From assembly GCA_965645245.1 (NCBI GenBank), contig OZ287068.1, forward strand, positions 124,001 to 188,000: a stretch of 64,000 nucleotides of DNA, written 5' to 3'. Made by a program: the position numbers and the translations under genes. The notes under the pieces are model-generated. The model saw only the letters and a program-made list of their open reading frames with translations. It ran no database searches and was not told the DNA's origin. Shown piece after piece: positions 1-64,000 of this stretch. Origin of the DNA: Massalongia carnosa (lineage: Eukaryota). Within the stretch, counting starts at the first letter, position 1; every line of letters begins with the position of its first letter.

Positions 1-125
1 CACACTATGCAAAAACACCTGTTTTTGGTGAGGTTTTACTAATTAGTTTACATGTAAATGAAGTCTTTTTTCTCGATTCTGTAATCATGTAATCAATATT
101 TATAAACATTATAAATGATCAATAG

Positions 126-1470
126 TGGGGGTGTACATAGACACGAGGCTCAATTGGTCGGCGCACTACAAAGAGATACAGAAGAAAATGACGAGACAAA
201 CGAGAGCGCTGACTAGAATCGCCGCAGCCACTTGGGGTGCGACCCTCCTACAAGCCCGTCACGTGTACACGGCGGTGGTACGCCCGGCAATGACCCATGG
301 TTCTCTGGTATGGCACACGCCGGAGGAAACACAAAAGCACGTCAAAGTCACGAGGAAAAGCAAACTCGAGATCGTACAAAACAAATGTTTACGAGTAGTA
401 GCCGGAGCGTACAGGGCCACACCCATCGAGGTGTTACAGGCGGAAACATTCATCTGTCCATTGACGCAACATTTGGATCATCTGCAGGCCAAAGGTAGAT
501 CGAGGCTACAACACAACGGTCAGGCAAAAGTCATAGAACAGGCATGCGAGAAAATCAGAACGAGATTGAAAGGGAAAAGAGGGCGACAACGGATTATTGG
601 AGAAACACCGGGAGCTCGTAGACAGAGATGGGTGGCCAAGCTGACAGCTGAAGTATCAACAAAGAGAAAGCCCAAACGCACACCACCATGGGAAAAAGCG
701 GAGAATGCACAAGAGGAAAAACGAGCAGAATATGCCGCACTTCAAAGAGAAAGAGACGGAATCATAGCGAAACGATTTAAAGAAAAATGGAAGGACAAAT
801 GGATAGCGTATCAATCAATACATACGCTTGATCCAACAATAGCACAGTCGGGTCCATTGCACAAAAACAGGTTGAACACGCACAAGCTGCTGAATAAGGC
901 GCAAAGCTCCCTCGCAATTCAAATTAGAACAGAGAAAATCGGGTTAGCGAGTTTTCTATTCAAACGCAAGGTGCCAGACATTGAGTCCGCGGCCTGCCTG
1001 TGCGGAAGCCGCTTTCAAACGGCGAAACATGTGATAATGTTCTGCGGATTGCATAATAGAATCGATATGTTGCGTGCAGCTGGCTCGCTGGATTATCAAA
1101 AACTGATAACAGACCCCAAAGCGATCAAAATAATCACTGCATGGCTTATGCGTACGGGCATACTAACACAGTACACCATTGCCGCGCAAATGACGGAGCA
1201 ATAATGAGAGGAGAATTGGTTTTTTCTTCTACTTATTTTCTTTTCTTCTCTTTTATTCTTGCACTTACTCAGGCGCATAACGGGTATAGCGGGTTTCCCA
1301 AACCGTAGAGATCAACCCGGGGAAAGAGCGAGTCCTCTACAAACCTGGTACGCAGGAGCAGTTTTTTACCCGTTCGGGTTTTCTGCCTTTATATAGCCTA
1401 TGTAGTATCTCCCGCATGGGCCAGCTTCAGCTGGTGTCATATCGGCGTAAGAAAAATCAATCAATCAATC
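126..1470 (+). mobile_element. 5'-truncated Tad1-like LINE (ORF2 C-terminus, 3'UTR, (AATC)n tail)
   Basis: ORF 125-1204 has the end of RT (GVYIDTRLNW) and a C-terminal Cys/His motif (CLCG...HVIMFC). (aatc)n tail ends at 1470. 13-bp TSD aaatgatcaatag at 113-125 and 1471-1483. Confidence 0.93.
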
Positions 1471-1640
1471 AAATGATCAATAGATCTTCTCAATATGCTC
1501 AGTTCGATTGTATCATAGAGTAGATTCAGGAGTGATTAATTTAATCAAAGATTTCCGAATTCAGGGGTTCTAGCCTAGATGTAGGTCAGATGTAAAATCC
1601 AGCCCAAAATCTGGTCCAGATCTGGTCCAGATTGAATAAT

Positions 1641-2406
1641 TCAATCAAAATCTATTTGCACCTCACCCCCATATAGCTCCCTTTCCAATTCAATGATGTC
1701 GGCCTCGAATATATACCCCCCACCCTCACCACTATGACTAAAGTGCTCTTTAGCGAAACGGTCACAATGGCTCCTGTCGATGGCAAATCGAATTAAATCG
1801 CTGAAGGTGCCCTCAAATTCAGAGGGAATTGAGGTATAATGGGTTCTAAACCAAGCCTTTAATACACTAAAACTCAACTCGATTGGATTGAAATCCGGTG
1901 AATAGGGGGGCAGATATCGTACTTCGCAACCGTGTCCACGAATGGCCTCCTCAATGCGTGGGTTGCAATGGATAGCGGCATTATCCATGACTATAACGCT
2001 TCGGGGGCCTGGATAAGGGGTGCAATATGGAAGTAATTCGTCGGTTATCCATTGAACGAAACCATCTGCATTAAACCACCCCTCCCGAATGCTCGTACAT
2101 GGCAGATATCCATCAACAGTATATGCAGGAAGAACGGTCCAATTATGACCCCTCCTAATGTCCCCCTAGTATCGAGCCGGTTGGCCAATTGGTGCGTATG
2201 CCCTCATCCTCCAACCGGTCATCTCATTGAATGCTGTTTCATCAACGAAAACCAACCGCTCTGCAGTCACATTAAGCATGCTAGCATGCCAATTTTCCCT
2301 CAATTCGTCATTCCTACGCCCATGTCTTTGACTTTTCTTTTGACTCCATCGCCGTTTCTTTATTTCCCTAGAAACGGTTGATTGATGCACGAATATACCC
2401 CACTCC
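1641..2406 (-). pseudogene. Tc1/mariner (IS630-like, DD34E) transposase, disrupted, N-terminus lost at the Gypsy insertion
   Basis: Motifs LVFVDET (ORF 2166-2390) and MDNAAIH...YLPPYSPDFNPIE (ORF 1641-1988), with 34 residues between the second D and E. Stop/frameshift between the pieces. Confidence 0.85.
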
Positions 2407-2757
2407 TGTCATGGTGCGAATAAGGATAATCTAGGAAAGGTAGTCACAAGAAGGTTGCTAAGATTGCTAAGCGATACCCCCGACATTTAGCGTCGCGGGA
2501 GGTAGCGCATTGGGTTTAGCGGGAAGCTAACCTCATCAAGGTTAGTAAATGGATCAAGGAGTTATAAGAAAATCTCTGCAGCAATTGCTGCTTTCTTCTT
2601 TGTGTTCGTCTTGTTTATTTAGCATAGCTATTAGCTAGCCATCAAGACCATCATCACCACCACTTGAGTAGGCCTTCTATTGCCCACCCGTTACATTACG
2701 AACACCTCCCCCATACCTCAAGTGGTCCTTCGTCCCCAGGTCCTTCTCCCGAAAAGG

Positions 2758-3987
2758 ATGGCCTCCAGCTTCTCCGCCGAGGCATCTACCTCTCTCTCCG
2801 AAGGCCAGACCTTCGATCTTCCCCCTCCGGACTTCAAAAACGAAGCCTCTCTTGCCCCTCACGTCATCACGTCTGATGCTTGGAGCCACTCGATCCAGAA
2901 ATTTCCCCACGAGTGGTACAATTTTTCTATTCAAGCTGCCAATCAGATCACGTCCCTCTCGAGCTCCCTGGACATAAAAACGAGTCAGTGCGAGTCTTTA
3001 GAATCGGAGCGTGATCAAATCCGCCGTCAGCTGCGTGACTCCAATGACGAGCTGATCGCGGCTCGAGCCTTGATCATCAGCCTTCGCGGACACCCATCCC
3101 CCATCAGCCACGCAGACTCCCGATCGGAGAGACTCCCGGATATTCCCAAGTTCTCGGGAAAGAAGGAGGATTTACGTTCCTGGACAACCCAACTGCACTT
3201 GAAACTTTTCGTCAATAAAGACCGCTTCACCGGAGAAAAATCAGGACTCATCTATGCTATCAGCCGATTGGAGGGGCGTGCGCTCTCCCAGGTACAACCG
3301 TATGTCAAGTCACAGCACGAAATCTCTCTGCCGGATGTACCGTCCCTCCTGGTGCTGTTGGAACGTGCGTTCGGGGACCCTGACCGAAAGGCCACCGCGC
3401 AGCGTGAGCTGCGTGCCCTTCGTCAGGCAAATCGAGAGTTCCATGTGTACTTAGCAGATTTCCAACGCATCGCCCCGGACACCAATTTTGATGAGGAAGC
3501 TCAACGCGCTGCCCTGCAACAAGGTATCAGCGAAGAACTTCAACAGCTAATGGTAACGCAGCTGGTCCCGGAGGATCTCAACGAGCTGATCTCGTTACTG
3601 CAATGGCTAGATACTCGCCAGCGCAATGTCAATGCCCTGCTCCGGAAGCCCTACTCGCCCCGGTCCGCCCCATCTTCTTCTGATGCGGGGACCACACTTC
3701 GTAACCCTCCGTCTGGGGGGGTTGCCCTACCCCGAACCGTCTCCCCCGCCGCTGCCGCTCCCGCCTCGCCTCCAGACGCCATGGACCTCTCCGCCTTCTC
3801 TCGAGGCAAGTTATCCTCGGCGGAAGTAACTCGTCGTATGAACGAGGGGCTGTGCCGTTACTGCGGGGAGTCCGGGCACTTTGCGGCCAACTGTTCCAAA
3901 CTGGCACGAGGGGGGAAACCCAAGCCGTCACGACTCAACGAGTCTACCCTTGCGGAGTCGACGGAAAACGCTGTGTCTTCGAGCTAA
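2758..3987 (+). CDS. gag: Gag of chromovirus 1
   Basis: Retrotransposon gag-like core, DAMDLS motif, zinc knuckle CRYCGESGHFAANC. ATG at 2758. Confidence 0.9.
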   Translation: MASSFSAEASTSLSEGQTFDLPPPDFKNEASLAPHVITSDAWSHSIQKFPHEWYNFSIQAANQITSLSSSLDIKTSQCESLESERDQIRRQLRDSNDELIAARALIISLRGHPSPISHADSRSERLPDIPKFSGKKEDLRSWTTQLHLKLFVNKDRFTGEKSGLIYAISRLEGRALSQVQPYVKSQHEISLPDVPSLLVLLERAFGDPDRKATAQRELRALRQANREFHVYLADFQRIAPDTNFDEEAQRAALQQGISEELQQLMVTQLVPEDLNELISLLQWLDTRQRNVNALLRKPYSPRSAPSSSDAGTTLRNPPSGGVALPRTVSPAAAAPASPPDAMDLSAFSRGKLSSAEVTRRMNEGLCRYCGESGHFAANCSKLARGGKPKPSRLNESTLAESTENAVSSS

Positions 3988-6900
3988 GTCGCTCTCGAAG
4001 ACCGACGGAAGGATTTCCTGTGTCAATTTCGGCTTTTTCCATATCAGAAGACTCGTTAGATGGTAGACATTTCGTCGTATCCATAGAACTCTCTGTAGAA
4101 AATCGCGTTTTACACACACATGCATTAATAGATTGCGGCGCTTCTGGCTATGCATTCATTGATTCGTCCTTCGCGCAAAGAAATTCCCTGCCTCTCACCC
4201 CCTTGTCCGCCCTCGCGTTCTCGAAGTTGTGGACGGCCGACCAGCCGCGGCTGGTATGCTCACACACCTGGCCAAGTTGAAGATGAACGTCAACGGGCAT
4301 CACGAGCACGGCTCATTCCTTGTGACCCAGTTGGGTCACTATCCGGTAGTCCTGGGAGTCAAATGGCTTCAAATTCACGACCCTTTCGTCAGCTGGTCTC
4401 GAAATACTCTGACCTTCTCGTCCTCGTATTGTCGTCTGGAGTGTTTAGAGAATAAACACGTCCCTCTTGTTATTCCTGGCCTTTCTGATCTTTCCGAAGA
4501 GTCTCCTCCCCCGGAGTCTGCTTCCTCAGTGCGTCTTGACCCTCTTGAAATCCGTGAGAACAAGGTCACTCACGCGAATCCTGAATTCTTGAAACCCACC
4601 GAGTTTATTGAACATATCGAGTTTATTGAACATCCCGAGCCCATGATCCGAGTCCCGAGTTCACGTCTTGAACCCCCGAAAATCACCAAGTACACTGAAC
4701 ACTCTCAGCCTCCGAGTCTCGTCCCAGAACTTAAGAAGTCCAGCGCCTTGCCCATGAAAATCTGTATGATAGGAGCCGCGCCATTTTCCACCCTGATGAA
4801 GGATCGAAAGAACGAAATCTTCACTGCGTCCTTGTACGAGATCGAAAAAGCCATACAAGCCTTGAAAAACCCGAGCAACCTCAGCCTTGCAGCCGCATCT
4901 CTGGATGATGTGGCCAAATCCTTGAAACCTAAGAGATTCATCGATCCTGCTACCGTAGTACCCGAGGACTTTCATGATCTCCTGGACGTGTTCTCCAAAC
5001 AAGAGGCCGATAAACTGCCTCCGCATCGTTCATACGATCACAAGATCGTGTTGATGGAGGGCGCAGTTCCTTCTTCGGGTCCTCTATACAAGATGTCAGC
5101 TCCCGAGCTTTTAGTTTTGCAGAAATATCTCAAGGAAAACTTAGCCAAGGGATTCATTCGAGCCAGTTCCTCTCCTTGTTCCTCGCCGGTATTGTTCGCA
5201 CGAAAGCCTTCAGGCGGACTGCGATTCTGTGTCGATTACAGAGCCCTGAACGCGATCACCGTAAAGAATCGCTACCCAATACCCCTGATTCAGGAGACCC
5301 TCGATAGGCTCGCAAAAGCCGTTATATTCTCGAAATTTGATATTGTAGCGGCTTTCAATAAGCTGCGCATGCAGAAGGGACAGGAATGGATGACGGCCTT
5401 CAAAACAAGATATGGGCTTTTCGAGTATGATGTTCTTCCTTTCGGATTGTCTGGAGGTCCTGGATCCTTTCAGCATTACATTAACGATGTACTCCGCGAA
5501 TATCTAGACGCCTTTTGCACCGCGTACATCGATGACATCTTGATTTACAGTAAATCGAGAAAAGAACACAGTATCCACGTAAGAAAAGTTTTAACAGCTC
5601 TACGAGAAGCGGGGTTGCAACTGGACATTGAGAAATGCGAGTTCTTCGTCACCGAGACAGCATATTTGGGATTGATTATCTCCAATAAAGGAATAAGAAT
5701 GGATCCTCGCAAAGTTCAAACCATCAAGGACTGGATCACGCCCAAGAATGTTAAAGATATTCAAGCCTTTGTAGGATTCGCGAACTTCTATCGCCGTTTC
5801 GTCAAAAACTTCTCCGCCATTGCCGCACCCCTGATAAAGCTGACTCGAAAGAGTGTGATCTTTTCTTGGAATCAGGAATGCGAGACCGCATTTCAAAGAT
5901 TAAAGGACGCGTTCATGAGCGACCTTGTTCTGATGCATTTTGATCCTGAGAAAAAGATCGTTGTAGAAGTTGACGCCTCGGATTGGGTAGTGGGGGGAGT
6001 GCTCTCGCAACATGACGACGAAGGAATTCTAAGACCTGTGGCATTCTTCTCAAAGAAACACTCACCAGCGGAAGTAAATTATGAGATTTATGATAAAGAG
6101 CTTATGGCTATCGTTCGTGCCTTTGAGGAATGGAGAGCTGAAATCGAAGGAGCCGCATTTCCAATACAAGTAATTTCGGATCATAAGAATCTGGAATATT
6201 TCATGACAACGAAGCAATTGAGTAGAAGGCAAGCACGCTGGTCCGAATATCTTTCTCGTTTTGATTTTCAGATTGTGTACCGCCCAGGGAAGAGTGGCGG
6301 AAAGCCCGATGCCCTTACCAGAAGGTCTCAAGACCTACCTGAGGGGGGGGATGATCCACGAGTGAAGATCCAACATCAAACGGTCTTGAAACCTCGAAAT
6401 CTTGAACTTCTAGCGAACGGGTTAGCAAAGGAATCTTCGGAAGAGAACGATATTGAATCAGGTTCAGATCAAGAGGAAGTCAAGACCCTGGAAGAACTAT
6501 GGCAGGAGGCTCTGAAAAATGATCCTTTCCCTGTCAAGATACTGAACCTGTTGCGGTCAGGAGCAAGGCACTCCAAGGATATCTCGTTAGCGGAATGCAC
6601 CGAAATCGACGGTCGATTACACTATCGAGAGAAAATGTTCGTTCCCGACTCTCATGCTTTGAAAATGAGGCTCTGCGAGTCTGTTCATGATAGTCCAGTG
6701 GCAGGTCACCCCGGCCGAGCCAAGACCTTTGATCTTTTACAGCGCCACTATTACTGGCCTCGATTTTATCATTTCGTAGCGAAGTATGTACAGCACTGTC
6801 AAGTATGCGCACGAAGCAAATCATCTCGTCAAGGGAAAATGGGAGTTCTCAGACCACTGCCCATTCCCGAGCGTCGCTGGCAAGATATCTCAATGGACTT

Positions 6901-7942
6901 TGTCACTGGACTGCCGGAAAGCAATGGATTCGACGCTATACTGGTCGTGATCGATCGTCTGTCGAAAAGACGTCACTTCTCTTCATGTCTCACTACAATC
7001 AACGCTCAAGAATTGGCTGAGCTCTTTCTTCGGGATATCTGGAAACTCCATGGACTACCAAGCACCATTGTATCAGATCGAGGAGTGCTTTTCGTGGCGG
7101 AGTTTTGGAAAAAGCTGTGTCAAGGGTTGGAAATCAAGAGTCTTCTGTCGACAGCCTTCCATCCAGAAACAGATGGGCAGACGGAGCGAGTAAATGCCTC
7201 CATGGAACAATACCTTCGCAGTTACACGGATTATCTTCAGGATGACTGGGCAAATTGGTTGCCCATGGCGGAATTTACAGGAAACAATGTCGTGTCCGAA
7301 ACGACTGGGTGCAGCCCTTTTCTTGCGGAGATAGGATACCACCCGCGTATGGGATTTGAATCAATGGAACCCTCTAGGTCCCCGGCCAGTTTGAACGCAG
7401 GGGAATTCGCCAAGAAAATGCAAGATATCACGATCGTGCTGCAAGAGGAAATGAGATTCGCGCAAGCACGATACGAAGCAGGGGCCAACGAAAATCGCGT
7501 GCCAGCACCGGTTTATCAAGTAGGAGACGCAGTATGGCTAAGCACAAAAAACATACGTACACAACGACCCGCTCGAAAGCTCGATTGGAAGAATCTAGGC
7601 CCATTCAAGATATCTAATGTGGTAAGCAAGTATGCGTATCGACTCGATCTCCCCATCGGCATGAAGATTCATCCCGTGTTTCATGTATCTCTTCTCTCGC
7701 CCGTGCCTCAAGATCCTCACCCTGATCACGTTCCACCTCCTCCTCCACCAGTCGAAGTTGACGGCGAAGAGGAGTATGAAGTGGAGGATATCCTCGATTC
7801 TAAGAAGTTCCGGAATCGCTTGAAGTATCTGGTGCAGTGGATCGGTTGGAACGACCCCACCTGGGAGTACGCAGAGTACGTCATCAATGCCAACGAAAGA
7901 GTAGCAGACTTTCACCGACGATATCCAGAAAAGCCCCGATAA
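3963..7942 (+). pseudogene. pol: Pol of chromovirus 1 (PR-RT-RNaseH-IN-chromodomain), one apparent 1-bp deletion near 4209
   Basis: Protease LIDCGASG in the -1 frame (ORF 3852-4280). The rest is in ORF 4229-7942: YIDD, RNase H, HHCC/DDE integrase, GPF, chromodomain EYEVEDILDS...YLVQWIGW. Comparison with chromovirus 2 places the frameshift at PLS(R)PRVLE. Confidence 0.88.
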
Positions 7943-8191
7943 CTCACACCAACCATGAAGCAATTATGCCTGCGTGGAATCAGGCCTGAAGGAGGGAGCT
8001 ACTGTCATGGTGCGAATAAGGATAATATAGGAAAGGTAGTCACAAGAAGGTTGCTAAGATTGCTAAGCGATACCCCCGACATTTAGCGTCGCGGGAGGTA
8101 GCGCATTGGGTTTAGCGGGAAGCTAACCTCATCAAGGTTAGTAAAGGGATCAAGGAGTTATAAGAAAATCTCTGCAGCAATTGCTGCTTTC

Positions 8192-11100
8192 TGTCGATAT
8201 TAATAGATCGTGGTTCAAGCCAATTCCCGAAGTAAGATCCTGTTGAAGGAAAAGCACGTGATTTCGGACTAATAACCGAGGCTTCGATCTTTCAGATGCT
8301 ATTTCTTTCTATGCCATATATCTGATTTCTAATACTCAATGATTTCAAAGCATTGTACCTCGCATGGGTTCCGGATCACTAATAATTTATTAGTAAATAG
8401 AAGTGGCTGGAAGATATCTAGATTATGAAAGAATGTGGCGAAATGGTCTATATAGCTAGCTAGAGTTTCCAGTTTAGATAGACAAGGAGAACATCATTTT
8501 CCAGATCAATAAGAACGGTCCGACAGTTATGAGCCCGGCTTCCTAATCGCTGCATTCATCGATCAGTATCCCCAAGTTCTTATTGACCTTTATTGTTACT
8601 TCTTCCATCTTCTTTGGACAATCGAACAGAAGATGTCTTTCTCTACCTTGCCCGCTTCTAGTCAGAAAACCGTGGTAGTCCTCAAGGAGCCCGGTGACTG
8701 GGATGAATGGATCCTTATCGTGGAGTCCATGGCCAAGCGAGGTGGAATCGAGCAGTATGTGGACCTGGCGAAACCTGAGCCAGACGAGCCAATCAGACCC
8801 ATTACCCCTACCTTCTCTTCCATGAAAGCAGGTGCCGTGTCATCCGAGGACTTAACCGAGGGACAGCGACGGGATCTGATATTGCGAAGAGAGGATCATA
8901 GAGAAGACTTGCGTACGTATCGGGAGAAGACCGAAGCCCTAAAAAACCTGGAAGCATATATATTGACCACCGTGGATCGGACCAATTTGTTATATCTCAG
9001 GGGACAGGACTCGATATATAAGAAGTTATCAGCTCTAAAGAAGAGGCTTGCACCGACGGACCGGATCCGAGAACTCGAAGTTATTCGGAAATATAAGGAC
9101 CTACAACGTGCCCCCAAGAGTCAGCAACTGGATCACTGGTTGTTGGAATGGGAGAAAGTCTATGCAGAAGCGGATAGACTGAAAATTCCGGACGTTCAGG
9201 GACATAGATGCATTTATGATTTCTTGAATGCGCTAAGGACAGTGGACGGTTCGTTTGTGGCCGGTAGAGAGGCCATATTACAGTATAAAATTCATCGGAA
9301 TGAGGAAGATTTCTCGATAAGGGATCTTCTGGAAGAATTCCGGAATCATTTGCGAACCGCCAGGGCCCTAGATAGCAAGGGGGCTACCCATTCAGCATTT
9401 GCAACATTTCAAGGATCTGACCAATCAGATCAAGAAAAATCGAACTCGACAATGAGTCAAAAATCAGCTCAGGGATCTAACTCGGACCAAGGAAATTCCG
9501 AGAAGAAGTGCATATGTGGCAAGAAGCACCGCTTCAAGGATTGCTACTATTTGCTCAAGGACCTGAGGCCAGAGGGGTGGACCCCGGACAAGAGCATTGA
9601 GAAAATAATAGAAGAAAAGCTAGCTAAGAATCATCGGCTAGATAAGATCATCAAGTCGGTCCGAGATAAGCACGCAAAACAAGTCGAAAAAGTCGGAAAG
9701 GAAGAGAAATCGTCTTCAGAAAAATCCGATCCTGCAGCATTTGCAGTTTCGATAGTGCCTGCCGGATCATCAGTCTCGATCTTGCCTGCCGCACCACCTA
9801 GATCGTTTTCAACATTTGCAGTTGCTTCCGAACCGGAGCCACATAGGTTGGTCAACTGTTGGACCCTGGATTGCGGAACAGACATTCATGTATGCAATGA
9901 TCCGGAGCGGTTTCAGTTGACGCGTATAGCAAACACTGATGACAAGCTCATGGCCGGAAAACCCGTTTATAGCATAGATGGATATGGAACGGTAGATATC
10001 ACGGCACAAGGACCTCATGGGCCGGTGCCAATCAGGCTTCTAGATGTGGCGCTATCCTCAGGATTTTTCACCAATTTGGTGTGCCTAAGCAAGCTAATAA
10101 AGAAGGGGGTTCACTGGGACACCGAACATTCTCATCTGCATCAGAAGGGAAAGACGTTCTGCCGCACCAAGCAAATAGGGGGCCATTGGGTGATAGAAGA
10201 CAACCCACCAACGGTAAGGTCGCATAGAGCATTTGCGGCCAGTACCAGTCCGAAACCGGAATTGATAGCGACGGGAAAAGAGTGGCACGAGATGCTCGGT
10301 CATCCTGGACCGGAAACAATTTCTCACCTCGAAAAGGGGGTAGATGGAGTTAAGGTAACAGTACCCGAGTCAGCACCGAATACGATGCAATGCGAGACAT
10401 GCTCGCTGACCAAAGCCCATCACCTGATCTCGAGACGTTCGGGACAGGAAGAGCCAGCGAATTTTCCGCTCGGTCGAGTAGGGTATGACCTTATTCAGCT
10501 GACTGAAGCATACAACGGGGACAACTGGGTGAGCCACTTCAGGTGTTTTTATACCAGTATGGACTTCGTCTACACCCATACTCGAAAAAATGATGCTCTA
10601 GGGGTGATCGAGGAATTCCTGAAAATGACCAAGACTAGATACGATCAGACCGTTCGGTTTTTTCGAACAGACGACGAGCGAACCCTCGGCTTAGAATTCG
10701 CCGAGTTCATGAAAATGAGAGGTATCACCACCGAAAGATCGGCCCCATATACTCCAGCACAAAACGGTCAAACCGAGCGATCTGGGGGGGTACTGGTGAT
10801 CCGAGCGCGGGCCCTGCGCATAGCAGCAAATTTGCCAGCTAGTATGTGGCCAGAAATATTCAAAACGGTTGGTTATCTAAATAACCGGACCCCGAAGAAG
10901 ATGCTAGGGTGGAAAACACCAATAGATAAATTAACCGGGGAAAAACCGAAACTATCTCACCTGCAGCCGTATGGTTGTCGAGCGTTCCCGCTTAATCAGG
11001 TGATTCCCAGGAAAGAGAAGCTCGAACCAAGGGCTTTTATTGGATACCTGGTGGGGTACGACTCCACTAACATCTTTCGAATATGGATTCCCAGCCGTAT

Positions 11101-13629
11101 GAAAGTCATCCGGACCAGGGATGTAATGTTTGATAAGACAAGATTCTATGAGCCCAATGAGCTCGATATAGGACATTTATTAAACATAACCGTGGAAAAC
11201 GTGATTCAGGTGTTGGAATTGCCCGAAACATCCTTTGCAGGAGTGATGATTGAGCAAGACGATGAGGAGGTAGGTCCGAGATTGGACCAAACAACCAATC
11301 AACCTAGTGAAACAGAAACGTCAGAAAAGACGATGTTTCCTCATACCGATATGGAAAACAATCCTCACTTACCTACCCCTGAAAAGACACCGGAGCGTGA
11401 TGGTTTGGAAAAGACTCTGCAATCGGACGTTCAAATAAGCTCCAAGCCGGACGTTCAAGGAATGCCAGGTGTTCAATCAACCGAGGACGGACCGAGCCAG
11501 CCGAGAGCCGAGACGGACGCCTCGGGTGGTAGAGACAACGGATGAATCAATTGCCAGGAACACTAGATCAAGGAAACAGGCATATGCAATTGCGCTGGCA
11601 TCAGTCAGCAAGTTAACCCCGTTCCATGCAGCGTTTTCGGTCGGCCTAGAACGGCCACAGGTCGGAACCTTGAAGAAATTCCATCGGGATGAGATCCCGG
11701 TGGAGCCCCGATATTGGAGGCAGATGCTCCATCACCGTTTTTCGCAGGAATTCCAGCTAGCGGCCATCAAAGAGCTCACCGAGCTTGAAAAGCGTGGTAC
11801 GTACGAGCTAGTGGAAAAAGTTCAGGGACAGGACCGGATACCACTCACCTGGGTATTTAAGTATAAGCATGACACCGACGGCTATGTTGAGAAATTCAAG
11901 GCCCGTCTATGTGTACGAGGAGATCTTCAGATGACTCAGCAAGATACGTATGCTGCAACATTGGCAGCGAGAACGTTTCGAGCTCTAATGGCTATTTCAG
12001 CTGCATTTGACCTTGATATCTACCAGTATGATGCGGTCAGTGCTTTCATAAATAGCCCGATTGATGAGGAAATCTTTTGTGAGTGTCCAGAAGGTTTTGA
12101 CAAGCCCGGAAACTGTTGGAAGCTTAGAAAAGCTCTGTACGGATTAAAACAAGCACCGATTCTATGGTATAAGCTCCTAACCATGGCCCTAGAGGAACTC
12201 GGACTAGCGCCAGTCCCAGGGGTCAACTGTCTATTTGCCAATGAGTGGATTATCCTATTCTTCTATGTCGATGACATTGTGGTCATATGCAGGAAGCATA
12301 ATTCGGACAAATTACAAGAATTTGAGAAAGCTCTCCTGAAACGATTCGAAATGCATGCTCTAGGGGAATTGAAATGGTTTCTCGGTATAAGGATTACCCG
12401 AGACCGAGCAAATAAGAAGATATGGTTATGTCAGGACTCATACATTACCAAAATGGCTGCGAAATTTAATCAGCACGGGGAAACCGCGAAAACACCACTG
12501 ACAGTGGTGCCTCCAGCCAATGAAAACGAGCAAAAAGCAGACAGTCAACGTATATATGCGTACCAGCAACCGGTCGGTTCATTGAACTTCGCAGCGGTAA
12601 TATCCCGGCCCGATATAGCATTTGCAACTGCAAAATTAGCTCAATTCTTACAAAACCCGTGCCTGGATCATCTGTCTGCGGCCGATCGGGTTATTGCTTA
12701 TCTAAATGGGAATAAAAACCTGGCTATAGAATATAACGGTCATCAGAAAACTGACATTCTGATGTGTGCTAGCGATGCAGCGTTTGCTGATGATGAGTTG
12801 ACTCGAAGAAGCTCCGATGGTTACCTTTTTCAGCTGTATGGTGGACCAATAGACTGGCGAGCAGCTAAACAAGCCACGGTCACCACATCGAGCACTGAAG
12901 CCGAGTTGCTAGCCCTGTCTCGGACCGCCAAGGAAGCTATGTGGTGGAAACGGTTTTTTCAAGCCATTCGGTTCAATCCCATGGAAAAGTTGCACATTCG
13001 GTGCGATAATCGCCAGACCCTCAGAATCCTAGATAAAGAGATGATGAAGCTAGATACTAAGCTTCGGCATGTGGATATACATCGTCACTGGTTAAGGCAA
13101 GAAGTTCAAGCTGGTCGTATAAACGTCAGTTGGATGCCCACAGCGGAAATGCCTGCCGACGGATTTACCAAGGTCTTACCTCGTCAGAAACATGACGATT
13201 TCATCAAACAGCTGCATTTGCCTGACATATCAGTCATACTGGCTAATCAAGGTCAGGAAGCAGCTTCAGCATAGTATGCTAAATCTGGGGGGGTATGTCG
13301 ATATTAATAGATCGTGGTTCAAGCCAATTCCCGAAGTAAGATCCTGTTGAAGGAAAAGCACGTGATTTCGGACTAATAACCGAGGCTTCGATCTTTCAGA
13401 TGCTATTTCTTTCTATGCCATATATCTGATTTCTAATACTCAATGATTTCAAAGCATTGTACCTCGCATGGGTTCCGGATCACTAAGGATTTATTAGTAA
13501 ATAGAAGTGGCTGGAAGATATCTAGATTATGAAAGAATGTGGCGAAATGGTCTATATAGCTAGCTAGAATTTCCAGTTTAGATAGACAAGGAGAACATCA
13601 TTTTCCAGATCAATAAGAACGGTCCGAAA
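8192..13629 (+). mobile_element. Ty1/Copia element 1, inserted in the 3' LTR of chromovirus 1
   Basis: 334-bp LTRs 8192-8525 and 13296-13629. TSD ctttc at 8187-8191 and 13630-13634. PBS gttatgagccc at 8526. G-rich PPT before 13296. Confidence 0.96.
8633..13274 (+). pseudogene. Copia 1 gag-pol polyprotein with one frameshift between IN and RT
   Basis: ORF 8633-11545: gag, protease WTLDCGT, WHEMLGHP/CETC, DDE integrase. ORF 11469-13274: RT (FKARLC, YVDD) and RNase H (SSTEAE). Different frames, overlapping at 11469-11545. Confidence 0.88.
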
Positions 13630-15621
13630 CTTTCTTCTTTGTTTTCGTCTTGTTTATTTAGCATAGCTATTAGCTAGCCATCAAGACCATCATCACCACT
13701 ACTTGAGTAGGCCTTCTATTGCCCACCCGTTACACTCGTCCGACGTCTTGTATAGCAAACCACCTCCTAGCTATAGCCTCATTAATAAAGACATCTTGAT
13801 CATCCAATCCAATTCCTAGGAACATTAGTTCAATTCCCAACCCAGTCCTTGACACGGCCGAAGGCCGGCCCATGCGGGCGAGTCTATCTAGTTTTATAGT
13901 ACATGGAAAACCTTTTGAGGAAGAAAAACCATGCAATCCTGTGTCCGGCCGAGGACCCTCCGGGTCCCAGCCGTGTGCTCCATGAAAAAACCTTTGACCT
14001 AAGACAAGTATGAAAAATAAAACAAAGCATGCCTACTGTTAGCAGTATAGATGCTGTGCTGTCAGCGAAAATTGTGACAACAAACCTGTCTTCATTAGCC
14101 ACTTTGTGACTAATTTCATTGCTTTAGATGACTCAGTGATTAATCGATAGTTGTTTGTGCCTATCGTATTTAGCAGAGTTTTTCTGTAGTCGTTGAGATT
14201 GCAAAACATGATCACATGTTTTGTAGTCTGTTTGTGCCAGCCACATGAGCAGTTCGGGGACGAGACGTCTGGGACTCGGTGTCTATGTAGGAAGGCGGCT
14301 AGGCCTATCTTTTCTGAGCGTATCTGAATGGCTAGCGCGCTCTCCGCTTTGGCTAGAGTTTCGTGCAATTTGATGCGTTTTTTGGAGAGTGAACCTGATT
14401 TTGCCGGGGTGGGAACGGGTGTGCGTTCCTGATATGATCTCCACGAGGCCTGCCATGCAAATGTGTGTAGTTTTTTTATTTGAGCAGTTATTTTGTTATG
14501 AGCGGCGCGTGCCTCCCCTATTTCTGGGGCAGGATTCGGGGGGGATTCGGCCCATGGTGGATTTGGTGTCGGTGTTGGAGGGTTATGTGCCTCCGATGTG
14601 ATTCTCTTGGCCCAGGCGTATTTCAGCGTTCCTGAAGTGATGACTGGGGCCCTCTTACGTCCTGCCCGACCTCGAAGTTTATTGGCTATTTTGTTGCATG
14701 CATTTGTGATGAAACTCTTTTGACCATTTTGACACAGGCGTTGTCTGGTCTGGGCCTGTAGTTGATCAAAATGTATGTCAATTGAGGCTATAAATGTCTC
14801 TGCTTTAAGTACAGCTATTGGCGTTGCTTTGAAGGCTCCGGCTATGTTTCTTAGACATTTGTTTTGTATGACAGCTAGTTTGTTTGAGATGACGTTTGAT
14901 TTTTGAATTTCTTTTGGCATGTGCCAAATGGTGGAGCCGTACGTCATGGCCGGCCGGACTACGGCGGTATAAACCTGGCGTGCCTTTAGAAAAGTGGCGC
15001 CCCATGTGGAGGTGGATATTTTTGTCAATGCCCTAGATTGTTTTGTCATTTTTTCCTGGATTTTCCTTGTGTGAGCACCCCATTTCAATTTTGAATCGAT
15101 TTGAAGTCCTAGAATTCTGATGTCTGTCTTTGGTTTTATGATTTTATTTCCTATTTGAATAACAGTGAACATGTTGAATTTCTTCGGATTTCTTGACAGA
15201 TGTATCAATTCGTATTTCTTCGGAGCGAAGACTGAACCATGTCGACTTGCCCATTTTTCACATTTTTTGTGAATTACCTCTAGCGTCTTGCAATTTTCTT
15301 CGGTGCTTTTTCCGTATGCTAGCACATTGATGTTATCTACGAAGCCTAGAGCACTCGTGTTGCTGCCTGGCCTTTCACATATGTCTAGTAGGTCTGCATT
15401 GTAGAATAGATAAAGAATAGGAGAAATGGGGGAGCCTTGTGGGATTCCGGTTTTTACATCGAATATGCCCGTGACTCGGCTGTGAATCGCCAGGGTAGTG
15501 CTTCTTTCATTCAGAAAACTGTTCACCCAGTCAGTGATCTATTTTGGGATTTTCCTTTTGCGAAGATTGTGAATCAGTCTTCGATGTGTCACTGTATCAT
15601 AGGCTCCTGCTACGTCCATGC

Positions 15622-16106
15622 TGTAATAGGGTAGGCCTAGTATGCGTTCGTTGTACGTAAGACTGGCCTATGTGGCTATGTGGGATACGTACAGCCAAAA
15701 CAACCACCAAGACAATAAGGTCCCGCCTAACCCAGTTAGGCATAGTGTGGGGACTTAACTTATTATAGAGGTGTTTTCGTAGTACACGAAGTATCCCCTC
15801 GTCTCGCCTCACCTCCCCTAGCTCACCTGCCTAGTCTTATCTACCCGTGTCTTTGGGTGTCCGAAGTATTTCGGAGTCCGAAAATACCAGGTAGTATGGG
15901 CAAGGTATGGAAGAAGAGCTTAGGTTATGGATTATCCTATCCTATATAGATCAATGATCAAGCACTTTAAAAGGGTAGCATTTAGTCTACCCTTTGACCC
16001 GACCCTACCTATTTTGTACCTCTATTGTGACCATCACGTTGTATAGCCTCTGTGGATCCCCTCTTCCAGTAGTGAATGCCTGCTGGGAGACGGTCTCCCC
16101 GTTTCA
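15622..16106. mobile_element. Solo LTR (485 bp) in LINE ORF2
   Basis: TG...CA ends. TSD catgc at 15617-15621 and 16107-16111. Removal rejoins LINE RT (LLSM-DVAGAYD). Confidence 0.92.
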
Positions 16107-17885
16107 CATGCTCAATAATGTGGCTACTTTGTCTGTGCCTTGGCCCCAAACTCTATAAATTTGTTTAGTCAACAATTCTAGTGCAGATTCGCTTGATCTT
16201 CCTCGTCTGGCGCCCATCTGGGTGTCGGGCAGGAGTCGGTGGGTTTCCGCTAGATGGGTTATTTTTTGTGACTTGATGGATTCCATTACTTTTCCAAGCG
16301 TGTTTAGGAGTGCTATGGGTCGATAGGCGTTCGGGGCCGAATAGTCATCCTTGCCTGTTTTCTTGAGCGTGATTGTGTTGGTGGTTTTAAATGCACGAGG
16401 ATGATATGCTTGTTCTACAGATGCTTGAAATAGTGGGGTGAGTAATTTGACTAGCTTTTCCGAGCATGCCTTTACATTTCTGTTGGCTATTCCGTCCGGA
16501 CCCGGGGCCGTATCGGGCTTGAGTCGGCGTATGGCTTTCATCACCTCTAGTTTGGTTATGATCATTGGACATTATGGCGGGCTGGGGTAAAATGAACCCT
16601 CTATGCCGCTGAGGTCGGCCGGAGGGGCGGGTAGAAAGAATTTCTGTTTTAGCATGTCCGATTTTTCCTCGAACGTCTCTGCTACTTGGTCGTCTCGAAC
16701 GAGATTGGGCATTTTGGGAATTTCTCTTGTCTGGTCACTTTTGTCTTTCGCCCATTTGGCTAGTCGCCAGAGACCAGTAGGCGATTCGGTGGCTTTTTCT
16801 ATTTCCTTGCGGAACGACAGTCTTTTAGCCTTTTGAATGATTTTTTGTTTTCTGTTATTGGATTTTGTGTATGTTATCCAATCAGAAATGTCTCTGGAAT
16901 TGGACCAGACACGTCTGAGCCTACGAGTTTCTTTCGTGATCACACTGCATTCATCTATTCCAAAAGGGTTTGGCGTACTTACTGGGTCAAGCCCAAGGTA
17001 CAGAGGTTTCTATCACTTCTTGAAGAAATTTTTGAATTGACACGGTGTAAGCATCGATTTCGGCGGGGGATCGGGGGGTCTTCGGGGGGGGCGCCGTCTT
17101 TTCCGCTTCTCTCAGTTTTCTCATGTTCGTCAGTTTCCAGGCCCTGCGTTCTCTGATTGTTTGAACCTCACTGTTCAGCGCAATTCGGGTGGAGATCGGA
17201 ATGTGATCGGACGACTGATTGAGTTCCGGTCTTGACATGCAATGTTCTAGTCTATCCATTAATTCCTCTGACATGAATACAAGATCGATTATGCTAGACG
17301 ATTGTCTAGCCTCCTATGTAATGGTGCCTTTTGGAAGTGTTAGTGATAGATTTGCCTCTTCAATTATGTTCAGTAATTGTTCCGACTCCGCATGTTGAGT
17401 AGGCCTCGACGAATGATTCCACAATGGATGATGTAGGTTGAAGTCGCCCAGTAAAATGTGTTTTGTCTCTGCAATTAATTGGCGTTTCACTGTTGCTAGC
17501 GTGGACGGACTGTCTATAGAAGAATAGGAAATGGGAGAGGGATTATACACATTGTGGACGTGGATTACGTCTGATGTGTTTCCAATTTTCATTCGAATTT
17601 TTAGGGTGCACATGTCGGCCGACGGATACTCTACTTCCCAGCTATCAGGGTCAATAGTATCATTTATGTAGAAACACACTCTGGTGTCTCCATTTGGGCG
17701 ATATAATAAATGAAACCCACTTTTATGAGAGCTTAACGTGGTAGGAATAGATGGATTGCGCCAGGGTTCCTGAATTGCGATAATGTCATAGTCTTGAGTG
17801 TTCGGATCAGCTAAGAGGGGTAACATTGTACTCACTTTTTCATTTCTGACATTGTACTGCAATATGGAGAGAGATTTCGTGTCCC

Positions 17886-19373
17886 TCATAGGACGTCCAT
17901 TGATTCGGCCTGGGAGGTCGAGGGGTCGTTGGTGGTGTTGTTTGCTCTGATTATCGCCGGGGCAGTAGATAAAGCTCGGGGTCTGAGTGGGGGTCTACCT
18001 ACAACTGGTTTTACAAGGGCCTTTGTCATGTTTTCTGGATTCATGATGCCCGTGTCAGCCCAGGATGTTCCCGTTCGTGGGGGATTCGGGGGGGTATCGG
18101 AGGGGGGTACGGTTTTCTTCTTTTTGCTGTTTGTGCTGCCAAGGACCGGGTTGATGTTTTTGCTCTGGAACCTGAACGGGGCCGGTACGGGGGCGACTAC
18201 TGGGTAGAATGGGACCCGTTTTTGCATGGCCCTCTCTGCTTTGCGTTTTTCGACTTTCCTGATTTCGCAGGATGTTGACCAGGCTTCGTGTCCCTTTTCA
18301 CTGCATGCAGCACATCTTCGATATCTACCTGTTGTTTCCATGTTGCATTCGTTGCTAGGGTGAGCCCCAGCACAGTGACCGCAGGCGGTGGGATTAGGAC
18401 ATGATCGACCTATATGACCATATTTGTGACAATTAAAACATTGCGTCATGGTGTATCCCTTTGTGAATCTTTCACAGTCTTTGATTTCATAGTCGATTAT
18501 GAGACCCTCGGCTATGACCCGATTGGCCGTTTCGGCGGTGGCGACTTCCATATGTAGCGTGGAGAACGCCTTCTTTTCCCTTATAGCCCTGGTGGACCAG
18601 GCTATTTTATTTATCTGCAGGTCCGGGTGCAGGCGTGCGTTAGCAGTCTGCAGGTACCCTATGGCCTGCGATTGGTTGGCGGTTTTGATGTGTTCCATCT
18701 TGACACAATTTACTCTGACCGAGTATGTCCGTGTCTTAATCGCCGCCGAGTCGGCTATTTTTCGGGTCCATTCCGTCTTTTCTTGTAGAGTCTTTTTGAC
18801 TTCTAGTGATTCCGTGTAAATTTTGAGATCTCCGCTTATGAGTCGCGAAACTCCCCGAATCCCCTCCGTTTCTGCTTGTAGTGTCTCCACGAGATCTTTT
18901 GTGGGCATGTTCTTTATTTTTTCCTTGTCGCTTGCGCTGGAAATGACTACGGTCATTGCTCTGGCCTGACGAACTTCTTGTGGTGAGGGTTCGGTTTGTT
19001 TTGAAGAAGTGATTGGCTTGGTGCGGCGGGGAATCGGGGGGGCCTCGGAGGCTTGACCTCTGGTGGCGGCTGCGGAATAGCTATTTGGGGTTGTTGTGGC
19101 TGTCTTAGCACTTTCGATACGGGCTAGACTTCTTTGTATTTCAGTCAGGGTGTCGTGAATGGGCTTCGGTATGTTTTCGTTGTTGTTGTCGATGCTTCTC
19201 TGATTATCGAGAAAAATTTTCACCTCCTCTAGAATCCCTGTTCCCTCCGGTTCCCCTCCGTCTCCTATACCTATCAGATAGTCATCTATCTTGTACAGCA
19301 GTTGATCTCTCTGCTCCGCGTGCGCGATCACGAACGTGTTTTCGAGTTGAATGTTCATCGCGTCCTCGATCAC
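17886..19373 (-). CDS. LINE ORF1 (gag-like, three zinc knuckles)
   Basis: CFNCHKYGHIGRSC, CGHCAGAHPSNEC, CAACSEKGHEAWSTSC. Open frame. Stop overlaps the ORF2 start (ATGA). Exact start codon uncertain. Confidence 0.88.
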   Translation of the reverse strand: MIEDAMNIQLENTFVIAHAEQRDQLLYKIDDYLIGIGDGGEPEGTGILEEVKIFLDNQRSIDNNNENIPKPIHDTLTEIQRSLARIESAKTATTTPNSYSAAATRGQASEAPPIPRRTKPITSSKQTEPSPQEVRQARAMTVVISSASDKEKIKNMPTKDLVETLQAETEGIRGVSRLISGDLKIYTESLEVKKTLQEKTEWTRKIADSAAIKTRTYSVRVNCVKMEHIKTANQSQAIGYLQTANARLHPDLQINKIAWSTRAIREKKAFSTLHMEVATAETANRVIAEGLIIDYEIKDCERFTKGYTMTQCFNCHKYGHIGRSCPNPTACGHCAGAHPSNECNMETTGRYRRCAACSEKGHEAWSTSCEIRKVEKRKAERAMQKRVPFYPVVAPVPAPFRFQSKNINPVLGSTNSKKKKTVPPSDTPPNPPRTGTSWADTGIMNPENMTKALVKPVVGRPPLRPRALSTAPAIIRANNTTNDPSTSQAESMDVL

Positions 19374-19569
19374 GATTGCGACAATGATTATGATGTAGCC
19401 GTCGATGATGATAGAACTAGGGAAATTCCTAGGAAATGGAAACTCTCGAGTAGTGAGCCCGTACCTGCCCGAAAGATTCTCTTCAAGTCTAGAATCTCAA
19501 GAATTACAATCAATCGTGCTATTATACCTACACGTGAATTTTACTTTTCATCAGACTGCTCATAATTCC

Positions 19570-20050
19570 TCTCTCTGCCCTGTCCTCGCCCTCGCCCCCG
19601 TCCTCGACCTCGCCTCGGAGGCCCATTCAACATCTCCTCGACATCTTCGAACCCTGATAACCCCCGTTGAGTAGAGTTATCAGCCTTGTTGCGAATGCCA
19701 AGCCAGCTAGATCATATCTGACGTAATATGCGAATGCCCTCGCGTATTTTACTGATATGGGAATAGTTACATCTGAGATTTCTGGTATCTTCGATGCTTA
19801 GAAATTCAGGTCTATAGACGTTCGAGGAGAATCTCGAATGTTCTGTTATCAACATGTATATAACATCATTCCTACGCATAGCTTAGAGATCAGTCGCAAT
19901 AATCTGAATTTTTTCATTCATAGAAGTTCTGTACTATCCAGAGACTTCTGGCACTCTGCCACCTATTTTCTGTGCATTAGGTCCATCATTCTCCATCCAT
20001 ACCTCCTATTTTAAACAAGCCTTTCGTTGCTCTTTCCGATTGTAAACGCA
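19570..20050 (-). pseudogene. Possible Mutator-like transposase C-terminal remnant
   Basis: Minus-strand peptide NKADNSTQRGLSGFEDVEE followed by an RG-rich stretch resembles C-termini I associate with fungal MULE transposases. Heavily degraded. Confidence 0.25.
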
Positions 20051-20649
20051 TTGCGATTGTAGGACGCCCTATGAAATGCATGCAGGTATGAGTACAGAAA
20101 TTTTCGAAGTTCCAGCTCCGGAATGGATAAACTACCCAATCGGGTTAGCTTACTTTGGGGTGTTAACCTAGAGAATTAGGGTGTCAAGGTAGTGAAAAGG
20201 GGTGTCCCGGTATTAGTTCCCTTTTGCAAACGGAGTGTATCCTTATCCGGCTCCGCCAATTGTTGATTCACGGATTTTCTGACTATACCCCTTTCAACAG
20301 CTCTTGAGTATTTCTCAGTGTCTTTCTGATGTATCCTAGGTTTTTCTTAATATATGTTATCCCTTTTACTAGCGCTTGCTTTTCCATTCTGGCTTGTATC
20401 GCTCTCAAGGTATTGCACAAGCCTGCTCATGGAGTTGAAATACTTGGGCTGCTTGTTTGTATAATATCTCTGAATCCGGGTGGGTTCCGGACGAATATAA
20501 ACTGTGAGCTAGACGTTGACATTACTGTCTGGCAATTAATTGCACATCTGCATACCAATCTCGTCGATAGAGCTCATAACTAAGCAGCCATGATATTATA
20601 CGCTACAATGACTGTTTTGGAAACCAAAGTGAGAAAATGCAAAGAAGCT

Positions 20650-23600
20650 TTATTTCTGAAAACTCCAGATGTCGGGAACTAACACTAGGAGATTCAAAAG
20701 AGCAAGAAGGTATAACGACAAAGAAAACGCATTTTGGAGGTCACCTGGGTGCCCACAGAGCCACTTGATAAAAAATATTGAAGGTCCAATTTGAGTCAAA
20801 AATAATGCAACCATCAGTTTCCAGAATGCCCATCCGGGTAAAGCATGCATGCCATATCCTAACACGCCATATCCCTCATCCAATCTGCCATTTATTTTTT
20901 TTGGTATGCGTCTAATAATATCTTCAATATCTTGAGGGCAGCAGCCGCCAGGATTGTGAAAGCTGTGCATTAAGCTCTTCTCTAGGGTTTTGATAAATTG
21001 TTCTCGAGGATCTTTGTATGAGTATGCATAATCGCTGTTCGTTTTTGAGCATGGTAAATCTTCTTTGCCACAAGCAATGAAATCTCCGCTACGATTTATC
21101 CGCTCAAACTGTGAGATATTAGGATTAAAGATTTAAATCAGGTGAGGTGACACCTTACAACAACAAATTTAACACCATAGCAGGCGGTTAGGGAAACCCA
21201 TCGTCGAAAGCCGCGAGTAGTGTCATATGCAGATTTGAGTTTGGGGACGAGGTTTACATCATAAGGAGCTAATATTGAGATATGATTGAGCATAGTCTCG
21301 TATCTCCTAACATCGACACACCAGTGAATATATTGATCAGAATGCAGAGAATGTTGTGCAGCACCGCTATTGTTACCTGGATTCAAGACAGTTGGAGACC
21401 TTTGGACCGTCCGACTTGAAGATAGTGTCGTGGTTTGAGTTTGAGTAGAAATACTAGAGGACGAGGCGATAAGTGAATTATTGTGTAGGGGGAGAATAGG
21501 CTGATTTGTTGAAGTCGATGCAGCGGATGAGCATATTTTCTGATACTCTTTCGCCACCTCATCAGGAATATCGACTGAGAGCTCGACTCCACAGGCCTGA
21601 ATATGAAAAAATCAGCTGGGCGAAATTCATGTCTAGAGCTGACAATTATCTGAAATATATCACACGGCTTTCAAAGTCTTTGTAATAGCTTCAACGAATC
21701 AACTTACACATGACCAAGATATCCTCGTAAAGCCATTTGGGCATCGGGCTCTCGTTGGTTGTAGTGGCCACCAAATGATTGGGTTTCGGATCCACTTCTC
21801 TATGATATTTTTAATCCGATCTAAAAATCCAGGATGGGTAGTCATTGTCCAAGGTGTAAATTTGACGACCCGATTGTTATCGGTGGCATAGCTAACCGTG
21901 GAAGCAGATATATTGCTAGGGACCTCATGATCTGGGTGCACAAACTGATCCAGGTGCTGTCGAAGACTATTGAAAGCGTTACTTTGAACCATAAACTGCT
22001 TGACTTCAGTGAAAGACGGGAGGCTGTTTGAAAAATCGTCTGCCGATTTATAACTGTCTGAACTTTGATCATTAACAACATCACTGTCGGAAGCTGTTTC
22101 TTTTGACAAATAACGGGCGTCAGATCTGTCCCTCGGAACAAGAGGACTTTTCATCTCCCTTGTTTTTTTGCTCCTAGCAGCAAAGCCGCTCAAATAACGA
22201 TCAAGCATCATGAGCTTCGCGGGCTCAGAACCGTGCATTTTCAACTGTTCAATGCGTTTTGAATATTCAATATCTTCTAACCGCTCAAGCAAGAGCGTCA
22301 TCACCTCTTTCCCATTCCCGAAATTTCCCGCCGCTGCCTTCACCACCTCTTCCGTAATCATCACATCTGCCCCGCGCTGCTCAAGCAAGAGCGTCATCAC
22401 CTCTTTCCCATTTTCCTCATTTCCCGCCGCTGCCTTCACCACCTCTTCCGTAATCATCACATCTGCCCCGCGCTGCTCAAGCAAGAGCGTCATCACCTCT
22501 TTCCCAAACATCCTTGCAATTGTCTTCACCACCTCTTCCGTAATCATCACATCTGCCCCGCGCTGCTCAAGTAAGAGCGTCATCACCTCTTTCCCATTTT
22601 CCTCATTTCCCGCCGCTGCCTTCACCACCTCTTCCGTAATCATCACATCTGCCCCGCGCTGCTCAAGCAAGAGCGTCATCACCTCTTTCCCATTTTCCTC
22701 ATTTCCCGCCGCTGCCTTCACCACCTCTTCCGTAATCATCACATCTGCCCCGCGCTGCTCAAGCAAGAGCGTCATCACCTCTTTCCCATTTTCCTCATTT
22801 CCCGCCGCTGCCTTCACCACCTCTTCCGTAATCATCACATCTGCCCCGCGCTGCTCAAGCAAGAGCGTCATCACCTCTTTCCCATTTTCCTCATTTCCCG
22901 CCGCTGCCTTCACCACCTCTTCCGTAATCATCACATCTGCCTCGCGCTGCTCAAGCAAGAGCATCATCACCTCTTTCCCAAACATCCTTGCAATTGTCTT
23001 CACCACCTCTTCCGTAATCATCACATCTGCCCCGCGCTGCTCAAGCAAGAGCGTCATCACCTCTTTCCCATTCCAGGAAATTCCCGCCGCTGCCTTCACC
23101 ACCTCTTCCGTAATCATCACATCTGCCCCGCGCTGCTCAAGCAAGAGCGTCATCACCTCTTTCCCATTCCAGGCATTTCCCGCCGCTGCCTTCACCACCT
23201 CTTCCGTAATCATCACATCTGCCCCGCGCTGCTCAAGCAAGAGCGTCATCACCTCTTTCCCATTCCAGGCATTTCCCGCCGCTGCCTTCACCACCTCTTC
23301 CGTAATCATCACATCTGCCCCGCGCTGCTCAAGCAAGAGCGTCATCACCTCTTTCCCATTCCCGAAATTTCTCGCCGCTGCCTTCACCACCTCTTCCGTA
23401 ATCATCACATCTGCCCCGCGCTGCTCAAGCAAGAGCGTCATCACCTCTTTCCCAAACATCCTTGCAATTGTCTTCACCACCTCTTCCGTAATCATCACAT
23501 CTGCCCCGCGCTGCTCAAGCAAGAGCGTCATCACCTCTTTCCCATTTTCCTCATTTCCCGCCGCTGCCTTCACCACCTCTTCCGTAATCATCACATCTGC

Positions 23601-26600
23601 CCCGCGCTGCTCAAGCAAGAGCGTCATCACCTCTTTCCCATTTTCCTCATTTCCCGCCGCTGCCTTCACCACCTCTTCCGTAATCATCACATCTGCCCCG
23701 CGCTGCTCAAGCAAGAGCGTCATCACCTCTTTCCCCTTCCAGGAATTTCCCGCCCCTGCCTTCACCACCTCTTCTGATATTATCGTAAGCTTATTTTTCA
23801 GCAAGATCGAAACTACATCACAACTACCATATTTAACAGCAATTTCCAAAGGTGTCCGACTCTGAGTGTTCACTATGTTGTCTCCGAAATTTGCCCGGAT
23901 TCTAGCAATTTCCTGCAAATCAAAACAGGAGGCAACAAAGAGAGCTCTGCCCTCTTTAGCGCTAGTGTCTTTAAATTTATCCCTTAGTTCACTTTCAATC
24001 GAGTAATCGTAAAGCCGTTCCTTAATCAGGCTAGCCCATACAGCAATAGCGGATCCTGAGTCCGATTCGTTGGAGAGAAAATGACAAAGGAGGTCGTTAA
24101 GCACATCGGCAGTCCTTTGTTTAGCAGCTAGCTGACTATGCGGAGCCCAGTAGACATTCGAGTAGTGTCTAAGGTCATGTGAAAGAGTTGAGTATAATGA
24201 ATCTTGTCCGTATTTAGAAAGAAGTCTTTTTGTTGTTGGGTTGTCGGCAGCACTTAGTACGTCTAAGAGACATGTCTCAGCAGCCAGGGCGTTTGTCGCT
24301 TCTCTAGTATATTCTGGCCGCTTCTCCAAAAATTCTCTCACCGACAGATGGGCAAATCGAAACGTATCGAGTGTTGAATCGAAAACAACCATGTTAGAGC
24401 ACATCTCCAAAATATGCTCTTTCGTCAGCTGGCTGAACTGTCGCCGTGGGGTCGTTGAAATTGCCGCGAGAAATTCTCTAGATGTCAGCTTTCTCTGGGT
24501 GCAGAGGAGCCAGCTGAAAGCCTTGATAGTCACTTCGCGATCGGCGTTTGCTGAGGTTTTGGTCAACTTCTCGTATAGCTCAAGATAAAGGTCTTCCAGC
24601 TTTGGTGGCAGTTGCCCGAGCCTTTCCCGAATAGCTTCATCAGTCCGAGCGCTGCATAAGCTTTGCAGTTGGAGGCTAGCCCACCGGAACCTGGTGATCA
24701 CATTAGTGGGGCATAAACATGGCTCGCATTGCTGGACAGTACTGACATTCCATCAGCGTTTTTTATGACCTGTTCAATAATCTCTATCTTCAACTTCTCC
24801 TTGTTGGTGCTTAAAGCTAGTAGCTTCTTCCTCTTGATAAGGTTGTAGGTCTCAGCGGTAATAAACGACGAGATATCATCCTTGTTCATTTCAGATGAGA
24901 GCTCAAGATTAGGGTAGTCTCGCAAATACAAAACAATATCTTGATCATCTCGACTCGACACAAAGATCTTCACCAAGCTTGAGGACTCTTGAAGAATTGA
25001 TTCTAAGGTTTCCAAAAGAACTGTCCGTCTCTCTGGGTCGCACTCGTCAAGCGCATCGATCACAATGGTTGTTAATGGATAATACTCGGCAAGCTGGAGG
25101 ATTAGTAGACGACTCTCACCTATACCTAATGATTCCGAGGCGAATCCCTCCATCTCTCGTTTCTTGTAGGCTGCCACCGTTGGAGGGAGTAGAGGGTGTC
25201 CCGGCTGAAGACTAGACAATTGCCGTGCGATAGTGGCTACGATTGCATCAGGGTTTGAACGCGCAGGTTCAGCGGTGTTTCGTGAACAGTAGAAAAAGAC
25301 TGGAGCTGGGCTTTGGCCATTATCGAAGGCTTTTTTGGCATCTTCAATCACAATAGATCTATGTTAACCGTAAGCATTTATCTTTCCGAGATAGCTGTAC
25401 AGTACTCACACCAGCTTGCTCTTCCCAGAACCTGGAATCCCATGAAGCCACAAGATAGAAGATACACTTTCTTTCTTCCACCTGTTGAAAACTGGATCCG
25501 AAAGCAGCCATTGTCCAGTACCCTGTAACACTTCTTCCTTGGTCTGATTATGATGTTGCCTATATGGTTCGGGGGACATCCAGTCTAGAATCTTATTTCT
25601 CTTTGATACTAAGGCTCATGAGTTGAGGCTCTGATGTTGATTTTAACAACTTACACTCAAAACCATCTTTAATTTTTACTAAATCCGCACTCATTCGTTT
25701 TGTTGGGCCATCGATATACTCGAGAAGTTTTTTCAAGTCCATGCGTTGATTTATTTGTTCTAGGTTCATTAGTAAAGAATTCAGAAAATAGAAGTCCTAT
25801 CGAGCAAGCTTACCTTGCATTCCAACCACACAGGAACAACGATCAACGGTCTCTTGAGCGGTAGCAATGGCACCAAAGAATGACTCAATGTCTGACTTTG
25901 CCAGAAGTCCGCTCTTCAATCTAGGCACTGTAAATGCCATCAATATATATTCTGTTATTGAAATGCCAAACTAACTTGTGGAGTCCTGTTCAAAGTAGCT
26001 CTTCACCTTCGATAAATAGATCATAATCGCTGCATAAAACCTAACTAGAGCTCTCCGAAGTTCATCAGCAGTAGCAGCGAATGGGTACTGCAGGTAGACG
26101 TCCTCGAATACAGCATATCGACAAATGATTTCCCCAATCGAAGCCCCACTTTCGACCACGAAAGCGAATTTATCGGAATCATTGACGGCAATCTATAGAG
26201 GTTTTAGTAATATCTTTCGCTATTTTCAACATCACAAACCTGCAGGAGAAATCGAATACCAGCCCAAGGAAGCGCAGCATGAACCGGATCATACTGAACA
26301 GCAATTTCCCCGACTTGCTTAAAAAGATCAATCCACTTGACGATCTTGCCAAATAGGTCCACGAAGATGACCGTCTCTCCGCTCGTTCTCGTGTATCGCC
26401 ATTTTTTCTTGATACACTCTTGCTTTGCCTTCTTGGTAACTTGGTGTAGATCAGACAAGATGTCAAGCTTGTTGGAGCGGTCAAAGTCTATGTTTTTTTG
26501 GTCTTCCTTACTCATCTCAGCCTTCGCACTTGCCCAAAGGTCATTTCTTCAGCAAAGGCGCAAAGTCAGCAGAGCCTTGTCGCAAACGAGGGTTAGGTGT

Positions 26601-26638
26601 ACTTACGTGGTCGGCCGTGCGACCTGTGTTGATGTCAT
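20650..26638 (-). CDS. NLR-type (STAND) protein: N-terminal helical domain, NACHT, 16 tandem repeats, C-terminal Cys-containing hydrophobic module; about 1821 aa
   Basis: Manually spliced exons 26638-26607, 26546-26240, 26192-25976, 25927-25814, 25759-25655, 25608-25410, 25358-24747, 24690-21708, 21596-21159, 21108-20650. All introns GT-AG; total 5466 nt in frame. Walker A GIPGSGKS (25418-25441), Walker B IVIDALDEC, GMFRWASLQL, FAHLSVREFL. Confidence 0.88.
22280..23781 (-). repeat. Intragenic tandem array: 16 units of 96 bp (13) or 90 bp (3)
   Basis: Unit ITEEVVKAAAGNxxNGKEVMTLLLEQRGADVM. Short variant ITEEVVKTIARMFGKEV... at units 4, 9 and 14. Confidence 0.97.
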
Positions 26639-27475
26639 ACGTATGCCGGTCGTACAAACTTACTAGAGATAACTAGTTGTCAAAAGCACCAAGTGAGAAA
26701 GAAAGCGTTGACTTGAGTTTGATATATGATAACGCGGCGCAAGTTCAGCTGAGATGCTTCGATAAGGCAGATAACACAGTCTGGGAAGTCAATCAATCGA
26801 CTTATGATTACGGAAACTTCGAAGTCTTGATGAACTGGAAGTATATTCCCCAAACTCGGCCCAGTATTGCGATGGAGCACAAGGAGGAGATAGACAAGCT
26901 TCTACACCGGCTTCTTGGGAAGGCAGCAAATTGATGATAGCAAACTCTTGTCATCTGAAGTAAGGGTAATGTTTTGGCTAAACTTTCCACAGATCGATTG
27001 TGGGTTAATTATATTTCCTATTCTTGAAAATGAAAGGATCCTGCCAAATTTAGCATGTAAAGGAACACGTAGCTTTGAGAATGGTTGTCACATTAGTCTT
27101 TCGCTAGTTGAAAGTCGCTAATAGTTACTTCGAGATTTGGGTGAGTGTCGACTGCTTAAAAGTATAAATTATGAGTAATCGTGCCAAAACACTAAACCCC
27201 AACCGAGTCTAGACCCTGACTCGGCACGATTATTTTACCTTATCCGTGCCGTGCCCCACACTTTCGCCTGGGCACGGATACATGATTAAACATGGTAAAT
27301 CTTTTTAGTTCTATCAATGACGTAGATTACGAAGTACCCAACACCACAACAAAGACTATAGACTGCTTAGAACATATATCAGCTTCTGAATCTTCGGTAT
27401 CATGTCATTAAATCGAACTGAATCTGATGCAATACATAGATTGCTTGAATATTCTCAAGATCATCTAGATCGCGT

Positions 27476-27547
27476 GGCCTGCTGGGTCAGAAACCTCTAC
27501 GTGGTGCAGGCTATCAACACCTCCTCGGAGGTGGCCAATATCTGATC
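27476..27547 (+). ncRNA. HDV-like self-cleaving ribozyme (predicted fold)
   Basis: P1 GGCCUGC/GCAGGCU (27476-82/27506-12) with G1-U wobble. P2 GGUCAGA/UCUGAUC (27485-91/27541-47). P3 ACC/GGU. L3 UCUACGU. P4 CACCUC-CUCG-GAGGUG. J4/2 G-C-C-A-A with candidate catalytic C27535. Confidence 0.85.
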
Positions 27548-27632
27548 ATCGCCAACGCGGAAGTCCACATCGGTGGCCATTTGAACGATCAACGTCTCTA
27601 CTGATTATTCGTCACCTCGAAGGCACACATAC

Positions 27633-27778
27633 AAAGCCCATTCGTTCGGAATGGCCACACCCCTCAGGCGGAAGCCTTTCACCTCATCGAAAAAGCCCAT
27701 TCATTCGGAATGGCCACACCCCTCAGGCGGAAGCCTTTCACCACATCGAAAAAGCCCATTCATTTAGAATGGCCACAC
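27633..27778 (+). repeat. 2.5 copies of a 59-bp unit inside the retroelement
   Basis: aaagcccattc starts at 27633, 27692 and 27751. Confidence 0.95.
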
Positions 27779-29720
27779 TTACACACCTTCATTTATACGA
27801 CACCACGATCTGCCCTCGATCACGGCCAGTCTTTCCTCCATTGAATCAAAACGTTTAAAGAGAGAGAACGTTCGTCGAACGTGTGAAAATACACTGTCTA
27901 GTTCATCGAGTCTATAGGATTCCTAGCGCTTGAAGATCTGGGTTTACGCACCGCGTGGTAGAAGGACGGTCTCGTTGCGTTCAACATGGAACAAGGGAGT
28001 GGTTTTACCCTGGGGGCCAGGTTTCTACTTCCTGACTGTTGTTTATGTACATAAATAGCAGTCACAGCGTCATATCCTTAGGATGCATACGCTTAATGAA
28101 TTAATAAAAAAAAAATCTAGATCGCGTTTATAAAGGTGCAGATGAGCTCCGCGTCAGAATTATTGGAGGGAGAAGTGATCACCTTGGTGCATGATACGAA
28201 TATTTGGAAGGGATAATGTCGATTATTATCTATCGTGGGTGTTTATGAACTCCCACTGGCTAATCTACGCTAATCCTATTCCGGTTAAGCAGTCACCAGT
28301 TGCCCGACCTTGTCCGTTAGGCTAACACTTTAGCATAACACCAACAAGAATTGAAGCTCGGGGGGTCCTTAATCTACTTGGTATTCCTGTGAATCAGACT
28401 CTTATGAGTAGTCTTAACCACTTCGGTAATGTGTGTCTTTTCAATAAGTTCGTATTGCGAGATATGCGCTTGATCCGTAGACTGCGAAAAATCTTGTGGT
28501 TGTGAGCTCTTTCTCTTTATTATGTTGTTCTTTTTCAAAGTCTTCAGTCTCATTAAGTTCTCCTTAGCTGATGTCAAACTCAACGTATTTGAGTCGCTGG
28601 AAAGAAGCTTCCAGTCATGAGTGAACACATCAACAGGTCCAGGAAAAATATTGATCAAGAACTTCAAGCCATCGTCAAGCCTAAGCAGCCATGTATCAAT
28701 GGCCTCTTTGTTACGTTCAATGCTGATGACATCTTGAATACTTTTAGCAATAATAAGGGAAGTAGATGAGTTATGCAACGTCATAGAGTCATCGTTCGTG
28801 TGTAGAATGAATTGTCAATGCAAGGCATTGATCCAGCAATCGCCTTCTCGAGCATCATCATGCTTGAGTTTCACATAGTTCCGATTCCAGCATCAATTTC
28901 AAATACAGTGGAGGGTGTTTTCTGTGGCTGCCAGCATACTAGTATCAAGTATACGTCATCTAGGCCGGAGGGAAACCTTTCGCAATATGAGTTGCCGGGT
29001 TGCACGGTCTGCTCGTTTCCATGTCTCCGTTATTTTCAGCTGTTGTACTACGGATAGCATATCAAACGTCCATTTTAAGATCAGCCACGTTTTAGTACTG
29101 TACTTGCCGGTATCGGGAAGTTATTAAAATGCGGGTAGCCAATAATGTCCACCAACTATACAGAGGGCTGACCGATCGATGCCGTATGATGCTGCAAGGA
29201 GGCTTTATCAACAATGGGAGACGGTGGAAAGGGAATCCAATGAAGGGTACTGCTCCATAAACGCTAATTCACGATCGGAATGACGAGGATATGTTGGAGC
29301 CGATGGAGCGTTGAAAATATTGCTAAAGACGCACAACTATAAGGAAATGCATTCAGTCCCATGAGTTAGCCACTGGATACAGTATCTCCACAGTACTTAA
29401 TTGCGTCGTAATGCCTCATCCGAAGAGATACCCCGCACCCGCACCCAGCCCCTACGACACGACAATATATCTGCTACACCATCATGAGGGACAAGAATGC
29501 GCCACGAGGCAAAGTCTTCAATTTCAAGCCCAGGACAGAATGGAGACCTGAAGTTGCTCAGCAGGTGCACTTGTCATCGCAATATCGATCTCATATGGTG
29601 GTTGTCTTGGGCAAAGCATTAACGAGACCGCCCGGTTGAGCTTGTACACATTTCGCTACGCTTTAGTTGATAGCTAGAAAGAGACCTTCCTTCACGCAGA
29701 CATCGTGCTGCGTGTCTTAA

Positions 29721-29837
29721 CAGGCATTATTCAGGCATTCATTATAGGCATTCTTTATAGGCATTCTTTATAGGCATTCGTCAGACAATTTTTACAGGCA
29801 TTCTACAGGCACTTTTTACAGGCATTTTTCACAGGCG
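29721..29837. repeat. Degenerate ~13-bp minisatellite (aggcattctttat)
   Basis: About nine aggca(t/c)t-containing units in tandem. Confidence 0.75.
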
Positions 29838-30210
29838 TTTCGAAGCATGTATCTCCTTAAACTACTACGCTAGGCGGAGCATGCATCTCCTTAAAATGCA
29901 GTTGCTTAGCATCCATGGCCCAAGTTGCTACACACACATACTGGCCCCCTTGTGCGAGGGGACGGCGGACATTACAAGCCAACGGGCAGTCGACGAGCAA
30001 ATAAGCTTTTCGTACAGGCCTACTTCTTTGGCTTAGCATCCATACAAAGCAGCTACACCTTCGACCCCATTGAGGGGGATATTTTTGGCTATACATTCAG
30101 TCAAAAGCCCTTCGTATAGGCTAGTGGAAAAAAGCTCTATATACTGTAGGTACGCGTCTATAGCACTCTTCTCGTCCACCTATACGAGACATACGAGCTG
30201 AAGGGGTGGT

Positions 30211-30315
30211 TGTTGATGAATAGTAAAATTCACGTGTAGGTATAATAGTATGACTGTCATTGAAGGTAATTATCTATGTGGGCTATCTACCTGCTATTAT
30301 AGCAGCCACATAACA
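30211..30315 (+). repeat. 105-bp LTR-like short repeat, with partial copies at 19511-19552 (-) and about 46508-46605 (+)
   Basis: TGTT...AACA ends, purine tract gaaggggtgg immediately upstream, shared core agtaaaattcacgtgtaggtataatag and tgtcattgaaggt. Confidence 0.6.
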
Positions 30316-30417
30316 GTAATGCTGTAGGCCTCCTATAGCTGCCTGTTAGGCACCTCCATAGCTGCCTGTTAGACACCTTCCATAACTGCCTATTAGGCAC
30401 CTCTTATAGATGTTGAA

Positions 30418-31000
30418 GGATCGTCAAAAGCAAAATGGGGAAGCAGAGCTCTACAGATATTGGGCTGGATAAGCACCACGCATAAGCAGGATATAAAGGA
30501 TCTTGAAGAGCGTTCGGCAAAGCTCATCAGCGTTAACGAGGCCTTTCAGAAATTTCTGAAAGCACGGGATCGTTCAGAATCAAGAGAGTTTGTGGAAGTA
30601 GCTTGTTTCTTTAAACAGTATGCTATGTATAAGGGAGGGACGAAGATGGGATTTATCGTGCCCAAGGAATCGGCTTGCCTGCCTGGTATCGATCCACAGT
30701 CGATCCAGGTGAACCATGTTGATATGTGCAAGTTTGAGGATGAAGACCGAGAGGGATACAAGAGAATTTCACAAAAGTTAGTTCAATGGATATCGGATCT
30801 TGATAGTCGATCCAAGGGGTCTGGAGAGGATTGCCAGGTCTGACATCTCTTTCGCGCGCTTGAAGTTAGCTGAAAATCAACAGAACCATTCGGTTCGTAT
30901 GGGCGATGTTAACTTTAGGGACAAAATCGATAACAATCGAGGTGTGATTATGGGTCATGCAAATAGTACGGCCACAGAAGGGGTTAAGATAACTGGGAGT
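30418..31000 (+). pseudogene. 5'-truncated SesB-like alpha/beta-hydrolase with an N/G-rich C-terminal tail
   Basis: GSSKAKWG...VACFFKQ...IVPKESACL...IQVNHVDMCKF...GYKRI matches the C-terminal half of fungal SesB/DUF676-type hydrolases. Probable intron 30838-30883. The N-terminal half is not seen upstream. Confidence 0.72.
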
Positions 31001-31789
31001 AGTATCACTTTAAGGATCACCTATCCTTTCGATAGCGATGTACAAGCTGACAGAACATAAAGAATACTTATCATGGCATTAACCCAAAAGACTCTGTGTA
31101 GACCGAGGGATAGGCAATGGCGGAACTACTAGTCAACATTGCGGAGTCATTCTAGGAAACTATTGCGGAGTCATTCTAGGAAACTATCCAGGAACGTGAA
31201 ATAATCAATTGACTTTTTGACGACTTTCAAAACAATGTTTTTTTGCGCAGTCATCAGCTTCGGGTGAAAGTTGACTCCTTGTGAGACGTGAAGAGCTCGC
31301 ATGACAAGAGTTCCAGGCTTCAAATATGCCGCAGCTAGAGGGGGCCTCTTAGCAGAGAATGCTTATCCAACTTATGTCCGATCTCTGAATCCTGCCCTTG
31401 CTTCCGTAAGCACTTCAGAACAAAAGTCTGACAAGATCTTAAAGCATTATTGAATGAATAAGCTTCTTACTTCATTGAGCTACGTAGATGCAATGATGGA
31501 GATTTTCAAAGACGTACAATCAGTGCTTACGCCTGTCGAGCCTTTGATAAAGTACGCTAAAATTGTAAATCGATTGAGCATCACAATCGACGACATAGCT
31601 GAAGATGAGACGAGCAATTACAATACATCAAGTCCTGACATCTATTCCTAATATTTTCATTAAGTCAGGTCAGTACGTTGACATTATTGAGATTTTGTTT
31701 CGACATTTCAAAGCCTTTAAGCAAGGACTGAGGTTGACAGAAAAACCTTCACTGATCTAAGTGATAATTGACTTGCGATTCACAGAGAT

Positions 31790-32066
31790 GAAGTGCAAGC
31801 GACATCAAAAGAAGATCATGATCAAGCATTGCAGCTGCTGCTGCTGAAGAAAAGAGCCGATGAGAACGCTCGAGGTGGAGCCATTGACGATGCAACTGCA
31901 AACGGCGTCATTTAATGATCATGATCGAGTGATGTAGATACCGCTCGACAAAGAGGCTAATCTCAACACACAAAGTGAAGGCTGTGACTACACATTGTAG
32001 ACGGCATCAGCGAAAGGTCATGATAAAGAGATGCAAATGTTACTTGCCGCTGGTGCAATAGGGTAG
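31790..32066 (+). pseudogene. Degenerate ankyrin-repeat coding remnant
   Basis: LLLKKRADENARGG...LQTASFNDHDRVM*IPLDKEANLNTQ...L*TASAKGHDKEMQMLLAAGA, with stops and a frameshift. Confidence 0.7.
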
Positions 32067-32091
32067 AAACATAGCACCGATGTGACGAGCT

Positions 32092-35000
32092 TGTTAAATT
32101 TTATGGAAGAAGATGTAACTTGTTGTGTGTCTCGGAAGAAGAGGATGTGTGTGCATGTTGTTGAGAGAAAGAGGAAGAAAACATGACGCGCCTTTTTGTG
32201 AGCACTAAACCACTAGTGTGCCGACTATCAATAATTTCAACACACCCCTTGAGGTGATTTTCACCCCAAAATTACCTCGTCGCAATTTATCCTCTATGAT
32301 CCTTAATCGTTCGATTTCCTCGATCCTTCACGATCCTTAATCCTACGATATCATGCCTTCGGACTGTGAACTAACAGTTAATATGAAGGAATGTAAAATC
32401 GATGTTGATAAGATACGAGGCGAGACACATTTTGTGATCTATGTGACACAAAAATGTGTCACGCCTACCTTATCCTTGTTCATCTGCTTCATTCAGAACC
32501 GCAATGCATCAGTCCTTTTCCAAGTGCCGTCTTCTCGTATTGGAGAGTGCAATGACGCTGGTTCCCCGTTTCACGAAATCACATCTTTCAGTGGCAACAG
32601 GGTAGCTACTCCCTTTCAGTCCACAGATGATTAATTCGACGGTTTCACCTCCTGACGTCTCAGGTTGCAGTCAGACCCGTACCCAAACGCAGCACCGTAC
32701 TCAGTCCCGGTTTTATGTTGCTGAAGAGCTTGTTTGAGATCTTCTTCTCTTTTTATCTCATTCAAGAGATCTTCTTTATCTTCCACTCCAGTCAATTGGA
32801 CAAATCTCTCAAAATTTGCAATTGTGAGCGCTTTTGTAAGGCCGTCTGCTGCCATCTTTTTTGTTGGTACCCATCGCAGTTGGATTGCTCCTCGTTGCAC
32901 CTCTTGCCTCAGCCAATGTGAATGAATATCAACGTGCCGTAGTTTGGTTTGGAGTTTTGTGGATTCCTCAACCAAGAGCCGTATCGTTTGCGCATTGTCG
33001 CACTCAATTGTCAGAGCTTCGGGAATATGTAGCGTGAGTGCCTTCATCAGTCGAGAAAGGTATATTGTTTCTTTTGCCGTTTGAGAAATTGCAAGAAGCT
33101 CGGCTTCAGTGGACGATGTGGTAACCGTATCCTGTTTGTTAGCTCGCCATGCTACTGCACCTCCAAAAAGTTTCATGATATACCCCTGAGAGCTTTTTCG
33201 ATCCAGCGTATTATCGGCAAATGATGCATCACTTGCGCAGATAAATGAAGAAAGATCTCGTGCGTCTCCTCCATATCGAATACAATAGTTCCGAGTTCGA
33301 TAGAGATAGTGCAAAACACGATCGGCAGCCTCATGATGCCTTTTACCAGGTTGTTGATTGAAGCTTGAGAGTCTTGAAACTGCAAACGCCACATCAAATC
33401 GGGTAGAGATAGCCGCAAACAGAATTGATCCCACTTTCTGTTGATACAGAGTTCGGGAGATATTAGTTACCTCATCTTCTTCTGAAGTAGGTAACAATTC
33501 TGTAGTCTCCATTGGGGTGGTTGGAAGTCGAACTGAATTTGTTAGCGCTAATTCGTTATAGATTTTCTCAATGTACGCCTTTTGTGAGATCCACAGACCT
33601 CGACTTGGCGGATGACGAATAATATGCAGTCCCAGAAACCACTTCATCTCTCCCAATACCTCGACTGTGAATGCTTGAGACAATGAATCTATTGTCTTTT
33701 TCACTTGCTCGCTGCGCTCCCTTTTGAATGCAAACACAATATCGTCAACAAAGAAGAAACAGATGATGCCATCTTTCTGAATTACGCATGGCTCTTGAGG
33801 AATCTCCGTGAAACCCAGAATTTTCATCTGATTGGTGAGTTTTTGTTGCCACAGCAAGGGAGATCTTCGCAAGCCATACAGCGCTTTATTAAGCCTTAGC
33901 ACCTTTCCTTGCTCACCGTATCCTAGAGGCATCTTTATAAACACTGTTTCGTCCAGATCCACATGCACAAATGCATTTACTGCATCGAGCTGTATTGTTT
34001 CAAGGTCAAACTTGGCTATCAAGGCTAGTAACACTCGGAGAGAGGTTGTTGCTAGAGTTGTTGCCCTCGTTGGAAGATCGCACTTTCTCTGTTGATTGCC
34101 GCAAACTACTAGCCTAGCTTTGCATTTTTGCAAACTGCCATGCTTGTCTGTTTTGTATACAAATACCCATTGACACCCAAGCACTTGATGTCCTGTAGCC
34201 TCTTGGCTGTTCACCACCGACCATGATTTGAATTGGTGTTTGTGTTGTCGTAAATGCTCTTCCATATTCTCCCGGAATTGCTTCTCCAATGGATGTCCTT
34301 GGAGTTGTCGATAGTTGATCGGGACTGGCGGAAGGTTTCTCTTATAGACCTTTTCTCCTGATGCAAACGCCGTTTGTACTTTGGACGGCACTCTGAATTG
34401 CCTGAAATCAAAAAACCTTTGATTTTTTTGTCTCTCAAATTCGTCAAGAACTGCTGGTTCAATATAATTTGTTGAACCAGACTCATGCAAACCTGAACTC
34501 AAATGTTTTGATAATGAGTCCACCCCTTCAGGTTGGACTAAGACAGAACCTGAATCTAAATATTTCGGTTCCGCGTTCACCCCTTCAGGTTGAACCAGGA
34601 TTCTAATAGCGTTTGCAAGAAAAGTTTCCAAAACTGACGGATCAGGAGTCGGATACTGCTGTTGTGCCCATTCCAAGTCTTCCTCTTCGACTTGTTTTTC
34701 AGCTTCCAGATTCTCGGTTACTTGATCGGCCTGAGGTGTTATCCTCGTCATCAAATCAATCTCAGGGTCCTCTCCCAGTTGAAGATCTTCCATTTCTTCC
34801 GCTTGAGGCACTTCAACAATCTCAATCGCTTCGTCAAGCTCTTTAATGTCTTCACAGAGGAGGATTGAATCCTTTTTCCATTCCAGACTTCATCCTCATC
34901 GAAGATAACATCTCTTACTGACACTACCTTTCTTTTGTACGGAATCCATACCCTGTATATATTGGTAGACTCATAGCCAACTAGAAAACCAATATGCGCC

Positions 35001-37871
35001 TTTGCATCAAGTTTGCGGCGTTTGCTTCGATACTGTGGGTCACCTTTTGATTTGATGAGTACGTAACACTTACATCCGTACGCCCTTAGATGGTGCAATT
35101 GGGGTTTTCGGGGCCCTGAGACTTCTTCCTTATCCCACACGTACGTGTAAAAGGCTTCGTATGGACTTTTCCAATCTAGCGAGACTCGTGGTGTACGGTT
35201 ATATAGATACGTTGCAGCAGCCACAATCTCTCTCCAAAGCTTGTGAGGTAAATTGGCTGATAGTCTCATCGCTCGAGCCTTCTCCATAATAAGCCTTCCA
35301 AACCTTTCTGCCCCTCCATTTTGAGCATGAGTGTTTGGTGCACAAGGCTCAAACGTAATTCCAACATTGATGCACCATGCCTTAGTCTTTAAGCGATTCA
35401 TCTCATTGTCAGACCGGATGACTTTTACCTCAAGATTGTGCCGAAGTGCGAGCCACGTCACAAAGTCTTGAATCAGGGGTAAAGTTTCTTCTCCTTTTGC
35501 CGACTCTGTGAAGTAGGTAATAGCCATTTTTGTCGCCTCACACACCACAGCCATGACTCGTCGAACGATAGCTCCATCTCCTTGATAGCCATCCCAACCT
35601 TCTTCTAGATCAAACCAGTCAATAAAAACACGGTAGAACGGTCGCAAGGCCCGATTAGCTGGCGTTCTTCGTGATATCTGTTGAGTTATCTTTGCCATCG
35701 CGCAATGGGTGCACTGGGCCATCTTTTTACCTCGAAGTCGAACTCCAAGGCACTCTTTACCTAGCTTGAACAATCCCAATGGACCAATGTGACCCATTCT
35801 TCGATGCCAAATATCAGAAGACGCTGCTGAGTGAACTTCGTGATGGAGATGGGAGTTTTTTCGCTGAGTTTGAGATTGCGTCAGGGTTATGAAAGCTTTT
35901 CCTATTTCATTCTTGACTTCTTCTCCAATCTCGTAATTGTTCTCTCGTCTTTTTGTGTATCCAATGACTCGTGTGGTCTTTATGCTTCGTATTTCCCCTG
36001 ATCTATGTGTCCAATCGAGCCCTTGATCTTGCATGCACGCAAGAGACACTAGGTTCACTGGAAAGTTTGCGATATACGCGACGCTCTTCAAAGTCAGCAC
36101 CGATCTTCGATTTCGTGCCTTCAGAGGCAATGCCACTTCTCCCCATCCTTCAATTGGAATGAATCCACCTCCACACAAAAGACCTTGACCCTTTCTTGCA
36201 CATTTAAACCTTGAGAATCTTTCCTTATTGTGAAACACGTGGACAGAGGCGGCTGAGTCAAGGAGTGAATAATCTTCTTGAGTATGACTATAAGTCATGT
36301 TAAAAGCCAACCGCGAAGATACATTTCCTACTATCTCCTTGAAATCTTTTATGTCTCCTCCGTCCGCATGTCCCTATTGTTTGAAAGGTGCCACTGCTTT
36401 CCTGTAATCCTCCACTTTCTTTCTAAACTTAGATTCCTCCATGTTATTCTCAAATGTCTTCTTTGATTCAGCCGTTATCCAACTTCGATCTACTCCTAAT
36501 ACCAAGAAGCAGGCTTCAAAACGATGTAGAGCACCGCAGGCTGTGCAAGGATCACGATTTGCTTGTCTTTGACTTTTCCGTTTTGGAGACTTGCTCCGTT
36601 CCTGATTGGAACCCTCATGATCTTCTCTTGTGTGATGACGTCCCTGATCCTGCGTCTTTTTCCCATGTCTCTGCCTTTTCTTTGCCGGTTTAGGGGAGGT
36701 TATTGGTGATACATCTTGGAAATCCGAGGTGGTATTTGACGTTGTGACTGGTGCCTCTTTGCCGTTGAAGGTGACTTCTTGAGCCGTGAACACTGATCGA
36801 GTTGACCGAGGTTTGTTGTATCGAAGTGTCAACCCTTGCTTCTTACGCTCCCATAATTGTTGGATCGTTGCACTGATTGATGCGTATGTATACTGCGCTA
36901 CGTTTTCCTTCTAAATGTCAATTTCCACCGTCTTGAAGTAGACGTTAAGATCAGGAACTTGTTGCCACACCATACTGACATCCGTCAGCCAGTTGAGAAG
37001 GGGTTCATCGTACTGTTTAGCTCGATAGACCAAGTCTTCCCAATTAGCAAGCCAGTTGTTAGGACCACCTGTCGGCCATTCGACAAATCCCACACTCATC
37101 AGTCTCTGATATTCTACGCGAATGCTCTGTTTGACTGTGGCTTTTGGAGGCTCCGTCGAGGCTTTGAGATCAATGAGCCACTTTCGAACAGTATTTTGTG
37201 GTACCAGTGGTGCAGCTTTCTGTTGGGCTACAGTTCCGAGGATCCGCTCTCGTAGTTTGGCCTCGCACTCGTTGTACTTTTCCCATTGCCTTAGATTATC
37301 TCTGTATATGGTATGCCTCTTAAAATAGGGTTCCATCCTCTTTTCGTACTGCGCTTCGCGTGCCGTTTGCTGCTCAGGCGTCTCTGTTGCTGCTCGTGAG
37401 CCAGATACAGCACTGGCTCGAGTTCCAGAAGCGGCACCCACTCGAGGGAGGTTATTGACCGGCTTGTTGACTGGTTCGATCGGAGGTACTGGTTCAACGA
37501 ACATGGCATCATACTCGGGGTCAAAATAAGGCCAAAGGTGATTAGGCACTGCGCCTCTGAGATTTGCAAACCATTGATGATAAGTACTCGGGTTAGAAAG
37601 GATCAAGTCCTTTGCGGCTTTTGCCGCCGTATTAGTGGAGGAAGTCATGTTCTAATGTCCATGTCGAAACTAGAAAGATCAGCGGAAATGATATTGCCTA
37701 TTGCTAACCGGGCTCATAACTGTTGAATTTTATGGAAGAAGATGTAACTTGTTGTGTGTCTCGGAAGAAGAGGATGTGTGTGCATGTTGTTTAGAGAAAG
37801 AGGAAGAAAACATGACGCGCCTTTTTGTGAGCACTAAACCACTAGTGTACCAACTATCAATAATTTCAACA
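32092..37871 (-). mobile_element. Ty1/Copia element 2
   Basis: 151-bp LTRs 32092-32242 and 37721-37871. TSD gagct at 32087-32091 and 37872-37876. Minus-strand PBS gttatgagccc adjacent to 37720. PPT aaggggtg at 32243-32250. Confidence 0.96.
32631..37648 (-). pseudogene. Copia 2 gag-pol with two in-frame TAG stops and one frameshift
   Basis: ORFs 36911-37648, 36374-36832 and 34751-36310 share a frame (gag; protease LLDSAAS; WHRRMGH; integrase). RT/RNase H in 32631-34811 (FVDD, SSTEAE). Confidence 0.88.
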
Positions 37872-38029
37872 GAGCTAACTACTGATCTAGTGATATAGTG
37901 ACACGCGGTGAACAAAAAAACCCACACATCCGCTGATAAGAAAAAGATTCAAATTTGATAATTATCGTCTAACCCGTTAAAACCCTCGTATTCTTGTCTA
38001 TCTAGAGTTTGGCTGCTCCCGCCTATTCG

Positions 38030-40050
38030 CACCACGCTGGCGCCCTAGGGGATCAGGAACGCTCGGCTCAGAGGGCCCAGCTTGCTCGCTGAAATGCTGA
38101 CCCCTGGTGCGATTGACAGAGAAACTCCCAAATCCCAAAACTGAATGGCCTGCTGGCAGTGCCGTTCCGACCGATGCTAGCCTGACTGATGCTGCTTCGA
38201 CTAAGGCTCAACCGGGCGAGGATAAAGGGCGCTGAAAACGTATAGATGTGTTGAGAACTTAATCTAAACTAGACTGAATGTAAAGCTGGTATGCGTTCGA
38301 TTTCTATCGTCCAAGTTGCTATATTTCTTCTTTAGAAAGTGCGTTTATTCAGCTGTGGTTGCTGCTCTTTTTCTGAATGTCTGGAAAATTTTCATTTTAA
38401 TGCCTAGCTAATTAATATCTGATTGGAGCCGGATAATGAGATACTCTTTTATAAGAGAGCCGCCTTTTGAATAAAATAAGAGGCTAGAAGAAGGTCGTGG
38501 AAACTGGATGAACAAGTTTCGGAGAGAGGAAATTGCGCCAGTTCCACCGTAAGCATTACGCCTTTTCTGACTCGATCAGTTTCGAAGCAAGAGCTTATTA
38601 AACTGAATTCCTGCTGATTGTCTTATTAATTGTCATGACGCAAATTCAGGATTCTGAAAATCTTTATTTAAGCAGGTGAACTTTCCTGCTCGGAGAAAAG
38701 TTGCAAAAGTTAAACAGTAAGCGGCACGTATCACTGCTTGTGATTCGACTGTTAAATCAAGCTGTGACATAGTTGTAAAAGAAAATTCTTTGTGATAGGG
38801 AGACGCTCGCGATTGTCTTCTTCCCCTCGTCTTCTTCTGATGCCCGTGATCAGTCTCTGAAGTGAAGAATGATAAAAGATTGCCAGATCTTCCACTTTAA
38901 AATCAATTAACATAGATCTAAGCCAGGCAAGGTAACTGTGGGTCCACCTACCTGCACCTGGCGTAATACGATGACTACGTCTTGGTGCTTGGTTTGGTGG
39001 ATGATGAATGGATTCTATCTGGGAAGCGCTACTATCTATAGTGGGCGAACACATGATAAGCACGTGCCCCCTTGTTCTAGCCCTTCCGATCCATTCCATT
39101 CTAGCCTTATCTGGCTAGTCCCCTTCCTTCTAGAATCCCCTAAGAATCCCCTTCTGGAATCCCCCTTTTGGTACCTACAGTAACCCTTGAGGGTTTTAAA
39201 GGCAATTTTCCGTTTGACTAGCTCGGTGGTTTATGAAGCTATTCTTTACAATATAACAGGAAATAGGAAAAGATCTTGTTGACTAGACAATGAATCTCGT
39301 AGCTTCTTTTAGCTGAGGAATTAAAATCTCAAGTCTTGGTTGCTAAATCAAATCATATCAGATTGATTGACTCTTTGTCAAAAGAAGTTTGAGTGCAAAA
39401 GATTGGAGGAGGATCATGAACAAAGGTGTTGCTAATGTCTGGAAATTAGAATACCTGTCAGTGATCTTTGGTATTTTTCCTCGAGACAACATGTCAATAG
39501 CAGCATTGTCTGTGGTGCTGATTCATCAAGGTTTAATCTTAATGTCATTCAAAGCGGCCAACATGGCAATTGCCCAAAGGGCATGTATAGCACTACCTCG
39601 AATAGATGTTGTTTTTACTCCTATTGCAACAGCAAAATTGTCACAATGAAGAACCAAATAGCTTCCTTTAACAAAGAAGAGCCATTTTTAACCGTCATAC
39701 TCGCATTAAGGAGCCCTCTAGAGTACGGAGTACTGTGGAAGATGCAGTTGTCAAAACTCAATTTCTCGATAATGCGGCCGTTGTACTCCGTAGTCAGCAT
39801 TGAAAATATAGTGAGAAGTTCCACAGCAAGCTTGACAAGTTAAAATGACGCGCTTCCGATGTATGTAATGAGATTGACTTCGGTAGAGGCGAAGAAACTA
39901 TCGATGTGTTGAACGAAATTTGAAAATGACATGGACCTAGGTACAGCGCCTTCCAACTGGCTCATTTATCTATCGCTAAAGAGATGCTAATTGCCCGAGC
40001 CCATATACTTATAAAGTTTCGTTGTGTGAAAGGATGTCAATATAAGAAAG
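38030..40050 (-). mobile_element. Decayed DIRS/Ngaro-type tyrosine-recombinase retrotransposon
   Basis: Minus strand: KTLKGYLAWLRS...LQRLITGIRR...RLPIT, FATFLRAGKF, TFRKRAATTA...LGR*KSNAYQLYI (recombinase catalytic motifs). Weak RT-like traces upstream. Ends approximate. Confidence 0.75.
38937..39179. mobile_element. Solo LTR (243 bp) in the recombinase gene
   Basis: TG...CA ends. TSD gtaac at 38932-38936 and 39180-39184. Removal rejoins KGY-LAW. Confidence 0.9.
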
Positions 40051-40100
40051 TGGTCTTGTGGTCAATTTCATGCCAAATACGGCGAAGATAATCAACTCGT

Positions 40101-40533
40101 TGTATGGGTGGCACGGAAGTCAGGTGACAGATAGTTCTTTTCCTTTAGATACAGAGCAGAGCATGCTTGTAGCTTAGCTACAGCACACATAGCTATAACA
40201 ACACACAGCATCAACACATGCAGTTCACATACAGAGACACGATGCACGAGGCACGAGGCATACAGTGACTAGTCTAGCTATTGTTTTTATTCTATTGTCT
40301 TGTTCTTCTCCTAACCTCCTAGCAGTAGTGGTATCAAAAGGCAGTATAGTAATTTATAGTCAATAGAAGATAGAACGCTTGCTTTTGTTATATATTGGGA
40401 ATACGTAGCTAGATTTATAGACAATGTACGGTATGGTACTACCCGTGCGGTTAACCCTAAGGCTGAAATGAAGTAGCCTAATTAATACAAGGTACTTCGT
40501 ACATTCTAACAAGTGGAATTTTATCCTTCCACG
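40101..40533 (+). mobile_element. Solo LTR related to the Gypsy 3 LTR, itself carrying a nested insertion
   Basis: Shares ggaagtcaggtgacag, gaggcac repeats, cctagcagtagtgg and atccttccac with 54355-54704. 4-bp TSD tcgt at 40097-40100 and 40534-40537. Confidence 0.82.
40332..40511. mobile_element. Probable solo LTR (180 bp) nested in the previous solo LTR
   Basis: TSD agtgg at 40327-40331 and 40512-40516. Ends TA...CA (TG presumably mutated). Confidence 0.7.
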
Positions 40534-40719
40534 TCGTCTTTAAAAACTTTCGCACTTTTTAGCTAGTACTAGAAGTTGCATTCGTTACCCATACAAGCCC
40601 TCAATAGTCATTGTGATCACGTAGAATTGCTCCCCGACTCTATAGCTATCTTGGCCGAAAGTTATATCGTCCCTTCTGTTGTGGCTGCATTGTGGCAACC
40701 ATGGGGAGCTCTTTTGTCG

Positions 40720-43700
40720 TGGCAATGCGTGTGGCAAGGAGGGCCACGGGGCAAGCGCAGAGTCTTGCCCGGAGCGAAAGAAGGAAAAGGCCCGAATGAA
40801 GCGGGCTAAAGAAGAAGCCCTCCCCTTCTGGCCTCTCAGGGCCTCCTCAAGGGAGACCCTAAATGGTCAGGAACAAGAACGGAGCAGTCCGCCGGCATCG
40901 ACCACGCCGACGGTCACGACAAGCAGTGAGGTGACCCCAGCCTCAACCCAGGTGGAACAGGGCCCTCGAACGGGCTCTGTACGGGAGGAAGATTGGCAAA
41001 CCGTGCCAACTCTCCGCAAGGGGAAGAAGCGGGCGCATGGGGAGGTAGAGCCCCGGGCAGACAACCCCAGCTCTACCAACAGGAGCATGGCACAAGCAGC
41101 TTCTAAGAAGGGAAAGAAGAAACCCTCCTCGAAGGCTGTAGAGGGCTTGAGTGATAAGGAGAACGACGATAGTTCTTCAATGACCACCAGATCGGCAACC
41201 CGTCGCTTGCAGCCCAGTACTCAGACAGAAGAGGAACTATGAGTGAATACACCCACTATCTGTCCATACTTCAGTACAACTGCAACGAATCCAAGAACAC
41301 TGTCATGGCGGACTTCCTTCGCAGGGAGGAAACCATGTAATACGGCATCCTGGCCATCCAGGAACCCTGGGCGGGGAACCCCTATCAACACACCACGCAC
41401 AATCCGGTCAAAAATGTTTTTCACCTTCTCTATCCCCCCGAAACAGGAGAAGAAGAGCTCCCTCCGAGAGTATGCATGTTCGTCAACAAAGACATAGCAG
41501 GCGCCTCTCGGAAGGTAACCTTCCACTCTCCCGATCTGATGACTTTCCACTTGGAATTTCCTGGCGAAACCCAGCGAGTCATCAATATCCATAACATCTA
41601 CAATCCCTCCCCCTCTCAGGGAAACTACAGCACCTTGCCAGACCTAAGCAAGGCGCTAGAGGTGGAGGGAGAGCACATAGTGGTAGGGGACTTCAATCTT
41701 CACCATCCCCTATGGACTGGCGAAGACTACCATCATCAACATCCGGAGGCAGACCAACTACTGGAGATTCTCGATCAAAGCGAGCTAGAACTTCTGCTCC
41801 CCCCTGGCACCATAACATACGATCATAGATCAGCACAGAGCACTATAGACTTAACGTTCGCAACCCCCGCAGTGGCTTCAGCCGTACTCATGTGCGATGT
41901 GAGAAGAGAGTTAAATAGTGACTCAGATCATTACCCCATTGGCACAGCATTCGATATCACCACAGTTAAGAGGGCCATAAGGTCCTCTCGCGTGTGGTCT
42001 AAGATTGATAGGAAAAAGCTACTGTCAAATTATAGGATAACTAATCCTAAACATCAGTGGTAACTCAGGATGATATATCCGAAGGGTTATTCCGGCCCGA
42101 CTAGACACGTGGCCTCCCCCCTTAGATAGATTCCCACTTTTCCACATCCTCCACAATACAATCAACATCTACCCAATTCCCTGATTATGCCTTTTGACCC
42201 TTATATATTTAACAGCTACTAGACACGCTGACAGACAAGCTCCCGGCACCTAGGAGCGTGAGCACAGTTCAAGAACTCGACAACTTGGCCCATGAGTTAG
42301 TTGAAGCTATCCAGCACGCAGTGGAGACAGCAGTCGCACTTTCCAGAGGGTGCAATCATTCAAAACCTGGCTTTACCCCGGAATGCAAAGAGGCAGTCAC
42401 CCTATGCAGACGTCTCAGGCGCAAGCATAAGGAAACGCGCTCTCTGGAAGACTGGGAAGCCTACCGAGAGGCGAGAAACAGCGAAAAGAAAATCGTACAA
42501 AAAGCTCTCAAGACAACACATAGGGACAGGGTAGAGGAGGCCACCAGCACTCCAGATAGTCTCTAGAAGCTTGCGAAATGGGCTAAGAACAGGTCGACCC
42601 CATTCCAAGCCTTCATCCCAACCCTAATGAAAAGCGATGGCTCCAAAGTGACGGAGGCCTCGGGCAAAGCTGAACTGCTTCGCAGACAGTTTTTTCCTAT
42701 CCCGGACGCCACCAATCTTGAAGACATCGCCGATTATCACTATCCAGAGCCAATCCAATTTGCTCCCATCTCAGCTCGGGAAATAACTAAAGCCATCACA
42801 AAGGCAGCACCACTCTCGGCCCCAGGCCCCGACGGACTGCCTAATAGAATCCTCAGAGATATGTTACCGCTCATCATGCCCACACTTGTAGCTCTGCATA
42901 ACGCCAGCTGGGAACTGGGTCATCACCCCAATGCTTTAAGAGAATCCACCACGGTGGTTCTCAGAAAACCAGCTAAGGCCGACTACAGTTTGCCGAATTC
43001 ATACAAACCCATAGCCTTGCTCAACACTTTAGGTAAGACTATGGAGAAGATCATTGCAACCAGAATCAATCACGCGGTGGAGACCGAGAGCCTACTCCCC
43101 AGCCTCCATATAGGCGGCAGGCGAGCTAGATCACCCGAACACGCCCTCCATCTGCTCCTAGAGGCCATCCACGCAGCCTGGCTTAACAACGAAGTGGCCA
43201 CAGTGCTCATGCTGGACATCTCGGGTGCTTACGATAACGTATCCCACAAAAGACTACTGCACAACCTACGGAAGAGAAGAATAGGCGGCAACATAGCTAA
43301 ATGGATCGAAAGCTTCCTTCAGGAAAGGAAAACGACCATCGCCATGCCCGACTACACCTCGCAACCATTCACCACGAACTTTGGAGTCCCTCAGAGATCC
43401 CCTATATCTCCTATTCTTTATCTCTTCTACAACGCCGACCTTATGGAAGAGGAAGGGCCCAAAAAGATGAATTGGGCTATGTCGATGACATATCCAAACT
43501 AATTATTGGAACTTCAGCAGAAAAGAACTGTAGAAATCTCGAAGCCTCGTTCATGACGAGGGAGCAGAAATGGGCGGACACACACGCCTCCAAATTTGCC
43601 CCCGCCAAATTCCAGCTCTTGCACTTAATTAAAGAACCCTTAGAGACGGATTTGAACCCCCCGGAGAGAGCTATCTCCCTAGCGGACAAAACCATCAAGC

Positions 43701-45653
43701 CACAGCATACCGCCACCTACCTGGGCGCCACATTCGACGACAAGCTCAAATGGCACGCCCATTTAAGGAAACTAGAAGCCAAAACCTCAAAGAGACTGGG
43801 GGCCCTAGGCAGCCTTGCGGGCTCCACATGGAGCACCAGTCTTGCGAGCCTTCGAAGGATCTATTAAGCCACCATACTACCGCAACTCACCTTTGGATGC
43901 TCTGCATGGTATGTTCCCGAGGGCGGATACGGGACTATCACGCAAGCAACCGCCGTGCTCAAAGCCGTCAGATTTATTCAGCGACGGGCGGCACTGATCA
44001 TTTCAGGGGCATTTAGAACAACCTCGGGCCCGGCCTTGGATATGGAGCTTCACCTCCTGCCTAGCCGGCAACGCATGGAGCAGGCAGTGAACGAGTCACT
44101 ATAACACATACGTTCAAGCCCCCTTTACGCCATAATACGTGAGATCCGCGCCTGGAAAAGCCAAGCGGACTCCCACTATCGATACTGGAGCCCTCTAGCT
44201 AAGCTAGAGTCCCGCTTAATGACTTCGGGGAAATGCCCTCAACCCTGGCGGTTAGAGGTCATTCTTCCATTCATAGTGGAACCATGGTGGTCTCCCCCCG
44301 AAACGCACATTGCTTCCAGTAAAGAGGAAGCAATCAAAGAGCATGACAAGATGACATCAGAGCCGAACCAAATAGTCATATACACGGATGGGAGTGATAA
44401 CCCCTTCGGAGTTGGTGCGGCAGCGGTCATCCCCAGCGACAACACATGGGTAGGAACCCGCCTCGGAACGAACAAAGAGCCACAGTTTACCTCGCGGAAC
44501 TAGTGGGCATCGACCTGGGACTGGCGGCGGCTATTGCACGATGGCAAGGGGAGATAATAACGGTTTTTGCAGATATTCAATCAGCCATCAAATCAGTAGC
44601 CGACCCCGGAACTCAATCAGGTCAGTTCATACTACGCGAGATCATTGGAAAACTCCACGCATGCCGGGAGATGCAGGCCAGAGTCAGACTCTGACGGATA
44701 CCTGGGCATATGGGAGTAGAAGGCAACGAGATAGCAGACCATGCAGCAAAAGAAGCATCAGGCTGGTTAGAACCTGGCCAGAGTCCCTCCATCACCCACT
44801 TCGACTTCCTCGGACACACAGTGAAGTCGGCGATAAAACGCAACATGAGGACAATGATCAGCAAAGAATGGGCTGGGGATTGGGAGGCAGAAAAACGCGG
44901 ACAGATGACGAAAAAGCTCCTCCCCCAGCCCACTAACAAGGTCTTGCAGCTCTACCAGGGGCTTCACAAGTCAATGAGTTCCACCCTGGTGCAGATGAGA
45001 ACAGGTAAGATTGGTCTCCGCAAGTATCTCTCAGATATAGGCCGCACCGAAACGGACGAATGTCCATGCGGCTTCGGTTATCAAAAAGTCCACCATGTGC
45101 TTCTGGAGTGCGTCAGGCACCATCGACTGCGCATGGAGACTATCTGGATAGGCCGGAAGGTGTTCGATCTCCAAGAAATTTTTAGCACCCCCAGCCTGGC
45201 CAAGGCAGCATCCAAATTCATGCTATCCTCACATCTCCTCGGCCAATTTGGAGACGTGAGGATAGCAACCGAACAATCCACGAGTTAACGGCAGGCCGGC
45301 TCTTGTTTTATCCCGCTCACAGAATAGTTTCTACTATGGTAAGGCTTGCATGTATTAACACCAAGCACAGGGGCCCAGGAGGGTGGCGTTGGAGTTCTAT
45401 TTATCGATTTGTCTCAAGCGGTTTGTCCCTCTGTTCGTGTCTTCTTTTCCCTCTTCCTTGCATTCGCAACCCCTTGTACAGCTAAAAGAGTTTTTGTATT
45501 TTTTGTACTTTCAGCGTTTAGTGCAGCAATTCTGCCCTCAGCAGACTTAGATACCCCATCCCCTGGGACACCCCCCGATGTAGTTTAGCACTCCTGCATA
45601 AGGGCCTTCGGCCCTTGGATCGGTGTATGAATCAATCAATCAATCAATCAATC
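40720..45653 (+). mobile_element. Tad1-like LINE with RNase H, 5'-truncated in ORF1, ORF2 decayed
   Basis: Last zinc knuckle of ORF1 (stop 41242). ORF2 from ATG 41239: APE (ILAIQEPW, GDFNLHH, SDHYPI), RT (YVDD), RNase H (IYTDGS, GNEIAD), stop 45288. (aatc)6 tail 45630-45653. No TSD found; 5' end approximate. Confidence 0.92.
42023..42214. mobile_element. Solo LTR (192 bp) in LINE ORF2
   Basis: TG...CA ends. TSD gctac at 42018-42022 and 42215-42219. Confidence 0.9.
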
Positions 45654-46450
45654 TACCACCATTTCTTTAGTCAAGATAAACTTGATTTTTATCTTCCCAA
45701 TTCAACTACCTCCCTGATCCAGTGCCATTCGATCTCAATGTGCTTGGTGCGACGGTGAAACTCCGGGTTTTCAGCCAGCGCAACCGACCCTTGATTGTCC
45801 CCTCGGAGTAGGACTAGGGTGCCTTTCGTCCAGTATCCCAGCTCTGTCAGAAATCGCGCGCACCAAATGGCCTCTTTAGCCGCTTCCGTCATGGACATAT
45901 ATTCGGCATCGCAGGTGGATAGGGCGACGGTGGGTTGTAGCTTGGAACAATGAGAAATCGGGGCGCCTGCTAACAAGAATGTATAGGCCCCTGTTGATCT
46001 TCTCCCATCTTTCGTTCTAGCATAGTCGGAGTCCGAGTACCCTATAATGTCATCCTCCATGTCTCTTCTGAACACGAAGCCATCATTCAAGGTACTGGAG
46101 ATATTTGCAGTGGAGTGGGACCGGGTTCGAACAATATCGACTCAGTGCTCCCAATGCATAAGCGATGTCGGGGCGTGTATGCATGGCTGGCCACATCAGC
46201 GAGCCCTACCACCGACTAGTAACAGGTAATTGTTTTCTTGTTGGCCTGGTCTTCCGACGGCATGAGTGTGTTTCCGGCACCGGGGTCCATGGGGGTGGAT
46301 ATAGGCCTGCAGTCGAGCACACCGATCGAAGATTGCTCCGCTATCCCACGACGTAATTCTTTGACAGATTACATTCTCGATCATGTCTTGAGGTCACCAT
46401 AGATAAGCCGAATGACGCTCGCAAACGTCGAATCATCCTCCTTGAACTTG
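45654..46450 (-). pseudogene. Copia RT/RNase H fragment
   Basis: GYSDSDYA...RRSTGAY...VALSTCDAEY...RTKHIE. Upstream YQSVVGSLMW...TRPDIAY. No LTR seen. Confidence 0.85.
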
Positions 46451-47819
46451 AACTGTCGCACAAATATATCCTCCAATATTTGAATATTATTAGATGTTGT
46501 GCTCTCTATGAAATTATTGATTCACTTTATAGTTATAATAGCATGATTGTCATTGAAGGTGTGGATTATATGTGAGTTATCTACTCATTATATAGCAGTC
46601 ATATTGAAGACCTTCCGGCGACCCCCTTTCATAGGGAGTCAGCTGGTCCACTGATTTTCGGTCCCCGGAGGTCACTTCGGCCCCCGTGGTAGGGTCACCG
46701 TAGATAGGCACTAGATGGATGCCCATGATGGTAGTCTAACAGTCCTTACCATCTAACAACATCTAACACTCTCATCCTTCATGACTGATTTGCTAGAAAT
46801 GTAATTGATCTTGTATTTTTTCATCTTATTCAGCACGGGCATTGCAGTCGATCAGGAAAGTTGAACGTCGCCGATCTCTGGGCCATAAAGCGCTCGAATC
46901 GCTGACTCTAGATGATGAAGAAGAATCTAAGTGCGCGGCGCATTAGCGATTGAGCGCGGTATATACATCTCGTCCTGTATTGAACTCACCTGCATCTCGA
47001 GATTACCAGTCTTCAGCTTTCGCGATTCTTTCAGCTGATAAAAGATGCGTGACGGGATGTGTAGAAGTATGAGGTTATTCATTGTTGTTATATTAATGAT
47101 TCTATGACTCTACTTCTAAGGTCTAAAATCATCCTAGTCCAGGATGCGTGCCGCATACCGGGTCTACTGTTACACGTGACCATAATAATGTCTAGCGCCA
47201 AAACGTAATTTACTAGTCAACGGGACAAACCGCTCAACGGGACTAACTAAATTTCGCTTAATTCTTGAAGCCTCCCTCCCACCCATTTTACATACAGTTT
47301 CGGCTTCAATGTCTAATAATTGTAAAAATGATGATCATCTGCATGTAAGTTTACTAAAACAATCACATTTTACGTGGTGGACGAACAATACGACCCCGTC
47401 TGGTAATTTGAACCTCCTTCACCACCTCAACCACCTGTCATGGAGTGACTGGGCACCTGCCAGTTAGTTCATTGAATCAACCTTAGCTGCTTGAACGAAG
47501 CACTAGCCGGTTAGCCGATCCGAAAGGAACTAAGCTTAATCCGGTTCAAAGGTAAGTGTTCCGACTATCAATAGTGTCATGGCGATAGTTTCATGCTAGG
47601 GACTTGGGGAAATTGGATCAACGGCTGGATTGGGACTAGTTCCGTTCGCCAGAGTCTTATACTCGCCCACGTTGGATTTTCTGTTTCTTTTCTCCTTGTC
47701 GAACGTCTTGTCCACCTAGCTAGACAATCAAGTAACACGTTTGCACCACCTGAATTCCTACCTGACCTCGCACCGTGACACTACGTTCGACCTGCCTATT
47801 CACCTGGTGCATCACCATC

Positions 47820-48974
47820 ATGTCCATCAACCTCGACCCCCCTATCTCCGTTTCCAACGCCGACGAACTGAGAACTGCCGTGCAGCAACAGCCACAGGCA
47901 TGGCTCGAGTTCCTTCTTCGCGTCACCAACTTCTCGGCCAATGCTCAGGAACTTATCACCACTTTAGAGACCGACAAAGCAACTGCACTATCTTCCCTTG
48001 AGCAGGTTAACATCACTCTGTCCGAGAATGCAATCACCATGGCCGCTGGACAAGCTGTCATAGACGAACTTCGCACCAATCTGATCGATGCCTCGCAGTC
48101 TAAGTCACATCGTTCTACCAAACATCCGGACCCATCTTCCTTTGGTGGCGATAAGGCAGAACTTCGGGGATGGATGACGCAACTCCGAATAAAGCTGAAC
48201 ATCAACAAGGACCACTATCCCACCGAGCAAAGCAAGCTCGCTTATGCACTAAGCCGCTTGAAGGAGAGAGCATTGGAACAACTGCAGCCGTACCTGGAAA
48301 AAGATGGAAATATCGCTCTTGTCGATATGGAAGCGTTTTATACAAAATTGCAATTGGCCTTCGGTGACCCCGATAGAAAAGCGACAGCACAAAGGGAACT
48401 GCGACAGCTTCGACAAAAGAATAAAGAGTTCTACCTATACCTATCAGATTATCAACGTCTCGTTCCAGACACAGGCTTCGATGATGAAGCCAAGCGATCC
48501 ATTCTCCTAGATGGTCTCAGTGATGAGTTGAAATCTGCTCTCATCACGGTTGACCTACCCCCGTCGTTGGACGACACCATACAAGTTCTCCAGAAAATTG
48601 ATAATCGATTCCGTTCCGTCCAGGCCTCAATCCGCAAACCATTTTCATATGGTTCATCTCGCTCTTCCTCCGCCCCGTCCACCCCGACTACCAAGACCTC
48701 TTCCACCTCCACCTTCAGCACTCCCGCTCCTAGGCCCGCAATCACCCCATCCGCAGACACGGACGCCATGGACCTGTCGACCTCCAGGCGTCGCGGTCCC
48801 ATCACCCCGGCGGAAAGATCACGCCGCATGAACGAAGGACTATGCATGTACTGTGGAGGATCAGGACATTTCGCCAATTCCTGCCCAGCCTCCAAGGGAA
48901 AACCTAGAGTGAGGACATATGAACTGAGCACGGTGACTTCGGAAGAGGAGGGAAAAGTTCAGTCTTCGGCCTAA
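47820..48974 (+). CDS. gag: Gag of chromovirus 2
   Basis: Homologous to the gag at 2758. DAMDLS and CMYCGGSGHFANSC. Confidence 0.92.
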   Translation: MSINLDPPISVSNADELRTAVQQQPQAWLEFLLRVTNFSANAQELITTLETDKATALSSLEQVNITLSENAITMAAGQAVIDELRTNLIDASQSKSHRSTKHPDPSSFGGDKAELRGWMTQLRIKLNINKDHYPTEQSKLAYALSRLKERALEQLQPYLEKDGNIALVDMEAFYTKLQLAFGDPDRKATAQRELRQLRQKNKEFYLYLSDYQRLVPDTGFDDEAKRSILLDGLSDELKSALITVDLPPSLDDTIQVLQKIDNRFRSVQASIRKPFSYGSSRSSSAPSTPTTKTSSTSTFSTPAPRPAITPSADTDAMDLSTSRRRGPITPAERSRRMNEGLCMYCGGSGHFANSCPASKGKPRVRTYELSTVTSEEEGKVQSSA

Positions 48975-51900
48975 GTCGCGGCCGAAGACAAAAAGAAACT
49001 ATTTCGATTTCGGCATTTTCCTTGTCCAAAGAACCTCTATCCGAAGAATATTTGGATGGAAGGCATTTGGTTGTGTCTCTTGTTGTTTCCATAGGAACAA
49101 TCAGAATCAAGACTTATGCATTGATTGATTGTGGAGCATCTGGATTTGCCTTTGTTGATTCCTCGTTCGCGCACCATCATCGCATACCCCTCGCCCTCAT
49201 GAAGAACCCTCGTATTCTTGAACTCGCAGACGGCCGTCCCGTGTCGTCTGGAAAGCTTACTCACCTCGCCCGTCTGAACCTTGACATCGCCTCGCATTCC
49301 GAACCCGCTAACCTTCTCGTCACCAGCCTCGGTCACTATCCCATCGTTCTCGGCATTAAATGGCTGCAAATTCACGACGTCAGCATACGATGGGCAATGA
49401 ACTCTCTCACTTTCAACTCACCTTACTGCCGTCAGCACTGTCTTGACAACTCCGAGTCAAACACGGTCATCGGCATAACCAACGTTCCAGAACTCCGCGC
49501 TGAAAAACCCCTCGTCGTTGAAAGCAGCGCTAGTCCCGACTTGACTGCTGCAATCACCGAAGACCCTAGTTCCGAAGCGGTTAGATTTAACAGGCCCGGC
49601 CGGTTAAATCGGCGCGTTAATTCAAAATCGATCGCGATCGCCGCCCCCTCGCCCATCTTGCCTCCGACCTTGCCCGTTTCGCCTATCTTGCCTTGGACTT
49701 CACCCGTCCCGTCCCTGCTCGTTCCGCCGCCGACCCATAAGAATCCACCATTGAGCATATGTATGATAGGGGCAGCCCCCTTTACCCGTCTAGCGAAGAA
49801 GAAGGAGTGTGAACTCTTTACCGTGAACATGAGAGACATTGAACATTCCTTGAACCCTAAGCCGGAAGTTGATCCCGCTACAGTGTTGCCATCGGAATAT
49901 CATGAATTTCTTGATGTATTTTCCAAGAAAGAAGCTGATAAACTTCCGGGGCGACGTAGCCATGATCATAAAATTCCGTTGATGAATGGAAAGGAACCCA
50001 CGTATGGCCCGTTATATGGCATGAGTCGAGATGAACTGTTAGTTCTACAGAAGTATCTGACGGAAAACCTGAAGAAGGGTTTTATTCGGTCCAGTTCTTC
50101 CCCTGCTGCGTCCCCGGTGTTGTTCGTTAGGAAACCAGGCGGAGGCCTGCGTTTTTGTGTTGATTACAGAGCATTAAATGCGATAACGATCAAGAACAGA
50201 TACCCCCTACCTTTGATCAGAGAAACCTTGGACCGCTTGAGTAAAGCAGTTATCTTTACTAAGTTGGATATTGTCGCGGCCTTCAACCGTCTCCGTGTAG
50301 CTCATGGAGAGGAATGGAAGACTGCCTTTCGAACACGCTATGGATTATATGAATATCTCGTCATGCCGTTTGGACTCTGTGGAGCCCCATCTTCGTTTCA
50401 GGAGTACATTAATGATGTGCTTCGTGAATATCTAGACATCTTCTGCACCGCGTACATCGATGACATATTGATTTACAGCAATTCCCTGAAAGAACACAAG
50501 GATCATGTGAGAAAAGTGCTGATGGCCTTACAAAAGGCCGGATTACAACTCGACATCTCAAAGTGTGAATTCCATGTCACGGAGACCATTTACTTAGGGT
50601 TAATAATATCCAAAGATGGTATAAGAATGGACCCTAAGAAAATTGAAACTATTCAGAATTGGAACACCCCCGAGAACCTCAAGGACGTGCAGGCCTTCAT
50701 AGGATTCGCGAATTTCTATCGTCGATTTGTCAAGGGTTTCTCTCGTATAGCCGGACCATTGACTGCTATGTCAAAAAAGAAGATACCATTCGTATGGACC
50801 GATGACTGCGCCAAGGCCTTCGAAGATCTGAAGGCTATGTTCACTAGTGACCTTGTTTTGCTGCATTTTGACCCTGATAAGGAAAGCGTGGTTGAAACTG
50901 ACTCTTCCGATTATGTCAATGCCGGAGTCCTCTCACAGTATGATGACGATGGAGTCCTTCGCCCCGTAGCCTTTTTCTCGCGACGTTTGTCACCGGCAGA
51001 GTGCAATTACGAGATTTATGATAAAGAACTGTTAGCCATAATACGTGCCTTCGAGGAATGGAGACCAGAACTTCAGGGAGCCGCCTACCCGGTCAAGGTA
51101 ATCACTGATCATAAAAACCTGGAGTATTTCACCACCACCAAGCAGCTAAGCAGGCGACAGGCCCGCTGGGCAGAATATCTCTCACGTTTCGACTTCAAAA
51201 TCACGTATCGACCCGGCAAATTAGGCGGAAAACCTGACGCTTTGACTAGAAGATCAGGAGATCTTCCTAAAGAAGGGGACGTGAGACTAGAACATCAGAA
51301 TCAGGTGGTATTAAAACCGCATAATTTTGAACTTCATGCTAACAACGTGCCTCGTGTGACTGACGTGTCCGACTCTGAACCTGACATCGCACCTGACATC
51401 GCACCTGACATCGCCATTGAACCATCGAATCTCGCCCCTGCCCTCGACTCGGAAGACAAATCTATAGACGAACTCATTGATCTAGGATATGAACATGACC
51501 CCACGCCTAACAAAATCCTGACCCTTCTCCGAAACGGTGCTCGACACAGCAAGGACATCACCCTAGCCGAATGCGAAGACAGGAATGGAAGACTATACTA
51601 CAAGGAAAGGCTTTATGTCCCTGATTGGCATGAACTAAAAATGAGACTATGCAAGGAATATCACGACAGCCCAGTCGCCGGCCATCCAGGCAGATCTAAA
51701 ACATTTAGTCTGATGGCGCGAGACTACTACTGGCCCCGATATCATCAGTTCATTGCTCGCTATGTTCAACACTGTCATACATGCTCTCGCAGTAAGGCTT
51801 CCCATCATGCCAAGTACGGAGTGTTAAAACCTTTGCCCGTTCCCCAACAACGATGGAAGGACATATCTATGGATTTCGTTACCGGCCTACCCGAAAGTAG

Positions 51901-52942
51901 TGATAAAAACGCCGTGCTAAGCGTTGTTTGTCGACTAACCAAGATGAAGCACTTTATTCCCTGCAGAGAAACCACCGACGCTAAGGCCTTGGCTAGACTA
52001 TACGTTGAACATGTCTGGAAACTTCATGGCCTACCCGACTCCATTGTGTCGGATCGAGGAGGCCAGTTCATAGCTGACTTTTGGAAAGCACTATGTGAAC
52101 GACTAAGGATCAACAGTCGGTTATCTACGTCGTTTCACCCGGAAACTGACGGTCAAACGGAACGTTATAATGCAGTCATGGAACAATACCTCAGAAGCTA
52201 TGTGTCTTATCAACAAGATGATTGGACCGACTGGCTACCCATGGCTGAATTCGCTAGTAATAACTCCGACTCCGAGACAACGTCCGTCAGCCCATTCCTT
52301 GCCAACTATGGTTTCCACCCCCGTCTTGGTTTTGAACCTGTTCATCGCGACTCCCCTAATGCCCATGTCATTAGCGCTGACGAATTTGCTTTCAAAATGG
52401 AAAGTATCAGTGAACACCTCGGCGACGAAATGCGCCTAGCTCAAGCACGTTACGAAGCATCTGCTAATGCAAGTAGGACCCCGGCTCCTATGTTTCAGAT
52501 CGGTGACGAGGTATGGTTGGACGCTCGACATATAAAGACCAAACGGCCATCGCGAAAGTTGGACTGGAAAAAGCTTGGAAGGTTCACTATAAAGAAAGTT
52601 GTCAGCAAGTACGCATACGAGTTAGACCTTCCCGCCTCCATGAACGTTCATCCTGTGTTCCATGTCTCCCTCCTAGAACCTGTCTCTCAACACCCCCACG
52701 TCGGCCACATACCCGCTCCTTCCCCTCCTGTCGAAGTTGAAGGTGAAACGGAGTGGGAGGTCGAGGAAATTTTGGACTCTCGTTTCTTCCGAAGACGTTT
52801 ACAGTACCTAATCAAGTGGACTGGTTGGGACGCACCCGACTGGACCGAAGCTAAGGACGTCACCCACTGCTCCGACCTATTGGAAGACTTTCATCGACTG
52901 AGGCCTACCAAGCCCGGTGGTCCTCGCGGAGCTCGGACCTAA
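48950..52942 (+). CDS. pol: Pol of chromovirus 2 (PR-RT-RNaseH-IN-chromodomain), -1 frame relative to gag
   Basis: Open frame with LIDCGASG, YIDD, DDE integrase and chromodomain EWEVEEILDS...YLIKWTGW. Slippery GGGAAAA at 48950-48956. Confidence 0.92.
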   Translation, partial: GKSSVFGLSRGRRQKETISISAFSLSKEPLSEEYLDGRHLVVSLVVSIGTIRIKTYALIDCGASGFAFVDSSFAHHHRIPLALMKNPRILELADGRPVSSGKLTHLARLNLDIASHSEPANLLVTSLGHYPIVLGIKWLQIHDVSIRWAMNSLTFNSPYCRQHCLDNSESNTVIGITNVPELRAEKPLVVESSASPDLTAAITEDPSSEAVRFNRPGRLNRRVNSKSIAIAAPSPILPPTLPVSPILPWTSPVPSLLVPPPTHKNPPLSICMIGAAPFTRLAKKKECELFTVNMRDIEHSLNPKPEVDPATVLPSEYHEFLDVFSKKEADKLPGRRSHDHKIPLMNGKEPTYGPLYGMSRDELLVLQKYLTENLKKGFIRSSSSPAASPVLFVRKPGGGLRFCVDYRALNAITIKNRYPLPLIRETLDRLSKAVIFTKLDIVAAFNRLRVAHGEEWKTAFRTRYGLYEYLVMPFGLCGAPSSFQEYINDVLREYLDIFCTAYIDDILIYSNSLKEHKDHVRKVLMALQKAGLQLDISKCEFHVTETIYLGLIISKDGIRMDPKKIETIQNWNTPENLKDVQAFIGFANFYRRFVKGFSRIAGPLTAMSKKKIPFVWTDDCAKAFEDLKAMFTSDLVLLHFDPDKESVVETDSSDYVNAGVLSQYDDDGVLRPVAFFSRRLSPAECNYEIYDKELLAIIRAFEEWRPELQGAAYPVKVITDHKNLEYFTTTKQLSRRQARWAEYLSRFDFKITYRPGKLGGKPDALTRRSGDLPKEGDVRLEHQNQVVLKPHNFELHANNVPRVTDVSDSEPDIAPDIAPDIAIEPSNLAPALDSEDKSIDELIDLGYEHDPTPNKILTLLRNGARHSKDITLAECEDRNGRLYYKERLYVPDWHELKMRLCKEYHDSPVAGHPGRSKTFSLMARDYYWPRYHQFIARYVQHCHTCSRSKASHHAKYGVLKPLPVPQQRWKDISMDFVTGLPESSDKNAVLSVVCRLTKMKHFIPCRETTDAKALARLYVEHVWKLHGLPDSIVSDRGGQFIADFWKALCERLRINSRLSTSFHPETDGQTERYNAVMEQYLRSYVSYQQDDWTDWLPMAEFASNNSDSETTSVSPFLANYGFHPRLGFEPVHRDSPNAHVISADEFAFKMESISEHLGDEMRLAQARYEASANASRTPAPMFQIGDEVWLDARHIKTKRPSRKLDWKKLGRFTIKKVVSKYAYELDLPASMNVHPVFHVSLLEPVSQHPHVGHIPAPSPPVEVEGETEWEVEEILDSRFFRRRLQYLIKWTGWDAPDWTEAKDVTHCSDLLEDFHRLRPTKPGGPRGART

Positions 52943-53420
52943 AAGGGGAGCTGGTGTCATGGAGTGACTGGGCACCTGCCAGTTAGTTCATTGAATCAAC
53001 CTTAGCTGCTTGAACGAAGCACTAGCCGGTTAGCCGATCCGAAAGGAACTAAGCTTAATCCGGTTCAAAGGTAAGTGTTCCGACTATCAATAGTGTCATG
53101 GCGATAGTTTCATGCTAGGGACTTGGGGAAATTGGATCAACGGCTGGATTGGGACTAGTTCCGTTCGCCAGAGTCTTATACTCGCCCACGTTGGATTTTC
53201 TGTTTCTTTTCTCCTTGTCGAACGTCTTGTCCACCTAGCTAGACAATCAAGTAACACGTTTGCACCACCTGAATTCCTACCTGACCTCGCACCGTGACAC
53301 CACCTCCACCACCTTCTTTGCCCCTTCAACCGTCTCTGTCACCTTTGTTATTGGATGAAGCATGAAGGGGGGTAACAAACATTGTTTTGAAGGACTTACA
53401 GGCCTTCTTTGTGAATTACA

Positions 53421-54310
53421 TGTTAAATAAACAGTTGACGGCATAATTTTGAAATTACTACGGAGGTGACTGCTTATAGCAGTCATGGCAGCCTGCAGGG
53501 CTGAGCTAGAACTAATGGGGCTAAGCGAGTATTCCAACACTCCCCTTCGAGCGTGGCTCCCTTTTCGCCTCCAAAATTGAAACTATCCAGCTTTTATCAC
53601 TCCCTTGCGAAGTGATTCATCCAGCTGTGTCCGATTCTCTCCCCTTGCGGAACGAATCTAGCTCCCTCTGACTACATTTTCCCTAAGCACGTAGTTCTTT
53701 CTTATGTCTTTTGTTGTCCTGCTTTGTAGCCTCATTAAACCCATAACCATCTCTCGAAACGTAGCTTTTGTGAGTGTATGGGTGGATGGGAAGAGTACTA
53801 TGGACGTGTTTTGTTGATGGCCTGAGCAGGGCTTTTCTCGATGTCTCTGTTAGACATTTTCCCGCAGACCATTGACGTTGGTGGCCTGATCGCAGGGCTT
53901 TTATCTCCCCATGCTGATCTGACCAGTAATGCAAGATGTGAAGTCTTCGAGGCACCGCCCGTTGTAGATGTCCTCCTCAGCACGTTTCGTACGTACACCA
54001 CTTTCGATGACGTTTCCGCTTCGTTTCCGCTTCGTTTCTCATCCCTTTCGATGTCGTTTCCGCTTCGTTTTCGCGCTTTCCACGTCTGAACTTTCACCTC
54101 ATCATCTTCTTAATACGACATGATAGTACGTAGTCTATGCATGAAGGATGCCGTCGGAGGGGCGCAAAGCACAAACCCGGGACTCATAACCTGTTAAATA
54201 AACAGTTGACGGCATAATGTTGAAATTACTACGGAGGTGACTGCTTATAGCAGTCATGGCAGCCTGCAGGGCTGAGCTAGAACTAATGGGGCTAAGCGAG
54301 TATTCCAACA
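53421..54310 (-). mobile_element. TRIM-like miniature non-autonomous LTR element (890 bp)
   Basis: 119-bp LTRs 53421-53539 and 54192-54310. TSD ttaca at 53416-53420 and 54311-54315. Minus-strand PBS ggttatgagtcc and PPT gaaggggag. No recognisable retro domains in the 652-bp interior. Confidence 0.92.
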
Positions 54311-55889
54311 TTACAGGGAATTTTTTGAGGACTTTTCGTAGGGGATGTAGACGTTGTAGGGGGGTGGAGCGGTGATACTCTAAATTCAAATTGCTAGCGG
54401 TTCGGGAGTTGGTTCTTTTCGGTTGATACTCGGTAAAGGTAGCGGGGAAGTCAGGTGACAGTCTTTCTTTTAGTTTAGTTATAGATAGTTCTTTTCCTTA
54501 TAGAGCAAGCATGCTCGTAGCAATAGCTACAACACATAGCATCAACACATACAGTTCACAGGCACGAGGCACGAGGCACGAGGCATACAGAGACCAGTCT
54601 AGCTATTGTCCTTATTCTATTGTTCTGTTCTTCTCTTGTTTGTTTGTTCTCTTGCACTCCTAGCAGTAGTGGACCACGCACACCACCCAGTTCATCCTTC
54701 CACATTTGGCGACCACGGTGCGATCTCTATTTGACCGGGAGCAGGAATCAAACGACGAGTCTAGACAGACATGTGAGACAGACAGTAGACTTACAGCGAC
54801 AGCGACAGCGACAGGAAATAGCGACAGGAAACAGCGACAGGAAGCAGCGACAGCGTACAGATATCTAGAGATAGTGGAAAAACGACATACAGTGACCGGA
54901 GAAAGACAGAAAGAACGGGGGCATCCATTTGACCCTGACAACGAGGCACGAACAGACCTCTCAAGAACGCGCGGACTCGGACATAGCGACGGGACGACCC
55001 CATACAGCTTGCGACACGGTGGAGACGGTCTAGGTACTAAAAGAATTGACATCGAGACGAAGAAAGACGGAAAAGTGACGGCATTACGGACCGGACCAAT
55101 CAGGAGCCTCGGAATTGCGACTCGGCAGTTGAAGTCGACAGACTAATCCCGTTTGAGAACATCGCCACATTTAGCGAATGCCTCAATGATTTAGCGACGG
55201 CGTGAGTGCGACAGTGGCAAAAATATAGTGTACCCACAGACATGGGGCCTGAGCGGTATCGCATTCCTGCTAGGAGATTAGCCAGCGTCGGGAACCGAGA
55301 GACAAAACGACACGGAGTAGACATAAAAGTAGCCTCATTTCCCTCCGATGGCAGAATAGCGCAGCCATTCCATTCTACCCATTCGTACAATTCATATCAA
55401 ACTTCCTATTCACCAGTTGACAATACCGAGAGAGAAAGCAGAGCGCATTGCTATAACAGACAACGTCTGCATACGGAGGCGGCACCAGCATCTCTGCACC
55501 ACAGACATTTCGACCTACCTCCACCGTACCAGACACATACTTGTCCTTGTTTGTCATATCATTGTTTCGAGCCGACTAAGCAAGCTCCTATTGGTCATTC
55601 GTCTGCAGGAGAGACGTATACTCATCATCCTGTTTCGCATTGTCATCAATACTATTGTCAGCCGAGTAGTCATATCCCAACCTCTGACGACAAAGAAACA
55701 ACTACCTCACAGCTGACAAAAATCGTTACAAACCTCATTCCTCTTCTTGAGCAACTTGTCATTAGCGTCCGAAACACTAACGAGGCACGTACGCGAACTG
55801 ATAGTCCTGCTCCACCTGCGAGCCGAGATAGTCCATCGACTATCATACCTACAACCGAAGGTCAACCTAGTCACGAGGCAGAGAGCACC

Positions 55890-58262
55890 ATGACCACACC
55901 ATCGTCGACAAGCCCCGAGTCTTTTGGAAATAGACCAGCCATGTCCGCTGGACCCTTTGGATTTGTGATGACCATGCCTCAACCAGGCACTCCTGGCACT
56001 CCATTCTTTCAAGGTAAAAATGTGTCGGAGTTCCTGAGTCGGTACGAGGATATGTGTGAGGACTATCATGTCGGAAACAATGAGAGGATTCGTAGGTTGC
56101 CCCGTTATTGCGACATGCTAATTGGCCAGACCATTGAGTCGCTTCCGGACTTTGTGGAGAGAAGATGGACACAGCTGAGCAAGGTGATGAAGAAAGAGTA
56201 CAAGGCTGGCGATAGCATTCAGCAGGTGAATTCTCGACCGTTTCTGGAGTCATACAAGGACAAAGTACGCACTAGCGACGATGATGTGCGGAACTTCTGT
56301 CGGAAGTTTGGTGCCATATCCAAAGCCCTAATTAGTCAAGAGAAGCTAGACATTTACACACGAAATCAGTGGTTCATGCAAGGTCTTCCTGCTGACATAC
56401 GCGAAGAGTTGTTCTTTCGCCGAGGTGTTGATTTCGACGATAATGTGATGAAGGACTTTGATGGACTGGTGAAAAAGACTCTGACACTAGTAGAGGCGAG
56501 AATGAAATATAAGGAGGTGATGCGGACCGAGAAGAGTGTAACCGATAAATATAGTGCTCTAGCCGACCAGTTCGACAAAAAGATAGTGCTAGACGGTCAT
56601 GAAAATATCATGAACTCGCTTAGTCCACCAGTAGCAGACTCGACTACTGTTAGCCTATCGAAGTCCACGGAGAAAACTATCATGGACCTGACCAATAAGT
56701 TCGATGCATTAGTCCTTGCCACCGGAGCTCAAATGCGACCGGCCAATCAGAATAGTCAGCAGAGTCAGCAGAGTCGGAACCGTTCCCAATCACCACATAG
56801 ACAGTCATCCTATGACGGACAGAGACAACAGCATGACCATCAATATGGTAGCGACGAAAGCTGCAACTATTGTGGAGAGAAGGTACTGCATGACAGGCGA
56901 AGAGACTGTCCAGACTTCGACGCTGACCAAAGGAATGGTGTTATCCATCTGAATGAGAAAGGCCTGCTCTGTCTGGGACCGATGGGTACATATTCCAACC
57001 CAATTCGGCATTTACCGGGTGTGACACAAAAAGAGTCCATTAGACGTGCGAAGATGTTGGCCAATCAATTTAGTCAAGCTGGACAAAATGCCGAAGTGCA
57101 CACGGTTCGAATAGGCGAGGATAGTGCAGATGACTTTTCTTCTGACGAAGAATGGGACCCGGAGGTGACGATCATCGAACATACTACCTCTATCAACTCG
57201 GCTAGGACCGAAAACAATAAACCTGCTGAGGAGAACTGGAAAGAGCCGGCTAAACGAATTCTGAAACGCAGGGCTGAGCGCGAGGACCATTTCGCAGTAC
57301 CGAAAGCACCTAGATATGGCAATTGGAGTCCGCTTCCTACGTCGGTAGAACGTCGGAATGATAGTCTTGACCAATCAAAACCAACCGACAGAGCTTCCGC
57401 GGCAGAACCTCGGGTAACATTTGCTGACCCTATAGAAGAAGATGTGGAAATGACAGAAGCAGGTCTAGCTGGGAAAGGCGGCGGAAAGAAGAAGCCGGGT
57501 ACCGGAGTGCTGAGGGCACCTATTCGTGGAGAAGTTCGAGACGCCATAGAAAAGATAGGTGCAGAAGAATTCCTGAAGATAGCGAGACGAGAGTTCAACG
57601 TGGACTTGATACAGGGCCGCTATCTGCAATCGCTAGCAGCTGGTACTGGAGGACTGACCAATGGCATAATCATAGCCATGTTACCCATGTTTAAATCGGT
57701 AGTTAACAAAGTGACACGAAATACGGAAGCAGAAAGACAGGACGGTCCAACGGTAAAAATCGGCTCTATCGGCATTCGGGATCCACTACTCCGCAGAGCA
57801 TATACAAGGTCGACACCTAAAGCCAAAGTGCGAGTTGGTGATGGAGGCCGATATAAGTCTCTTCTTGACTCAGGTGCCGAAGTGAACGTGATGACATATG
57901 ATGTCGCTAAGCGCGAGGGTCTGGCCATGCGACCTTACCCAAATATCAATCTAATTTCCCATACCGGACATAGAAAGGAATTCCTCGGGGTGTGTGAAAA
58001 CGTGGAGGTTGATATTGGCGGAGTAGCGTCGCTTAACCACATATTTGTCATTGATGCTGCGGACCATCAACTAGTGCTAGGACAACCTTATCTTCACCAG
58101 ATGCGTGTGGGCTTGGACTACCGTAACAACGAGGTAGAATGCACCATACATGCTGAAGATGGGAAACGAACTGCTAAGTTCATAGCGACTTCCGATCCTG
58201 GTAGCAAACTCCATACAGCAGAGGACCTGTTTCCGGAGAACCGAGACGAAACTTTAAACTAG
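55890..58262 (+). CDS. Gypsy 3 ORF1: Gag plus aspartic protease (start uncertain; frame is open from 55206)
   Basis: PFFQGKNVSEFL gag-like start, CNYCGEKVLHDRRRDC knuckle-like motif, protease LLDSGAEVN. First ATGs in frame near the conserved part are at about 55890-55970. Confidence 0.8.
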   Translation: MTTPSSTSPESFGNRPAMSAGPFGFVMTMPQPGTPGTPFFQGKNVSEFLSRYEDMCEDYHVGNNERIRRLPRYCDMLIGQTIESLPDFVERRWTQLSKVMKKEYKAGDSIQQVNSRPFLESYKDKVRTSDDDVRNFCRKFGAISKALISQEKLDIYTRNQWFMQGLPADIREELFFRRGVDFDDNVMKDFDGLVKKTLTLVEARMKYKEVMRTEKSVTDKYSALADQFDKKIVLDGHENIMNSLSPPVADSTTVSLSKSTEKTIMDLTNKFDALVLATGAQMRPANQNSQQSQQSRNRSQSPHRQSSYDGQRQQHDHQYGSDESCNYCGEKVLHDRRRDCPDFDADQRNGVIHLNEKGLLCLGPMGTYSNPIRHLPGVTQKESIRRAKMLANQFSQAGQNAEVHTVRIGEDSADDFSSDEEWDPEVTIIEHTTSINSARTENNKPAEENWKEPAKRILKRRAEREDHFAVPKAPRYGNWSPLPTSVERRNDSLDQSKPTDRASAAEPRVTFADPIEEDVEMTEAGLAGKGGGKKKPGTGVLRAPIRGEVRDAIEKIGAEEFLKIARREFNVDLIQGRYLQSLAAGTGGLTNGIIIAMLPMFKSVVNKVTRNTEAERQDGPTVKIGSIGIRDPLLRRAYTRSTPKAKVRVGDGGRYKSLLDSGAEVNVMTYDVAKREGLAMRPYPNINLISHTGHRKEFLGVCENVEVDIGGVASLNHIFVIDAADHQLVLGQPYLHQMRVGLDYRNNEVECTIHAEDGKRTAKFIATSDPGSKLHTAEDLFPENRDETLN

Positions 58263-61200
58263 CTAGCCACCATGTGCAGAACAGGTCCATGGCTGGTAGC
58301 AGTAATAAAAACCTGGAGAGAGCGAAAGTGTCGAGTTTTAGGGTTGGACTATCGGAGAATAAATCTTCCATTCCATTTAACAGGCCCGGCCTATTAAATC
58401 AAATAGCCCTAACTCCTACAGCGACTAGTGCGGAAGAGGCGGCGATGGACCACTATGTTCGCGCCTTCACACCGTCGCGTGCAATTGGCTCGGTCGGACT
58501 TTCGGCTCTGAGGTTTTCTCGGAAATTCGACATGTACACGATCAATCAGAACAGGGTGTTCGGGCGACGGAGTAGTGTGAGAGTTGATACGGCATACAAA
58601 CGGAAGGCAGTCAAGGTTCGACCAGTGAATTCTGACCAGTCGGATGGCACCATACCTGGTGGAATAGCAGATTGGAAAGCGAAGGCGCTAGAGAAAGAGA
58701 GAGGCCTACCAAAGTCAGAAAAGTTCCCTGATTGGCTAATTCCAAAGTTCTCGACAATATTCAAAGGCTCACGATTGACACCGGAACGGCTGCAGCGAAT
58801 GACAGTGGGCGACAGTATGACGTCTGCTGAGAAAGAAGTGTTGACCCAGATGTTATACAACCGAGAAGCAGCGCTGTCATGGGAGTTTTCCGAGATGGGC
58901 AGAGTCAAACCTGAGGTGTCTCCACCATGTAAAATCAACACTATTCCACATGAGGCATGGCAGACCCCATCATTCCCATTGCCAAGGGCCCTGGTACCGA
59001 TGGTGATAGAGATGCTGAAGGACCGACTGCAGCGAGGAACGTTGGAACCTTGTCATGGTCCCTATCGAAATCCATGGTTCATAGTGAAGAAGAAAGAGAA
59101 AAATAAGTACCGATTAATTAATGCGGCCCTAGACATGAACAAAGTGACCATCCGAGACGCAAATCTGCCACCTTCGGTAGACGAATTCTCAGAGGACTTT
59201 GCTGGCTGCCACATCGCTTCCTTGATCGACTTGTTTTCAGGATATGACCAAATGGAACTCGATGTTCATAGTCGAGACATGACCGCCTTCATGACACCAA
59301 TAGGACTATTGCGAATGACATCTATACCAATGGGAGCTACCAATTCGGTTGCACAGTTCGTACGGGTAGTGACAAAGATACTGCAGGACCACATTCCGAA
59401 CCGTGCTAAACCTTTCCTTGATGACATCGGAGTGAAGGGGCCGAAGACTGATTATGGTGGTGAAGAAGTGGCACCGGGCATCAGAAAGTACGTGCTTGAA
59501 CATCTCATGTGGCTAGATGGGGTACTCGCGGACATAGAAAGGGCTGGATGCACTATCTCCGGAGAAAAGTCGCAATTTTGCATGGCCGGTCTGAAGATAG
59601 TAGGATTTGTGACCGACTCCGATGGTAGACATCCGGACACCGCTAAGGTTATCAAAATTCTAGAGTGGCCGATATGCACCGACGCTTCTTCCGCTCGTGC
59701 TTTTATAGGTGTGTGTGTGTACTATCGCATATGGATATTGGACTTTGCCATTGTTGCTGAACCAATATATCGTCTGCTGAAGAAAGATGCTGCTTTTGTA
59801 TGGGGCATGGAACAAACCGAGGCAATGGACTTGCTGAAGATAGCTCTGACATCTCCGCCAGCACTAAAGACCATTGACTATAGCGAGCTAGCTGGACTTA
59901 TCATATTGGCTGTGGATGCGAGTTTGAAAGGATGGGGCGCTGTACTGATGCAAATCTTTGATGGCAAGCGTCACCCCATTCGGTACGAAAGCGGAGTATG
60001 GAGCGAGGTGGAACAGCGATATGATGCAACCAAGCGAGAGTGTCGAGGCGTTCTAAAGGCATTGAAAAAGACAAGGCACTGGCTATATGGAGTTCACTTT
60101 GTGTTGGAGACAGACGCCAACGTCCTAGTGGCGCAATTGAATGGAGCTTGTACCGATTTGCCTGGTGCTCTGATAGTCCGATGGATAGCATGGATACGAC
60201 TGTTTGACTTCGAGGTCAAACATGTTGCTGGCCGAAAACATACGGCAGCAGATGGACTGTCTAGACGACCTCATACTGAGGAAGAAATTCGGGCCGAACA
60301 GCAGGAGCAAGACATAGACGACTTCATAGATGCCGAACTGAATTCACTAAGGGCCTGTCCAATTTCCGTTAACTCCGCAGACGAGGTGCCAGACGAAAAA
60401 GTGCTAAAGGCCGGATATAGTGATAAGTCCGAGAGAATCGCTGCATTTCTAACATCACTACAAAAGCCGGTTGGACTAAACCGCAAAGAGTTTAGAGCGT
60501 TTAAGAGCGAGGCCTTGCGCTATCGAGTACAAGATGGCCATCTTTATAGACGAAACAGCAAGAACGTACCTTCCAGGAGAGTGATAGACTCCGATGAGCG
60601 GAAGTTGGAAATATTGAAACAGCTGCATGACGAAAGTGGACATAGAGGCAGAGAGGGCACATACAGACGCATAGCAGACAGGTACTGGTGGGAACAATTG
60701 CACGATGATGTAAAAGGCTATGTTCGGTCCTGCGAGGAATGTCAGAAACGTGACCCCACTAGGCTCGAGGAAGCACTTCATCCGACATGGGTTACCTTCA
60801 TGTGGCAGAAGGTTGGCTTAGACGTGGTCCACATGCCAGCTTGTCGAGGCAAGCACTATATTGTTATGGCCAGAGATGACTTTTCCGGATGGGTCGAGGG
60901 TAGAGCACTAGGAAAAGCTACCGCTCAGAATGTCGCGAGATTCTTGTGGGAAGATGTTATATGCAGACATGGGTGCTTCGGAAAACTGATTGTTGATGGT
61001 GGACCAGAAAACAAAGATGCTGTTATCGAATTAGCAAATCGATATGGTATCAAAAGAGTAGTTGTTTCTGCCTATCATCCGCAAGCCAATGGCATGATAG
61101 AACGGGGACATCGGCCAGTTGTTCAAGCATTATCCAAAATGACAAATGGAGGCATGGGCAAATGGGTTGATAATCTTCCTGCAGTACTATGGGCCGACCG

Positions 61201-61840
61201 TACAACAGTTCGTGCTAGCACCGGCAACACACCTTTCTATCTGAATAGCGGCAATGAGGCTGTTCTACCAATTGAACTGGAAATTCCAACATGGAGAATA
61301 TTACCATGGAATGAAGTTCATACAACAGACGAATTGCTAGCTATGCGTGCGAGACAAATACAGCGAAGGGATGAAGACATGGAAGAGACAGCTTTATTCC
61401 TGCAAAGACAAAGAATGGAAGGCAAAGAGACCTTTGACACTCTGAACAATCTGAGATCAATTGAACTCACCGAGGGTCAATTAATTCTTTTGCACGACAC
61501 TAAATTAGACAATCAGCACACAGGCAAACTAACGTTCAGGTGGTTGGGACCATATAAAATTCAACAAACAATTGTTGATAAGGGAACTTACAAACTATGT
61601 GAACTAGACGGCACCCTATTAGCTGGAACCTTTGCAGGAAATCGACTGAAACCATTTCATGCTCGGCAAAATATTAACTTACCTCCGATAGAAGAACCTG
61701 AGCAACATAATAGTCAGGGGCCGACTATAAACCATGGGGGGGACGAGGACGACCGACAGTCCATGATTCCACCTGGCTGGCCAATGGCAGTAGTGATTCC
61801 TAGCAGACGTGCTGATGCGATGGAGACGGTGGAAAATTGA
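58253..61840 (+). CDS. pol: Gypsy 3 ORF2: RT-RNaseH-integrase, -1 frame
   Basis: DLFSGY, FLDD, AVDAS, ADGLSR, HHCC and DDE integrase, WLGPY. Slippery TTTAAAC at 58253-58259. Confidence 0.9.
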   Translation, partial: FKLASHHVQNRSMAGSSNKNLERAKVSSFRVGLSENKSSIPFNRPGLLNQIALTPTATSAEEAAMDHYVRAFTPSRAIGSVGLSALRFSRKFDMYTINQNRVFGRRSSVRVDTAYKRKAVKVRPVNSDQSDGTIPGGIADWKAKALEKERGLPKSEKFPDWLIPKFSTIFKGSRLTPERLQRMTVGDSMTSAEKEVLTQMLYNREAALSWEFSEMGRVKPEVSPPCKINTIPHEAWQTPSFPLPRALVPMVIEMLKDRLQRGTLEPCHGPYRNPWFIVKKKEKNKYRLINAALDMNKVTIRDANLPPSVDEFSEDFAGCHIASLIDLFSGYDQMELDVHSRDMTAFMTPIGLLRMTSIPMGATNSVAQFVRVVTKILQDHIPNRAKPFLDDIGVKGPKTDYGGEEVAPGIRKYVLEHLMWLDGVLADIERAGCTISGEKSQFCMAGLKIVGFVTDSDGRHPDTAKVIKILEWPICTDASSARAFIGVCVYYRIWILDFAIVAEPIYRLLKKDAAFVWGMEQTEAMDLLKIALTSPPALKTIDYSELAGLIILAVDASLKGWGAVLMQIFDGKRHPIRYESGVWSEVEQRYDATKRECRGVLKALKKTRHWLYGVHFVLETDANVLVAQLNGACTDLPGALIVRWIAWIRLFDFEVKHVAGRKHTAADGLSRRPHTEEEIRAEQQEQDIDDFIDAELNSLRACPISVNSADEVPDEKVLKAGYSDKSERIAAFLTSLQKPVGLNRKEFRAFKSEALRYRVQDGHLYRRNSKNVPSRRVIDSDERKLEILKQLHDESGHRGREGTYRRIADRYWWEQLHDDVKGYVRSCEECQKRDPTRLEEALHPTWVTFMWQKVGLDVVHMPACRGKHYIVMARDDFSGWVEGRALGKATAQNVARFLWEDVICRHGCFGKLIVDGGPENKDAVIELANRYGIKRVVVSAYHPQANGMIERGHRPVVQALSKMTNGGMGKWVDNLPAVLWADRTTVRASTGNTPFYLNSGNEAVLPIELEIPTWRILPWNEVHTTDELLAMRARQIQRRDEDMEETALFLQRQRMEGKETFDTLNNLRSIELTEGQLILLHDTKLDNQHTGKLTFRWLGPYKIQQTIVDKGTYKLCELDGTLLAGTFAGNRLKPFHARQNINLPPIEEPEQHNSQGPTINHGGDEDDRQSMIPPGWPMAVVIPSRRADAMETVEN

Positions 61841-62197
61841 CATATCCGACTACCTATATCGAACGAATTTCCTTAGTAAAATGCATATTGTCAGCGGAGG
61901 AAGCACACGAACCTTCGGAATAGTTTCATTTCACACTTACCAAAATTCACCGAAAACTTCACCAACCTTAGTCGAAATTGCCATCTTCCGAATCCTCACC
62001 TCCATGTTTTACCTTTTCCATACTACCAGAACTCAGCAAATTATCTAGCTTTTACTACCTACCTGATCAGCACATATACTATCTTCCTATCAGCAAACAT
62101 CTCTGCTAAGCTCAACTTCTTATCTAAGCGAAAGTCAGCAAGCTACTCGATAACTTGGAACAATTTATCTTACCTTACTTGCCTTACATCTTTTGGC

Positions 62198-62713
62198 ATG
62201 TCTTTCCAATTAGTCATTGTCCTAGGAAATGACCGCTTCCACCACATGACAGACGCACTAGCTTTTCTTGAGACATTGACCCCAGCAGACCGATACGAGG
62301 GACAGAGGACCATAGAATCGCAGCTAATAGAGTTTCAGCATATGCTAGGGGATAGCATAATGGACTATTATGACTATGTCATACAGAATGATGCCTGGGC
62401 CTCGGTGATGAAAGAAGAAGAGTTCAAAGCTCAACGAGAAGATGTTATTGAGGAGGTGGATATGGTCCAACTGTCACGGGCAGTTGGAGAATGGAGGAAT
62501 CGGACATTAAAGGAGGCCATTATTATGTTTCAGCATGTGAAGAAAGCAGAGGAAGAGGACTTTGGGACTAGGTCATCTTTTCGGTTAAAGCGAGAGTCAC
62601 ATGGCAGGCCTATTCCTCACATCTCTGATGACATTGATACGACTCCGGGACCCGAGCTGGATGAGGAGGAGTTAGTGTTTGCTGAGGCCGGAATGAAGCG
62701 AACGCTGGAGTAG
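62198..62713 (+). CDS. Gypsy 3 extra ORF3, hypothetical acidic protein (171 aa)
   Basis: ATG-initiated open frame between pol and the PPT. No recognised domain. Confidence 0.5.
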   Translation: MSFQLVIVLGNDRFHHMTDALAFLETLTPADRYEGQRTIESQLIEFQHMLGDSIMDYYDYVIQNDAWASVMKEEEFKAQREDVIEEVDMVQLSRAVGEWRNRTLKEAIIMFQHVKKAEEEDFGTRSSFRLKRESHGRPIPHISDDIDTTPGPELDEEELVFAEAGMKRTLE

Positions 62714-64000
62714 GAACAGTGATAGGTGTCAGGGGTCGACACCTAAAGAGAGAGGGGAACTATGTAGGGGGGTGGAGCGGTGATACTCTAAATTCAAATT
62801 GCTAGCGGTTCGGGAGTTGGTTCTTTTCGGTTGATACTCGGTAAAGGTAGCGGGGAAGTCAGGTGACAGTCTTTCTTTTAGTTTAGTTATAGATAGTTCT
62901 TTTCCTTATAGAGCAAGCATGCTCGTAGCAATAGCTACAACACATAGCATAAACACATACAGTTCACAGGCACGAGGCACGAGGCACGAGGCATACAGAG
63001 ACCAGTCTAGCTATTGTCCTTATTCTATTGTTCTGTTCTTCTCTTGTTTGTTTGTTCTCTTGCACTCCTAGCAGTAGTGGACCACGCACACCACCCAGTT
63101 CATCCTTCCACAACGTTTGTCCTAGTAAATCAGGCCCAAATCGACACATTTCTCTGAAGGTTTTGATAAGATCCTGCTCCGCTCGTTTCAACTGAGCGGC
63201 CTTCTTTTTGTCATCCTTCACCTTCTGTTGAGTTTTAGCCCATTGCTGTCTTTGTTGAACGTCTTCGAGGCTCAGGACTCGAGCCTTTCCACCATAGTGA
63301 GCCCCGTTACGATTGGCTCGATGATGCCGCCGTAAATTGGCCTGAAGAAGCTCGTTGTTGGTAATTCGTAGCAAGGTAGAGTCGGCAAAGGCGTATTTGG
63401 CCCCCTTTATCAATTTGTTTAGCGCTCGGGCGGGTGTCGAGTCTGAATTCTCATCAGATCGAATTCGACGAATCAATTGATCTAATTGATCGATATTTGC
63501 AGGTGTCTTTTCCACCTCGATGACAGCTTTCTGAGAACTCTGAATTATCGGAGTGTCAGGGTCAGAGACCGACGTTGTCTCCGGATCAATTCCGACATTC
63601 GTAAAAGTGGAAGTAGTGGTGGTGGTAGTAGTGGTGATGGTAGTGGTAATTATGCTGTCAGTCTTTCGCAATACCGATTGTTTATTAGAGAGTTTCTGAA
63701 GAACTAGAGAAGGATTGTATGGCACTAATCCGGTGACTCTCCACGCAGTGAGCACGTTTTTTGTGTTGATTGCTTCTTTTCTTGCTTTTTGTATGATCTT
63801 CAAAAAGTCCACCTTGTCAATCGAACAAACGTTGAATCGAGTGACGGCCTCCAGTTGTTTTTTATACTCCCGAGACAGGGGACCGAAAACGCTCACGTCT
63901 AGAGGTTGTAGTAAATGTGTAGTATGAGGAGGTAGACATAGAGGAATTATTTTCTTTTCATTGCAAAACTTGATAAATTCAGTAGAAATATGAGAAGCAT

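What the first reader, a model, noticed from the sequence alone, without database searches (positions are those of the whole stretch)
27476..28114. Ribozyme-headed non-autonomous retroelement: an HDV-like ribozyme starts exactly at the 5' insertion junction
Seen: a 639-bp non-coding insert with a 13-bp TSD and poly(A) tail. Its first 72 nt fold into the HDV double-pseudoknot order: 7-bp P1 with G1-U, 7-bp P2, 3-bp P3, L3 UCUACGU keeping the U20, C21, C24 and G25 equivalents, P4 hairpin, and J4/2 GCCAA with candidate catalytic C27535. The predicted cleavage site (5' of G27476) coincides with the TSD boundary. P1.1 is reduced to one pair (U27498-A27513). Established: HDV-like ribozymes process 5' ends of R2, RTE and L1Tc retrotransposon RNAs, and the CPEB3 ribozyme has a one-pair P1.1. 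Inference: this is a SINE-like family that releases itself from read-through transcripts by self-cleavage, rather than using a tRNA-derived Pol III head, and borrows a LINE RT. I cannot tell whether this family has been described.
Basis: partly seen in the sequence, partly recalled or inferred. Interest (0 to 1): 0.92.

Follow-up and report, generated by a model that had tools for sequence, protein, structure and literature searches.

The report
Self-cutting ribozyme heads a fungal retroposon
A short, non-coding, highly repeated jumping element, probably from a lichen fungus, begins exactly at the cut site of a hepatitis-delta-type self-cleaving RNA; this design is already known from trypanosome and fruit-fly elements but seems unreported in fungi.

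Summary
Window 27476-28114 is a 639-bp non-coding insert. It has an exact 13-bp target-site duplication and an A10 tail.

Its first 72 nt contain every element of an HDV-like ribozyme: P1 7 bp with G1·U37, P2 7 bp, P3 3 bp, L3 UCUACGU, a P4 hairpin, and J4/2 GCCAA with C27535. Two Rfam HDV models align over their full length but score below threshold: 26 bits against a cut-off of 44, and 24.9 against 50. A structure descriptor finds only this site in the window and none in 200 shuffles.

Contigs of public runs show a young family with very many copies. Differing flanks start at 27475/27476 in three differently labelled organisms. No listed variable site falls in the first 88 nt.

The most likely mechanism is self-cleavage of upstream-initiated transcripts to set the 5' end, followed by copying by a LINE. 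Cleavage, transcription and the LINE partner are all untested.

The kind is known: NARTc/L1Tc in trypanosomes and R2 SIDEs in Drosophila. I rate this a new member of a known kind, possibly the first link between fungal HDV-like ribozymes and retroelements.

The parts
27463..27475 (+). Left copy of the 13-bp target-site duplication (ATCTAGATCGCGT)
   Evidence: Read directly. Identical to 28115-28127.
27476..27547 (+). HDV-like self-cleaving ribozyme. The predicted cut is 5' of G27476. The predicted catalytic C is 27535.
   Evidence: cmscan aligns it over the full length of RF02682 (26 bits) and RF00094 (24.9 bits). Helices verified. It is the only descriptor hit in the window, against 0 in 200 shuffles. 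Nested MFE folds recover P1+P4 or P2+P3+P4.
27476..27482 (+). P1 5' strand, pairs with 27506-27512 (7 bp, G27476·U27512 at the cleavage site)
27485..27491 (+). P2 5' strand, pairs with 27541-27547 (7 bp, one G·U). Forms the pseudoknot with P1.
27493..27505 (+). P3 (ACC/GGU) enclosing L3 UCUACGU. U27498 pairs with A27513, the single P1.1 pair.
   Evidence: L3 plus P3 is identical to the RF02682 consensus aCCUCUaCGUGGu.
27518..27533 (+). P4 hairpin (6 bp, CUCG loop)
27534..27538 (+). J4/2 GCCAA with the candidate catalytic cytosine C27535
   Evidence: Aligned to GGCUAA / GGCuAA of the two Rfam HDV models
27633..27778 (+). Internal 59-bp tandem repeat, 2.5 units. The number of units differs between copies: the X5 copy lacks 27633-27691.
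   Evidence: table 8, record 7
27548..28105 (+). Non-coding body of the element. The central part is variable or replaced in subfamilies.
   Evidence: No ORF with a start codon. Joints that skip or replace 27595-27799 and similar stretches in X1 contigs (table 5).
28106..28114 (+). Poly(A) tail. The A-run extends to 28115, which is shared with the duplication.
   Evidence: Tails of other copies differ in length, and the X5 copy adds TAATAATAA (table 7).
28115..28127 (+). Right copy of the 13-bp target-site duplication

Best explanation
27476-28114 is one copy of a young, highly repeated, non-coding retroposon family. It has a poly(A) tail and a target-site duplication. The host is a eukaryote, most likely a lichen-forming ascomycete. 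Its first 72 nt encode an HDV-like self-cleaving ribozyme.

Proposed mechanism:
1. A copy is transcribed from upstream, either by read-through from a neighbouring promoter or from an upstream tandem copy (inferred).
2. The ribozyme folds during transcription and cuts 5' of G27476. This discards all upstream RNA and leaves a 5'-OH RNA that begins with the ribozyme itself (inferred from the fold, not assayed).
3. The polyadenylated RNA is copied into a new site by the endonuclease and reverse transcriptase of an autonomous LINE through target-primed reverse transcription. This gives the 11-13-bp duplications and the A-rich tails (the structure is shown; the partner is unknown).
4. Reverse transcription runs to the cleaved 5' end, so every full-length copy starts at the same base and carries the ribozyme on to the next cycle (the uniform start is shown).

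The element works like NARTc and the R2 SIDEs.
For: Shown by tools:
- Exact 13-bp duplication and A10 tail. No coding capacity and no Pol III-type head.
- Complete HDV-like core aligned end to end to RF02682 and RF00094. The P2 pseudoknot, which those models do not score, is 7 bp. It is the only descriptor hit in 128 kb of strand, against 0 in 200 shuffles.
- Family: 2150 contig pieces of run X1 were laid on the stretch. Of these, 906 are 99% or more alike and 705 are 95-99% alike. Summed depth is about 3e5-1.2e6 inside the element and about 3e3-4e3 in the left flank.
- Uniform 5' end: loose ends with low-agreement, hence different, flanks lie 'before' 27475/27476 in X1 (6+13), X5 (1) and X8 (3), and 'behind' 28114/28115 in X1 (4+13) and X5 (1) (table 7; 116 more rows not shown).
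- The full X5 copy has its own flank repeat...TTCACAATAGA on both sides.
- Depth at the 5' end is about the same as at the 3' end (table 2).
- The head is conserved. Of 38 listed variant rows inside the element (36 places), 0 lie in 27476-27563. Rough chance of that is about 0.005, but 49 rows are not shown (table 3).
- The window copy differs from nearly all contigs at 27569, 27606, 27644, 27944, 27947 and 28026, and at no listed place in the head.
- The class is real. A pattern fixing only L3/P3, AUCAAC and GGCCAA found 12 metagenome loci. In 10 of them the unspecified P1 and P2 positions pair, with unrelated sequences in 4 independent lineages. The other 2 (L006, L011) look like chance matches in GC-rich coding-like sequence. 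Of the 7 loci I gave to cmscan (5 of the 10 pairing loci plus L006 and L011), the 5 pairing loci scored 32-44 bits on RF02682, again below its cut-off, and L006 and L011 scored nothing.

From papers:
- A ribozyme with a single-pair P1.1 is active in L1Tc, and NARTc constructs cleave at +1 (PMC3185411, passages).
- SIDEs need only a 5' ribozyme and a 3' end that an autonomous element's machinery can bind (PMC3414825, passages).
Against: - No cleavage assay exists, and no RNA run was available.
- Both Rfam scores are below the gathering thresholds, and the whole-window E-value is 1.1.
- P1.1 has one Watson-Crick pair.
- I wrote the descriptor after seeing the site.
- The metagenome loci were fished with a pattern taken from this sequence. 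Their shared L3, J1/4 and J4/2 are therefore by construction; only their P1, P2 and P4 pairing is independent.
- Covariation among copies of this family itself could not be measured. The contig tables list only the best-supported differences.
- No autonomous partner was found. The two APE+RT LINE relics in the window share no sequence with the element, and one ends in (CAAT)n rather than poly(A).
- A uniform 5' end would also result from a fixed transcription start.
- In this particular copy, U27475 and G27474 could extend P1 onto A27513/U27514 and compete with P1.1. PMC3185411 reports this effect for L1Tc. So this copy may cut poorly even if the family is active.
- Summed contig depth is not a copy number, as the tool itself warns.
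Confidence: 0.72

Rival explanations
1. Same element and same ribozyme, but different origin and class. It is a short internally deleted derivative (a SIDE or NARTc-type element) of an autonomous, ribozyme-headed LINE in the same genome. It is not a free-standing SINE-like family that merely borrows a LINE. This reading is nested within the best explanation and differs only on ancestry.
For: Both documented precedents arose this way. [quoted passage not shown] SIDEs keep the R2 ribozyme plus an R2 or R1 3' end (PMC3414825, passages). X1 contigs show subfamilies with the centre skipped or replaced while the head and tail are kept (tables 5, 5c, 8).
Against: No LINE with this head or tail was seen. 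The two LINE relics in the window have no similarity to the element and no HDV-like hit. No listed contig runs from the head into a long ORF, but only a small part of the contig table is shown. The element has no recognisable remnant of a coding frame.
Confidence: 0.4
2. The uniform 5' end comes from a fixed transcription start driven by an internal promoter in the conserved first ~90 nt. The HDV-like fold is then inactive, or secondary to that promoter function.
For: A conserved head and identical starts are what an internal promoter would also give. In L1Tc the same 77 nt act as both promoter and ribozyme (PMC3383444, abstract in the search listing; PMC3185411, passages).
Against: No A/B box, tRNA, 5S or 7SL similarity. 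A transcript starting at G27476 would give the ribozyme nothing to cut, yet all catalytic-core positions and four helices are intact in what appears to be the family consensus. The two functions do not exclude each other.
Confidence: 0.12
3. Chance resemblance: the first 72 nt merely look like an HDV-like ribozyme.
For: Rfam scores are below the gathering thresholds, and E=1.1 at whole-window scale. The nested fold of the 72-mer is only modestly better than shuffles (z=-1.7).
Against: Several independent coincidences would be needed. Both models align over their full length. An unscored 7-bp P2 sits at the right place. There are 0 descriptor hits in 200 shuffles. The fold starts exactly at the duplication boundary and at the common start of copies in three runs. 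The head shows no listed variation.
Confidence: 0.03

Closest known systems
NARTc / L1Tc with the L1TcRz ribozyme (Pr77) of Trypanosoma cruzi, and the related RIME and SIDER elements
   Same: A non-autonomous, poly(A)-type non-LTR retroposon whose first ~77 nt are an HDV-like ribozyme cutting at +1. The ribozyme has a P1.1 of a single base pair and is still active. Copies are dispersed and sometimes tandem. The ribozyme is thought to free the element from longer transcripts (PMC3185411, passages; PMC4035085, abstract; PMC3383444, abstract in the listing).
   Different: The host differs: a kinetoplastid with polycistronic transcription, against a probable ascomycete here. NARTc shares its head with a known autonomous partner, L1Tc; no partner was found here. 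Pr77 is also a proven internal promoter; that is untested here. I did not compare the sequences.
[quoted passage not shown]
   Same: Short non-coding elements made of a 5' HDV-like ribozyme plus a 3' end that an autonomous element's machinery recognises. They are not transcribed by Pol III. They have 14-bp duplications in the R1-type hybrids. The ribozyme was shown to self-cleave (PMC3414825, passages). The L3 region of R2 seen in their primers (CCUCCUCGUGG) is close to CCUCUACGUGG here.
   Different: SIDEs are site-specific in 28S rDNA, are co-transcribed by Pol I, are rare, and lack a poly(A) tail requirement. This family is dispersed in differing flanks, is poly(A)-tailed and is very abundant.
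Variant HDV ribozymes of fungi (Li & Breaker 2017, PMC5640933)
   Same: HDV-class ribozymes in Pezizomycotina: 230 examples in 26 species, and two were shown to cleave. They have an extra nucleotide between P2 and P3, which this ribozyme also has (A27492) (section 7 and the Table S1 row read).
   Different: The fungal variants typically have C-G at the cleavage site and an E-loop in P4. Here the pair is G·U and P4 is a plain hairpin. That paper reports 'widely variable gene associations' and never uses the word retrotransposon (0 occurrences). Its alignments (.sto supplements) could not be read here, so overlap with this family is untested.
Rfam RF02682 (HDV ribozyme of Faecalibacterium prausnitzii) and the phage theta ribozymes
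   Same: This is the best-scoring Rfam model. P3/L3 is identical (aCCUCUaCGUGGu) and J4/2 is similar (GGCUAA against GGCCAA).
   Different: Those are bacterial or phage ribozymes upstream of glmM or fused to tRNA 3' ends (PMC6765202, passage; PMC10879173, abstract), not retroelement heads. They have a two-pair P1.1 (AGG against AU here). The score here is 26 bits against a cut-off of 44.
Hammerhead-bearing SINE-like elements of Schistosoma, and retrozymes
   Same: Non-autonomous retroelements that carry a small self-cleaving ribozyme to trim their own transcripts (PMC6765202, passages).
   Different: The ribozyme class differs. The schistosome SINEs are Pol III-transcribed, and retrozymes go through circular RNAs. 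None of that is indicated here.

Membership tests
HDV-like self-cleaving ribozymes | Nested double pseudoknot in the order P1-P2-P3-L3-P3'-P1'-J1/4-P4-J4/2-P2' | tested here: met
   P1 7 bp, P2 7 bp, P3 3 bp, P4 6 bp. cmscan aligns it over the full length of both models. Only hit of the descriptor.
HDV-like self-cleaving ribozymes | Catalytic cytosine in J4/2 (the C75 equivalent) and conserved L3 nucleotides (the U, C, C-G equivalents) | tested here: met
   C27535 aligns to the C of GGCUAA / GGCuAA. L3 UCUACGU equals the RF02682 consensus. The HDV numbering is recalled.
HDV-like self-cleaving ribozymes | G·U (or R-Y) pair at the base of P1 next to the cleavage site | tested here: met
   G27476·U27512
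HDV-like self-cleaving ribozymes | Two-base-pair P1.1 | tested here: not met
   Only U27498-A27513 pairs; C27497 faces U27514. A single-pair P1.1 is documented in the active L1TcRz (PMC3185411, passages), so this is not disqualifying.
HDV-like self-cleaving ribozymes | Score at or above the Rfam gathering threshold | tested here: not met
   26.0 against 44 (RF02682) and 24.9 against 50 (RF00094). Five other well-paired metagenome ribozymes also stay below the cut-off at 32-44 bits.
HDV-like self-cleaving ribozymes | Mg2+-dependent self-scission giving a 2',3'-cyclic phosphate and a 5'-OH | not testable with these tools
   Needs a bench assay
Fungal variant HDV ribozymes (Li & Breaker 2017) | C-G pair at the cleavage site | tested here: not met
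   The pair here is G·U. Feature list from PMC5640933, section 7.
Fungal variant HDV ribozymes (Li & Breaker 2017) | P4 partly replaced by an E-loop | tested here: not met
   P4 is an uninterrupted 6-bp hairpin
Fungal variant HDV ribozymes (Li & Breaker 2017) | Extra nucleotide between P2 and P3 | tested here: met
   A27492 (most commonly C in the paper). The same layout occurs in loci L007 and the L002 group.
LINE-dependent non-autonomous retroposon (SINE-like / SIDE) | Target-site duplication and A-rich 3' tail | tested here: met
   13-bp duplication and A10. The second copy, in X5, has its own flank repeat.
LINE-dependent non-autonomous retroposon (SINE-like / SIDE) | Many dispersed copies with unrelated flanks; no coding capacity | tested here: met
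   2150 contig pieces in X1, with loose ends of low agreement at both boundaries. No ORF with a start codon.
LINE-dependent non-autonomous retroposon (SINE-like / SIDE) | 3' end (or head) shared with an autonomous LINE of the same genome | tested here: inconclusive
   There is no similarity to the two LINE relics in the window. The genome is not held, so the rest could not be searched.
Canonical SINE | Pol III head derived from tRNA, 5S or 7SL RNA | tested here: not met
   No such Rfam hit at E<=10 and no ARAGORN hit. It should therefore not be filed as a canonical SINE.

The most novel reading that the evidence does not exclude
This is the first retroelement family of fungi shown to be headed by an HDV-like ribozyme. 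It is a free-standing, Pol III-independent, SINE-like class with no LINE-derived head, amplified very recently to several hundred copies, and shared at about 95-99% identity by several differently labelled lichen-associated organisms. By extension, many of the 'orphan' HDV-type ribozymes reported in Pezizomycotina with 'widely variable gene associations' would be retroposon heads rather than gene regulators.
Probability: 0.3. Interest if true: 0.6.

Novelty: new member of a known kind. Interest (0 to 1): 0.45.

Why it matters
Until now, ribozyme-defined 5' ends of non-LTR retroelements have been documented in animals and trypanosomatids. If this holds, it extends them to fungi.

The family is abundant and apparently recent. 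Head, tail, target sites and (once the genome is searched) the LINE partner can all be read from many copies.

It also suggests a simple explanation for the fungal HDV-type ribozymes that were published without a biological context: they may be retroposon heads.

In practice, TE annotation pipelines for fungal and lichen genomes classify SINEs by Pol III heads and would miss or mislabel such a family.

It does not change the general picture of how these ribozymes serve retroelements.

Tried and rejected
**Searches that gave nothing**
- The window's own genome is not held, so there was no genome-wide BLAST and no covariation analysis over copies.
- A plasmid collection search found no match; that collection is not relevant to a eukaryote.
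- Earlier findings of this scan hold nothing for this genome or this sequence.
- An exact 27-mer from the ribozyme gave 0 matches in metagenome contigs and 0 in genome contigs.
- No RNA holder was listed among the sequencing runs, so nothing can be said about expression.

**Alignment that failed**
- The MAFFT alignment A1 of 11 ribozymes misaligned the 3' halves because P4 lengths differ. I did not use the count of structure pairs or a covariance model on it. I parsed the helices by script instead.
- I did not build a covariance model from the metagenome loci, because they were fished with a pattern taken from this very sequence.

**LINE partner**
- LINE relic A lies at about 13.9-19.5 kb on the minus strand, and LINE relic B at about 40.6-45.65 kb on the plus strand. 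Both carry APE and RT domains.
- Neither shares sequence with the element. They share only 59 bp with each other.
- B ends in (CAAT)n.
- Neither has an HDV-like hit.

**Readings rejected**
- Canonical Pol III SINE.
- Chance resemblance (see rivals).

**Organism**
- I wanted to check the organism through the ESM Atlas, but both calls failed.
- 'Lichen-forming ascomycete' rests only on the run labels and on the domains of a neighbouring ORF: NACHT-like, ankyrin, GPIID_WHD and DUF7104. It is an inference. A lichen alga is not strictly excluded.

**Papers**
- PMC3256349 and PMC3159031 (reviews and searches from the Lupták laboratory) are not held.
- The Ruminski 2011 paper was not found in the library. 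What I say about RTE and Baggins ribozymes comes from the review PMC6765202.
- 'Not in print for fungi or lichens' rests on the searches only.
- Repbase and Dfam could not be consulted.
- The .sto supplements of PMC5640933 could not be read.
Full report
**1. What is there**

The stretch 27476-28114 is bounded by an exact 13-bp direct repeat, ATCTAGATCGCGT, at 27463-27475 and 28115-28127. It ends in an A-run at 28106-28115, whose last A could belong to either the tail or the repeat.

The stretch does not code. The longest stop-to-stop frame is 129 aa and has no methionine. ARAGORN finds no tRNA. Rfam finds no tRNA, 5S or 7SL similarity, either at gathering scores or at E<=10. Inside lies a 59-bp tandem repeat of 2.5 units at 27633-27778.

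The surrounding 64 kb is rich in transposable elements:
- Ty3/Gypsy and Ty1/Copia polyproteins
- two DDE transposase fragments
- two degenerate LINEs with APE and RT domains
- one NACHT-like/ankyrin/DUF7104 ORF

There is no other copy of the element in the window.

**2. The ribozyme**

The first 72 nt hold every element of the HDV fold, in the right order:

| Element | Coordinates | Detail |
|---|---|---|
| P1 | 27476-82 / 27506-12 | 7 bp, G·U at the cleavage site |
| P2 | 27485-91 / 27541-47 | 7 bp, one G·U |
| P3 | 27493-95 / 27503-05 | 3 bp |
| L3 | 27496-27502 | UCUACGU |
| J1/4 | 27513-17 | AUCAA |
| P4 | 27518-33 | 6 bp, CUCG loop |
| J4/2 | 27534-38 | GCCAA |

- cmscan aligns the site end to end with RF02682 (26.0 bits) and RF00094 (24.9 bits). 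C27535 falls on the conserved C of J4/2, and P3/L3 is identical to the RF02682 consensus.
- Both scores are below the gathering cut-offs of 44 and 50. The E-value is 0.0043 for the 251-nt search but 1.1 for the whole window. The covariance models alone therefore do not settle the matter.
- Three further points do:
  1. P2 is a pseudoknot that these models do not score, yet it is 7 bp and sits where it should.
  2. A generic descriptor, which I admittedly wrote after seeing the site, hits only 27476-27546 in both strands of the window and nothing in 200 dinucleotide shuffles.
  3. The fold begins at the first base after the duplication.
- Nested MFE folds recover P1+P4 for the 72-mer and P2+P3+P4 when flanks are added. 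That is what a pseudoknot should give.
- An extra A27492 separates P2 from P3, and UA (27539-40) precedes the 3' strand of P2.

**3. The class, seen in independent sequences**

A scan of metagenome contigs used a pattern that fixed only L3/P3, AUCAAC and GGCCAA. It gave 12 loci.

- In 10 of the 12, the unspecified positions form a 7-bp P1 and a 6-7-bp P2. One of these, L010, has two P1 mismatches. The stem sequences are unrelated in four lineages: L001, L003, L007 and the L002 group.
- The other two, L006 and L011, are GC-rich and coding-like, and have no pairing.
- I gave 7 of the 12 loci to cmscan: L001, L003, L007, L002 and L009, which pair, plus L006 and L011. The five pairing loci score 32-44 bits on RF02682, again below its cut-off. 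L006 and L011 score nothing.
- L007 and the L002 group share the window's layout: one extra nucleotide before P3 and two before the 3' strand of P2.
- The shared core of these loci is by construction. Only the stem pairing is independent evidence, and it supports the class rather than this copy's activity.

**4. The family**

No genome is held, so I used public runs. Sixteen rows hold part of the element, from 11 studies. They carry several organism labels, including 'lichen metagenome'.

I laid four runs at 80% likeness.

- **Abundance and age.** X1 gave 2150 contig pieces: 906 at 99% or more, 705 at 95-99%, 426 at 90-95% and 113 below 90%. Summed depth is about 3e5-1.2e6 within the element, against about 3e3-4e3 in the left flank, with single contigs near 830. 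The tool warns that this is not a copy number. I read it only as 'hundreds of copies, many very young'.
- **5' boundary.** Loose ends with low-agreement consensus, meaning different flanks, lie 'before' 27476 (13) and 27475 (6) in X1, 'before' 27476 in X5 (1) and in X8 (3). The share at 27475 is what a one-base chance match would give.
- **3' boundary.** Loose ends lie 'behind' 28115 (13) and 28114 (4) in X1, and 'behind' 28114 in X5 (1).
- **A second full copy.** A 7-kb X5 contig holds a full copy that lacks one 59-bp unit. It has its own flank repeat and a tail extended by TAATAATAA.
- **Truncation.** Depth near the 5' end is about the same as near the 3' end, so most copies are full length. 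A few truncated or rearranged copies exist (X8 at 27993, 28055 and 28065; X9 at 27586).
- **Tandem copy.** One X1 contig joins 28105 back to 27476, a head-to-tail pair.
- **Conservation of the head.** Of the 40 listed rows of differing letters, 2 are in the flank and 38 (36 places) are in the element. None lies in 27476-27563. By length about 5 would be expected, so the rough chance is about 0.005. However, 49 rows are not shown.
- **One decayed copy.** A low-depth X8 contig has insertions at 27515, 27533 and 27535.
- **This copy.** The window copy departs from nearly all contigs at six places downstream, and at no listed place in the head. Its ribozyme, including the one-pair P1.1, therefore looks like the family consensus.

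**5. Mechanism**

*Shown:* retroposon anatomy, a repeated family, a uniform start at the predicted cut, and an intact ribozyme core.

*Inferred:*
- Transcription enters from upstream.
- The ribozyme cuts 5' of G27476.
- The polyadenylated 5'-OH RNA is copied by a LINE's endonuclease and reverse transcriptase, which runs to the cleaved end.

HDV-like ribozymes need no specific upstream sequence (established knowledge), which suits an element that lands in random flanks.

One point is specific to this copy. U27475 and G27474 can extend P1 onto A27513/U27514 and so compete with the single P1.1 pair. The L1Tc paper reports reduced cleavage from this effect (PMC3185411, passages).

The partner LINE is unknown. 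The two LINE relics in the window share nothing with the element, and one ends in (CAAT)n.

**6. Comparison with what is known**

- HDV-like ribozymes at the 5' ends of R2, L1Tc, RTE and Baggins elements are established (review PMC6765202, passages).
- Two non-autonomous, ribozyme-headed elements are documented:
  - NARTc shares the 77-nt head with L1Tc and cleaves at +1 in vitro. Its ribozyme has a single-pair P1.1 (PMC3185411, passages).
- The review also says that some non-autonomous SINEs of metazoans use hammerhead or HDV-like ribozymes (PMC6765202).
- HDV-class ribozymes are known in fungi: 230 variants in 26 species, plus 11 canonical ones. They were reported with 'widely variable gene associations', and the paper does not mention retrotransposons (PMC5640933, section 7 and Table S1 row; 0 occurrences of the word).
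- This ribozyme shares only one of that variant's three hallmarks, the extra nucleotide between P2 and P3.
- My searches found no paper linking HDV-like ribozymes to fungal or lichen retroelements. Repbase and Dfam, and the .sto alignments of PMC5640933, could not be checked.

**7. Verdict**

This is a new member of a known kind: it works like NARTc and the SIDEs. Membership in a particular LINE lineage is untested, and it is not a canonical Pol III SINE.

Interest is moderate. The points that carry it are the fungal host, the very high and recent copy number, and the hint that fungal 'orphan' HDV ribozymes may be retroposon heads.

Noticed in passing
L002:463-541(-), L004:422-500(+), L005:1483-1561(+), L008:1493-1570(-), L009:869-947(-), L010:155-233(-), L012:352-430(-): Seven AT-rich, eukaryote-like metagenome contigs carry a complete HDV-like ribozyme that starts directly after a genomically encoded A10-12 run. 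Unlike the window element, the ~90 nt upstream of the A-run are homologous in all seven. In L009 the upstream region holds an intron-containing ORF with a Myb/SANT-like domain. Cleavage would leave an upstream RNA ending in an encoded poly(A). P1 covaries among the loci: CCUGAAC/GUUCAGG, CCCGAAC/GUUCGGG, UCUGAAU/GUUCAGA.
   Followed up: partly
L001:267-411(-) and L003:1493-1639(-): In two metagenome contigs the HDV-like ribozyme starts at or within two bases of the 3' end of a tRNA gene, inside tRNA arrays; L003 alone shows at least 10 tRNA hits. This matches the published tRNA-associated theta ribozymes of phages (PMC10879173, abstract read), so it is already known.
   Followed up: partly
window 40646-45654 (+) and about 13900-19500 (-): Two degenerate LINEs with APE endonuclease and RT domains, from different families (only 59 bp are alike). 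The plus-strand one ends in a (CAAT)6 tail at 45630-45654, preceded by a GGGCC-UUCG-GGCCC hairpin. The minus-strand one has a similar GGCC-UUCG-GGCC hairpin near its 3' end.
   Followed up: partly
window 21699-25363 (-): An NLR-like ORF: NPHP3_N (NACHT-type N-terminus), GPIID_WHD, ankyrin repeats, and 16 tandem DUF7104 units of 31 aa with a very strong repeat score (748 bits). It has a strong negative GC skew at 22-24 kb.
   Followed up: no
window 27633-27778: Each 59-bp unit inside the element contains two short hairpins (CCAUUC-N4-GAAUGG and AGGC-GGA-GCCU). The unit number differs between copies: the X5 copy has one unit fewer. The function is unknown; it may be a protein-binding array.
   Followed up: no
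window 27410, 27420 and 28161-28214: The flanks of this insertion are themselves represented by more than one contig in run X1. There are variant letters at 27410 and 27420, and depth rises again from 28160 with loose ends at 28161 and 28176. The element therefore probably sits inside or next to another repeat.
   Followed up: no
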